Source: Octopus vulgaris (taxonomy: Eukaryota). From it: a DNA stretch of 64,000 nt. This document shows, piece after piece, positions 1 through 64,000 of the stretch. The position numbers were made by a program, and so were the translations under genes. Each line of letters starts with the position of its first letter. The first letter of the stretch is position 1. The stretch covers positions 178,312,001 through 178,376,000 of the forward strand of contig OX597815.1 of NCBI GenBank assembly GCA_951406725.2, in the 5' to 3' direction. The notes below the pieces were generated by a model. It made no database searches, was not told the DNA's origin, and worked only from the letters and a program-made list of their open reading frames with translations.

Positions 1-153
<153 letters not shown>

Positions 154-213
154 TCATAGAAACATTTATATACGTATACATAGACAGATGGGTAAATTGG
201 ATACTTACAGCCC

Positions 214-298
<85 letters not shown>

Positions 299-322
299 GA
301 TGGATGGATGGATAGATAGATT

Positions 323-394
<72 letters not shown>

Positions 395-453
395 CATACA
401 TACATACATACATACATACATACATACATACATACATACATACATACATACAT

Positions 454-496
<43 letters not shown>

Positions 497-497
497 T
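214..497. repeat. Compound (GATA)n(CATA)n(GACA)n microsatellite
   Basis: Directly visible; explains the YLSI/CMYV ORFs. Confidence 0.95.
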
Positions 498-627
498 GCA
501 TAAAAGCTTTAGGCGGGACGCAACTATTAAACTATAAGTGCATATTATCTTATAGCAGAAACAATTATATGCGAATGGATTTCATAACGAAATCATTCCC
601 TCCTTTGTCATTATTACTGTTCTTTAA

Positions 628-965
628 GGCGGCGAGTTGGCAGAAACGTTAGCACGCCGGGCGAAATGCTTTTCGTCTGACTTAACGTTCTGAGTTCAAA
701 TTCCGCCGAGGTCGACTTTGCCTTTCATCCTTTCGAGGTCGATAAATTAAGTACCAGTTATGCACTGAGGTTGATGTAATCGACTTAACCCCTTTGTCTG
801 TCCTTGTTTGTCCCCTCTATGTTTAGCCCCTTGTGGGCAATAAAAAATAAGAAACGTTAGCAGTATTGCAGTATTTCGTCTGACTTAACGTTCTGAGTTC
901 AAATTCCACCGAGGTTGACTTTGTCTTTCATCCTTTCGGAGTCGATAAAGTTAAGTACTGGGCTC
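628..965 (+). mobile_element. tRNA-derived SINE, family A (full copy plus partial tandem copy)
   Basis: GGCGGCGAGTTGGCAGAA head with A-box and GAGTTCAAATTCC B-box; body repeated at ~850-965; homologues at 4383, 13498, 27745, 52030. Confidence 0.85.
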
Positions 966-1544
966 GATCGAAGAGTGCTGAGATTTTTTGTAGGTTGTTA
1001 TATCCTTCATTTGTTTGCATCACATAAGTGTTACTTCGTTGATCTTGATTCAGAAATGTTGCATTTCACCGCGTCAACGTATGTATTAATTATGAATGCA
1101 ATTATACACATTCTCGTCTTATACAGAGACTGTGTCAGACGTCTTCCATTGAGAAGACGTCTAACATTTGAATTACCGATTAAAATAGTTACTTTACTTT
1201 TTACAACCGACCGCTATTTCGTTCGTCTGTACTTTCGGATAACATAGAAGCAAGTCATAGTAGGACATTGAGTTTATGACCGAAAATTACTTTACCAAGA
1301 AGCAAGCGGTTTCCATCTTCCAGAGCCGTAATCAATTGAAAATGTGCCCGCTAAAGTGTACACGTAGGTTCACAGTATTAAAGCAAAAGAGAAATTCACA
1401 CTTGGAACTCGTATTATATATCATTGCCTTAATGTTTTTAAAGTTACTGTGCAAAATCCGATTCATTATGTGGATTCAGGTTTGATACGGGTTTTGTTGT
1501 ATTATTCGTTTTCAATTTCTTGTATAGTGCTTAATATTTGCAAT

Positions 1545-1865
1545 CTTTCATCCTACAGAAGCCTGACCTTCCTACCTCTGATAATCTGTGACATTTTTAC
1601 ATACCATACTATATTGTTTTCTTCTCCTCTAATGATGTGTTCGCATCCAATAAGTCCTCTTCCCCCTCTTTTTCTTGGTACATACCGCCTGTCTGTGTCA
1701 CTTTTTGTGTGGAGTGACCCATATCTAGTTAGCAACGTCCTTGTCTTTCTGTCTAAGCTGTTTCCTTCGTCTACTTTTCATGCGATTACCCCTGCTCCAT
1801 ATCTAAGGAGCGAAACCGCCCAGGTGTTGATAGCTTCGATCTTATTCCGTCCACAACCATTTGAC
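1545..1865 (-). mobile_element. R4/Dong-clade non-LTR retrotransposon RT fragment
   Basis: Minus-strand peptides NKIEAINTWAVSLLRYGAG..LDRKTR and LHTKSDTDRRYVPRKRGGRGL match the R4/Dong RT C-terminal motifs. Confidence 0.8.
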
Positions 1866-2625
1866 CAATTAACTAATCGATTGCTTGATTAATTGCTTGC
1901 TCAAACAATCAGTCATCAAAGTTTCTGAATTTTCTTTCCTTTCCATCCATGACCTCCTCGATGATTATCTCCTTTAACATTTGAGTACACATTTATATAA
2001 TCGAACATTTTCTTAATCTTCGTATCTATACAGAACTTTATAATGTTTTAAAATTTTGTTACTTAAAATTTATCTATGTTTACAGTGAAGTATATTATTG
2101 TTTTCCAATGCAGATATTGTGTGCGCCTTCGTTACAAATTTAGAAACCCATAACATTGCTATACCAATTACGAATTTCCAATTTTCCCACAGATTGAATA
2201 ATAGGATACGGGCATGATGATAGATGGTTGGGCTTAGGTTTGGAAGAACTTTACTGTATTTGCTGAACTATTTTGCTTTTGAATGTAAATTCAAAATAAT
2301 GTAAGCGTGTATGTGTGCGCATGTATGAAGAATATATTTTATTATTCTGCCCCTGAAGCCAACCAATATCACAGCCATGATTTAATCATATTAATAGTCG
2401 GCAACTGAGCTTAACGATACTTTAGTGGTGTTGCTCATAGAAACACTTTAAAATGGTTATTTTCTGATTTTATAAAACAATATGATTCATTTTATTTAAC
2501 GGTAATAAAATAAAGTCCTCTAGAAAATACTTCAAGGCCAAAACGTAATTCTTGTAGCAGCATTATATGAAAATATAGTATCTATACGTGCGTGTTTGTG
2601 AGAGCCTATGCATATATGTGCGTGA

Positions 2626-2669
<44 letters not shown>

Positions 2670-2672
2670 ATG

Positions 2673-2707
<35 letters not shown>

Positions 2708-2948
2708 ATATATTCATATGTATACATGTGTGTATATATATGTATATATGTATATATACATATGTATATATATTTATATATACATATACATAAATATATA
2801 TACATATATATGTGTGTATAAATATACATACGTATTATATATTTATATACATATACATATATATACATATATAGACGTGCATATATATATGTATATAAAC
2901 ACATATTACACACACACCGACAAGCACACACACATTCACATACACAGG

Positions 2949-3075
<127 letters not shown>

Positions 3076-3599
3076 AGACATATGCACATAAAAATAAAAC
3101 AAGACATATAACTAACAGCATATATTTCCCATATATTTTCAATGGATGTAGAGCCATGGTTCACACGCATCAACGGACCAGATACATGATTATGTATACA
3201 CACGATGCCGTTATTTTTAAACTTCAATATGACAGTGAAAAAACGTTACAGGATTTATACATCTATGTTTTTGCAACAAAAAATTGGGGACAACCAGAAA
3301 GGTGTAAAATTCACAGCTATATCGATAGCTATCAATACAGTTATTTCGAGGGTTCTTTTTTTTGTTTTGCTTATTTTTTAAAGTGAAAAGCATTTGCCCT
3401 TAGAACTTTCGTTAACCAACAATTCATTGAAATTGTTGACGACTGTCAGAATGATGCGTTTACAAAAACTTGCCTCTTCCACTTCGTAATGAGAGGTTCC
3501 TGTTGTGTGTTTGCAAAATGTTTGCAATATTTTCATGACTTGTTTTTTTCTATTTGTCAAATTCCAACAAAAGCAGCATTCAAAGAACAGGTCACTGTG

Positions 3600-4370
3600 T
3601 TGTCCCGCCTGGACCTGCCTTGGGTCTTTGATCCCAGTTCTTGAGCTTCGGCGCGAAGAACTCCGTCACTGAAGCTTCCACCTCCTCTTGTTTGACGAGG
3701 CATCACGAACGCACGAAGCAAACCACAGATCAGAATAAATAATTCGAGCGGCCTACGTCTTGCCTATATGCTGGGTGTTGCATCAGTTCGATTCCTTCAA
3801 GGTCTTCGATTTTATTCCAGATCTCTCAAGTAGCATGTCTTGCGTTGTCTTGCTGCAGAAGGGTTCGCTTTCTGTTAACCAATGCCTGAGAGTTTTGCTG
3901 CCGAATGGAATACATCCGTGAAATGCCAAGCTCGCCTGATGCTCCCTGATTCCTACTGGCCGGATTTGCCTCTAGGGTTTGGAGTATGGCCTTGGACTCC
4001 AGGGTTTTAGGTCTTCATGTCTTTGCCTGATCATCGTGGTTCCTTAACCTGAGCAAAATTTCTTAAACAATCTGGTAACTTACTGAGATCAGCTGCAGCT
4101 TTAAACTTCACACAACAAATATATTGGGTTGCTTCAGTGACATTACGGCCCAGTTCGAACTTATAAAGCATAAGTTCCCGAATTAGACAATGCTGCACGT
4201 TCATCTGTGCCGCTTTCAAATCACATACAGAGTGGAGCTATGCATTTGTCAGTGCACCAGCTATCACGATACGACCAACCTCAGAGTGTACCTTCCACGG
4301 CTTGAAGTGTTTTGCTACAGATATACACGACACAAACTAACACGTATGTAAATATTTCAAAACTTTTTAC
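3600..4370 (-). mobile_element. Decayed mariner transposon
   Basis: N-terminal HTH-like IRELMLYKFELGRNVTEATQYICC (ORF 4031-4219) and C-terminal KQEEVEASVTEFFAPKLKNW near 3630-3700. Confidence 0.7.
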
Positions 4371-4382
4371 TTGCCTCAGTAT

Positions 4383-4545
4383 AGGTTTCACATTTCGACA
4401 CAAGGCCAGTAAGCCCAGGAAAGTGGTTGATGCGATTACATAGAGCCTAGTATTCAACTGGTATATATTTTGCCGACCCCGAAAAGATGAAAGGAAAAAA
4501 GTCAACCTCGGCGGGATATGAACTCAGAACGAGATGACGGACGAT
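4383..4545 (-). mobile_element. SINE family A fragment
   Basis: Reverse complement has GTTCTGAGTTCATATCCCGCCGAGGTTGACT..CCTTTCATC, matching 628-850. Confidence 0.75.
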
Positions 4546-5589
4546 TCTGTCTGCTAGCTATCTCTACTCGCAAGAATATTATGAAGTAGAAGCTTTAAAC
4601 CAGTTTCTACACCTCAAAGAATATGTCGAAATGGTTCCTTGAATTATGTTTTGGTTAAAACTAAACCTATTGGCTTTTCATGACGCCTTTACTAGGTAGA
4701 ACTCTCTGGAAAGAGCGACACTGGACGTAGATGCTAAAAACATTGTCTCGTTTCTCTCCATTATTAATTTTCTAACAATTTATAAAGAAAAGAAAGGAAA
4801 ACGTGCGTTCAATGAATTTCTTCCAGGCTAATTATTTTCCCTCTTTATGAATGTCTCACTTCATAAAATGTTTAATAAATAAATTCATGATTACATCATG
4901 CTGATGATGTTTAAAAGGAATGAAATAATGCTATACATGATTATCACAGACTAGAAACTTTACGAACTCCGTCATAAGTAAGGAAATATGAATTAAATAC
5001 GCCAATATATGAATTATATGGATCTTTAGCCCCTTCATTTCAAATCTAAATTTCTAATCTAGCCATACATTATGACGAAATGATTGCCTCCTTTGTAATA
5101 ATTGTCCGCTAGCTGAAGATACGTGGTTTTATTTTTACTGTTGCTGCTTCTGCAGTTGTACAATTGCTACTGTCAAACCTTTGTAAATGTTGAGTCGTCC
5201 TTTCTCCCTATTGACTGCCTTCTGTGGGTCATGGACTGATAGTTTCTTTTTGTAATATTAAATCCTGATTTACTGTAATGTACAATGCAAAGACCCACAC
5301 ACACACACGTCAGTGTGAGAGGTAAAGAGAGGGTGTGTGAATTACAACCAAATCTCAAATTAACTAACCAACCATGAGCAATAGAAAATGACAATCAGAA
5401 TGACTGATCTATATAAATGAATAAAAAAGCGGTTATATTTAAAATCCTTCAACTTGTTGAGCAGCCCACAAATTTGCCTCAAAACAGTTCCAGTGCGTAG
5501 GCAACAATGACCAGGTCACCTTTTGTACGCACCTGTACTTGATAGTCTCTTTCTATGATGTATGGCTTTCAACTAATCTCTCTCAGATA

Positions 5590-6140
5590 CCCACATCGAT
5601 CACCCGCACTTTAAAGTTACCTTTTATGACATCCTAAAAATTGTTTATGCGGTTGTGCTGAGACCTTCTCCCTCTGATCATCTCCCCATAAAAGTCTGCT
5701 TGGATTGTCTACTGTCATCCATATGGCAACCCCAATGCATCTACCTTCAAAAATTAGTCCTTTCCTCAAATATTCCTTTCCTCACAATTAGGTGCGTAAG
5801 TGGACCGATTTCTGTTCAGGATGCATTAGATACGATGCTTAATGAGACCTTTCCAACTGCTTGATATGATGTCTGTAAACTGTCCACGTTTCGCAGCCGT
5901 ATAGTTGGATTGTAAGAACACAGGCTCCATACAAAGATAGCTTCATGTCTCTTGTGATATCCCGAACTGACTAGACTCGCTTCTCTAGTTTCGCGAAAGC
6001 ATCTGCAATGATTTTCGCCATCATGTGATTTATTCCAGTGCCAAAAGTGCCTCCAAGACACACAAAGCTGTCCACCACTTTCAGGTATTTTTCTCCCCCT
6101 CAAAAATGTCAGGCTCTACATACGCTTCCCTAACGAGTGG
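5590..6140 (-). mobile_element. RTE-clade LINE RT 3' fragment
   Basis: Peptide LSLYGACVLTIQLYGCETWTVYRHHIKQLER; interrupted by stops. Confidence 0.8.
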
Positions 6141-6739
6141 AGTGTACATGGCCTTTGTCCTTTTAGTGCAAATATTTATCTATTTGTTTGCAAATTAATG
6201 AATTAAATAATCAATTCAGTAACCATCAAACAAATAGTGCTCGCCGACCATGTTGAAATAACCGAAACAAACTAAACTTCCGGTTGTAGGCGCATGCTAG
6301 TTTGGCAATACACATGCAACAGGCTGCTTCCGCAACACTCAAGATTCAAGGACTGATACAATGGCGTAACTATGATCCCCGTCTCAATAACAGCTATTAA
6401 TTCAAATGAATTCAAGCGCTTAGCGTAATGATTAAATGCGTTTTGTTTTGGGTTTGCATTTTCATTTAGTTTTTAAAAAGTTTGTTACTGTTATTGTTTT
6501 TATTGAAATCTACCAATAAAAAATCTTCTTTAAGAAAACATATAATCAAATTTCAGTTCCAATCAAATTTCGAAAGGAATTTAATTTTGCATTTAAAAAA
6601 TAAACACGTAATTTCAATGCACCAATAGAATTCATTAGTTTGACGCTATGAATACAGTTGTCATGTGACTCTCTACGTAAATAAATGATTGCGCATGCAT
6701 CCCAGTAAATGTATGTAACTAAAATCAGTTAGACAGATT

Positions 6740-6789
<50 letters not shown>

Positions 6790-7217
6790 GATAGATAGAT
6801 AGATAGATACATACATACATACATACATACATACATACATACATACATACATACATACGTACGTACGTACGTACGTACATACAGATACACACATATATAC
6901 ATAGATGCATGTTTGTAAGTGTGTGATTGCGTATATTTAATATATTCAACAGTTAGTATTCAACGGTTTTCGTAAGATAAAGTTTACACTTGAAACTCAT
7001 TTTTATCTTGAATCAGCATCAGATTCTAACTTCAATACTTATTTCCAGAGCTTCCAATTTCAAAGAGTAGACGACTGAAGACGACGCTTGATCTAACAAT
7101 ACTTAAGGTAGGCATTCGAAGAAATTTATGTTTACCCTTGTATTTTAGTAATTTTATCGATCTTCAACTAAGCTACTCACAGACACACACACGTCAATAC
7201 ACACGCACAGCACACAG

Positions 7218-7264
<47 letters not shown>

Positions 7265-7944
7265 TGTGGGTGTAAAGGTGTAGGAAGATAGTAAGCTTCA
7301 AACAATCCCTAGAAGGTATAAAAACAACTTTCAGAAACAATAGCCTTTTATTGTAAGTTTAAATTTTTTTCCGTATTGAAGTTCGTTAAGGTGAAAAAAT
7401 TGTTTTATAGCTTATTGCTAGAAACAGGGATTGTTGTGTATGCAAAAAGAAATCCAGAATTAGAGAATGAAGTAGAGTTGATAAAAAACAGGCTTCAAAT
7501 GTTTCATAGCTAGCAGAATTTCGGTAGTAGTAATTATCCAAACGGGAGGTAATCCATCGCTACTCGTCGGGCCAGAGATACCTTAATCAAATGAAGGTTA
7601 TATTGTCGTTAAAGGACCCCATCTCCTTCAAAACAACATGGGATCCCTTGACGACCATGTTAACTTCTTTTGATTAAGGTGTGTTTGGGCCGATGAGTAG
7701 TGAGTGGATTACCTCTCGTTTTGGACAATTATTACTTCGAGATTCTGCTTAGCTATGAAACATATGAAGCCTGGATTTTATCAACTTCATTCCTTAATTT
7801 TGGATATATATATATATATATATATATTATTTAAAGGGCTAAAAGACCACTAAGTGGTCAGCCGTATGCTAGAAGTAGATCACCAACGATCAAACTACAA
7901 AGAAAAGAATGTTCTCTAGAGAAAAATTCAGCGGACACCAGAAC

Positions 7945-8500
7945 AATATGCGGGCAAGTCAGATGAAAATTATATAAAAAACAAGAATTACTCGCAGACC
8001 GTGTTGCTTTTCTTCATTGCAGACGAATAGTGAGTTTCATGCAGAGGTAGTCTACTGTCATTAAGTTCTTGGCGAGGGGAGAGGTGCAGGTTGTCCAACG
8101 AGCCGCAGAAGGCGACTGGCTGTTTACAGAAATAATGCTATTGACAAGATCAATGTGACATAATGGATAAAAAAAGTTTGAAAACGTTAAATTCGCATTG
8201 ATGACAAGCCATTCACGGAAAGACTGCCTGAATTGTGACCAGTGACATAAATCGTTGAAAGTGAACGAATTGATTCGCGCATGAATTGATTCACAACCCG
8301 TGAACTTGCTGCATAATTGGATTGTGGGTAGAATGCATTACAGAAGATGTTGGAAGCCTTTTGGGTATCATAAGATGAGCATGACAGGAATATCATAATA
8401 GTTGACACCAGATTTGAAGAGAGAATTCTGGAAATCTAATTGGATGCACTTGAAGCCAACGAAGCAATATTTTCTCCCATCTGGTAATAGTCGAAGAAAT
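7945..8500 (+). mobile_element. Highly decayed mariner fragment
   Basis: DDKP...FTTRELAA*LDCG resembles the second mariner HTH; TIR-like start near 7947. Confidence 0.45.
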
Positions 8501-9466
8501 GAGGTCGTGTCTTGACGATTCGGAAATGAAGACTCTCTCTTTATGGAATGGCATTACAACGCTTCCCACGACCTAAAGTGTTCAAGAGCCAGTGATCTGC
8601 ACAAAAAATCTCGGGGCTTCGATTTTTTAGTTTTCATTTAAATTTCGCGGCCTTCGGGCTAAAACATTTTTAAGGATTCTAAGGACTTATACTAGCATCT
8701 TAAAATGCACTATGAATTCATCACAGAATATTTTATTGATATTCCATTTTTGAAAATCGACCAGACTTGATTCTGATTTGCAATATGGTTACACAAGATA
8801 TTTTATTCACGTTGAAAGAAGTATGATAATGATTGTTTAATATATGTACAAAACCAGTTAATCTGATGGAAGAACAGTCGACAAATAAACAACGAAATAC
8901 AAAATCAAGCTCAGGACAAATACATTTTGTGTGACATTCTGTTTATTCTGCCAAAGCACAGTTCTTCGTATAAGAGGAGCGAAATCCCAATGAACTTTTG
9001 TCACACTGAACTTTGAACGTATTTTAATTAGAAGATTAATATGTCAAAGTCAAAAAGATAGAAGCGAAAAAATATCACATTATTACAAATATACAAATAA
9101 AATCAGTCTACACGTGCAAAGAAAACTGATATATGATAGACAAATATTGGGAAAACACTGCAAAATAACTTTAGTTAAAATACGATAAGGTTACGCATTG
9201 CAATTCTGTTGACATCTTGATCCATCTAGACTATTTTCTGCTGTTTACATCAAGTTTTAGTTCCTATATAGTTTCAGTATAACTTACAGTGTCAACAATG
9301 GAATATTAAACGTTTATTTAAAACAAAAAACAAATACACGGCGCGGAGTTGTAGGTTAAGACAAAGTTTTATCGCTAGTTCTACTAGCAGCGAACAGAAG
9401 AACCGTTACTTATATAGGCATATAGACATTTTACATTAGTCGACTATTCTGCCGGCTCACTGCCTT

Positions 9467-9530
<64 letters not shown>

Positions 9531-9533
<3 letters not shown>

Positions 9534-9777
9534 GGGAACTGCTCATATCCTACGCAAAATACTCTCTATGTAATCTTAAGGTTTAAAACAAACATAATTT
9601 TCGGTTTAAAAAAAAAAAAAAAACTTTCTTTTTTAGAAATTCATTAGTACAACATCCCCCCCACCCAAATATATGGCACACTAGGCATAACAACAACATG
9701 AACTTCCAACCCTGTTGTACAAATATAAAACAAAAGTCAAACATAGAATAATAATAATAATAATAGTAATAATAATA
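9531..9777 (+). mobile_element. R4/Dong 3' end (ORF terminus plus 3' UTR) within (TAA)n
   Basis: MGTAHILRKILSM* terminus; UTR ending AAAAGTCAAACATAGAATAATAAT is shared with 12910-13110; (AAT)n on both sides. Confidence 0.75.
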
Positions 9778-9887
9778 GAAGAAGAAGAAGAAGAAGAAGA
9801 AGAAGAAGAAGAAGAAGAAGAAGAAGAAGAAGAAGAAGAAGAAGAAGAAGAAGAAGAAGAAGAAGAAGAAGAAGAAGAAGAAGAAGA
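9778..9887. repeat. (GAA)n microsatellite
   Basis: Directly visible. Confidence 0.97.
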
Positions 9888-10189
9888 TGTGCGTGATAAG
9901 ATTCGATAGATTTTGACTTTGTTTATGAAGAAAGCAGAAATACAGAAATTCAAAATATGAAAGGTAATATTCTGCGTTTCTTTTTAGACAAAAATGACGT
10001 CATCAGTTTTCGCTTTTTTATTACTGATAACAAAAAAAAAATGAAAATAGAGGAAAAAAGAAAATAAAAAAGAATACCCTTCGTCAAAAAGTTTCGTATA
10101 AAGCTGATGAAGAAATTCGCCTGTTATGGGGTTCCTTCTTTCAAAATTTGAGGTTAGCATTTCACAAGTATATTGATTTTTCATTTTAG

Positions 10190-11150
10190 AGGACTGAAAC
10201 CACAATAGAGTCAAATTATTTCCTGAGAATGTCCACTTTCAGCTGTTTGACGTAAAATGTTCGGCAAATTCCGTCAATCTACTATTATTTTGCCTGACAT
10301 CATGCCTCCTATGCTCATTGAATCAAGTTCTGTTCGGTATATTCCGTTGCGTACGCCAAATGGGAATCTTTACACATCCCACCTTTCATACAGATCTTAA
10401 CATTTCTCTTATGATTTGTGATGGAATTGACTTGACTCATGTTGCACAATGAATAGGTCTTACCTGACTTTGAACCGTTTTGCGGTGCTCATCGTTCACA
10501 AACTCCAACGACAGATTTATTGGGGTTAGAAGTAGTGGTTAATAGTATTCTTATTACCTCTAAAGGCTACAATAGGCGGATAACGATATACATTTTTTGA
10601 AACTTGGATATTTTTCTGAAACATGGCGGTGACTTTCATGCGACACTTGAAATTCCAGCGAAATTTCGCGGCCAGTTAATCACTAATTCGACCATAAAAT
10701 TTATTTTGGCTTCTAAAATTATGCATGAAAGTTTGACTATCCTTGTTAATTGTAGCTATGCCATTTGCGATTTCCTTTAATCGTGATTCACTGTAACCGG
10801 CTTTGACATAATGGTGAGCATATTTATTTGCATGTTTCCCATAATCCCCTTTGTCAGAACAAATCCGTTTCATCCCCCAAAACTGGAAATTCAGATTTGA
10901 TTTAATTGTATATGTGGATAATTGGGGCAGCGGCAAAGATAAATGTCACTACTTGGCCTTCGGAGAACTTACGCGTTCAAAAATCCAAAGCTGGTTTTTT
11001 AAAGAATTTTATATTGGATTTAAACCCATGATTTTTGGCGAAACTGTCACAAAAATTCAAGAAGTTACATAATCTATCCTGCAATCCTTCCCAATCAAAG
11101 TTTTTCAAAATGCATTTATGCACGATTCCACCATATCATCGTAGTTAATC
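10190..11150 (-). mobile_element. Decayed Penelope-like element (RT C-terminus, linker and GIY-YIG remnant)
   Basis: Frameshifted peptides in the PLE order: WEGLQDRLCNFLNFCDSF..SNIKF; QFWGMKRICSD..AGYS; YPPIVAFRGNKN; CKDSHLAY; FNEHRRHD..LTEFAEHF. Confidence 0.75.
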
Positions 11151-11210
11151 TTGGGGTAGAGTGATGAAAAATTCATTGCTTATGAAAAATTACTCCAATC
11201 TTCATAAATC

Positions 11211-11373
<163 letters not shown>

Positions 11374-11529
11374 TATAGACGATTAAGAAGAACAAGAAAA
11401 AGATGGAGACGAAAAATATGAAGAGGAAGAAGAGGAAGAAGAGAATGGAGAATGGAGAAGCAGCATGAGGTTGAGAGAAATAAATAGAGGATGAATAAGC
11501 AGAGAGGGTGGTTAAAATGGATAAGATGG

Positions 11530-11601
<72 letters not shown>

Positions 11602-11847
11602 TAAATATAAAATTATGTCTACTTTCCATATAGTAATACTGTTCATTATGAAGCAGTTATCTGGTCATAAATATCATATCTATATGATATTGATTATCTT
11701 CCAGCGCATGTTATTGATTACGGATATTGACTCTATTGTATAGACATATTTAATATTACCGTAAGTAAAGCTGCCCATCTCGTCATGTGTCACGTGTCTG
11801 CAATTGTTGTATAGGAAGACGGATTAACTAAAGATTATATTCTGCTT

Positions 11848-11947
11848 NNNNNNNNNNNNNNNNNNNNNNNNNNNNNNNNNNNNNNNNNNNNNNNNNNNNN
11901 NNNNNNNNNNNNNNNNNNNNNNNNNNNNNNNNNNNNNNNNNNNNNNN
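11848..11947. other. Assembly gap (100 N)
   Basis: N run flanked on both sides by the same 16-mer AGATTATATTCTGCTT. Confidence 0.98.
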
Positions 11948-12869
11948 AGATTATATTCTGCTTGGCTATCCAAAAGAAAGTGTCAAGGAACATGAGAGAT
12001 AAAGTTAATGATTTCTTTTGCCATGGATTAAATGTTAATTTCTTCAGAGTAAGACAATATATTCGATAGAACTGATACCGGTATATTACTGGTATATAAA
12101 TATTTACAGCTACTGATGCAGAATGAAGTACAGAATGGAGGAGTAGCATAATTTTAACATATTCTCATCCACATATTCTCGGAATGTATAGAAATGTAAT
12201 CCAATGTGCTTGTCTTACTCCCGCACGTATTCAAGTCTTCCTTGTTGAATGATACTCATTTCCGTTTAAACAAGTTACGAGTCAGAGCACAAAACTCATC
12301 TTCTGTCTAATTGTCTCTCTTCTCATTTGGTTTGGAACAAAGAAAAGAGAATGAATATTGATAAAGTACGTAAATTTCTCAGACTTAAAACAAAATAACA
12401 TTAACCAGAAATTGAAATAATGTTCTAGACTCTAACCAAGAATTTATTAGATATACACCAATATCGGATGATATTAATCTCATGTGACAAACAGCATTTG
12501 AATTTGGAGGAACAGTACATACCACAAATAGTTTATTCTGGTGTGTCTAACTTCAAATCCCACAACAGACACGAATGTGTTATTCGTTCATTATCTGTCC
12601 TAAATAGAATTACCAATAACATTGATTTATGACATAAAATATGTATTTCTCTAACATACAATAATGAATAATATATTGAAGAGTGGGTTTGATTTGTTTT
12701 TACATTAAGCTGAACAAAATTGGATCTGTTGTTTGGTTAGCCATTCTCACCCACGATATTACTACATATATTCAAAAGTCATATATAACGTAACAAAATG
12801 ACCAAATTATGAAAGAGTTTAAATTTGTTGTGTCATTCGATCACGTCCAATCTTGAAAACATTAAATAA

Positions 12870-12909
<40 letters not shown>

Positions 12910-12918
<9 letters not shown>

Positions 12919-13470
12919 TATTATTATTATTATTCTATGTTTGACTTTTTGCTTTACATTTGTACAAGTTGGCTCCAAGTCTCACCCAGAGACCTGAAGT
13001 TTATGTTGGTGTTATGCCTAGGGTGCCATATATTTGATTTTGTACATAATGTTGTTCTAGAGAATGTTTAAGAAACCATAAGAAAATTATGTTTGTTTTA
13101 AAACTTGAGATTATATAGAAAGTATTTTTCGTATTCTTTTCTTGAGACATTTTGATCTTGTGGGCCAGACATATCTATTCCTCTGTTGTGGTCCTTCATC
13201 ACAATGTCTGATCGATTGGGTCAATTTTTCTGTTCTGTTTGTATTGGGAAGTTCCAAAGGATGGTGACGCCCTCGCCATTTACTACATCCTCTGGATGGT
13301 GCCTGTACCACTTATCATGGGATTTAATTTTGTAGCATTTACAAGCATTCCGGTGGATCTACTGCCCTAGTCTCTCATGTCTTATGAGGTACTCCTTTTC
13401 AGCGAGGACTGGGCAGCCAGAAACATGATCCATTGTGAATTTTCCGAAAGTCCTGCACGAGTAGTCAGAT
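12910..13470 (-). mobile_element. R4/Dong 3' fragment (CCHC knuckle, REL endonuclease remnant, 3' UTR, TAA tail)
   Basis: CRTFGKFTMDHVSGCPVLAEKEYLIRH; ILWNFPIQT..NRSDIV; UTR homologous to 9531-9777; flanked by (TTA)n. Confidence 0.8.
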
Positions 13471-13497
13471 CCAATGATTATTATTATTATTATTAAA

Positions 13498-13716
13498 GGC
13501 GGTAAGCTATTAGAATCGTTAGCACCCCGGTCAAAATGCTTAACAGCATTTTGTCCGTGTTTACGTTCGGAGATCAATTTCCGCCGAGATCGACTTTGCC
13601 TTTCATCCTTTCGTCATCGATGAAATAAGTACCAGTGATACACTTGGGACGATGTAAACTACTAGTCTCCTCACAACAAATTTCAGGACTTGTGCTTATA
13701 GTAGAAAGGATTATTA
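13498..13716 (+). mobile_element. SINE family A
   Basis: Homologous to 628-850. Confidence 0.8.
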
Positions 13717-14169
13717 TCAATATTATTGCTGTTGTTTTGTTCATTTATATGTTGTAGTTATTCCAAATCTATTTAAAAATAATTCCCAATGCAAAGCCTT
13801 CGGAATTTTTTTTATCTATTCGAAAGGAGGAGATAGATGTTGGCGCAAATGGCCTAATATTTCTTTTAGGTGATGCAACGACAATTCTTTGATTGTGACT
13901 ATCAAGATTCTGTTTAACAAATACTTTATACCACACGGTACATTTTTTTCTGTCGACATGAACCTTTTTTGCAGTTTGGGAAGCAAGAATTAATTAAAAT
14001 GAAACCAATATTCTAAACGTGTATTAAAGTATATCGCCGCTCTTAAACTATAAATCCTCGCTTTTAGGAAATGATTATTTCCCCCAATTTAATGATCCAC
14101 CATTTTGTAAATTTCTATGAGAATATAGGAAGTAATATATAACTAAGGTTGAATTGAATTCCGTCATTT

Positions 14170-14492
14170 ATTTGGAAACATCTCATGAAGTAAGCGATGT
14201 TCAAGCTTGGTTCACACGCTCTAATTGCTGACAGTAGACTTGAGCATTGATTGTTGTTGCATGAGGTGGTAACAATTCAAAGTCAATTACTCCTTTGCAA
14301 TCCCACCAGATAGAACCTTTTTTCCATGAAGTTCCCTTCTCTGTTGTGTAAACAAAAATTAACTAAAATTAACTTCTAGAATCCCAAATGATTCAAAAAT
14401 ATTATTCTCGAAAAAAATAGATTCCAAAGTATAAAAACGCGATAAATTCCAAAGTTTAAAAGCACGGCGGGAACTTAGTTGCCAACCCAATA
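14170..14492 (-). mobile_element. Internally deleted mariner remnant
   Basis: TIR-like TATTGGGTTGGCAACTAAGT at the right end; peptide IWWDCKGVIDFELLPP..TINAQVYCQQLERV. Confidence 0.75.
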
Positions 14493-14613
14493 TATGTGTG
14501 TGCGTGTGTGTGTGTGTATTTATATATATAGCTATAAATTATATATATATACTAGCTAAACTGGTAAAATGATATCATTATATATATAATATACAATATA
14601 TATATATATATAT

Positions 14614-14673
<60 letters not shown>

Positions 14674-14677
<4 letters not shown>

Positions 14678-15094
14678 AAAACGAGTCAAAAATAGAAATG
14701 CTAAGATGATTTTATAGTGAATCTTTCAGTACCGGTTTCGGTCATTTTAAGACCATTTCAACTGTAACGATTAAATAATTAAATTTAGAAAAATTAGAAG
14801 AAAAGTTTTTTTAAAAGAATATTTCTGTAGTAGTGTTCAGATATAAGTAGCATTCTGCCTTTCTCTGACTCCCTTGCAGAATGCTACTTATATCTAAACA
14901 CTACTACAGAAATATTCTTTTAAAAAAACTTTTCTTCTAATTTTTCTAAATTTAATTATTTAATCGTTACAGTTGAAAAGGTCTTAAAATGACCGAAACC
15001 GGTACTGAAAGATTCACTATAAAATCATCTTAGCATTTTCTATTTTTGACTTGTTTTTTCATATATATCAACTCGTGTGTTCCTTTCCACCCTT

Positions 15095-15097
<3 letters not shown>
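14674..15097 (+). mobile_element. Fold-back (inverted pLTR-like) hammerhead element in (TA)n
   Basis: Near-perfect ~185-bp inverted arms at 14674-14858 and 14876-15060 with a 17-nt spacer; (TA)n on both sides. Confidence 0.85.
14970..15007 (+). ncRNA. Minimal type I hammerhead ribozyme, U3-A8 variant
   Basis: cag-TTGAAAA-ggtc-ttaaaat-gacc-GAAA-ccgg-TA-ctg: stem I cag/ctg, stem II ggtc/gacc, palindromic stem III ACCGGT. Confidence 0.65.
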
Positions 15098-15151
<54 letters not shown>

Positions 15152-15164
15152 TTGGTTGGTTGGC

Positions 15165-15585
15165 ATCCTTTCTGTCTCGGGAGACAATGGAGTTACGCAT
15201 AAAGTAGTCTAGTCTGGCTTTTATATTTCATGTCCTGATACATTTCCTGCTGTGGCTGTGTAGTCCTATCCTGGACAAACACTCCCTCTGGCAGGTACCG
15301 CAAATGTAGCGAAGACTGTTCCTGGCTGGTTGTAATGCCATAGTTTCTTGTTGACGTCTCATCTTTTCTTTCCATTTCTCCTCTCTCTCCCTGTCACGCC
15401 ATTCTCCACGGTTGCCGGCAACTGCCTCCCAACCGCTAATATTGATGTTGCAGGCCTTCATGTCCCTTTGCAAACATCCTTGTAACGTAAGATCGGTCTA
15501 CCCACAGACCTAGTACCCCTAGCAAGCTCTCCGTAGAGTATGTCCTGCCATCTTTCATACGGCTAACATGCCCAAGCCATCTCAT
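15165..15585 (-). mobile_element. RTE LINE 3' end with C-terminal zinc finger
   Basis: RWLGHVSRMKDGR; RDMKACNINISGWEAVAGNRGEWR; CGTCQRECLSRIGLHSHSRKC. Confidence 0.85.
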
Positions 15586-15632
15586 AAACATATAAAATAA
15601 ACGTAGGCAAAAGAATGAAAAATCGAATAATG

Positions 15633-15719
<87 letters not shown>

Positions 15720-15720
<1 letters not shown>

Positions 15721-15990
15721 TATTCGTGTAAGATCGTCCGTTTTTCCGTCCTTGTTTCGTATACGTTCGATGCTTAGTTTTTCCTTGGGGCTGGCCAGAT
15801 TGGAGCAATCTTAAGATTAATCAGCCGAAACAGCGAGGATGATCAGGTTCTTGACTGAAGATAAAAGGCCTCGAATGACCCGTCCGTGGTTTTTTTGTAT
15901 CGTCTATCTGGATGTTTTGTTGTCCCTTTTTGTATCACCTAGTTGTCCGGATGTTTTGTGTTCTTGTCCCATTTTGTATTTTATTTTATA
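15720..15990. repeat. Dispersed repeat in (TA)n; 3' ~120 bp repeated at 17490-17612
   Basis: TCGAATGACCCGTCCGTGG...CCCATTTTGTATTTTAT occurs at both loci. Confidence 0.7.
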
Positions 15991-15996
15991 TATATA

Positions 15997-17272
15997 CTAG
16001 CATTAAAGACCCGTCGTTGCCGGATCATAGTGCTAGTGCATATATATATATGTATATATATATGTGTACATATTACATGTACATCTATATATATATAGCT
16101 ACACATAAAATACAAAATACAAAGTTATATCTTGATATCGCTAGTGATGACAATACTCAAAATATATAACAGACTGGAATTGTTAGCCCGTCTCTTGTAA
16201 TTTCGATCAATTGTATATTGTCCTCCCTCTTGTATAGAAGTGTGGCTACAATCCGACGGCTGCAGCGAAATTCATTTTTGGACTTTCTTCTATCGAAGAC
16301 ATTTTAACAAAAATACTTCCGTGTAAACGGTGAAAATATTGTCAATTTCCCCAAACACGGACACAATTCAATTTTTAAACAATAACCAAAGGGGGAGGGT
16401 TACGGTTTACAATTATTTAACAAATGCAACACAACAACGCTTCCCTTACGAGGAACCAACAAACGTGATAACAATAGTTAAACAGAAATAATAATAACAA
16501 CAAACCTTACGGTAAACCAAAAAACAGTACGCTGTTGAAGCTATAGGCCTTTATGGATCAGAAATAAGCTAACAGCGGTACTCAGTAGAATGCTTAATGC
16601 TAGCTAATTAGCAAATAATCTAATGTAAAAGCCGTGCACACCTCCATCTGGACAATTCCATTTCTGCACTTAAATTTTATTTATTATTTATTCCCATTCA
16701 TGTGAAACCACTGATTCAAGTTCAAGTCATTGATGCAATTTTATACCAATTGCTATATTTTTACTTTTGCTATGTTACGATAATATTATACTTTAGTTTT
16801 GATTTTAATTATTACTTACTACATATAATTCAATTGTTATTATTATTTTTATTGTTAAAGTGAAAGTATCTGACATAAAATACAGAAATGTTTTTGTTTC
16901 ACTTTTAACACGTAATACTGAAAGTGGAGAAGATATGATATTGCTATGGGCTCGGCTCTAGGCAAGAAGTTGAACATTTTTTGCCCATGGAAACTACATG
17001 GACCCTAAGTAAGGCATGTGTAAATTTGAATGAAATTGGTTGTGTAGTTCTCAAGTTTTAGGGAATCGTAGTGGAGAAGATATGATATTGCTGTGGGCTC
17101 GCCCTAGGCAAAAAGTTTAAAATGTTTTTTGCCGATGACACTCCCCGGACCCTAAGTAAGACATGTGTAAAGTTTGAATGAAATTGGCTGTGTAGTTCTC
17201 AAGTTTTAGGGAAACACACACACAGACAGACAGACAGACAGACACACATTCTCAGTTCTATATATATAAAGA
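15997..17272 (-). mobile_element. Non-autonomous Helitron with an internal ~147-bp tandem duplication
   Basis: Minus strand starts A|TC and ends hairpin-CTAG|T; 3' end related to 28680; duplicated unit at ~16923-17065 and ~17071-17212. Confidence 0.7.
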
Positions 17273-17604
17273 TATAGCAGCGTACGTACACTTTGTTCTC
17301 TTATATGTAAGTACACATTTCACTAAATTTTGTACGATTTCTTCAACACTCACTCTCCCCCCTCTCTCTCTCACACAATTCTTTGCTTTTCTTACTTTGC
17401 ACTTCACTATGTCCCTGTCTCACTTTTTTCTCGCCACTCCCTGATTCTTTCGTCTATCTACTACTACACACTCTCTCTCGCTCTGTCTCGGCTTCGAATG
17501 ACCCGTCCGTGGTTTTTTTGTATCGTCTATCTGGATGTTTTGTTGTCCCTTTTTGTATCACCTAGTTGTCCAGATATTTTGCGTTATTGTCCCATTTTGT
17601 ATTT

Positions 17605-17665
<61 letters not shown>

Positions 17666-17704
17666 CATACGTACATACATACTTATGCATGTATATTATC
17701 TTTT

Positions 17705-17900
17705 TCTCGCCTCAGAAATTAGAGTGCGGCCATGCTGGAGCACCGCATTGTGTTTTTAGTCGAATGAATCTACTCTAATTCTTACTTTTTGAACCTGGTA
17801 CTTATTCTATCGCTTCTTTTGCCGAACTACTAAGTTACGGCGACACAAACACACCAACATTGGTTGTCAAGTGGTGGTGGAGGGACAAACACAGATGCAG
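17705..17900 (-). mobile_element. SINE family B, 3' half
   Basis: TGCGGCCATGCTGGAGCACCGC..TTTTGCCGAAC..TTGTCAAG matches the full copy at 34552-35014. Confidence 0.8.
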
Positions 17901-17907
17901 ACGCACG

Positions 17908-17951
<44 letters not shown>

Positions 17952-18451
17952 AACACACATGTATGCGTGTTTGGAATTTTTAGATAATTTTTGTGAATTT
18001 GTATTCTACAGACAGAAATTAACACGATTATGCTAAAAAACAATCATAAAAGATTTGGGGGTGCATGATTTAAGGCCGCTTTAGCTGCTACTTTTAGCAC
18101 ATGTCACAACCACTCCAATGAGTAGCATTTTGGTATTTATTTATACTGATAATTAATGTTGTACGTCCAGCGTACGCCTTCCGGAAAAGCATAGTTTTTG
18201 CTTCCAGAGGGTCTATATGTACGAGTCCCCTAATAAAACCGGTGTTATAGAAGTGAGGCCAATAACCAGTTGTGAGAGTGGGGGTTACTTCTGCGTAAAA
18301 GGAAACCGCATCATCTTTTGTCTTATAACTATGGATTCAAAATACTTTATTAATTTGGTAGTTTTCTGGAAACCAGCTTAGCCTCAGCCACCCTATCGAT
18401 GTGATATACTGAATCTTTCATTATTTCAATTGCCTTATTAATTCATCTTTT

Positions 18452-18702
18452 TAATTCCTTCAGCCATTAGACTACAGCAATGGTTGAAGAATTGTGTGCT
18501 TGTTTTTTGTTTTAAGTCTGGAACTTATTCTATCAGTCTTTTTGCCGAATCTCTAATTTACGGGGGCGTAATCTCACCAAGACCGGTTGACAAGAGATGG
18601 CGGGACGACAAACACAAACACAAAGCTACACATCGCGCACGCGCACGTACATACACGCACACATACACACATATGCACAAACATATGTATGCATACATAC
18701 AT

Positions 18703-18759
<57 letters not shown>

Positions 18760-19133
18760 CAAAATAAGCAGCAAGGATATCCAAAGGTAATGCAGTACGA
18801 TCGTTTCATGCTACTTCATTTAATTAAACAATGTAAGTATTACATCAGTTTTAAAATGTAGAGCAATCTTCAGTCACATATGGAAATTTTTTAATTAAAT
18901 TGACAATATTCACTCTTATTCTTATTCCATTTGCCAACATTACAAAGAGGGTATACATATATATATATATATACGATGGGCTCCTTTCAGTCACCCTCTA
19001 CAAAATCCACTTACAATGGTTTGATTGGTTCGGGGTTATTATAACCGAAGGCACTTGTCCAGGGTGCCATACAGCGGGACTGAACTCGGAACCCTGTTGT
19101 TGAAAAGCAAATTTCTTACCACACAGTCACGCC
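18452..19133 (-). mobile_element. SINE family B interrupted by an insertion in its internal (TA)n
   Basis: 3' half at 18452-18625, 5' half at 18972-19133; unrelated insert at ~18757-18952. Confidence 0.75.
18791..18878 (-). ncRNA. Hammerhead-like motif (weak stem I) in an insert within a SINE
   Basis: Minus strand: tgtga-CTGAAGA-ttgct...agcat-GAAA-cgatcg-TA-ctgca; palindromic stem III ACGATCGT. Confidence 0.5.
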
Positions 19134-19224
19134 AGACTTCAATATTTTTCAATGTGTTTCATTAAGTATAAAATGCTTAACTAGCATAGAACATTAAACT
19201 CCAAGTCAAAACATCGTTCAGTAA

Positions 19225-19478
19225 TTAACCTTATTTACATTTGACGGATATTTCTCCACATCTTGTCTATTGTTAACACAACGTTTCAGCTGATATACTC
19301 TCCAGCCTTCGTCAGCCTTAGGAATGAGAACCCAGGTTCGAAATTTCCCCAAGACACCTGATGAAGGCTGGAGGGTATATCAACCGAAACGTTGTGTTAA
19401 CAACAGACAAGATGAGGACAAATATCTGTCAAATGTAAATAATGTGCATAATTCCTCATCTCTTGAATATAGAACTGT
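19225..19478 (+). mobile_element. Inverted-pLTR-like hammerhead element with 12-bp target-site duplication
   Basis: Inverted arms 19231-19315 and 19358-19442; ATCGTTCAGTAA at 19213-19224 and 19479-19490. Confidence 0.8.
19353..19398 (+). ncRNA. Minimal type I hammerhead ribozyme (PLE type)
   Basis: gacac-CTGATGA-a-ggctg..caacc-GAAAC-GT-T-gtgtt; palindrome AACGTT; mirror core on the minus strand at 19275-19315. Confidence 0.7.
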
Positions 19479-20056
19479 ATCGTTCAGTAAGTTTGAATTT
19501 ATAAAGTACACCTTTAGTTCATCGTTTTGCTGTTTAAAGATGAAATTGATATTTTCTGCCGATTGTTGGATTTTCAGTCAAATTCTATATTTCCTGGATG
19601 TATTTCCTTTTCATCTGAACAGCCTATAGAAAAAGCTGTCTGTCCCTATTCTGCTCGTTAACAATAACACCGGAAAAAAAAGTTGAGAACTAAATAATGC
19701 AATTAAAATGCTTAATGGAATATAGAACGAATGATTTATTATCAACAGCACCTGCGACGAAAATTATTTTTGAGGCTAAACGACATAACTTCACCTCCAG
19801 TTTATTAACACTTATCATTGTTACAACCACAACGAATAACAAAAAAGATGAAGTGCTTCTGTCATTAAAACTCTCCTATCTACCATTAATCTCCCTCTCA
19901 CCCTAAGTTATCATAAATCCTACAAAAACCATCATTTATATAATTATATTTAGCAAAGTACAAACATCGGTCTGCACATTAATAATCACCACCATCCCCG
20001 CCCCACCCCTGTAAACCGACATAATCATCAAACCAGCTGTACAACTTCCATTATGC

Positions 20057-20096
<40 letters not shown>

Positions 20097-20175
20097 AAGG
20101 CACGGCACACGCATTTCTACGCATGTATTCCCTTGGAATATAATATCCAAAATAGTCACAAACACACATTTATAC

Positions 20176-20261
<86 letters not shown>

Positions 20262-20562
20262 GTATGTATGTATGTATGTATATATGCGTGTATAAAGGTA
20301 AGTAGAGTTAGCGGTTATAATAACCAAGGGATAAGTTGTCCGTATTTTCTATCGGTATCAGTTACCCGTGTTATCTCTGGGCATGGGTATGCAGGCACAC
20401 AATGCTCGTAGGGGACTGGTAACAACAAAATAAACAAAAGTTTATCAGGAATCAAATATAAATAATCAGAAAATGGAGAAAACTTTAGATCAACAAACAA
20501 ATCAATTGGACCACATATTCCAACTGATTTGTTTCTCGATCTGAAGGTTTCTCCATTTTCTG

Positions 20563-20605
<43 letters not shown>

Positions 20606-20611
<6 letters not shown>

Positions 20612-20895
20612 TTAAGGGTAGAAATTGATATTAGTCAATTAAAACCAGTGGTCTAGCATATTAAAAAGAATCCGAAGATTAAAATATTTATATATACCAA
20701 TTAAGGACTAAACACGAAAAGTGGACAGTCAACATGCTAGATATAGACGTCAAATCGCCATTCTCCACAAAGATTTATATAATTATATAAATGATTATTT
20801 GAGAACATAATCTTTGTGGAGAATGGCGATTTGACGTCTATATCTAGCATGTTGACTGTCCACTTTTCGTGTTCAGTCCTTAATTGGTATATATA
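20606..20895. mobile_element. Fold-back element in (TA)n, related to the hammerhead elements
   Basis: Near-perfect ~87-bp inverted arms 20689-20775 and 20809-20895; left part resembles the 560-bp unit (AATTRAGGGTA.AATT..TCAATT..CCA.GTG). Confidence 0.7.
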
Positions 20896-20904
20896 TATAT
20901 ATAT

Positions 20905-21110
20905 ATCTTTTTATTATGGCTACACAGGGTTAAATACAGAAAATAGACGAAATACAATGTAGAGTTTTTGTTTTCGAGGTGGGATGGGTGGGACACACAA
21001 AGAAAAAGATCGATCAATAGGGATCTTTGGGTTATGTGGTGTACAAAAATAAAGAAAGAAATATATAAAGTTCCCCAAAAAAGAGGGGGAATCGATATTG
21101 TTCACAGTTT
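20905..21110 (-). mobile_element. Tx1/L1-type LINE 3' UTR remnant
   Basis: Shares TTTATT..GGCTACACAGGG, TACAA.GTAGAG and GATCAATAGGGATC with the 3' UTR at 31806-32050. Confidence 0.55.
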
Positions 21111-21516
21111 AGTTGTATATATATATATCAAAGGATAATCAGAAATATTTGAAATTTCCATTAGCAGTGTCCTAGCATGCATTTTATTTACTGCCGACAA
21201 GGAGCTCCGCTCGCGCGGTACGTTTGAAAGATTAGAATGTATAAGCAAGGGGCATATACTGGATTGCCTCCTGTATACATATTTAATCTAAGGTATACCT
21301 GATGAAGAAGACTTCGCCTAGCAAATTATTTTATTTGCTAAAAAAAGACTGAAACCATTTGTCCAGCAGATTGATGGTAAATTTTATTTTCCATTTAGTC
21401 GCGTGTCATGCGACAAAAAATCTAAATAAAATATCAATCGACTAAAAAGATTTCCTTACTCCCCACAAACAAAAAAATATATGTCAAAAAAGTTCATTTC
21501 ATACAAACCACGGTAG

Positions 21517-21645
21517 GTTGGAGTCCAGGAGTGTAAAAGAGCTCCACCTTAACTCATAATCGAACCGCGGCAGTGGACTCCAGAAATGGCCATAGATGTG
21601 TTTGACTTGATTTTGTGCAACTGTTTTACACTCCTGGACTCCAAC
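21517..21645. mobile_element. MITE-like element with 22-bp terminal inverted repeats
   Basis: GTTGGAGTCCAGGAGTGTAAAA / TTTTACACTCCTGGACTCCAAC. Confidence 0.6.
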
Positions 21646-21999
21646 ATTTTTCAGTTTGAATTCTTTGCTCCAACACTTTTCACTGTTTACTTTGTGGTGA
21701 TGTTGCAGTCTGATTTGAGTAACTCTAAAAACAGTATTTATATATTATGCGTTCGTACAACTAGAAAGCTCTTTTATCTCATCAGGATGAACTTTAAGAG
21801 CAAGATCCTTAAATCCTTAATAAAAGATTACCTTGATGCTTATGACTGTAACGGTGAGATCAGTTTTCAGAACCTCGTCAAAGCATTAGATGCTACCTGT
21901 GACAGCATCTAATACTAAACAAAAACCGCACCAGAGCAGGCCTCAATTGTTCCTCAAATATAAGGGAAAGGTAAACGATTAGCTGCTGTTCATTCCTTT

Positions 22000-22470
22000 A
22001 AACATTTATGCAGGAACTCCAGTCACAGAAATTGCATCTCGCATTCCAAAAGCAGCAAAATCTTTTGATTCCCTTAGAAATTCTTTCTGTCTACAACGAC
22101 ATATTAAGGTCAGTACAAAAATTTGGGTTTATCGTGCACTTGTACTCTCCTCCCTTTTTCATTCGGCCGAAACAGGGACTGGTTATGACCACCACATAAA
22201 ACCCTTAGAACGCTTTTACCAAAAGTGTCTTCATCAAATTCTCAGGATTCGCTGGAAACCGTTTGTTCCAAACACACAGGTGTTTGGAGAGAGGAAGGAT
22301 CTCATCACTCCACTTGGCTTCCAATCAGCTGAAACAGACTGGTCATTCGATGCAATAAGCAGTATTCTTTTTATGGTCAGCCAACTCCTGGGTAGTGAAA
22401 ACAGTGTAGGCCAAACAACTGTATAAAGATTTGCTAAGCATCAGTCTCAGGGATTTCTATCTGTACCAAG
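22000..22470 (+). mobile_element. RTE LINE RT fragment
   Basis: STKIWVYRALVLSSLFHSAETGTGYDHHIKPLERFYQKCLHQILRIRWKPFVPNTQV. Confidence 0.8.
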
Positions 22471-23629
22471 TTGAGGAATCTTTTGCACTTGACAAAATTC
22501 GTGCTAAATAATACAATATTCTGTGTTCCAACACAACATAGACCGTTAAATAAGGATAATATTAGCTGTTGGTGCTAATACTGCTTCTATCGCTATTAAT
22601 TATTTTTTAATATCAAATATATTTCACTTGCATGTCTCCGTGCATCATTCCTGCCTAACAAACCAGTATCTTAACTGTCCATCATTTTAGCAGAAATACG
22701 AAAAAAATTCACAGGTAAAAATCTGTTCATATGCAATTGTTTTTCTTTTTACCTTTATGAAATTGTTGACATCTATACAAACGTGTTTCGGTTTTGTCTT
22801 TTTGTTTTTGTTTTTTTGTTTATTTGGGTTTCTTTTTACATCTTTCATACTGAAGAATACAGCGAAATGAATATTTCTTAGCTTCAAATCATATGAATTA
22901 CAGATATGTCCGAATGTTCATTTTCAAAATTCCGAGAAGAAAAAAATAAGAAAGCAAAATATAGTACAGAGACTAAAATAAGATAACGGCACCATCTTCG
23001 AGCCGGAAACTGATTCTAGGAACCCAAAAGGAAAAAGAAAAGAAGGGAAAATAAAGGTAAATGGTGAATAAAAATATGCCTAAAATGTTTTATATCATGT
23101 GTGTATATGTGAGTGTATGTATGTGTACTTATACGTGTGTGTGTGTTAAGTCAGTGTTGATGGTAACCCAGTGAAACCTGTCATGTAATCCGGCCGTCGG
23201 CGACTAAACCGGCAAGCGTTCTTCTTTTGGAGGATGGATTTCGTTGGAATCCCTGCAGGAGAAAGATCGAAACTTGTCAAAGGACGAATGAACTTACCAT
23301 TGTCAACACCATTCAACGTCTGGAAGTAAAAAGACCCTTAATCTTTGTTCAGACATTTCTCTAAACGAAGGACATTCTGAAATTACTCTCGCCTTCTTGC
23401 GAAACTGGAGACCTCGTGCTTGCTTGTTCCTGCGGTACGAAATTTGTATGTGGACGTCTTATCGACGCTGTGCATGATGCTGTTGACTTTAGATTTCAAC
23501 GCAACCATTGCCAACAGCAACTGTCATTGATATCTAAGATAGGATGATTTGTCATACTCATCTATAGGTCGACAGCCATCATGTGTGTATGTATGATGTT
23601 GAATCTGTTGCACTTGACGGAAATTAAAT

Positions 23630-24050
23630 GGCGAGAAAGATCCGGTCTGAGGTAGGAGATTTTGAAGAAAAACAAAACTGCAAAAATGCCAAGAGAACTC
23701 GAAAAAATAGCATCGTTTTAATCAGAGTAATAATGCCATGTTTCAGTTTCTTAATGTGTGATAAGACTTGTCTTTCTAAGACTGACTTAACTTCACATCT
23801 CAGAACTTGTTTTCATACAGTTGGCCCAAGTGACACAAAAATCATTCCAGAGGACATAATTATGTGTCATATTTGTAATATGACATTTAAGTCCGGCGCT
23901 GGTCCAAAATGCATTGAAATATTCAGAAATTAGGCAAGACAAACAACACTGTGCCACTTAAGATGAAACATACTTGCACTGTGTGTTATGCTATTTTGAA
24001 ACAGATTTCGGGACTCCAGAGCCACTTACGTGCTCAAACACGGTAGAGGA
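23630..24050 (+). mobile_element. Decayed C2H2 zinc-finger stretch, probably a LINE (RTE) C-terminus
   Basis: CDKTCLSKTDLTSHLRTC, CHICNMTFKSGAG and CTVC..SGLQSHLRA; broken by stops and frameshifts. Confidence 0.5.
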
Positions 24051-24261
24051 ACATTTAACAAGAAATGGAGAGGATTTCAACAGGAGCAAAGTACCTTTAT
24101 ATGCGACGGTACGTTTCGTGTAGTTTGACCATTACTGAAATAGAGATTAATATTTTTATTTCGGTCTAGTCAGTCTCTCTTGATCCCATTTGGAGTATTA
24201 CTAGTGTGTTCATAAGTGAAACAAGAAAGTATGTGTATGTGTGCGTGTGAGTGTGTGTATG

Positions 24262-24318
<57 letters not shown>

Positions 24319-24369
24319 GCGCAAGCGTGGCTGTGTGGCAAGAAGCTTACTTCCGCTTCAGGTTGTGTC

Positions 24370-25330
24370 AGTGCTGTTCTTACACAGCAGAAGACGCCAC
24401 ACTGGTGTACAGCTAGCGAAATATTGATTGAAAAAGAAGCTCGACTGTAAGGTAAGACTTTTGTTTTTGGGGTCCAGTGGGGGTTTGTTGCTTGTGGTAT
24501 TATTTTTTGTACAAACAAGAAATCATCACTGGATTCTGAGCTCTGGTCTGCCTACTGTTGGGCAAAATTGTTCACTGTTAAGTGAATTATTTTGGTGGGC
24601 GGATCCCCTGCCGCCATAAACAGTGGAACTTTTTGAAATGTTCGTTGTGTATTTACCATTTAATGGTAAATTATGTTTTGTTCCTGTTACTGTTTCCCCG
24701 ACTCAACTGGACTGCCTCTTTTGGAAACTACAAGGGCCAGGAGTACCGGTTGGCCGGAATTTAATTTTTTGAAGAAGCTGCTGCAGTGATTTGAACTATC
24801 ACAGTGCAAAGAACTGTCGTCGTGCTGAACTATTTTTTTTATTTCTTCCTATCTTTTCTGCCTTTATGTTTTTGTTTTGTCTTTTTTCTAACTGTTTTGG
24901 GGATTATATTTTTAATTCTTTACTTTTCAATATCTTTGCTGAAATTTTTGTTGATCTATTAAGAAAACTTTAAAAAAACAGCGTGGCGAAAAAGAATGTC
25001 ATTGTTCACTTTTAAGTGAATTATTTTAGTGGGCGGATCCTCTGCCGCCATAAACTGTGGAATTCTTTACTTTTCATAATTTTCGTGGAACTATTAAGAG
25101 AACATTTTATTAAAAAATAGCATGGCGAAAAAGAATGTCTTGGAGTGGGAGATTATCCCAACCAAAGAGTGGATTAAACAATTCTGTGTTCTCGAAAGAA
25201 GTAATAGAATAAAAGTTGAAGGACTATCTACCAACTCTGAAGTTTATTGCACGGGGTGTCGGATATGCGACGATTAGGTTGCTATTTGGTACTCCGGAGG
25301 AGGCTCGCAAAAATGCCAGCCCCTGGAGGG
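24370..25330 (+). mobile_element. Possible LINE 5' UTR/ORF1 remnant with internal duplications
   Basis: Direct duplications at ~24568-24630 / ~25002-25065 and ~24915-25000 / ~25062-25140; the family assignment is a guess. Confidence 0.35.
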
Positions 25331-26740
25331 CAATAAAAGTTTGTTTTTTCCCATTTTGTTTCTTAATCAGCATAGAGTATTACATATATTTCTAGCATTT
25401 TTGACCAGTTTAACACAAAACTTTATTGAGCTTCCAAATGTCCGCAAATTGGTCAGTTTTGACAGATAGTGTTTAGTAAGGTCTACTCAAAGTTACGCTA
25501 CAGCCGTCTTCTTCAGTCTGGAACAACAAAGGTTGGTAGGTCAGCTTACTAGATATTTAGAAATAACATACTAGAATAAGAATAAACTAAGACTGTCTCT
25601 CCTAAAATGTACCAATACTTCTGGAAAGTAACTCATATATACAATTTACAAACCCCAAGCAGCAACGATTAATGTAATGCCTGTGTTACGGTTACTGCAT
25701 GACAAGGAAACAGTCGCCGCTCGAAACCAGCAAATGAAACAAACAAAACTGTACAATTCAGTTATGTATTGAAATATATGGTAAAAATATACAATAATGC
25801 CAGTACAGAGTTGTTACAAAATAATTGAGCCAATAGCCAAATATTGGTCAAGGTAAAATAGCCACCAGAGTCATGAGTCGAAGAAGTATAAATTGAAGAT
25901 GTGAGTTCTTGATAACAGAGAGTTCAATGTCGAAGATGACGGCCGTATTTCTTTCTCAAACGCCAGCGTCTCTCAAAGATAGTAATTTCTGGAAATGTAT
26001 TATTTGCTTCTTACATGAAAGACCATCGGTTCTTATAAAAGCGATTAAAGCAAAAGGGGATGTAACTCTTTCATTACAATATTATAATTAAGAAAAATAC
26101 ATTCTCATAACACTGCATACATTTATTTTTAAGTTCTCGTGTTTATCGAGACGGAAAACCTTAGCTGAGTTATTTTTGTCAGAAAACATATTCTCCCTTT
26201 AAGGAGATGAAAACACCTTGCGCTTGGCGCCAATTGACCATATCAAACAATGACAGACGTCGTTTTGTGTGGTTAGGTTTCGTCAATGACGTACACCTAT
26301 GTCAATTATGTAGGAACCGGTGGTCTTTCGTGTAAGAAGCAAATAATACATTTCCAGGTGTGTACTAAGCTTTGTCGAGCTGAAATTAATAATTAGAGCA
26401 CAATAAGAATCGAAGATTAATATAGAATTTATACATTTATATTTAATACCCTCCTGTACGCTCAAATGGGGAAAGACTTTCGCAACAGTAATTGTGTTGG
26501 AAAGGTACTCTCCTGGTGAAGTGTAACCGCAGAGAAAATAGTCCGATGGCGCCTTCAGAGTACATTTGAGATAATTACTGCAGCGTATATCTTCCTGGTT
26601 TGACTGCACCGATAGTTATAAATATAAATGAGCACTGCTTTATTATTCACACACCTACAGACACGCGCGAACAAACGCACAAACGCACACGCATATAAAT
26701 ATATACCTACACACATAAACACACGCACAAACGCACACAC

Positions 26741-26794
<54 letters not shown>

Positions 26795-26904
26795 AAATAT
26801 ATTCATACACCCACCCACATACACACACACACAAACACACAAACGAACACATATACACACTTACATATATTCACACACCTACACACATACACACATGCAC
26901 AAAC

Positions 26905-26947
<43 letters not shown>

Positions 26948-27012
26948 CAAACCTACATATGTTCACACGCCTATATACATTCACACACGCACAAACGCAC
27001 AAACGAACACAT

Positions 27013-27051
<39 letters not shown>

Positions 27052-27231
27052 CACCTACATATATTCACATACCTACACACATACATACACGAACAAAAGC
27101 ACAAACGAACACACACATATATATATACACACCTACATACATTCACACACCTACGCACGTACACAGACGCAGAAATGCACACACACATATGTATATGTAT
27201 AGACAAATACACATACGCACATACCTACATA

Positions 27232-27276
<45 letters not shown>

Positions 27277-27744
27277 ACATATATCTATGCATAAGCAAGA
27301 GGAAATAAAGAAATTACTCATCAGCGTGACATAATTACCTATGTGCAGTAATTTTGCAAATCAATGCTTGAATATGTCACGTGCACATTTATATAGTATT
27401 AATGCGTCTTTCATTGATGAGCTTCGAAAATTCTTGACTGTGCGATTCTTAGCAAATTAGTCTTTGTAAATCTTACAATGAGAGATATTCAGCAACAGTA
27501 CTTTGGAGTAAAGATTGTTTGCCAACGTAACATGGCAGTCCTGGTTTAGGATAAATGTTGCTGTAATTTAGCCCCAGCAGACATCGTCTCCAGCTGGCTA
27601 TACGATACGATCTTTGTCCTTATATGTGCGATTCGTGTTTAGGAATGATGTTTTTATACATCAATATTACAAGTTACGCTTAATACACCTAACTGGTAGA
27701 ATCATTTGCATGATGGCGGCAAATTGCTTTTTATTTTCTTTTAC

Positions 27745-27895
27745 GTCGTTCTGAGTTCAAATTCCACCGATACTGACTTTCCATTTTGTCTTTTCGAGAT
27801 CGATAAAATAAATGCCAGTTGGGTACTGGAGTCGAATTAACTGACTTAGCCCCTTCCCCAAAACTGCGGACCTTGTACCAAAATTTGAAACCATA
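27745..27895 (+). mobile_element. SINE family A fragment
   Basis: GTTCTGAGTTCAAATTCCACCGA...TGTACCAAAATTTGAAACC. Confidence 0.75.
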
Positions 27896-28304
27896 AGTAC
27901 ATGGTGGGTTTTGCTATTTCTATACTTAAGAACTTGTGAGTGATTACTGGAAGATAATACTGAATACTTCATCTTCCTCTTTCCTTAGATTAGTTGCATG
28001 ATAGTGACAGAGTGCAGCACTGTTATTGTGTCTTCGAGCGAGGATGATGTGTTTTTGTTGCTGGTGATTATTGACAAGTGCTTCACGAATTTCCTTCGGC
28101 GATTCGAGTAGTGGATGTAGAATGTTGCAGATAAAGAGATATTACGAACATGAGCTGAGCAGTATTAGACAAAACACAGACATTTCAAATATATATATAA
28201 GTCTATGTGGATGTGTGGATGTACGTACATATATCTATTTCTATGTATGAACGTGTACACATTATATGTATGTATGTATTTATATGTATGTAAAGGTAAA
28301 AATC

Positions 28305-28630
28305 CCCTTCGCTCATCAATGGCCATGGGATTGCATCTAGAAAGTTCTTCTCCGAGGCATAAGTCCGGGCAAGGCTGTTTATGGGAGAGCAGCAGTCGCC
28401 CATGTATACCAGCCTCTCCTCTTCACTGATGTTATCCAAGGAAAAGGCAAAGAGCCAATACATCTTGGCACTGGTGACATCGCAACTCATTTCTACAGTT
28501 GAGTTAACTAGAGCAACGTTAAATAAAGTGTCTTGCTTAAGAATACAACACACAGTCCGGTATGGGAATCAAACCAACAACCTCATGATTGTGAGCTCGA
28601 CGCTCTAAACATTGAACCATGCAACCTTAC
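28305..28630 (-). mobile_element. tRNA-derived SINE, family C
   Basis: Minus strand has TGGTTCAATG A-box and GGTTTGATTCCC B-box, then a conserved-domain-like TTCTTAAGCAAGACACTT..CTCAACTGTAGAAATG. Confidence 0.7.
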
Positions 28631-28679
28631 ATATGTGTGTGTGTGTGACTGTATTGCGCCGAATATCCTTTAGTTAAAA

Positions 28680-29055
28680 CTAGCACTATGACCCGGCGTT
28701 GCCGGGTCATAGTGCTAGTGCATGCATATACAGCTGCGTGCGTGCGCACATACACGCGAGTACTGTCCAAATCTCCAACCAATCACATACAGCTAGAGGG
28801 CATTCAATTGGCGTATCAAGTTTCGGGCATTTTGATTGGGTTTTGGATAGAAAATTCACAAAAAAGGTCACTTCTATTGATTTTTTAATGGCTTTGCGGG
28901 GTGACTGGGGAAATATAAAGATGTGCACGACCACCCTTCGACAGTTTTAAATGACCATAGAAAGTGCGAGCCCTCTAACTGAAAAATTGTGGATTTGTAT
29001 AAAGTATAACGCGTACACACACAGACAGACATTTTGCCGTTTATATATATAGAGA
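28680..29055 (-). mobile_element. Non-autonomous Helitron
   Basis: Minus strand A|TCTCTATATATATAAA start; 3' GC-rich hairpin plus CTAG|T. Confidence 0.75.
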
Positions 29056-30061
29056 TTACCAGTGATAATAAACCAACGCCCACATTCGTTCCTGTTATAT
29101 ACACTTCGTAAAATGGTGATATACACGAGATGATATAGATTTATTTGACTCTAATAAAGTGTAGCTGCTTAGTTTTGTTTTATTGGACGAAAACCTTATT
29201 GTGGCTCGATATCTCAGCATATTGCAATTATACAAAGTCTATTGTATGCAATTTATGCAGCCGGTATTAGAAATCAATATCTGTCATCCGCTATTTCTTC
29301 TCAGCTACCTGGAGGATACAAAGCAACAAAACACTGTGGCTACACGAAACCTTTTGCTGTGGGCTTTCTCTCTCAATGTTGTCGTCGTTCTTGTTGTAGC
29401 AGTAGTTGTTGTTGTTGTTGTTATCGTCGCCCCTGTTGAATAGTTCTGGTTAGTTCTGAACGCGTAGTTATATAGGATGCTTGAGCATTTGTTTCAACGA
29501 TGTGATACGAGTGATATATCCATCTTCCTAGTTTTATTGCCTGTGTGTAGACATACTACATATTCCGATATCAATATCATAAGTTGCAAAGTTGCAGTAG
29601 AATAGTTTGAACGAGCCTCACTCTCTCCATCGCCCTGCTTATTTCTGTAGCCTAAAAAAATCTATGGGTAAAGCTTGTTGTGTGTGTGTGTTTTTTTTTT
29701 GTTTTTGTTTTTTTCACGAGGGGAATATGTGAGACGGTCGTATAGCCATTGTTTGAAATGAGATGATGAGAGGGCAGAACTCTGTATCACTTCATACGTG
29801 AAATTCTATGTTCTGGCAATGTTATTATTGTACATTTCATAGATTTAACGATGGCGTTCAGTTATTTCATATATAGGAGGAGTGGCTGTGTGGTAAGTAG
29901 CTTGTTTACCAACCACATGGTTCCGGGTTCAGTCCCACTGCGTGGCACCATGGGCAAGTGTCTTCTACTATAGCCTCGGGCCGACCAAAGCCTTGTGAGT
30001 GGATTTGGTAGACGGAAACTGAAAGAAGCCCGTCGTATATATATGTATATATATATATATA

Positions 30062-30538
30062 TAAACATAATCAAATAGTGTAATAAAATAAATTATTATT
30101 TCCAGTGGCCTAGCACAAAAAAAAAAAGAATTAGTCATTAGACAATATATTATTCATATAGAAATATAATAAAAGGCTTCCAAATAAGGAAGCGTAGAGC
30201 TAGAAACACAAAAAGGGATAGATTTGTTCGTAAATTTTTTACCGGCATGCTCTCTGTCGCCGGGTATGATTTGCGTCTGCGCAGAGGTTTGGAAAGTTAA
30301 GATATACAAACCGTTAGATCTACACGTGCTTCTAACAGTCTGTGCATCTAGGATTAAGAAGGCTCCCCACTGAAGAACCTTGCCTTAGCAAATATATTCT
30401 GTTTGTTTGCTAAATATAGGTAGAAACTGATCGGTCTGGGATACAGCTGAGATGGTAAATGTTTTTAATTTTCATTCCTTTCATGAATTTATCCCTTTTT
30501 GTGTTTCTAGCACTACGCTTCCTTATTTGGAAGCCTTT

Positions 30539-30543
<5 letters not shown>
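30062..30543 (+). mobile_element. Hammerhead element with an inverted 5' copy of its 3' end
   Basis: Inverted arms 30172-30225 and 30485-30538; flanked by (TA)n. Confidence 0.75.
30366..30440 (+). ncRNA. Type I hammerhead ribozyme with extended stem II
   Basis: ccca-CTGAAGA-acct..ttagcaaata/tgtttgctaa..aggt-a-GAAA-ctgatcgg-TC-tggg; predicted GUC site at 30436. Confidence 0.7.
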
Positions 30544-30598
<55 letters not shown>

Positions 30599-30730
30599 TG
30601 TGTGTGTCTGTGTGTCTGTGTGTCTGTGTTTGTCCCCCTAGCATTGCTTGACAACCGATGCTGGTGTGTCCCCCTAGCATTGCTTGACAACCGATGCTTC
30701 GGTTTTGATAAAGCTTTCAACTCCATCCCT

Positions 30731-31003
30731 TACTCTCTCTTTTTACTCTTTTACTTGTTTCAGTCATTTGACTGCGGCCATGGTGGAGCAGCGCCTTTAA
30801 TCGAGCAACTCGACCCCAGGACTTATTCTTTGTAAGCCCAGTACTTATTCTATCGGTCTCTTTTGCCGAACCGCTAAGTGACGGGGACGTAAACACACCA
30901 GCATCGGTTGTCAAGCAATGCTAGGGGTACAAACACAGACACACAAACACATACACATACATACACATACATATATATACATATATACGACAGGCTTCTT
31001 TCA
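30731..31003 (-). mobile_element. SINE family B, 3' part
   Basis: Near-identical to 34552-34860. Confidence 0.85.
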
Positions 31004-31619
31004 TATATAACATTTTACTTATATTTATAGTTCGAGGATCGAACACGAAAATCTCCCACCCTGATTTACGATAAAATTTCACAATGCAGACCTATGATCA
31101 AACACTTTGCTGTTATTGATCAGTTACGCTTTCTTTTTTTTTTATTTATTGATTTATTTAATTTTTAGATTAATTGTAGATCAAGAACTGCAATATCCAA
31201 AGCGTACTTCCGTTTGAAAGCTGGTTCGTTTCGATCTGGTTGAGATTTTATAGAAATGGCTAGCAAGATCAGAAGCAGCGTAGGTGTTTCCTTACTGTGT
31301 GTATCTGTCTGTATGTCTGTATGTGTGTCTGCTTGAATGTGTACGTTTATGTGTGTGTGTATGTGTGTGTGTGTGCGTGTATGCGTGTGTCTATGTTTAG
31401 CAAATCTCATACATTTATGAATTTTGCTAAGTACTTATGCTGTGCAGAGACAAAAATCCAGATGTTTCTATCAAAGGTCATCGTCGATAATATATTTAAA
31501 TTTTTATGACAGACACACACACACACACAGACGGACGGCTGGACAGACGGACAGACAAATAGACAGACACATATATAGGAAGACACATAGACAGACAGGC
31601 AGACAGGCAGGCAGGCAGG

Positions 31620-31654
<35 letters not shown>

Positions 31655-31672
31655 GCTGGCAGGCAGACAGAC

Positions 31673-31805
<133 letters not shown>

Positions 31806-31971
31806 TGTTTCTTTATTAGCCACACAGGGCTGCACACAGATAGAACAAATTACAAGGTAGAGCTTTTCTTTTGAAGGTTTAAAAAAAAAAAAAAAAAAAA
31901 AAGGAAGGGGGAGTTTCGATCAAAAGGGATCGTAAAAGGAGAGAAAGAGGACAAAAAAAAGGGGGGTTAAG

Positions 31972-32003
<32 letters not shown>

Positions 32004-33080
32004 CAATAGGGATCGTTATCACAGAAATGTCAATATGAAGTGTAAAGGGGAGGACAGGTGAGGTTTACCCGTGGAAAGAAAAGCCTACGGAAAAGACCAC
32101 GGTAACCTCGGTCAATGAAGTCACATTTTATATTTCTTTTTTTTTTTTTTTTGCAAATAAGCAACTCTCTGTTTTCGATTTCTGGGTTCATAGGACTATG
32201 CTCAAGGTGGCTTCGTCATTCATACGTGCCATTCTTGCTACATTCACCCATCTTTTTTTAAAACATTCGCTAGACAAAACTTGCCTCTCTACTCTCACTT
32301 TCCTTTTCAAGTGGTACTTGAAGAAGTTGATGAGAGATTGACCAGAGAGGAAAGTGTTTGTCTCCAATCCTTTCAGACGCGTCCACCAGATACATTCCTT
32401 CGCCATAGCCACAAGGATGATGAAAATAGCTCTTCCTTCCCGTTTGAAGGAAGGAGGCGTGACAATATTGACGATAGACTCAGCTGATAAACCCACTCGT
32501 CCCACACGTGACAGCAGTTGTTCGACATAAGCCCACAGGTCGGAAATTGTTGGACACTGAACGAGTGCGTGCAGAACGGTTTCGTCGCTCTGACCGCATC
32601 TCGGGCAGGTCGGCCCCGTGTTTCTCGAGCCGTGTCTGTAGAGCTTATCCCGAACGGGTAGCGCTTCTCGGTAGCACTGCCAGGCCAGGGATCTCTGGAA
32701 GTTGTCCATGGGCCCTGGCCCGAAAGTCGTCCTGAACAGGCGGGTCAGGTACTCCTCGTCGACGTCCAGGTTCGCCCCGAGCTCGTCGTCGTACCTCCCC
32801 TCCACTAAACCCCTATAGAATGCTTTGGTTGTGTTGAAGTCACTTAAGGTCGACCCAGGACGGCAGAGTTGCTTGAGAGCAACGCGACACTCGCGGTGCC
32901 ATTCGCCCTTCCTCGGCCTCTTTTTGATCCACGACTGCAGTTCGGTCATGGAGACGAGCTGCGGGAAAGCGTGCCTCACAAACGGCGACCACACCTGTTC
33001 ACCGTCGTCTACATAGAGCCAGAGATGTCGCAGTCTCAGCGCGTGTCTGCGCATCATCAACCACGGCATGCCCAGCCCTC
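31806..33080 (-). mobile_element. 5'-truncated Tx1/L1-clade LINE inserted in (GATA)n
   Basis: Open ORF2 3' end, 3' UTR with AATAAA, and (TATC)n on both flanks. Confidence 0.85.
32188..33069 (-). CDS. LINE ORF2 C-terminal fragment (zf-RVT-type CCHC region); truncated, not a host gene
   Basis: GLGMP at the truncation; W..YREALPVRDKL; CPRCGQSDETVLHALVQC; IWWTR; uninterrupted 293 codons. Confidence 0.8.
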   Translation of the reverse strand: MPWLMMRRHALRLRHLWLYVDDGEQVWSPFVRHAFPQLVSMTELQSWIKKRPRKGEWHRECRVALKQLCRPGSTLSDFNTTKAFYRGLVEGRYDDELGANLDVDEEYLTRLFRTTFGPGPMDNFQRSLAWQCYREALPVRDKLYRHGSRNTGPTCPRCGQSDETVLHALVQCPTISDLWAYVEQLLSRVGRVGLSAESIVNIVTPPSFKREGRAIFIILVAMAKECIWWTRLKGLETNTFLSGQSLINFFKYHLKRKVRVERQVLSSECFKKRWVNVARMARMNDEATLSIVL

Positions 33081-33172
<92 letters not shown>

Positions 33173-33506
33173 GTAGTTATATAGAGATAAATAGAAAACT
33201 TATTTTTAAATCTCTCAACGAGAGATTCATTAACAATACTCTAAAGAAAAGATTATTTGCTAACATAATGTGACACACTATCTGTGTCCTTATATTTTCG
33301 AACAGAGTGAACACAGATTGTGTGTCGTATAGCCAAATGGAGACGATGTTTCCTGGGGCTAAATAACAGTAACATACGTCCCAACCGTGACTGCCACATT
33401 AAGTTGGCAAATAATCTTTATATAAAGATGTATATGCGCTTAGGTGTACATAATTTGTATATATCTACATATATATATATGTGTGTGTGTGTGTGTGAGT
33501 GTGTGT

Positions 33507-33814
33507 GGAGGCGCAATGGTCCAGTGGTTAGGGCAGCGGACTCACGGTCGTAGGATCGCGGTTTTGATTCCCAGACCAGTCGTTGTGAGTGTTTATTGAG
33601 CGAAAACACCCATAGCTCCATGAGGCTCCTGCAGGGTGGTGGTGGCGATCCCTGCTGTACTCTTTCGCCACAACTTTCTCGCATTCTTTCTTCTGTTGGC
33701 CTGCTCGCTTAGCCAGCGGGGTGGCGTCATTTGAAGGCTAAAACAATGCGAAGCGCACTGTGACCAGCGATGTGTAGTAACGTCTGATAGCCTGGTCGGG
33801 CACGGTGATCATGA

Positions 33815-33815
<1 letters not shown>
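33507..33815 (+). mobile_element. tRNA-derived SINE, family D
   Basis: GGAGGCGCAATGGTCCAGTGGTTAGGGCAGCGGACTC..GGTTTTGATTCCC tRNA-like head. Confidence 0.8.
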
Positions 33816-33882
<67 letters not shown>

Positions 33883-33959
33883 AGATAATATATACTACAT
33901 TCTATGAACAGTGAGCGCTAAATTGAGACTTTCAAAAACATTGGAAGGAAGCAACTGAA

Positions 33960-34270
33960 CTAGAATCTGGAGACTGTCCATCATCACTTTTTCACTGAAG
34001 AAACACACACATCTTTCGCAACAGATCAAGCAATCTGCAAATTGAGCTTTTTAGTAATTCATCTACCGTACAGTTAGGATCTGACACCCATCGACTTCTG
34101 CTTGTTCGAGTCAATGAAGGGCCATTTTTAAAGTCGGTGGTTTGATGACGCGGGGAAATCGGCTATGGAAAATGCGTTACAACAGTTTATGCCTGTTTTT
34201 TTTAAAGAGAATTCAAGAACGGGATTTGGTGATAGTGCAAATACATCACTTAGAGTAGAGATTATGCTGA
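33960..34270 (+). mobile_element. Mariner C-terminal remnant
   Basis: HLPYS*DLTPIDFCLFESMKGHF..WFDD, a decayed YSPDLAPxD motif. Confidence 0.65.
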
Positions 34271-34551
34271 TTTTTACATTTATTAAGATGAATGGTCTGT
34301 CCACTAACATGTGTACTTTGAACAACGGTTACATGGATTTTACATAACTTTCGGTAGAACTCGCGTAACTTTTAGCCCGATGTGAAAATAGAAATGTAGA
34401 ATTCCACGATTATTTTCTCCTTTAGAACTAACTTTTCAGGAAACATTTAACCGTTTAATAGAGTAAGCAGATTTATATACTGGTGGGGAAACTTATAGCC
34501 AGGAATAGGTAAAGTACCAACACTGCGTGTATACAGAGGATGTATATGCAA

Positions 34552-34780
34552 TACTCTTTTACTCTTTTACCTGTTTCAGTCATTTGACTGCGACTATGCT
34601 GGAGCACCGCCTTTAGTGGAGTACATCGACCCCGGGACTTATTCTTTGTAAGCCCAGTACTTATTCTATCGGTCTCTTTTGCCGAACCGCTAAGTGACGG
34701 GGACGTAAACACACCAGCACCGGTTGTCAAGCAATGCTAGAGGGACAAACACAGACACACAAACATACACACACAAACAT

Positions 34781-34849
<69 letters not shown>

Positions 34850-35014
34850 TACGACAGGCTTCTTTCGGTTTCCGTCTACCAAATCCACTCACAAGGCTTT
34901 GGTCGGCCCGAGTCTATAGCAGAAGACACTTGCCCAAGGTGCCACGCAATGGGACTGAACCTGGAACTATGTGGTTGGTTAGTAAGCTACTTACAACACA
35001 GCCACTCCTGCGCC
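34552..35014 (-). mobile_element. Full-length SINE family B
   Basis: tRNA-like head GGCGCAGGAGTGGCTGTG, internal (TA)/(TG) spacer and AAAAGAGT-repeat tail. Confidence 0.9.
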
Positions 35015-36589
35015 TCTGCAATGTTTAATATTTAATAATATATACTATTATGAAGTAATGATAAAACTAAGAAGTAAATATGAACACTGCAAGTGATTTA
35101 ATCAATATGATTAGCAAAACACAAATGCTTTAGTTATAAACAAACGATCTCACATCAAGCTTTTTACCTAACAAGTGTAATTCGGATATTTTCGATTTTA
35201 TGAGCTCGGATTTAGATTATGAACTAAATTCTTAATATTTATAATATTCCCTAGATTATTATTGCAAGGAAGCTACAGCAGATAACCGCACTTCAATTAC
35301 AAGATTTATTCTGAATCTTTAATTCTTTTGAATTTTGCAGTATTTTCCAATTAATAAATTTGTTTTCCACTCTATATTAATAAAACTGAGTTCGAGAAAA
35401 TTAATAGCAGCTGACGTCGGCATAAAATATTTCGTAAATCTCATAGATTTTGATAATTTCTTATGCCGCAGAGAGACGAAATTCCAGACGATTCTATCAA
35501 AGCTGATCTTCGGTACCATTTATTTCAATCTTTGTTTTAGCACTGAGAATAAATGTTTGAAGACTGTGCAAAGAGAACAGACATGAGAATAAAGATTAAG
35601 AAAGATGTAATCAGATGAAGAGCGCGTGTAATTATATGTTCAGAGGCCAAAGTGGGTGATGATGGTGGTAGTGGTGCAGGAGACTAAATTCCAACATATT
35701 CTCCGGTTTCTCTGGCAGAGGGATAACATTGAGGTATTCCAAGAGGTAATAAAAAATGACTGATCGTAAAAATTTCTTTTTGTTACTGGTATATTTTCCC
35801 AACAATTAGAACTTTCTATATGCGTTCTTTTGCTTGCGGTTAAATTTCCCCTGAAAGGAATAGCGATTTGCTTCGTGTAACAAGTTTAATTTTGCGAATG
35901 GTAACAAACCACTTGAACTTAGATAATTTAGTTTTCTCAGACCGCATTTTCCTCATTTCTATTCTCATTCTAATTTTCATTAATTATTCGGTATATGGGA
36001 GTTAATGATATGTCTAATGTTTATTCATCAAGCTGTCTTATGGTTCCATAGTTACTGCATTATAAAACATACTTTCTTCTAGATTAACAAATGTTGGTAT
36101 TATGTACTTGGACCAAAGATGATTTTAAAAAACTATCAGATCTCAAAGAAAGAGAAGTAGGCACATAAATCGCAACAAACATCAAAGTTAAACAATAAAT
36201 TTGAAGGACAAAATAATTAAAATTTGAAACAAACATTAAAATAAAATTCTCCATATTTAGAAATTAAAATTCACAAAATCATTGTAAACAAATTTTAACA
36301 AAACTTTCGTTCAATTATTTTTAAATCAATTATTCTGTAAATGTTCAGTATTTCCTTTTCTTGTTATTTCTTTCTTAGAGTTGTATATTTATGTAGGAAA
36401 TAACGGATATGGGTATTTTTCGGTAGGGAAATAAGGAAACAATGTTTGATGTCGGTAAGAATATTAATTTTATAATAAATAGTGGGGCTGGACGAGTGTC
36501 TCGTTAGATATGTCTGTATAGCTATGTGTATTATGTATGTATGTATGTTTATACACAAATGTATATACAAGTATGTATATGGATATACT

Positions 36590-36627
<38 letters not shown>

Positions 36628-36686
36628 TGTATATCCATATACATACTTGTATATACATTTATGTATACACAGACAGACAGACAGAC

Positions 36687-36767
<81 letters not shown>

Positions 36768-38273
36768 CATACATACATACATACATACATACATACACAC
36801 ATACATACTTACACACACACACACACATATATATATGCGTATCTGTATGCCCGTGTGTATCTGTCATTGAGTATGTGAATGTGCGTGAGCATGAGTACAT
36901 GAAGCAGACATTTTGGATATAGCTTGTTGGAATCAAATGAATCACCGAAAAAGAAATATGGTGAATGTCTCGTTGTCATTCTATTATTCATCATTAGTCG
37001 TTCATTTAATATTTCAAATGTTTTAGGCTTTTTGGTTTACCAGTAAAAAATTAACAGAAACTTGTCTTTGTTCTTTATTTTCGTTTTATTCTAAATGTTA
37101 TAAATGGTTTTGATGTCGACTTTGTCGTTGCAGCTATTCTTGTTGTTATTTTGCTGCTTGTGGGATTTGTGGTGTCTACTAAATTGATTAAGTTGTTTCT
37201 GAAAAGCGATCAGTGTAGCAACCTCAAAACAAACCAGAAACGAGCAAACGCCGATCGCTTGGTTTGAAACTCCTACCAACTTATGGAAAAAAAATATATA
37301 ACTTTTTTAATTAAATTCGTTTCTTTTACTTTTCCATTATTGTTTTTGTTGAAGTTGTTCACTAGATTGATGTTTATTTTTTCTCTTTTGATTCTGTTCT
37401 GTTTTGCTTTGTTTATTTATTTTTTAACTTGGGGTAAATTTTAGAGAGAAATGTAGAAAACGAATTGACATCAATTTTTCTGTGAAATCAAATCGGACAT
37501 TTATCATTGGCAATTACTATAAATATGTTTCCTAAATACGAAACATTTTACAACTAGACATGTTGTCACTCAACTTTTATATCTATATATTTCCCGAGAG
37601 CCAAGGAGATATAGCTACGCAAAAAATATTCTCAAAACAAGAGAAAAATAACCATAAACATACACACGTGAACACGCAGGAGAAAAAATGAGGATTGAAA
37701 AACGAAAGTAAGTGGCAATGCCTACTGCAAGCAAAACGTTAAGACGACTTTTTGAATGTGTGGTGAAAGATACAGTGAACGGAATATAACACTTAGAACG
37801 AAATAAATCTTGGGGGCCATTTTAAAATGCTAAATGGAAATGAAACACAAGGAAAAGAAAACTGCAAGTAAAAGTTATGAGAAAGAACAAACGACTGAAG
37901 GAGAGAGGAAAAAAATAAACACACAAACAAGCTAAATAAAGAAGCAAAACAACTAGAAGCAAAGCAAAAAAAAAAATGGCTAGAGAAAGGCGGGAAAGGA
38001 AAAGAATAAGAAGCGTTAAGGAATGGAAGATGAAATTGCAAAAATGAAAAATAGAAAATAACTAAGAGAAATGCTGTTTCTCTCATCCAATGGTATCTGC
38101 CTAATGAGAGGATAGACTGAAAAACTGCTGAAACAGTATTACGAGTGGATAAATGGATGTTAATGTAAGATTGAAAATGTTTATAAAGAGTAAATGCATG
38201 TGTGTGTGTGTATGCATGTATGGATACATACACACATATGCATACACACACAACACACGCGCACATAATTGTA

Positions 38274-39173
38274 TATGAAGTCTGATGAAAAAGTATCGGG
38301 TCTGTTGCTATAGTAACGGAACTAAAGTATGAAGAGTAAAGCCGCTTGTCACAGCTTGAATATGAACTCGCTTGCGCATGCACGATAAGCTATAACGTTG
38401 TCGCTCACTTCTGCGGTTTATAGCAGTGCTTGGAATTACATTGAGTACAGTTTGGTCGTCTCACCGAGAAAACTGAGCAGAGAATCTACATAAATTTTTG
38501 CCAAAATCATGAGAATACCTGCGCAGAGACCTACGTAAAAAGTGTATGGAGAGGAGCGTATGAGCTGGAAACGAGTGTATGGGACGTTCAAATTTTTGTG
38601 AGCTAGCCCACAATATATTGACTTTGACGTACGTTCTGGGAGACCCGTGACCAGTAAAGCTGATAAAAACATCACAGATGTGCATACAGCTGTGCGGAAA
38701 ACCCTACGAATCACCGTGCGTGGGTTGTCGAGGGATGTGAACATTAGTTACGGTTCAGTTCAGTCCTTTCTCATAGAAGATTTAGGTATGAGACTAATGT
38801 CTGTCAAGTTTCTGCCAAAGCTGCTTTCAGTTGCAGCAGTATTTGGTTAAGCACAACATTCTCCAGGCGCGACAACCACCATTTTCCACAGATCTCGCAC
38901 CTTGCGACATTTTCCTCTTTCCAAAAATGAAATCTCATTTGAAAGGAACAAGATGTGAAGACGTCGAGGAAGACGAAGAGAATGTGACGATGCAGCTGTT
39001 CGTTATCCGAAAAATGGAGAACCCTGGAATGCTTCCTTCAATGGAAAAGACGCTGGGTGAAATGTGTGACTTCAGAAGGGGAACACTTCAAAGGAGATTA
39101 AATGCCGGATTGATATATGTTGTAGCTTTCTCTTTGCAGCATCATTTCCGATACCTGTCTATCAGACCTTGTA
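38274..39173 (+). mobile_element. Internally deleted mariner transposon with TIRs
   Basis: TIRs TATGAAGTCTGATGAAAAAGTATCGG / CCGATACCTGTCTATCAGACCTTGTA; RSGRP..RITVRGLS..LGMRLMSVKFLPKLL joined to QPPFSTDLAPCDIFLFPKMK. Confidence 0.85.
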
Positions 39174-39294
39174 TATTAATCATACATTTAGAAAAGGAGT
39201 GATAGGGACTTCGAAATCTTGCTCTGCTACTTGAAAAAAGGATTGAGTAATTTTCCAATTAAATTCTTTTTATTATAACTTTACACAAAGACGA

Positions 39295-39330
<36 letters not shown>

Positions 39331-39336
<6 letters not shown>

Positions 39337-42300
39337 AAAGGGCTTAGTAAAATAAATTACTTTGCCGCATACTGAACTCATTAGAAATAGCAGCTAAAAA
39401 ACTTTTTTTAAACTATTTCTAATACTTAAAGAAAACCTCTCTCATATAGTGTTTGCTCAACTCAACTCACGAAAGTTTGGGGGTAAATACATCAAAAAAT
39501 CAAATGCAAAGGTTATTTGAGAACGTACGTTTCAAGATTAGTCAACACGACACTTCTATCATCAGCTCAGAAACTCCTTGGTTTGGATTTGAAAACACTG
39601 AAAGTGAGAGCATACCCTTTCGGCTTCTCATCGCTTTCGAAGATCTGCTCGTAACTAACAGTGCCAACAAACTCAAATATGCAAGCGAAGAATTTCTGTT
39701 CTCCCCTTTCCACCAGCGTGGGTTAAAATCAGCAAACACTATGCTTATTTCGGTAAAATCCGAAGCATTAATTAGAGGGAGATTAATTATAATTTCAACA
39801 ATTGAGGGTAAAATTAATTAATTATTAATCAATTTCACCAAGTGTTCAGTATGCAAAGGGACCATTTAAGGCGAATTCAAATTATTACATTATATAAAAG
39901 GGCTTAGTAAAATAAATTACTTTGCCGCATACTGAACTCATTAGAAATAGCAGCTAAAAAACTTTTTTTAAACTATTTCTAATACTTAAAGAAAACCTCT
40001 CTCATATAGTGTTTGCTCAACTCAACTCACGAAAGTTTGGGGGTAAATACATCAAAAAATCAAATGCAAAGGTTATTTGAGAACGTACGTTTCAAGATTA
40101 GTCAACACGACACTTCTATCATCAGCTCAGAAACTCCTTGGTTTGGATTTGAAAACACTGAAAGTGAGAGCATACCCTTTCGGCTTCTCATCGCTTTCGA
40201 AGATCTGCTCGTAACTAACAGTGCCAACAAACTCAAATATGCAAGCGAAGAATTTCTGTTCTCCCCTTTCCACCAGCGTGGGTTAAAATCAGCAAACACT
40301 ATGCTTATTTCGGTAAAATCCGAAGCATTAATTAGAGGGAGATTAATTATAATTTCAACAATTGAGGGTAAAATTAATTAATTATTAATCAATTTCACCA
40401 AGTGTTCAGTATGCAAAGGGACCATTTAAGGCGAATTCAAATTATTACATTATATAAAAGGGCTTAGTAAAATAAATTACTTTGCCGCATACTGAACTCA
40501 TTAGAAATAGCAGCTAAAAAACTTTTTTTTAAACTATTTCTAATACTTAAAGAAAACCTCTCTCATATAGTGTTTGCTCAACTCAACTCACGAAAGTTTG
40601 GGGGTAAATACATCAAAAAATCAAATGCAAAGGTTATTTGAGAACGTACGTTTCAAGATTAGTCAACACGACACTTCTATCATCAGCTCAGAAAGTCCTT
40701 GGTTTGGATTTGAAAACACTGAAAGTGAGAGCATACCCTTTCGGCTTCTCATCGCTTTCGAAGATCTGCTCGTAACTAACAGTGCCAACAAACTCAAATA
40801 TGCAAGCGAAGAATTTCTGTTCTCCCCTTTCCACCAGCGTGGGTTAAAATCAGCAAACACTATGCTTATTTCGGTAAAATCCGAAGCATTAATTAGAGGG
40901 AGATTAATTATAATTTCAACAATTGAGGGTAAAATTAATTAATTATTAATCAATTTCACCAAGTGTTCAGTATGCAAAGGGACCATTTAAGGCGAATTCA
41001 AATTATTACATTATATAAAAGGGCTTAGTAAAATAAATTACTTTGCCGCATACTGAACTCATTAGAAATAGCAGCTAAAAAACTTTTTTAAAACTATTTC
41101 TAATACTTAAAGAAAACCTCTCTCATATAGTGTTTGCTCAACTCAACTCACGAAAGTTTGGGGGTAAATACATCAAAAAATCAAATGCAAAGGTTATTTG
41201 AGAACGTACGTTTCAAGATTAGTCAACACGACACTTCTATCATCAGCTCAGAAACTCCTTGGTTTGGATTTGAAAACACTGAAAGTGAGAGCATACCCTT
41301 TCGGTTTCTCATCGCTTTCGAAGATCTGCTCGTAACTAACAGTGCCAACAAACTCAAATATGCAAGCGAAGAATTTCTGTTCTCCCCTTTCCACCAGCGT
41401 GGGTTAAAATCAGCAAACACTATGCTTATTTCGGTAAAATCCGAAGCATTAATTAGAGGGAGATTAATTATAATTTCAACAATTGAGGGTAAAATTAATT
41501 AATTATTAATCAATTTCACCAAGTGTTCAGTATGCAAAGGGACCATTTAAGGCGAATTCAAATTATTACATTATATAAAAGGGCTTAGTAAAATAAATTA
41601 CTTTGCCGCATACTGAACTCATTAGAAATAGCAGCTAAAAAACTTTTTTTAAACTATTTCTAATACTTAAAGAAAACCTCTCTCATATAGTGTTTGCTCA
41701 ACTCAACTCACGAAAGTTTGGGGGTAAATACATCAAAAAATCAAATGCAAAGGTTATTTGAGAACGTACGTTTCAAGATTAGTCAACACGACACTTCTAT
41801 CATCAGCTCAGAAACTCCTTGGTTTGGATTTGAAAACACTGAAAGTGAGAGCATACCCTTTCGGCTTCTCATCGCTTTCGAAGATCTGCTCGTAACTAAC
41901 AGTGCCAACAAACTCAAATATGCAAGCGAAGAATTTCTGTTCTCCCCTTTCCACCAGCGTGGGTTAAAATCAGCAAACACTATGCTTATTTCGGTAAAAT
42001 CCGAAGCATTAATTAGAGGGAGATTAATTATAATTTCAACAATTGAGGGTAAAATTAATTAATTATTAATCAATTTCACCAAGTGTTCAGTATGCAAAGG
42101 GACCATTTAAGGCGAATTCAAATTATTACATTATATAAAAGGGCTTAGTAAAATAAATTACTTTGCCGCATACTGAACTCATTAGAAATAGCAGCTAAAA
42201 AACTTTTTTTAAACTATTTCTAATACTTAAAGAAAACCTCTCTCATATAGTGTTTGCTCAACTCAACTCACGAAAGTTTGGGGGTAAATACATCAAAAAA

Positions 42301-45300
42301 TCAAATGCAAAGGTTATTTGAGAACGTACGTTTCAAGATTAGTCAACACGACACTTCTATCATCAGCTCAGAAACTCCTTGGTTTGGATTTGAAAACACT
42401 GAAAGTGAGAGCATACCCTTTCGGCTTCTCATCGCTTTCGAAGATCTGCTCGTAACTAACAGTGCCAACAAACTCAAATATGCAAGCGAAGAATTTCTGT
42501 TCTCCCCTTTCCACCAGCGTGGGTTAAAATCAGCAAACACTATGCTTATTTCGGTAAAATCCGAAGCATTAATTAGAGGGAGATTAATTATAATTTCAAC
42601 AATTGAGGGTAAAATTAATTAATTATTAATCAATTTCACCAAGTGTTCAGTATGCAAAGGGACCATTTAAGGCGAATTCAAATTATTACATTATATAAAA
42701 GGGCTTAGTAAAATAAATTACTTTGCCGCATACTGAACTCATTAGAAATAGCAGCTAAAAAACTTTTTTTAAAACTATTTCTAATACTTAAAGAAAACCT
42801 CTCTCATATAGTGTTTGCTCAACTCAACTCACGAAAGTTTGGGGGTAAATACATCAAAAAATCAAATGCAAAGTTTATTTGAGAACGTACGTTTCAAGAT
42901 TAGTCAACGCGACACTTCTATCATCAGCTCAGAAAGTCCTTGGTTTGGATTTGAAAACACTGAAAGTGAGAGCATACCCTTTCGGTTTCTCATCGCTTTC
43001 GAAGATCTGCTCGTAACTAACAGTGCCAACAAACTCAAATATGCAAGCGAAGAATTTCTGTTCTCCCCTTTCCACCAGCGTGGGTTAAAATCAGCAAACA
43101 CTATGCTTATTTCGGTAAAATCCGAAGCATTAATTAGAGGGAGATTAATTATAATTTCAACAATTGAGGGTAAAATTAATTAATTATTAATCAATTTCAC
43201 CAAGTGTTCAGTATGCAAAGGGACCATTTAAGGCGAATTCAAATTATTACATTATATAAAAGGGCTTAGTAAAATAAATTACTTTGCCGCATACTGAACT
43301 CATTAGAAATAGCAGCTAAAAAACTTTTTTAAACTATTTCTAATACTTAAAGAAAACCTCTCTCATATAGTGTTTGCTCAACTCAACTCACGAAAGTTTG
43401 GGGGTAAATACATCAAAAAATCAAATGCAAAGGTTATTTGAGAACGTACGTTTCAAGATTAGTCAACACGACACTTCTATCATCAGCTCAGAAACTCCTT
43501 GGTTTGGATTTGAAAACACTGAAAGTGAGAGCATACCCTTTCGGCTTCTCATCGCTTTCGAAGATCTGCTCGTAACTAACAGTGCCAACAAACTCAAATA
43601 TGCAAGCGAAGAATTTCTGTTCTCCCCTTTCCACCAGCGTGGGTTAAAATCAGCAAACACTATGCTTATTTCGGTAAAATCCGAAGCATTAATTAGAGGG
43701 AGATTAATTATAATTTCAACAATTGAGGGTAAAATTAATTAATTATTAATCAATTTCACCAAGTGTTCAGTATGCAAAGGGACCATTTAAGGCGAATTCA
43801 AATTATTACATTATATAAAAGGGCTTAGTAAAATAAATTACTTTGCCGCATACTGAACTCATTAGAAATAGCAGCTAAAAAACTTTTTTAAACTATTTCT
43901 AATACTTAAAGAAAACCTCTCTCATATAGTGTTTGCTCAACTCAACTCACGAAAGTTTGGGGGTAAATACATCAAAAAATCAAATGCAAAGGTTATTTGA
44001 GAACGTACGTTTCAAGATTAGTCAACACGACACTTCTATCATCAGCTCAGAAACTCCTTGGTTTGGATTTGAAAACACTGAAAGTGAGAGCATACCCTTT
44101 CGGCTTCTCATCGCTTTCGAAGATCTGCTCGTAACTAACAGTGCCAACAAACTCAAATATGCAAGCGAAGAATTTCTGTTCTCCCCTTTCCACCAGCGTG
44201 GGTTAAAATCAGCAAACACTATGCTTATTTCGGTAAAATCCGAAGCATTAATTAGAGGGAGATTAATTATAATTTCAACAATTGAGGGTAAAATTAATTA
44301 ATTATTAATCAATTTCACCAAGTGTTCAGTATGCAAAGGGACCATTTAAGGCGAATTCAAATTATTACATTATATAAAAGGGCTTAGTAAAATAAATTAC
44401 TTTGCCGCATACTGAACTCATTAGAAATAGCAGCTAAAAAACTTTTTTAAAACTATTTCTAATACTTAAAGAAAACCTCTCTCATATAGTGTTTGCTCAA
44501 CTCAACTCACGAAAGTTTGGGGGTAAATACATCAAAAAATCAAATGCAAAGGTTATTTGAGAACGTACGTTTCAAGATTAGTCAACACGACACTTCTATC
44601 ATCAGCTCAGAAACTCCTTGGTTTGGATTTGAAAACACTGAAAGTGAGAGCATACCCTTTCGGTTTCTCATCGCTTTCGAAGATCTGCTCGTAACTAACA
44701 GTGCCAACAAACTCAAATATGCAAGCGAAGAATTTATGTTCTCCCCTTTCCACCAGCGTGGGTTAAAATCAGCGAACACTATGCTTATTTCGGTAAAATC
44801 CGAAGCATTAATTAGAGGGAGATTAATTATAATTTCAACAATTGAGGGTAAAATTAATTAATTATTAATCAATTTCACCAAGTGTTCAGTATGCAAAGGG
44901 ACCATTTAAGGCGAATTCAAATTATTACATTATATAAAAGGGCTTAGTAAAATAAATTACTTTGCCGCATACTGAACTCATTAGAAATAGCAGCTAAAAA
45001 ACTTTTTTAAACTATTTCTAATACTTAAAGAAAACCTCTCTCATATAGTGTTTGCTCAACTCAACTCACGAAAGTTTGGGGGTAAATACATCAAAAAATC
45101 AAATGCAAAGGTTATTTGAGAACGTACGTTTCAAGATTAGTCAACACGACACTTCTATCATCAGCTCAGAAACTCCTTGGTTTGGATTTGAAAACACTGA
45201 AAGTGAGAGCATACCCTTTCGGCTTCTCATCGCTTTCGAAGATCTGCTCGTAACTAACAGTGCCAACAAACTCAAATATGCAAGCGAAGAATTTCTGTTC

Positions 45301-46167
45301 TCCCCTTTCCACCAGCGTGGGTTAAAATCAGCAAACACTATGCTTATTTCGGTAAAATCCGAAGCATTAATTAGAGGGAGATTAATTATAATTTCAACAA
45401 TTGAGGGTAAAATTAATTAATTATTAATCAATTTCACCAAGTGTTCAGTATGCAAAGGGACCATTTAAGGCGAATTCAAATTATTACATTATATAAAAGG
45501 GCTTAGTAAAATAAATTACTTTGCCGCATACTGAACTCATTAGAAATAGCAGCTAAAAAACTTTTTTAAAACTATTTCTAATACTTAAAGAAAACCTCTC
45601 TCATATAGTGTTTGCTCAACTCAACTCACGAAAGTTTGGGGGTAAATACATCAAAAAATCAAATGCAAAGGTTATTTGAGAACGTACGTTTCAAGATTAG
45701 TCAACACGACACTTCTATCATCAGCTCAGAAACTCCTTGGTTTGGATTTGAAAACACTGAAAGTGAGAGCATACCCTTTCGGCTTCTCATCGCTTTCGAA
45801 GATCTGCTCGTTACTAACAGTGCCAACAAACTCAAATATGCAAGCGAAGAATTTCTGTTCTCCCCTTTCCACCAGCGTGGGTTAAAATCAGCAAACACTA
45901 TGCTTATTTCGGTAAAATCCGAAGCATTAATTAGAGGGAGATTAATTATAATTTCAACAATTGAGGGTAAAATTAATTAATTATTAATCAATTTCACCAA
46001 GTGTTCAGTATGCAAAGGGACCATTTAAGGCGAATTCAAATTATTACATTATATAAAAGGGCTTAGTAAAATAAATTACTTTGCCTTAAATGGTCCCTTT
46101 GCATACTGAACACTTGGTGAAATTGATTAATAATTAATTAATTTTACCCTCAATTGTTGAAATTATA
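39331..46167 (-). repeat. Tandem array of 12 x ~560-bp hammerhead-bearing units, a partial 13th unit and a terminal 85-bp inversion, in (TA)n
   Basis: Periods of 559-561 bp from the ORF track; units nearly identical; 46083-46167 is the reverse complement of ~45947-46031. Confidence 0.95.
39518..39569 (-). ncRNA. Type I hammerhead ribozyme, first of 12 copies at ~560-bp spacing
   Basis: tgag-CTGATGA-tagaagtgtcgtgttgactaatctt-GAAA-cgtacg-TT-ctca; palindromic stem III ACGTACGT; U.U at the base of stem II. Confidence 0.7.
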
Positions 46168-46340
46168 TATATATATATATATATATAAAGGTAAGATCAA
46201 AGTGTAGGAAGATAGTAAGCTTCGATCAGTCCGTAGAAGATGTGAAGAATAACTTTGAGGAACAAACAAGTGAAATGTAAAGTCACTGAAAGAGGACCAG
46301 ATTTGTTAGAGCAGCGATCAACTTGATAAGCAACATATAC

Positions 46341-46388
<48 letters not shown>

Positions 46389-46938
46389 GGAGAGGGGAGC
46401 AGAGAGGGAGAGAGTTCCACTAAGGTAAGATCAAGAACAAAGTACTCCATCTGGTGATAGAGGAATATTATTCAATAAACACGGTATAAAGACGGTATAA
46501 TTTCTAGTTTTAGAGACATGTATCTCGACAGGTTTTTTTTTAAACACGCCTTGTACTTGAAGACTGCTTAGAGACACAAGACGTGTTATAAAAAGTTGTC
46601 TAGACGTGTCTCGAAAGACAGAAACTCTTATCTTTATACTGTGTTCGTCAAACGATACGCGTGTATGTGCGCGCGTCTCTGTGTGTATGTGTATGAAATA
46701 TGTATAGATTTATCTAACATCATTCCGATTATTTCTGGTTTTTGATCAATTTTCCTAAATTATTTCTACACTTCCATGATATATATTTTAGTTGACTTCA
46801 AAACCCTCTTTCTGACCGAATAAAATTTTCTGTAATTTTGCAATAATTAAATTCACTAATTAAATTCACACATTTATACCCACCCACTGCATTTCTAAAC
46901 AGACATGCTACGTCACACAACTTTCTTTTTAAACTTAT

Positions 46939-47388
46939 TGTTTACAGTTTCCCTCGCATCGATTAACTTCGCTTCAGATTTCTCTCGCATTCAGTATTCT
47001 TTTTATTGCATTCTAACATTGCTTACAGCTCGAACCGCAATCCATATTACAATGCGAAATCTTATTACGTCATATTATTTACGTTTAACATTTATTCCGC
47101 AAGAACTTTTTAAACTATGCATGTACAATATCTCCACTTTCCCAAATAAGGATTATTATAGCATAAAGGTAGAAGCTCTGAGGGATTAGTATTAATCAGA
47201 ATGCAACATACCATGTGTGTGTCTGTGTATGTGCGTGTGTGTCTGTGTGTGTGCGTGTGTGTGTGTGTGTGGATGTGTGTGTGTGTATATGTGTTTTGCT
47301 GCTTTACTGCATTTGTGCGTGTATTTATGTTTATTTAAATGTATACTTCCGCGCATTTCTGCTTGTGTATATATGAATATATATACAT

Positions 47389-47479
<91 letters not shown>

Positions 47480-47488
47480 TGTGTGTGT

Positions 47489-47519
<31 letters not shown>

Positions 47520-47535
47520 CATATATATATACATG

Positions 47536-47569
<34 letters not shown>

Positions 47570-47598
47570 CATATATATATAAATATATACATATACAT

Positions 47599-47660
<62 letters not shown>

Positions 47661-47778
47661 TGTTTACAGTTTCCCTCGTACCGCTTAACTTCACTTCAGA
47701 TTCCTCTCGTATTCAATATGCTTTTAAATTTTTTATTACATTCTAACATCGCTTACAGCTCGAACCGCAATCCATATG
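46939..47778. repeat. Diverged ~110-bp direct repeat pair (46939-47048 and 47661-47778)
   Basis: TGTTTACAGTTTCCCTCG...TTACAGCTCGAACCGCAATCCATAT at both sites. Confidence 0.75.
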
Positions 47779-48539
47779 ATATATCGGATTGGCTGTGCTG
47801 GAGGTTTGTTTCACCGATTCCATCAGGATTAACCATGTGGGAATTGCTGAACGTGAGCGGTTTTGCTTCTGCAGAAGCTCAACCATGTATTCTGCATGAC
47901 TATGCAGAGTGTTGTCTTGATCCCTTACAGGTCAAACAGACGATGCAGCGACCTTACGCTCTTTAGTGAGTGAGAAGAACGCTCTGGGTTTGACTTTCAC
48001 TTTCTTAATGGCCCAAATCTTTTTTGTTGTTCTTTTACTATCGATGAGAGTCTTCTTGCATAATGTTTCTTTTATTCCAATAAAACTATATCTGTCAACT
48101 ATGAGCATTGCAGCTAGTAATGTTTTAGCTGGTTGAGTTTTCTATTAATCTTTTTTTATTTTTTTTCTTATAACTGTTCATCTGTCACGTGGGAGCCTGT
48201 GTTTAGTTTTGCTCACGGACCGTAATAGAGTGAAGTGTGAACATAGATTTGTGATAATGACCAGAAATAGCTGCCGGAATGTATTGACGCTGCTAGAAGA
48301 GTCCAATCAACTAGTTACAGATCGTGGGTGATTGCATTCCTATTAGCATTTTGTAGATCCATGAGAACAAAAGGGTGTGCTTGTGCGAGACCATTTCGAG
48401 TTACTTTTGGTTGCCAAAACTTGAAACTACAGAGAACCATATCGTGGTCGGACAGGAAAGCATTCTTCCGCTGTGATATTAGGGATAGTGTTAGTGTGAC
48501 TACTAAAGACTAAGTCCAATATGTTTTTGTTGAATCTCG

Positions 48540-48900
48540 TTGTTAACATCTGGCCACCTAACTCCTCACACTGCAACCGCCTTCATTTCTTATGTATGGG
48601 ACGCAGTTGAGTGAGAGACCAACAAAACTCCTTCTAACACCAAAGATGAACTGAAGGAAAGGATTATGGCAGCATTCACCAACTTAAACAAGGAAACCGT
48701 CCAGAAGAGTTGCAGGAGATTCCGAAGTCGTCTGGAGGCCGTGGTTGAAGCCAATGGCGATTTTATTGAATAAATTTAGTCTTTAGTATTTCAAGTTTTT
48801 TTAGTGTAATTTTGGTAAATATATCTGTTACAATGAGATGTCAGTGTTATTTTCATTGTTGCGTAGTTTAGACAACAATATATTCAATGCACACTGTATA
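48540..48900 (+). mobile_element. Tc1/mariner (maT/DD37D-like) 3' remnant
   Basis: NIWPPNS..YVWDAVE..NTKDELKERIMAAF..CRRFRSRLEAVVEANGDFIE*. Confidence 0.8.
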
Positions 48901-48953
48901 CAGACACACACAAACACACACACACACACCAACACACAAAACACACACACACG

Positions 48954-48997
<44 letters not shown>

Positions 48998-49123
48998 CAG
49001 CAACAATCAAGGAACGGCCATAATAGGCCATTCACCCACTAGAAATAACAGCCAGAAGCTTTAACCGCAAAATAACGTCAATTCCGTAAACCAGGAGAAA
49101 ATTGAAAAACATTTACCCTGTAA

Positions 49124-49228
49124 TTTCTTAGACGATGCACCGTTTCATCTTCTGTTTAATGGAAAACTAACCTGATTAAATTAAATCAAGCCAATCTACC
49201 AGAGGCCCTTAGATTCATCAGTAAGAAA
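49124..49228 (-). ncRNA. Type I hammerhead ribozyme (inverted copy)
   Basis: Reverse complement of 49846-49950. Confidence 0.8.
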
Positions 49229-49845
49229 TAGCCAAACCGGAACAGATATTTTTCACGAGGCATTCTCATTGCTACCTCGTCAATATCTGACCTAAAATTT
49301 TCAAATCGTCGCACTCGCGCCAAATTTAACGGCAGCAAATAAATATAAGCCGCCGATTCCATTACGGAATTAACCAGAAAATTCATAATTAATCAATATA
49401 GGGTGGCAAAAAAATTTTGTAGAATTCTTTTGCCACCAGCGGTGCATCGTCTAAGAAATTACAGGGTAAATGTTTTTCAATTTTCTCCTGGTTTACGGAA
49501 TTGACGTTATTTTGCGGTTAAAGCTTTTGGCTGTTATTTCTAGTGGGTGAATGGCCTATTATGGCCGTTCCTTGATTGTTGATGTTGAACTTAAAATGGT
49601 TTATGACTATTTAATTTTTTTCCCACTAGGCCGCTGGTGGCAAAAGAATTCTACAAAATTTTTTTTGCCACCCTATATTGATTAATTATGAATTTTCTGG
49701 TTAATTCCGTAATGGAATCGGCGGCTTATATTTATTTGCTGCCGTTAAATTTGGCGCGAGTGCGACGATTTGAAAATTTTAGGTCAGATATTAACGAGGT
49801 AGCAATGAGAATGCCTCGTGAAAAATATCTGTTCCGGTTTGGCTA

Positions 49846-49950
49846 TTTCTTACTGATGAATCTAAGGGCCTATGGTAGATTGGCTTGATTTAATTTAATC
49901 AGGTTAGTTTTCCATTAAACAGAAGATGAAACGGTGCATCGTCTAAGAAA
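49846..49950 (+). ncRNA. Type I hammerhead ribozyme, intact core, long branched stem II
   Basis: tttctta-CTGATGA-atct...agat-GAAA-cggtgcatcg-TC-taagaaa; perfect 7-bp stem I; GUC site at 49943. Confidence 0.85.
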
Positions 49951-50336
49951 TTACAGGGTAAATGTTTTTCAATTTTCTCCTGGTTTACGGAACTGACGTT
50001 ATTTTGCGGTTAAAGCTTTTGGCTGTTATTTCTAGTGGGTGAATGGCCTATTATGGCCGTTCCTTGATTGTTGATGTTGAACTTAAAATGGTTTATGACT
50101 ATTTAATTTTTTCCCACTAGGCCGCTGGTGGCAAAAGAATTCTACAAAATTTTTTTTGCCACCCTATATTGATTAATTATGAATTTTCTGGTTAATTCCG
50201 TAATGGAATCGGCGGCTTATATTTATTTGCTGCCGTTAAATTTGGCGCGAGTGCGACGATTTGAAAATTTTAGGTCAGATATTGACGAGGTAGCAATGAG
50301 AATGCCTCGTGAAAAATATCTATTCCGGTTTGGCTA

Positions 50337-50441
50337 TTTCTTACTGATGAATCTAAGGGCCTATGGTAGATTGGCTTGATTTAATTTAATCAGGTTAGTT
50401 TTCCATTAAACAGAAGATGAAACGGTGCATCGTCTAAGAAA
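50337..50441 (+). ncRNA. Type I hammerhead ribozyme (second tandem copy)
   Basis: Same motif 491 bp downstream; GUC site at 50434. Confidence 0.85.
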
Positions 50442-50662
50442 TTACAGGGTAAATGTTTTTCAATTTTCTCCTGGTTTACGGAATTGACGTTATTTTGCGG
50501 TTAAAGCTTTTGGCTGTTATTTCTAGTGGGTGAATGGCCTATTATGGCCGTTCCTTGATTGTTGATGTTGAACTTAAAATGGTTTATGACTATTTAATTT
50601 TTTCCCACTAGGCCGCTGGTGGCAAAAGAATTCTACAAAATTTTTTTGCCACCCTATATTGA

Positions 50663-50697
<35 letters not shown>

Positions 50698-50780
50698 GCA
50701 CATGCACACATACACGCACACACGATATATGAGTGTGTGAGTGTGTGTGTGTGTATATATATATATACACACACATATAC

Positions 50781-50851
<71 letters not shown>

Positions 50852-50860
50852 GTAAAATCT

Positions 50861-51000
50861 ATTTGCCAACGTAAGTTGACAGTCCTGAGTAGGATGATAT
50901 TACTAGCTTTTTTTTTAGCCCCAGGGAAACATCTTTTTCTTTTGCAGAGGCTAAATAAGGGAGCAGTTCTACTCAGGGCCGCTCCCTTACATTGGCAAAT
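50861..51000. mobile_element. MITE with 15-bp TIRs; relatives at ~27518-27620 and ~33320-33412
   Basis: ATTTGCCAACGTAAG / CTTACATTGGCAAAT; shared internal TTTAGCCCCAG..ACATC. Confidence 0.65.
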
Positions 51001-51261
51001 ATATTTTACTCTGTAGAACTTACTACTTACTTCTTGCTCAGAGATTTTAAACTATATATGAATACATATGTGCATGCGTGTGTATACACACTTACGCACC
51101 CACACACACATATATGTATGTATATATATATATATGTATGGATGGATGTACGTGACTTAAACATGCTGTCAGAGTTGCAATTCCTAAAACGAATTTAAAT
51201 AATTCAGAGGGAGAGAGAGACAGAGACAAATTTACATATTACATATTAATCGGTGTATATG

Positions 51262-51354
<93 letters not shown>

Positions 51355-51504
51355 GTGTGTATGTGGGTGTGTGGGTGTGTGTGTGTGTGTGTATACGTAT
51401 ATATATATTGGTGTATAAAATATATTTATGAGTCATATATCATACGCAATGTAAGAGTAGTTATACAGACAAAATCGATATCAATTAAATTATATAAAAC
51501 ATTA

Positions 51505-51581
<77 letters not shown>

Positions 51582-52029
51582 ATAAATATATATATAAACA
51601 TAGTTATATATATATGCTTGTGTATAAATGTATACAGTTATATGCAACGGATGTATACAGTTATATATAACACATACACACATACACACATGTGTGCATT
51701 TATATGTAAATGTGTGTATGTGTGTTTATTTGTTTTTGCCTACTGTAAATAAATTGTTTTGTTTTTTTATCTGTGTATTTACGAGTTTATTCCATACGCA
51801 TTCCTGTTTGTACCTGCCCAACCTATTTGCATAAACACAGGTACATAAGTATAAAAAGCGTCTTTATGGAGATAATAAAAGCGTAATAACAACATAACAG
51901 ATCATTCATAGACATATATTTCGCGCATATTTCTCGTCATTTATCATATTTATTATTAATCGATGTTAATAGTACACAGCGAACTCTTTCAGCCGAGTGT
52001 TCACTGATTATAAACATTAGAAGTAGTAG

Positions 52030-52275
52030 CAGCATAGCGGTAAGCTTACAGATTCGGAGATCGTCGGAGGAAAAAAACGTTTAGCGACTCTTGTTTTGGG
52101 TTCTTTACATGCTGAGTTCCAATCCCGTTGAGATCATCGACTCGGTGTTTTTTGTCAATTTTTTTTTTTGGGGGGGGGGGGGGCAGATTAAATAAGTAAC
52201 AGTTGAATGTTGGCATAATCGATTAAGCCCGCTCTCCTCAATACTCCTGGTATTGTACCAAAATTTGAAACCATT
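52030..52275 (+). mobile_element. Diverged SINE family A
   Basis: CTGAGTTCCAATCCCG..TGTACCAAAATTTGAAACCATT. Confidence 0.6.
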
Positions 52276-52301
52276 CTTATCATCATCATCATCATCAGTA
52301 A

Positions 52302-52349
<48 letters not shown>

Positions 52350-52564
52350 GAAGAGGGGGGAAGGGGATAGAGGGAAGAGGATGGGAGGGAGGAGGAGGAG
52401 TGGTAGCAGCAGCAACATTAGTAGTAGTGGTTGTAGTAGTAGTACTAGTGGGAGGAGGGGAGAGAGGGAGGTGGAGGGGTGGTAGCAGCAGCAACATCAG
52501 TAGTAGTAGTAGTAGTGGTTGTAGTAGTAGTAGTAGTATCAGCAACAGCAGCAGCAACAGCAGC

Positions 52565-52629
<65 letters not shown>

Positions 52630-52635
52630 CAGCAG
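52276..52635. repeat. Compound trinucleotide tract (CAT/TAG/CAG/GGA)
   Basis: Directly visible. Confidence 0.9.
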
Positions 52636-55600
52636 CCAGATGGGGGCCCTTAGCTCTCAACGGTTTTGGAGGATTTTTCAAATCTAAATCGTATCTTGCT
52701 TTAATCATTATTTTATTATTATTGATATAATTTGTGATTGATATGTTGTATTACATTTTAATTTGCCTCTTACTTAACAATCTACTGATTGCTTGTTTCA
52801 TAAAACCATCCGCCTTTAACAAAACGTAGCATTCAGTGTTCCTGTGTCAGTTGGCTTTGACAAACGAGGTTTTGTGCTGGACGAAGCCGAAAGGATTCTA
52901 AACAGACACTTCCTTCATCGGATTTTCCAAGTTCTAATGGGAAAGGCACGTGAGTGTAGTGATAGAAGGGTTTTCCCCTGACGATTTTGGAAGAAGGTTA
53001 GGGTATATTGGCTTCCTCTAGCAGGCGTCCGTACATTGAAGAGGATCAGGCGAACGACGAAAACATCATCTGTGTATTCCTGTATTTTGCATAATGTCTA
53101 AACATTTTACTTGATTTCCCCTTCCTCTGCCATTTCTTCCCATCGTCTTTTCCATGAAAACCCACACACGTAGTGCAAACTGTCCTGCTAATGGCCCTCC
53201 TCTTATCTGATGCTTCAGTAGCAAATAAAAGGAATTATTATCATTACTGTTATAATTAATATTATTATTTTATCATCATCGTCATCATCATCATCATCAT
53301 TACACACACATACGTGTATATGTATGTGTGTGTGCGTGTATATATATATATATATATGTGTGTGTCTGTGTATGCGTGTGAGTGTTTATACATACATACA
53401 TACATACATACATACATACATACATACATACATACATACATGCATACATACATACATACCTACATACATACATACATACATACATACATACATACATACA
53501 TACATACATACATACATACATACATACATACATGCATGCATGTATATTTATTTTGTAGTACAAAACACTATGTGAACGATATTACAAGTAAATCATGATG
53601 AACAGATTTCTACAGTTGAATGAACTATTATTCCAAAGTTATTTTTCTACTGCTTTGCATTGATCCTCTGCTTTTGTTGATATTTTGGGCTTGTATTTTG
53701 CTATTAATAAACCTTTTGAGGAATTTTATATAGGAACGGATGCACACGAATGACTGCTGCCGTCGGCTGTTCATGCACTTACAAGAAGACATCATTGCTG
53801 TACATTACAATGTAGAGCACGAACCAAATCCAGAGAGAAAACCATTATTTGCGAAAGCTCTGTTTTATATAGGATGCCACAAAAGGAAATACATTAGCAA
53901 TGGAAACTATAAATAGTAAGAGACAAAGAAATCCACATATAGGTAGCGTTACTCCATGAATAAACAATGATTACAAAAACTTGGCATTAACAGGTGAACA
54001 TTTGTTTTCATACACTTGTTACCAGTTCAAATATGCTTCAGGCATATTCGAACCCGTAAGAAAGTTATTCATTGTACTTTGTCAGGGACAAAATTTCTCG
54101 CTAGAGAAAATTTCAGGGAGAAAATTTCTCGTAGGATGCATGCAGTTTGGTGATGTTATCTTCTCCTCAGCAACAGAGAGCGGAAAGGTAGACGCTGCGA
54201 GCTGACACAAGAGACAGGTCCTACTTTTGATATTACCGTCATCGTTCAATAACTGGTCGTGCTATTTAGCGACTCGGCATAAACAAAACACGAGGTGCCA
54301 ACGCTAAGCAGTGGTGTGGATTTCCATGGTTATTACTGCTTATTTCAAAAATGCATTAATGAGACACATCTAACATTGACATCTCATTCACAAGAGGAGA
54401 CTGAGAAGCTCTCGAAAATCTTGGCACAGAAACGTTTTCGTTTCATATTACACATAAAAGACGAATATGGTAAGACAATCATTCATAAAACTAAATGTGA
54501 ACACAGAAAATGTCCCAAATAATACGCGTGTGTGTGTATGTGTATGTGTGTGTGTGTATGTGCGTGTATGTGTTTATGTGACTCTGTGTATCTGCGTATA
54601 TATGTGTGCCGGTATCAGTTCTTGAATTTCCAACCAAACTTTTTATGTTCAAGTTCGGTGAGAACAACAAACGATTTTAGCTTTTCTTAGGGTTTATCAA
54701 TTTAAGTTTCAAACTGTAGGCAAGTCCTGCAAACACGGGACCTATATTAAATCAACGAGCAGAACACTTGAATATGTCCCCCAATGTGGTCATTCTCGTC
54801 TACTCTAAATGTACAACATGCGTCTAGAATCCTTAAAGAACGTTGCTACAAAATCTAGTCCTCACAATCACTGATATCCTATTTTAAGGAACGAAAATCA
54901 ATATAGAAAAGATAGCACCTCAAAGATTGGCCTTCTTCAGAGCTAGGAAATTCCTTTTTCTAAAACTGCTAACTCTACAAAGCTCAACTCCTACACACAA
55001 AAAGGAACAGGTTCTACTTGTAGCACGGGGCTGCAGATATGCTCCCATAAATCGTGGACAACATTAGAGAAAGATTATTACATCCCATACAGCTCTTAAT
55101 GGGTTTATTGGGGTCACTAATGTCAACAAATTCTTTCCACCATCCTAAACTGATTTGTTATTATAAGTATCAAGGGTTTCTATCGCAACTATAACACAAT
55201 TCTCATTCTTTCAATATTATTTCTCCTCTAATTTTTCTTCATTGGTCACATATTTCCTTTCGCTCTTATTCCCACCTTATTTCAAACACTTTTGTATTTT
55301 TTTTTTAATATTAATATATTTCTTATCTCTGCATCCCTCATATCTAAATGTCCATTTTCTTTATCTTGCCATTGTCTCTTCATCCCTTGGTCTTTTATTT
55401 TACCTAACTTGCATATTTAGGTGGTGCTCCAGCATGACAACAGCCTCTGGCAGGAATCGGTAAACGATAAAAGACACTGGATATTTCATTTTACTTCATT
55501 GCAGTTTATACTTTCTGCTCCGTTTCCTCTCTCTCAATCTTCTTTCCATGTTATCTCTTCTTAACTGCAATACTTTGGTTCGGCACCACTAAACCCGAAC

Positions 55601-55726
55601 ATTCTTACTTTTCTTTTGAAATATTATTTATTACTTCTGTCTGGAATTTATTTTTCTTACGTTTTTCTTGTTAGGTCAAGCATGATTCGCTTATTATATG
55701 TATATGTGTATGTGTGTGTGAATATA

Positions 55727-56023
55727 TCTTTATATATAAAAGTAAGGTTGTGTGTCTGTCTCCTACGATTTAGATTCGAAACTACTCCCACATTTTGCTG
55801 TGCAGTTTAACCAAAACCAGGTATCTTATAGTCGTGATTCATATCAAGCCCTTCTGGGTATTAGCGCGCGTCTACGATGAGTCTACAATTTAAAAAAAAA
55901 TTACCATCATTTTTTCCCATTTTTAATGCATTTTTTGCTATTATATAAGGGAAGTAACTCTCTAAAAATGCTTATATAGTTATTTCCCTTACAAACCCGA
56001 GCAACGCCGGGCGATACTGCTAG
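55727..56023 (+). mobile_element. Non-autonomous Helitron
   Basis: A|TC 5' end; CCCGAGCAACGCCGGG hairpin, then CTAG|T 3' end. Confidence 0.8.
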
Positions 56024-56124
56024 TGTATATATATGTGTGGGGGGTATGTGTGTGTGTGTGTATGTGTGCGTGTAAATATATATATGTATATATAAATGTG
56101 TGTGCGTGTGTTTGTATGTATATT

Positions 56125-56320
56125 TTATTGTTTTATTTGTTTCCGTCATTTGACTGTGGCCATGCTGGAGCACCAGCTTTAGTCAAATCGACCCCATAAC
56201 TTATTTTTTGTAAGCCTAGTACTTATTTTATCGGCCTTTTTTGCCGGACCACAAAGTTACGGTGACGTAAACACACAAACATCGGTTGTCAAGCGATGGT
56301 GGAGGCACAAACACAAACAT

Positions 56321-56367
<47 letters not shown>

Positions 56368-56521
56368 CGACGGGCTTCTGTCTACCAAATCCACTTACAA
56401 GACTTTGCTTGTCCCGAGGCTATAGTAGGAGACACTTACCCAAGGTGTCATGCAGTGGGACTAAACCTGGAACCATGTGGCTGGTAAGCAAGCTTCTTAC
56501 TACACAGCCCTTCCTGCGCCT
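56125..56521 (-). mobile_element. SINE family B
   Basis: Homologous to 34552-35014. Confidence 0.85.
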
Positions 56522-56785
56522 ATAGATATGAATGTATATGTATGTATGTGTATATGTATATATGTGCGTATATGTGTGTGTGTGTGCATGTGTGTGTATG
56601 CGTGTTACATTAAACTGAAAGATCACTCAGTATATTTATAGAGTACAAATTATTATTCCTTAACGAAAACAGTATTGACAGTGACTTCGAAGCTTCGGCC
56701 AGCTAAGCCGTTATCGGACAATACCATGATAGTTTAGCAGGCCGAGTCTTCAAAGTCACTGTCAGTACCATTCTTGTTAAAGTAT

Positions 56786-56816
<31 letters not shown>

Positions 56817-58081
56817 CAGGTATTGGACAAAATAATGGAAACACCCAGCATCATAGCATCATAATTTTGAAATATCTGTAAAACCGTCAAAAGCTTATTT
56901 ATTTTTATGTTTTTCCATTTATTAGGATTGCTTAATATGTTTTCCTAAAATTGCTGTTTCTTTTCAGATATCATCAGAAAAGTTTTATTAAAATTCATTA
57001 AAATGACAGGTCTATCTGTCTTTCAAAGGGGTCAAATTGTTGGTGCTCGTATGACAGGCGCTAGCGTAACAAAAACAGCCGAAATGTTTGGTGTATGAAG
57101 AAGTACTGACTCGAAAGTAATGACAGCTTTTGAGAAAGAGGGAAGAAAACCTCCTCGTCGAAGCAAAACTCCAGAAGAAAACCAAAACTTTCAGATAGAG
57201 ACCGTCGGACTCTTATGCGAATTGTGAGAAAGGATCACCAAAGTACAGCTCCCAAAATTACTGCAGTGCTTAATGACCACCTTGAGAACGTAGTTTCCAC
57301 AAAAACTGTTCGCTGGGAGCTGCACAAAGCCGGACTTCACGAGAGGGCTGCAATCAGAAAACCACTACTTTCAAAAACAAACATTGCAAGGCGTTTAGAG
57401 TGGGGTAAAGACCTACATAATTGGCCCCTGGAGCAGTGGAAGAATGTTATTTTCTCAGATGAGTCATCCTTTACCTTATTTCCGACCCCCGGCCGAGTAT
57501 ATGTGTGGAGACAGCCAAAAGAATCATTTGACCCAGACTGCCTTCTTAAACATGGAGGGGGATCTGTGATGATCTGGGGAGGCTACATCTTTGAAATCCG
57601 CCGGCCCAATGGTCCCCTTCATGGCAGAATTAATAGTCAAGACTAGTTAAGCATTTTATCTGATCAAATTCATACTATGGTTGTGGAACTGTTTCCAGGG
57701 GAGAAACACAATCTTTCAGTATGATAATGCACCAATTCAGACAGCTAAAGTTATAATTGAATGGCACGAGGAACATTCTAGTGAAGTTGAACATCTTATT
57801 TGGCCATCACAATCCGCAGATCTCAATATTATTGAATGTTTATGGTGCATTTCCGAAAAATAAGTAAGGAGTCGATATCCTCCACTATCATCAGTACAAG
57901 AACTGGAGACTATTTTAGCTGAAGAATGGCAAAAAATTCCTTTGGAAACAATTCAAACTTTGTACGAGTCTATACCTCGTAGAATTCAAGCTGTAATTAC
58001 TGCTAGAGGAGGTCTTACCCCATTTTAAAATATATTTGTTTGAAATTTTAAGGTGTTTCCATTATTTTGTCCAAACCCCTG
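56817..58081 (+). mobile_element. Full-length Tc1-like transposon with a disrupted transposase
   Basis: TIRs CAGG..TTGGACAAAATAATGGAAACACC / GGTGTTTCCATTATTTTGTCCAAACCCCTG. Confidence 0.92.
57003..58028 (+). pseudogene. Tc1 DD34E transposase pseudogene
   Basis: WKNVIFSDES, KHGGGSVMIWG, FQYDNAP, WPSQSADLNIIE; several stops and frameshifts. Confidence 0.9.
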
Positions 58082-58694
58082 AATGTGTGTGTGTGTGTGT
58101 GTGTTTGTATTTACGTGTATGTATCTGTATGTATATAGATCCTGACAGATGTGTATATGTCTGTCATGTATATACCTCATACTTAAAATAGAAACGCTCA
58201 ACGAATAGCAGATTCCATTGAGAAATAACAGGTGTGAGTTAATGAGATATTTTTCGAATCAGTCAGTCAACCTGTCTCTTTCAACAACAGTTTAGCGTTG
58301 GAAGTGACAAACATAATATACACAATATATGCATGACATAATTACCCACGCTGATGCAAGCACATATAGGACCTAAATAGATTTAGGTCCTATACGTGTG
58401 TGGACGTATTTCAACATTGGCGGCTTTCGAATGCTATAACATTTACTTAGCTCCATCAACGTGAGATTTTCCGATCGGTGTGGTAGAAGGATTGTGCAAA
58501 ATGTCTTTTGAACACCCACCGAAACTGGTATGAGTGATGCTGTTAGTGTTCGTCTTGAAGATTTGCGTATCAACAGATGCAGGAAAGCATGCAGTGGGAG
58601 AGGAATTCAGAGAGTGAAGTTCTCGATAGGAACAATTGGGAGGAGTGGTTAGAGTGAGTCTTGGGAGGTGGTGTTCAAGCTTGATTCACTTATG

Positions 58695-58736
<42 letters not shown>

Positions 58737-58834
58737 TTATATGTATACAAATCTCTCTATCTCGATAGATACATACATACATATATACATACATATATCC
58801 ATACAGACAGACAGAAATACTCACACATATACGT

Positions 58835-58876
<42 letters not shown>

Positions 58877-58901
58877 ACACACATATATATTTATATATAT
58901 A

Positions 58902-58956
<55 letters not shown>

Positions 58957-59454
58957 GGCAATAATGTAATTGGTTTCATATTTCGATATTGACATCCGAT
59001 GATATGATCGGTAATCGATATAACCATTGATTATTGAAACGCACATAATCAAATATCTGCTATTGCAATAATTCGTTTTTGTTTTGTTCTTGTAAACTAT
59101 GTTTGTCGCTCGCAGCCCGAGTCCGTATCGATCCTTTCACCGACGGCATTATACTGGAGAGTGAGTTTAACGACAAACAGTTGTTGCTACTGGTTTGGGA
59201 GAGGAACAAAAAGCGTTTTCTTTTTTCCCTCTGGATTGCGTCTGTAGCATGAACAGGAGCTCATTTACTGAGACACTCGAAAACTCTTTACTAACAACTC
59301 TGGCAACCAGCAAATTGGATCGGTCTGTAGTTTTCATCCACCGTAGAGCGCGGGTTTGGTGCCCTACGACTTCCATGTGAATGCCCCCCCCCAATAAAAA
59401 CAGTCTCCAAGAACAGCTATTTCATGACACATAGGAAATGAAAATGGCTGCGAA

Positions 59455-59470
59455 CAACAACAGCAGCAGC

Positions 59471-59508
<38 letters not shown>

Positions 59509-59552
59509 CAGCACCACCACCACCACCACCGGCAGTAGTAGTGGTAGTAGTT

Positions 59553-59588
<36 letters not shown>

Positions 59589-60005
59589 ATAGCTGAACCT
59601 TATTGGTTTCTTTGTAGACTTTTCTCAAACAGCCCTCTACTTCATCCACATTTAACTTCCAAGTGGTTGCCATACAGTGTTGCTCTTGTTGTTGATCGCG
59701 GCGGCGGCGCTGGTGGTAGTGGTTTTGGTGGTGGTGGTGGTGATCGTCGTCGTTATGACGAGGAGGAGGAGGAGGAGGAGGACGACGACGACGACGACGA
59801 CGAAGAAGAAGAAGAAGAAGAAGAAGAAGAAGAAAAGAAGAAGAAGAAGAAGAAGAAGAAGAAGAAGAAGAAAAGAAGAAGAAGAAGAAGAAGAAAAAGA
59901 AGAAGAAGAAGAAGAAGAAGAAGAAGAAGAAGAAGAAGAAGAAGAAGAAGAAGAAGAAGAAGAAGAAGAAGAAGAAGAAGAAGAAGAAGAAGAAGAAGAA
60001 GAAAA
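59455..60005. repeat. Compound trinucleotide tracts (TAG, GGT, GAG, GAC, GAA)
   Basis: Directly visible. Confidence 0.92.
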
Positions 60006-60874
60006 GAAGTAGAGGTTAAGTAAAATTGAAATAAGAAATACAAGTAGAGAAATTAACAGAATTCGCGACTATAACGATGTTGATGATGTTGGTTGGTTGT
60101 CTTTGGTGCTGCCTCTTCTTAATTCTCTAAATATTTGTCCACAACTTAAATTCCAACATTTGGCGATAGCTCTGAAAATAGCCTTTCATGTTTACGATCA
60201 ACAAAGACTGATCAATTCAGCTCCTCCACCCCCTCCCAGATCGAAGATCGAGCTGAAGGTTAATCTTCTGACCGATTAACAGGTAATATACCGGATTCAG
60301 AGGATATATTATTAAAAAGAAATTTCCTAATTTGATGTTGCAGATTACCTATGCAAATATAAAGTTTTGCTTTTTGCTTTTTTTTTTTTTAATCTTTTGT
60401 TCGAAAAAGGCACCTAAATAAATTTTCTTCATACTTCATTAGTTTGATTGTGGGGCAAATTTTTTGGTTAGTAACACGACAATTTTGGTGAGATTTTGAT
60501 AACTTCGGTTACAAAATACACATTTCCCCATTCATTCTTTCCAGATATTCTCAGGCTTCATATATAACGAACAATAATTGTTGTAATGGTGGTTAATTTA
60601 TTAAGTAGACGTACATTGTCGACAATGAAAAATTAATTATACGCTGAGAAGATTGCTTAATATTCCGCCCAGTGTTCATCACACTGTATAAATTATAAAT
60701 TAATTGTCTGTTCCTGTGACATTGATAGCATATTAAGCGCAAAACTATTTTAGCCATCAAGCCATCATTCCTATATGATCCCACGCCTTGCTACTTCACT
60801 TCTCCATCCTTATCGGTAGCCACTACACACATTCTTTCTCTCCTTGTTTCTCTCCTTGTTTTGTTTCTGTGTCC

Positions 60875-60910
60875 CTTTCTGTAGAAGACCGTAGGCTCGA
60901 AACATAAAAG
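60875..60910 (+). ncRNA. Degenerate minimal hammerhead (PLE pLTR remnant)
   Basis: cttt-CTGTAGA-a-gaccgtaggctc-GAAAC-AT-A-aaag; core and stem mutations. Confidence 0.45.
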
Positions 60911-61411
60911 ACTTTTTCAATTCCTAAGCGTTATAATAATACATCTGTTTGTTTTGTACACCACCTGTCTGCGTCCTTTCCTTTTGTTTTTTTTTTTCGT
61001 GAACTCTCTCCTTATACACTAATGACTTGCAGATCCACTGGATATCTTTTCTTTCTTTGCCTATCAGCAACCTTTTAAAATATCGTATATGAAATGCCAG
61101 CTATTTTGCATCTCCTTGCCAAGAAAATTGCATCTTTGCAGTAACTATGGACAGTTTAGTAATAATTCCCACACTTTTTTCTATGAATAATGTTTCTTGT
61201 AACCGGTAAATGCATTCGCCGATGTATATACCACCACCGCACACTTCTCCTTAACCATATCTGTATATATTTTATCCATGTGCGGTCTCATCTCTTCCAG
61301 TCAGAGATGCATGATTTCTATACAATGAGATTTTTCAGACGTTCTGCATTGATTGGTAACAGGACAAACAAGTGACATGATATTCAGCTGCTTTCATAGG
61401 AATATATATAC

Positions 61412-61482
<71 letters not shown>

Positions 61483-61526
61483 CATATATAAATATATATA
61501 CACACACTCACACACACACACACACA

Positions 61527-61563
<37 letters not shown>

Positions 61564-63280
61564 ATGTCACTCTCGTAGAATAACATTCTAGAAACTGGAA
61601 ACAATACAAGGTTAAAACGTTCTTCTTACAATCTATAAATGTTATTCCTCATCTACCATTATTCTTCTCTTTCGTTTAGTCCACACATCTATAAAACAAG
61701 CCAGAACAATTCAAATAGATGGCTTACTTCTTCAGACAGACAATATTTTATCTTCGTACAGTTATTGACATTTTACAAATCATAATAAGTCATATAAGTG
61801 AGAGAGCAACTTCTACTAAAACATTCTAAACTAACTGTAATGGTCGTTTGCTTTAGATAAGTATTCAATTAAGGCTAATCAACAATTGTCGACTAATATA
61901 CTACACATCCTCTTTATCGATTCCTGTCACAGTTACAACAGAGTAGAGTCCCCTGATCTTACTATAATTGTGGACAAATCTCATCCATGCAGTTTTTGTT
62001 TCCTTTTTACACAACTTCTATATTTATATCCCCCCATGCCTTGTACAAAGTATTTTTTCACCAAGCTTTCCCTTTAGAATTTCAACTCACTGGAATTCTT
62101 TCTCTGCCAGCATTTTCTACCCACATTGACATTCATCAACCTCATTGTCATAACCAGTAAAGTAAGTCATGCGGGGTGGGGGGTCGTAGGTACTGCACCA
62201 CTTACGAGTATCTCATAAAAACCAGTAACTCTTTGTCCTCTACAAAACGATGTCATGAAGATCTTGTTGAAACTCATCAACCAATTCCTTATTCAACATT
62301 CAGAAACATAAGAAAGAAAAGGTTCACTACCTCTCTAGATCTAGGTATATAAAAAAAAATAAATGATTTCCTAGATAGTTGCAGTGTATCTCCATACTTT
62401 ATTATAACTTCTCCCATCACGATTGTAAAATATCAATGTCTTATAGATAGAAGGTTCGCACTTTGCAGAGAAAATTTCAAATCTTCGGATTAACAGAGCC
62501 TTTCCAAAGAACCGTTGCTCCATACGCTGTTGCAATCACAAGTCGCCACTTTTGCAATTATACTTGTAACAGTAACAAGAGAAAAAATCAACTATAAATA
62601 GAAAACATGGAAGGAAAACAGTCGTTTATTGAGAAGATTTGGTGCTACGATATTGGAATTGACAAGTGGCTGTAAAATTATTTAAGCGTTTTTGTTAAAT
62701 GTACGCGTGTTGTACCATCTATTTATTGTAAGGAGACGATATGCTGCTTCCGGAGCAGTATATAACTATTACCAGTGCGTGTCTTGCATTCGTACAAGAC
62801 CACATATATTTCAAAGACGAAAATTGTCGATTGTCTACACTCCAACTAACAGGGATACGGCTTTGTCGATGGCAGAATGTTGAAAAGGAACGTTGAGCTG
62901 ACGAAATTAAATTTGGTAAAGTAGAATGGGACCACGCAATACGAAGCATTTCTTTCTTCAATTAAATGGTCGTTTTTTTTTTTTTTAATAATTAATTCAC
63001 TTCAGCGACCATTAAGAACAGAACAACGTATCATAGGGAAGTTAGCAGCGCCATCTACTTTTACATTTTCCAATAAACTTAATAATGTCATTTCTTAAAA
63101 TGGCATATTCCAATATTTCCGGATTTGTCCCACCTCGAGTTTCTACAGAGTGCTTTAAACTAAATAAACAAACTCCTTCTACAACACAGAAATAATCGGT
63201 TGGTTTATTCTTATAGACAATGCTCATCAAATATTCGTAGCTATGTCCATTAATCATTATATATACATATATATACATAT

Positions 63281-63480
63281 ACTCTTTTACTTGTTTCAGT
63301 CATGTGACTGTGATCATGCTGGAGCACCGCTTTTAGTCGAGCAAATCGACCCCAGGACCTATTCGTTGTAAGCCTAGTACATATCCTATTTGTCTCATTT
63401 GCCGAACCACTAAGTTACGGGGACGTAAACACACCAGCATCGTAAACACATCAGCACACACACAAACACATACACACGCT

Positions 63481-63525
<45 letters not shown>

Positions 63526-63663
63526 GACGGGCTTCTTTCAGTTTCCGTCTACCAAATCCACTCACAAGTCTTTGGTCTGCCCGAGGCTATAATAGAAGAC
63601 ACTTGCCCAAGGCGCCACGCAGTGGGACTGAATCTGCAACTATGTGGTTGGTAAGCAAGCTAC
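63281..63663 (-). mobile_element. SINE family B
   Basis: Homologous to 34552-35014. Confidence 0.88.
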
Positions 63664-63776
63664 TTTATTTCACAAATTTTGCGGGCTGGACAGAAATATT
63701 GATGAGATGAGTGATGAAATAAATTGATATTAATGGAAAAAGACAGAAAACGCCCACCGATTTTTTGCTTCTCTAA

Positions 63777-64000
63777 AACATTATTATTTTTTACACAAAA
63801 AACAAACCGAGGTATTGAACCTCTTACTTCCATTTTACAATTATTGGAATTAATAGTCAATTTACAAATTAAAACATTATTATTTTTTGCACAAAAAACA
63901 AACCTCTTACTTCCATTTTACAATTATTGGAATTAATAGTCCATTTACAAATTGAAATATTATTTTTTACACAAAAAACAAAACGAGGTATTGAACCTCT
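63777..64000. repeat. AT-rich minisatellite, ~80-95-bp unit, running off the window end
   Basis: TATTATTTTT..CACAAAAAACAAA..AACCTCTTACTTCCATTTTACAATTATTGGAATTAATAGTC is repeated. Confidence 0.85.

What the first reader, a model, noticed from the sequence alone, without database searches (positions are those of the whole stretch)
39331..46167. 12 x 560-bp 'satellite' is a tandem hammerhead (retrozyme-like) concatemer
Each unit has on the minus strand tgag-CUGAUGA-[stem II]-GAAA-cguacg-UU-cuca (first copy 39518-39569). The array starts and ends in (TA)n and terminates in an 85-bp inversion. A minus-strand transcript could self-process into ~560-nt monomers, and the palindromic stem III suits dimeric hammerheads between adjacent units. 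Inference: the array came from rolling reverse transcription of a circular RNA, or from later tandem amplification of a pLTR. Caveats: the GUU triplet, 4-bp stem I and U.U at the base of stem II may lower activity.
Basis: partly seen in the sequence, partly recalled or inferred. Interest (0 to 1): 0.85.

Follow-up and report, generated by a model that had tools for sequence, protein, structure and literature searches.

The report
Octopus ribozyme repeat with Penelope-type ends
Twelve near-identical 560-base repeats, each carrying a self-cutting 'hammerhead' RNA motif, sit in a TA microsatellite of an octopus-like genome with the ends that Penelope-type retrotransposons leave; the kind of element (a retrozyme) is known, but its junctions offer a direct way to test which enzyme copies such elements and whether it rolls round an RNA circle.

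Summary
Observation confirmed: 12 units of 559-561 bp plus 36 bp, (TA)n at both ends, an 85-bp terminal inversion, and an intact type I hammerhead on the minus strand of every unit (5 of 20,000 shuffles match). It belongs to a high-copy, diverged family in an octopod genome. Three more hammerhead insertions in the same window share the layout: inversion on the ribozyme strand's 5' side, two of them also in (TA)n. In the three TA-targeted ones the two host junctions fall at two fixed sites about 100 nt apart (101, 99, about 106); the fourth has a 12-bp target duplication and the classic 30-nt Penelope 'tail'. Best reading: a non-autonomous, Penelope-mobilised non-LTR retrozyme, primed from both target strands. 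Not shown: cleavage (the active fold lies 7-10 kcal/mol above the minimum), transcription, circles, the partner enzyme, or that all 12 units arose in one event. New member of a known kind; the junction anatomy makes the rolling-circle model testable.

The parts
39298..39329 (.). left (TA)16 target microsatellite
39329..46085 (-). tandem arm: 12 units of 559-561 bp plus 36 bp; its TA junction (39329-39331) is 193 nt downstream of the ribozyme cut in the RNA (proximal initiation site)
39518..39569 (-). type I hammerhead, first copy (cores start at 39565, 40125, 40686, 41246, 41806, 42366, 42927, 43486, 44045, 44605, 45164, 45724); predicted cut 39522|39521
39788..39889 (-). 101-nt stretch between the two junction sites ('long tail'); 39788 is the distal site, +294 from the cut; holds a 15-bp hairpin at 39807-39839 and one strand (39844-39854) of an 11-bp helix with 39927-39937
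   Evidence: TA tract joined at 39788 with another flank in run X2
46083..46167 (+). inverted arm, 85 bp, reverse complement of 45947-46031; joined to the tandem arm by 3-nt GCC microhomology, to the target by TATA
46164..46187 (.). right (TA)12 target microsatellite
48997..50667 (+). sister insertion 2: TA - 446-bp inverted arm - 2.5 x 491-bp units with hammerhead (cores 49853, 50344; inverted copy 49221) - TA; junction sites +134 and +233
30064..30541 (+). sister insertion 3: TA - about 160-bp inverted arm - about 320-bp arm with hammerhead (core 30370) - TA; junction sites +104 and about +210
19225..19478 (+). insertion 4: inverted pair of minimal hammerheads (core 19358), 12-bp target duplication (19213-19224, 19479-19490), ends about 30 nt apart; internal control for classic Penelope anatomy

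Best explanation
A non-autonomous retroelement of the non-LTR retrozyme kind, copied by the GIY-YIG endonuclease/reverse transcriptase of a (TA)n-targeting Penelope-like element (Hydra clade most likely; Naiad or Neptune possible). Steps: (1) minus-strand RNA is made (inferred); (2) hammerheads cut multimers into 560-nt monomers, probably as dimers or with protein help, and a host ligase closes them (inferred from other retrozymes); (3) the PLE enzyme nicks both strands of a (TA)n tract and primes from each, at two internal sites about 100 nt apart next to a hairpin (junction positions shown, enzyme inferred); (4) one cDNA runs across 12 ribozyme junctions, the other stops after 85 nt, and the two are joined head to head by 3-nt microhomology (product shown, route inferred). 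Confidence 0.85 for a PLE-mobilised hammerhead element. How the 12 units arose: one rolling pass on a circle 0.45, later growth of a short tandem 0.25, uncut multimeric transcript 0.2, assembly inflation 0.1.
For: Hammerhead in 12 of 12 units, 5 of 20,000 shuffles. Outside the two arrays the descriptor is expected 0.017 times and hits 3 times; 2 of those 3 lie in insertions with an inversion. In 4 of 4 inversion-bearing insertions the inversion is on the 5' side of the ribozyme strand, the PLE pattern (PMC8557442). Six of six ends of insertions 1-3 abut (TA)n, which covers 1502 of 64,000 bases. Junction sites are 101, 99 and about 106 nt apart; insertion 4 shows 30 nt, the length of the known tail between two RT start sites; the PAc protein cuts and extends both target strands and starts inside the RNA (PMC11167929). 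The distal site recurs with a different flank in run X2, and summed contig depth steps up there and falls away from it in runs X1, X13, X16 (Spearman -0.83, -0.85, -0.74; X2 -0.38), as 5'-truncated copies of a minus-strand RNA would give (a hint only). Hydra-clade hammerheads: U.U in 14, GUU in 10, stem I of 4 bp or less in 13 of 25 families (my count). Octopus holds Hydra-1_Obim and three Naiads, all listed as (TA)n. In insertion 2 all 6 differences among the 4 copies are private to one copy, inverted arm included, as one event from one template predicts. Unit RNA is highly structured, z -6.4.
Against: Active fold of this hammerhead is 10.3 kcal/mol above the minimum in the circle, 7.2 in a short transcript, 19.4 as double hammerhead; stem I probability 0.03 or less at 7 transcript lengths, against up to 0.43 for insertion 2 (tertiary contacts not modelled). 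Core conservation is not significant: 0 of 39 listed variant positions fall in the 27 core/stem I/stem III positions, P 0.15, and 30 of 70 rows were hidden; one loose-end consensus (X13, 4 contigs) shows C3G, an inactivating change. No partner ORF among 148 of 197 filtered frames of the window scanned; no visible homology to the Hydra-1_Obim 3' end, by eye, and that element's own hammerhead lacks U.U. 11 of the 14 U.U families come from one species. Two substitution columns are shared by non-adjacent units (3+7; 4+7+10), which a single pass on one circle does not predict. In PAc the ribozyme is dispensable for insertion and uncut RNA is the main template; 8 of 9 predicted Xenopus retrozyme dimers did not cleave. 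Tail homology of array 1 to insertion 2 is not significant (266 of 2000 shuffles).
Confidence: 0.85

Rival explanations
1. PLE-type insertion of about one to three units, later expanded to 12 by unequal crossing-over or gene conversion; the ribozyme is a passenger.
For: Variants shared by units 3+7 and 4+7+10, the last with a period of three; Li et al. propose local amplification of PLE termini; insertions 2 and 3 have 2.5 and under 1 unit.
Against: Only 2 shared substitution columns, which could be consensus errors; 5 of 7 are private; in insertion 2 tandem copies and inverted arm are equally diverged with private changes only.
Confidence: 0.25
2. One insertion event from an uncut linear read-through transcript of an older array, no circle needed.
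For: Ends lie at internal sites, not at the cut; active fold disfavoured; uncut RNA is the main PAc template; would explain shared variants.
Against: All 12 units share changes that set them apart from the family majority (6 positions with over 75% other-letter depth in X1, read; 5 are invariant in the array), so the source array would itself have to be homogeneous; 6.8 kb must survive 12 ribozymes.
Confidence: 0.2
3. Unit number is inflated or collapsed by the assembly; the element is real but not a 12-mer.
For: Near-identical units, differences concentrated at one homopolymer; the window has a 100-N scaffold gap elsewhere.
Against: Units carry private substitutions; both flanks join cleanly; no gap in or near the array.
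Confidence: 0.1
4. Ordinary satellite DNA or a DNA-transposon derivative with a chance hammerhead-like motif.
For: No Rfam hit; active fold not the minimum.
Against: 5 of 20,000 shuffles; three further hammerhead insertions of the same polarity; TA junction recurring at the same base in another locus; no terminal inverted repeats other than the one-sided inversion.
Confidence: 0.04

Closest known systems
Metazoan non-LTR retrozymes (Cervera and de la Pena 2020, PMC7229834; Li, Clavereau and Pollet 2026, bioRxiv 10.64898/2026.07.22.740005)
   Same: Non-coding head-to-tail repeats, one type I hammerhead per unit, GC 34%, highly self-paired RNA; axolotl HHR_Amex2 has the same 2-bp helix III + tetraloop and U.U at the base of helix II.
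   Different: Unit 560 bp (150-450 bp in the 2020 paper; 51-972 in the 2026 preprint). The main texts I read describe no (TA)n targeting, terminal inversion or fixed junction sites ('inverted' 0 and 'target site' 0 occurrences) and no cephalopod case. Circles and cleavage shown there, untested here.
Hydra-clade Penelope-like elements, including Hydra-1_Obim of Octopus bimaculoides (Craig et al. 2021, PMC8557442)
   Same: (TA)n target, hammerhead near the 3' end with frequent U.U, GUU and short stem I, occasional 5' inverted copy.
   Different: Those encode RT and GIY-YIG; this has no such ORF and no visible homology to the Hydra-1_Obim 3' end; only a 12-nt word is shared with its 5' end (weak).
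Poseidon PLE of Anolis (PAc; Frangieh et al. 2024, PMC11167929)
   Same: Internal initiation at two sites by a stem-loop, AT-rich target, both strands cut and extended, hammerhead not folding unaided.
   Different: Its sites are 30-40 nt apart; here about 100 nt, with one site used at each end of the insertion.
Non-autonomous Chlamys elements such as MRC1 (PMC8557442)
   Same: Non-coding PLE dependants with multicopy head-to-tail insertions.
   Different: Green algae; Chlamys mostly lack canonical hammerheads; similarity to an autonomous family's 3' end is shown there, not here.

Membership tests
non-LTR retrozyme | tandem repeats with a type I hammerhead in consecutive units | tested here: met
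   12 of 12 units
non-LTR retrozyme | non-coding; no LTR/PBS/PPT layout; GC below 45% | tested here: met
   GC 34%; 123-aa open frame of the unit has no Pfam match; no tRNA; PBS/PPT judged from layout only
non-LTR retrozyme | high-copy dispersed family | tested here: met
   4689, 1837, 2027 contigs laid in X1, X13, X16, spread from under 90% to over 99% identity; no copy number obtainable
non-LTR retrozyme | highly self-paired monomer RNA | tested here: met
   z -6.4, 0 of 100 shuffles; listed variants break fewer pairs than random placement, 10 vs 15.8, P 0.019, but the same holds on the plus strand, 8 vs 15.5, P 0.002
non-LTR retrozyme | hammerhead able to adopt the active fold | tested here: inconclusive
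   all core residues present, but active fold 7-19 kcal/mol above the minimum
non-LTR retrozyme | core conserved among dispersed copies | tested here: inconclusive
   0 of 39 listed positions in the core, P 0.15, 30 rows hidden; one C3G consensus, one consensus changing only the free position 7 and U10.1 to A
non-LTR retrozyme | self-cleavage, transcription, circular RNA | not testable with these tools
   only contigs were available
Penelope-like element (autonomous) | ORF with RT and GIY-YIG endonuclease | tested here: not met
   none in the unit or among 148 frames scanned
non-autonomous PLE dependant | partial tandem with inverted, 5'-truncated copy at the 5' end | tested here: met
   same polarity in 4 of 4 insertions
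non-autonomous PLE dependant | microsatellite target of Hydra/Naiad/Neptune type | tested here: met
non-autonomous PLE dependant | two internal initiation sites 30-40 nt apart (tail) | tested here: inconclusive
   two sites found, but about 100 nt apart; 30 nt only in insertion 4
non-autonomous PLE dependant | sequence similarity to the pLTR of an autonomous family | tested here: inconclusive
   no genome held; motif look-ups in one paper's consensus set found none; Hydra-1_Obim compared by eye only

The most novel reading that the evidence does not exclude
Octopods carry several families of large hammerhead RNA circles that borrow a (TA)n-targeting Hydra-type Penelope enzyme, which primes from both target strands at two fixed sites about 100 nt apart and rolls round the circle; this array would be the fossil of 12 uninterrupted turns, and the junctions a direct record of how animal retrozymes integrate.
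Probability: 0.35. Interest if true: 0.75.

Novelty: new member of a known kind. Interest (0 to 1): 0.5.

Why it matters
The class has been known since the newt satellites and was named in 2020; the link to PLEs so far rests on co-occurrence and pLTR similarity, and rolling reverse transcription of the circle is a proposal. These loci give junction-level predictions: target (TA)n, start sites +193 and +294, one used per end, head-to-head joining by 3-nt microhomology. They can be tested by a genome census and an in vitro priming assay on circular versus linear RNA. One strict hammerhead insertion per about 16 kb in this window also suggests such elements are a sizeable, unannotated part of octopod repeat DNA (one window only).

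Tried and rejected
No whole genome held, so no census of copies and no search for the partner. Rfam: 0 hits at gathering score in the window, only weak unrelated hits on either array. Pattern scans of metagenome and viral contigs gave 20 and 2 loci; none aligns to the four elements and none restores stem I: chance hits. Sequencing runs: no RNA holder listed (8 of 20 holders are only guessed to be RNA); not used for or against expression. The 'goes back 560' joints only show that the unit continues across my arbitrary cut; not counted as evidence of tandems or circles. ARAGORN: no tRNA. Coding role of the 123-aa frame: no Pfam match. Linear monomer as template: rejected, since neither end is at the cut and the array crosses 12 cut sites. 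Homology between array 1 and insertions 2-4: not significant; insertions 2 and 3 are related (0 of 200 and 3 of 2000 shuffles). A 12-nt word shared with the 5' end of Hydra-1_Obim could be chance over a 2.5-kb consensus; given no weight. Earlier scan notes hold no look-alike of either array and nothing for this genome.

Full report
Observation. The array is as described. Twelve units of 559-561 bp run from 39331, followed by 36 bp of a thirteenth. Only 9 of 561 columns vary, two of them at one homopolymer; mean pairwise difference is 0.33%. (TA)n tracts lie at 39298-39329 and 46164-46187. The last 85 bp (46083-46167) are the reverse complement of 45947-46031, overlapping the tandem arm by GCC. 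Each unit has, on the minus strand, a complete type I hammerhead with the cut at 39522|39521 in the first copy. A strict descriptor matched 5 of 20,000 dinucleotide shuffles of the unit. Rfam finds nothing, but it also misses the textbook hammerhead of the neighbouring array.

Host and family. No genome is held. A LINE fragment in the window has its only animal-named homologues in Argonauta and Octopus (2 of 14 hits), and the microsatellite load fits; I call the host an octopod by inference. The unit is held by 20 of 24 listed runs, 10 studies, 4 organism labels. Laid on 4 of them, it drew 4689 (X1), 108 (X2), 1837 (X13) and 2027 (X16) contigs, from under 90% to over 99% alike: a high-copy, diverged family in organisms A, C and D. 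X1 may be the window's own sample. At 6 positions over 75% of X1's depth reads another letter (my reading), and 5 of these are invariant across the 12 units, so the array descends from one variant monomer.

Sister insertions. The descriptor also hits at 49853, 50344 and 49221, at 30370, 19358 and 4901; outside the two arrays 0.017 hits are expected and 3 are seen. Insertion 2 (48997-50667) is TA, a 446-bp inverted arm, 2.5 units of 491 bp, TA, with a 3-nt CGG joint. Insertion 3 (30064-30541) is TA, inverted arm, under one unit, TA. Insertion 4 (19225-19478) is an inverted pair of minimal hammerheads with a 12-bp target duplication. The hit at 4901 has no sound stem II and no inversion that I found. 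In all four insertions the inversion lies 5' on the ribozyme strand, the arrangement described for Penelope-like elements (PMC8557442, passages). Insertions 2 and 3 are related in sequence; array 1 is not detectably related to them.

Junction anatomy. Counting from the ribozyme cut, the two host junctions are +193 and +294 in array 1, +134 and +233 in insertion 2, +104 and about +210 in insertion 3: 101, 99 and about 106 nt apart. Insertion 4 gives 30 nt. The match was noticed after the fact and two of the three are kin, so the rough P of 0.002 overstates it. In PAc the 30-40-nt tail is the stretch between two internal RT start sites, and the protein cuts and extends both target strands (PMC11167929, parts 1-2 of 4). 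I infer that each end here is a priming event at one of two family-specific sites. In arrays 1 and 2 the distal site follows a strong hairpin by 19 and about 14 nt. Independent hints: in X2 one contig joins a TA tract and a different flank to base 39788, the same base as the window's inversion end, a second shows a TA tract just before 39805, and a third 12 loose TA-rich letters at 39899 (3 of 24 loose ends shown, 257 hidden). Summed depth steps up three- to five-fold at 39788 and declines away from it in X1, X13 and X16. Summed contig depth is no copy number, bins are correlated and the peak is AT-rich, so this is a hint of 5'-truncated copies of a minus-strand RNA, not proof.

The ribozyme. 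U.U at the base of stem II, GUU and a stem I of 4 bp or less occur in 14, 10 and 13 of 25 Hydra-clade families in File S2 of PMC8557442 (my count, 26 rows, one family twice; 11 of the 14 from one species). Nearly all Hydra families insert into (TA)n, and Octopus has Hydra-1_Obim and three Naiads listed as (TA)n; Naiads lack canonical hammerheads. Axolotl HHR_Amex2 has a 2-bp helix III and U.U, cleaves 22% in an hour as monomer and much better as dimer (PMC7229834). Against activity: the active fold is 10.3 kcal/mol above the minimum in the circle and 19.4 as a double hammerhead, though that is 9 better than two single folds; insertion 2 is within 1.3. Stem I probability stays at 0.03 or less. 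These models ignore tertiary contacts, and PAc's hammerhead needs protein. Among listed family variants none touches the 27 core and stem I/III positions, which is not significant (P 0.15; 30 of 70 rows hidden). One X16 consensus changes only the free position 7 and U10.1 to A within the core; one X13 consensus has C3G (4 contigs each). Eight of nine predicted Xenopus dimers did not cleave. I put cleavage of a dimer at about 0.55.

Mechanism. Shown: product structure, polarity, target, junction sites, microhomologies, homogeneity. Inferred: transcription, cleavage, circularisation, the PLE partner, priming from both strands. A fold-back of the long cDNA onto itself would give the same inversion. 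A linear monomer cannot be the template, since the array crosses 12 cut sites and neither end is at a cut. Rolling on a circle predicts private differences only: true for 6 of 6 in insertion 2, and for 5 of 7 substitution columns in array 1, where units 3+7 and 4+7+10 share changes. Later unequal exchange, a multimeric template or consensus error could each explain that.

Comparison and novelty. It works like a non-LTR retrozyme and meets the sequence-level criteria; the RNA-level criteria could not be tested. It is not an autonomous PLE. Papers seen: PMC7229834 (passages, Results part 2 of 3, Discussion; its supplement could not be read, and may list cephalopod cases); bioRxiv 10.64898/2026.07.22.740005 (parts 1-3 of 5 and passages; supplements closed); PMC8557442 (passages, Hydra section, parts of the supplement); PMC11167929; PMC7761336 (passages). 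Ten searches (listings only) returned no paper on octopod retrozymes or on a 100-nt tail; the library lacks most subscription papers and Repbase was not available, so these families may already be catalogued. Verdict: real, new member of a known kind, with junction features that make an open mechanistic question testable.

Noticed in passing
window 48997-50667: Second TA-flanked hammerhead array (2.5 x 491 bp, 446-bp inversion) with an 8-bp stem I and GUC; a better candidate for cleavage than the array in the finding. Its forward arm begins 9-12 nt before the ribozyme cut.
   Followed up: yes
window 30064-30541: Older TA-flanked hammerhead insertion related to the 491-bp family, inserted into the TA tract of a dispersed SINE-like repeat.
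   Followed up: yes
window 19213-19490: Minimal-hammerhead insertion with inversion, 12-bp target duplication and 30-nt tail; the two arms differ at the free core position 7.
   Followed up: yes
window 4895-4941: Isolated hammerhead-like motif on + strand (6-bp stem I, intact core, poor stem II, CUA triplet); possibly a decayed copy.
   Followed up: partly
window 17699-17939, 18952-19133, 29878-30069, 30741-31002, 34557-35015, 56123-56521, 63280-63665: Dispersed SINE-like family with internal microsatellites, 72-92% alike.
   Followed up: no
window 32191-33078 (-): 3' end of a LINE with zf-RVT domain, open for 296 codons, GC-rich against the background.
   Followed up: partly
window 57134-57860 (+), 38798-39100 (+), 4034-4237 (-): Tc1/mariner transposase fragments (Pfam HTH_Tnp_Tc3_2, DDE_3, HTH_48; the 38798 piece recognised by eye, no Pfam hit); the one at 38798 lies just left of the array.
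   Followed up: no
window 39607-39618 (-): 12-nt word identical to one near the 5' end of the published Hydra-1_Obim consensus; may be chance.
   Followed up: partly
window 11848-11947: 100-N scaffold gap.
   Followed up: no
window 16923-17213 and 63818-63982: Two-copy tandem duplications of 147 and 83 bp without hammerhead hits.
   Followed up: no

Follow-up and report, generated by a model that had tools for sequence, protein, structure and literature searches.

The window analysed here, a stretch of 64,000 nucleotides from Octopus vulgaris, contains a 491-bp repeat with hammerhead ribozyme motifs on both strands. This raises the questions what kind of element it is, whether its ribozymes could cut and by which route it entered the site. 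A first-pass annotation, made from the sequence, had described a tandem and inverted element with three intact cores, of which two sense cleavage sites lie 491 nt apart and the third motif is antisense. This arrangement is present as described: CTGATGA starts at +49853, +50344 and -49221, the GAAA-to-GUC side GAAACGGTGCATCGTC lies at +49928-49943, +50419-50434 and -49146-49131, and a strict scan of the window for the core with three stems returned exactly three motifs with these same starts. What the annotation overlooked is that the locus belongs to a high-copy mobile family with a Penelope-type insertion footprint.

The locus and its family

The locus consists of an inverted arm of 443 bp that stands head-to-head with 2.5 sense copies of a 491/492-bp unit, all inside a (TA)n tract (Table 1). 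The period is first 492 and then 491 bp, a difference that lies in a T-run, and the copies differ from each other in few substitutions and in T-run lengths. With unit positions numbered from the predicted cleavage site, the inverted arm has its 5' end at position 180 and its 3' end at position 134 (fixed site 1), and the sense arm starts inside stem III (position ~480) and ends at position 234 (fixed site 2). Both arms have 3 nt of microhomology in common at their junction, and a target-site duplication is not discernible within (TA)n. The longest ORF of the unit is 66 aa, and the GC content is 35% (601 nt measured). Two complete type I hammerheads follow each other here; elsewhere in the genome arms reach 7.9 units. 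The minus-strand hammerhead is a single copy and thus has no partner for a double hammerhead. An antisense hammerhead within the unit was not found.

Table 1. Features of the locus, in window coordinates
Feature	Position	Strand	Basis
(TA)n target, left half	48975..48996	.	sequence
Inverted arm, partial, 0.91 unit	48997..49442	-	unit mapping
Hammerhead, complete type I, single copy	49123..49229	-	core-plus-stems scan
Sense arm, 2.5 units	49440..50667	+	unit mapping
Half ribozyme (stem III, GUC, 3' strand of stem I), from 5' truncation	49440..49458	+	
Hammerhead 1, predicted cut after C49943	49845..49951	+	
Hammerhead 1, stem I	49845-52/49944-51	+	
Hammerhead 1, CUGAUGA	49853-59	+	
Hammerhead 1, stem II base	49860-63/49924-27	+	
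Hammerhead 1, GAAA	49928-31	+	
Hammerhead 1, stem III	49931-34/49939-42	+	
Stem II extension: internal loop and 18-pair hairpin (49872-49915) with near-invariant ATTTAATTTAAT apex	49864..49923	+	
491-nt non-coding unit between two predicted cuts	49944..50434	+	
Two-site module: GCTGYTATTTCTA-like conserved motif, hairpin 1, end 1, hairpin 2, end 2	50021..50184	+	
Fixed end 1 within two-site module	about 50071-77	+	
Fixed end 2 within two-site module	about 50175-84	+	
Hammerhead 2, predicted cut after C50434	50336..50442	+	
Hairpin 2, 14 nt short of the insertion's right end	50618..50653	+	
(TA)n target, right half	50668..50696	.	sequence

Searches of the genome (2.8 Gb) gave 2,361 matches to a pattern of the insert and 1,066 to a core-plus-stem-III pattern, with 0 in either reversed control. 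A looser pattern, with the wrong stem III length, stayed at chance level (1,463 matches against 1,226 in the control). With a 201-nt query 1,542 candidates were obtained, of which the 40 that were scored were all near-identical, and young copies spread over several contigs are 99-100% identical. The family is young, dispersed and mobile, and the locus is one insertion of many. The pattern matches include family A (~491 nt) and family B (~474 nt, 72-76% identical). Related sequence also occurs in contigs from runs of organisms B-D, and the unit is covered by contigs of four presumed-RNA runs, which show presence and not level, strand, ends or circles. RNA editing was not accepted as an explanation of differences in the contigs, which have 10-28 A>G against 2-9 T>C, but genomic copies already have 22 against 16.

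More distant families have a similar build. Family E (L204:3680-4719; L267-L286) shares the long-stem-II architecture, has a unit of 593 nt and accounts for most of the listed matches to a pattern with 456 matches (control 1). The window itself contains a 560-bp array, family F, at 39330-46167, with 12 minus-strand cores 559-561 bp apart, a GUU site, a palindromic stem III, a 25-nt stem II and a 98-bp inverted arm. That the 491-bp element is the best candidate in the window for an active ribozyme, as the annotation had it, is contestable since this 12-copy array is present. Family G (L287-L293) is old and short, with a stem II of ~55 nt, an AT-rich apex that resembles E and a ACAGCTGT stem III; an adjoining ORF was absent in 7 of 7 loci, except for a 40-aa fragment ~2 kb off. 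Old dispersed hammerheads with a 62-64 nt stem II and a ACACGTGT-type stem III were seen at L070 and L079, with sequence unrelated to A and B.

Hammerhead conservation and predicted folding

In an alignment of 27 variants, hand-picked from 72 distinct ones, the core CUGANGA, GAAA and UH occurs in type I order in 27/27 and is invariant except for N7 (all four bases) and H17 (C or A). A split-core topology was rejected, as the strand order is that of an ordinary type I. Stem II measures 64-70 nt in 27 of the 27 and has a base of 4-7 bp, an internal loop and a hairpin of ~18 pairs. In total 93.5% of the cells are paired, and 15 of 34 pairs have changed on both sides, namely 5 of 7 in stem I, 4 of 4 in stem II, 1 of 4 in stem III and 5 of 19 in the extension. 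None of 500 shuffles reached this level and slid controls gave 28-46%; as the shuffle control ignores the relatedness of the rows, it lends strong support but no P value. The alignment indicates that the hammerhead fold is real and selected, and that the long stem II, a trait of the family, is likewise under selection.

The helices in the window agree with the annotation in position, less so in length. The stem II base pairs ATCT with AGAT around 60 nt as described, and stem I is perfectly paired, over 8 bp (ATTTCTTA/TAAGAAAT) and not the 7 bp given. Stem III, called quasi-palindromic, is self-complementary and can be refined to 4 bp with a UGCA loop. The hairpin inside stem II exists, with 18 pairs where 11 had been described. 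With its 4 bp, the stem II base of the window subfamily is among the weaker ones (predicted ddG 5.9 kcal/mol, range 1.9-12.3). The 10.1-11.1 pair is A-U in the window, and 11 of the 27 variants have no standard pair there. Across 110 full units eight runs are nearly invariant, and the ATTTAATTTAAT apex is one of them. An AU-rich stem II apex is kept across otherwise dissimilar families, and families E and G have an apex one base longer than ATTTAATTTAAT; they were found with filters that required the apex, so this link is biased.

Short-stem versions with the same stem III (spacers 12-42) gave 1 match against 1 in the control, which is chance level, and other spacer lengths gave 11 (43-62) and 10 (70-100) scattered single-locus matches, some of them artefacts. 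In 49000-50660 Rfam gave 15 matches at E<=10, none of them to a hammerhead, likely because of the long insert; across the window, the Rfam matches listed (150 of 206) are microsatellite noise. An intron within stem II (GT..AG inside) was also considered and rejected: the joint is absent from the contigs of four runs, a weak argument as contigs show presence only.

The annotation proposed that two sense copies would release a 491-nt monomer. The geometry for this is correct, but the monomer is predicted to adopt the hammerhead fold only sparsely at 37 C, with a probability of ~3e-3 alone, 2-3e-4 in context and 3e-4 as a circular monomer. The competing fold named by the annotation, AUCU with the nearer AGAU (49877-80), has a predicted probability of 0.0, with that AGAU buried in the hairpin. 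Predicted competitors are instead a pairing of CUGAUG with CAUCG and a GAUG/CAUC hairpin. For stem III, an intermolecular duplex is predicted at -17.5 kcal/mol, compared with -0.2 kcal/mol for the hairpin. In a tandem dimer the predicted double hammerhead has -188.5 kcal/mol, which equals the free MFE, and two monomer folds have -176.4 kcal/mol. The ensembles are at -198.8 (double), -188.1 (two monomers) and -201.8 kcal/mol (free), so that at 37 C the free ensemble would be favoured over the double fold by 3 kcal/mol; at 20 C the double fold lies 4.4 above the MFE. The double-hammerhead MFE result matches the dimer model of PMC4209133. Cleavage is thus predicted to proceed via the double hammerhead of neighbouring units and not via the monomer, and we consider it probable that the element is cut mainly as a dimer.

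ViennaRNA omits tertiary energy, and this leaves room for efficient cleavage of a monomer in which docking between the internal loop in the long stem II and an extension of stem I replaces the loop 1-loop 2 contact. There is no terminal loop 2 near the core, and the conserved internal loop is a candidate for a tertiary contact. The succession of basal stem, internal loop and apical hairpin recurs in families A, B and E and in the autonomous families P717 and P899 (see below), and stem III is able to form 4 bp with a tetraloop. Such docking seems improbable nevertheless, given the predicted stem III energies, a stem III loop that stays palindromic through paired changes (UGCA to UAUA) and covariation of the internal loop with stem I that is not established.

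In a predicted plus-strand transcript of the whole locus, the inverted arm pairs with hammerhead 2 and buries one ribozyme, so that for this copy to work, transcription would have to begin within the arm or beyond it. Xenopus retrozyme dimers are reported to have cleaved in vitro in 1/9 cases (10.64898/2026.07.22.740005). The hammerhead of Poseidon PAc from Anolis depended on protein, insertion proceeded without it, and RNA that had not been processed was the main substrate (PMC11167929). Both lower the odds of free activity. Our best guess is that the stem II arm is perhaps a protein-binding or docking arm that gates folding; a protein-binding arm, if real, is not described for animal hammerheads in the searchable literature.

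Insertion footprint and template

We mapped 84 loci (60 best matching A and 24 B), which were the first-listed hits and thus a non-random sample; 10 complex loci were excluded from the tally of ends. Among simple head-to-head loci, one arm ends at positions 121-144 and the other at 225-246 in 45 of 48; the remaining three comprise two with one off-site end and one with site 2 twice. Single arms end at site 1 or site 2 without exception (26/26), and none of the 84 loci has a tail-to-tail junction. The two sites are ~105 nt apart and distinct from the cleavage site; together their windows take up less than 10% of the unit. Most arms have TA at the 3' end. Their lengths range from 0.2 to 8 units (longest 7.9), and central junctions mostly have 0-8 nt of microhomology or short insertions. 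The insertions thus combine an inverted copy truncated at its 5' end with partial tandems, a one-sided tail and a bias for microsatellites, which is the footprint of Penelope-like elements.

Each fixed end lies 10-15 nt beyond a hairpin and a CCT/CCCT motif. Families E and F likewise have two ends, 97-110 nt apart; those of E are near 194 and 297-305, and those of the family F array are 97 nt apart, in a module that resembles that of the 491-bp family. Similarity of the 200-nt module is high for A-B (z=15) and E-F (11) and lower for A-E (3.8), A-F (3.7), B-F (2.5) and B-E (1.5). As stem II of family F is only 25 nt, the long arm is unnecessary for the two-site footprint.

Could the arrays be a satellite amplified at the DNA level, with the hammerhead as a dead relic? 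Tandem organisation and the lack of an Rfam match would suit this, but dispersed TA insertions whose 3' ends fall at two fixed sites and whose 5' ends vary would not, nor would the compensatory changes across all helices or the near-identical young copies on several contigs. We regard this reading as very improbable. With self-cleavage and circles, which are predicted, set aside, the unit has the testable defining features of a non-LTR retrozyme and is classified as such from its sequence. That it is a retrozyme mobilised by Penelope-like machinery is, in our judgement, very likely.

We also think it probable that multimeric RNA of this retrozyme is cut via double hammerheads and copied into TA by a borrowed Penelope-like RT-endonuclease. 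Tandem arrays would be transcribed, and neighbouring units would pair through the self-complementary stem III, so that multimers are cleaved into monomers of 491 nt; on its own, a monomer or a circle would be nearly inert. Monomers would be ligated into circles, as in other retrozymes. The enzyme would then cut both (TA)n strands and prime cDNA from both ends, at site 1 on one and at site 2 on the other. Each presumed priming site is just 3' of a hairpin, a position that is observed, with a priming mechanism that we infer from it. By running round the template the enzyme may produce arms of the observed lengths, and the two 5' ends may be joined through microhomology.

Passages over the cleavage site are intact in 240 of 241 cases and arms extend up to the longest noted above, which means that the template was a circle or an uncut multimer. 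In 25 loci with at least two full units, the mean within-locus distance is 1.6 substitutions, against 3.3 to the nearest other locus; units are closer within the locus in 18 of these and not closer in 7. The 14 loci with at least three units have 40 private and 6 subset-shared variants, and 6 of the 14 have variants that are fixed in all units and unseen in sampled close relatives. At one locus both arms carry an identical 10-nt loop expansion. This homogeneity favours a monomer bottleneck, and would also fit the copying of an already homogeneous array. We lean slightly towards a circular template.

The same element and enzymes could also work with an uncleaved multimeric transcript as template, in which case the hammerhead would be gated by protein or serve another step and a circle would be unneeded. 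PAc sets a precedent, since its hammerhead mutants insert normally and RNA-seq ends were not found at the cut site (PMC11167929), and the poorly populated monomer fold predicted here would agree with it. The 7.9-unit arm at L189 has two variants common to units four apart and zero private variants; this may come from a tetrameric template, as a copied multimer could give, or from later duplication. Homogeneous arrays at differing loci and the variants fixed at 6 of the 14 loci speak for a recurrent monomer bottleneck instead, and the catalytic positions and the stem III palindrome are kept across families. We therefore rate the uncleaved template as unlikely, though less so than docking, and retain the cleaved multimer as the preferred reading. 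The 5' ends of the arms were also considered as proof of cleavage and rejected as ambiguous: 9/96 lie at positions 1-20 (P=0.018; scan-corrected P=0.44) and 1/96 at 21-62, and pausing at stem I would mimic this clustering. Around hairpin 2 (155-242) there are 34/96.

A parallel to the footprint is PAc, for which PMC11167929 reports that RT starts at two internal sites and that both strands are cut and extended, and in which a dimer is predicted. As here, the start sites are downstream of the hammerhead near a stem-loop and the target is AT-rich, and the two fixed ends of our family correspond to the two in vitro RT start sites of PAc. PAc differs in being autonomous and in having no strand preference for a start site in vitro, whereas 45/48 loci here split the sites. 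A tentative picture, which we put forward with less confidence, is that the arrays record twin-primed rolling-circle reverse transcription, with a dimeric Penelope enzyme held on one RNA circle by a portable 200-nt two-site module and priming both cut strands at two fixed positions. The hammerhead would then be a dimer-gated switch and the 60-nt arm a protein-binding regulatory domain.

Candidate helpers and known relatives

That the helper belongs to the Penelope-like enzymes as a class is well supported. The unit has no RT plus GIY-YIG ORF. The lead to three autonomous Hydra-type families, P727, P717 and P899, was an old, broken element in which a 69-nt stem II lies upstream of what remains of an RT; the three families are young and have intact ORFs of 727, 717 and 899 aa (L111-L122, L234-L245). 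Their stem II, by direct reading, is 11, 31 and 55 nt long, and Hydra-type elements in this genome span 10-69 nt. All three have two fixed ends in TA, ~71, ~67 and ~160 nt apart. A further young family with a 781-aa ORF, P781 (L300, L305), has two ends in TA ~40 nt apart; it is presumably Neptune-like, judged by its CxxC linker, and no canonical hammerhead was found by pattern in its 3' region. P727 and P717 have RWK and DKT motifs, which define the Hydra clade in PMC8557442. In P899 the motifs are RWL and DKT, and identity over the RT is 40%; this family has 16,164 candidates and a long insertion that precedes the endonuclease. The core of P717 reads CCGAAGA.

The comparison for a helper covered P727, P717, P899, P781 and other GIY-YIG loci, with Naiad and other families outside it. 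The two-site module is absent from the autonomous elements compared (z<=2.1). No pLTR homology was found to P727, P717 or P899, nor to the 3' regions of 12 of 30 GIY-YIG loci, and BLAST of all 30 of these loci gave only a neighbouring family-E-like copy. Pfam had no match for two Hydra-type proteins, and tblastn of the two proteins against the 84 loci and the window gave matches only in the flanks of three loci. Our searches of the own genome score best hits only, and further young families may be hidden.

Metazoan non-LTR retrozymes likewise consist of non-coding, low-GC tandem units with a type I hammerhead each (PMC7229834, 10.64898/2026.07.22.740005), and their dependence on Penelope-like elements has been proposed there. 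The 491-bp unit falls in the reported range of 51-972 bp. Stem II is 64-70 nt here, compared with a canonical helix II of ~4 bp, and neither report, in its accessible text, describes arms that stand head-to-head and have two fixed, complementary ends. The present family is known from genomic sequence, with circles and cleavage as predictions.

Hydra-clade Penelope-like elements (PMC8557442) have in common with our family the (TA)n targeting, the inverted 5'-truncated copy, the optional tail, a short palindromic stem III and a stem II whose foot often has a mismatch or an additional base. They differ in the ORF, which our family lacks, and in a tail of 30-40 nt, against ~105 nt here. Published Hydra hammerheads have a loop 2 of 3-10 nt and two spike-moss PLE-X hammerheads a stem II of ~50 nt (PMC8557442), so that enlargement of stem II has a precedent. 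The minimal and double hammerheads of Penelope-like elements resemble ours in palindromic stem III, predicted dimeric activity and enlarged helix II, but PMC4209133 gives a helix II of 7-8 bp with a conserved G10.1-C11.1, whereas here it has ~25 pairs, an internal loop and a variable 10.1-11.1. Neither this family nor any animal retrozyme whose stem II spans 60-70 nt was found described in the literature searched, to which subscription papers, supplements on bioRxiv and those of PMC7229834 and PMC4209133 may add.

The class is known; new are the prediction of dimer gating, the shared two-site module, the graded stem II in autonomous Hydra-type elements and the negative search for a helper. PMC8557442 and PMC11167929 leave open how one-tailed head-to-head Penelope insertions originate and what role their hammerheads have. 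As a substrate the family is small and free of protein, its two start sites are mapped, the rule of one site per arm is nearly strict, and the genome also contains several young candidate enzymes; twin priming and the choice between circle and multimer as template thereby become directly testable. Hammerhead descriptors limited to a short stem II overlook abundant families, as the Rfam result exemplifies.

Retrozymes and Penelope-like elements often adjoin in one TA run (L159, L172, L204, L261), as repeated targeting of TA would give. The window also has ORF remnants at 32188-33078 (-), 21983-22426 (+) and 57134-57646 (+), which we take to be C-termini of non-LTR retrotransposons and a Tc1-type transposase.
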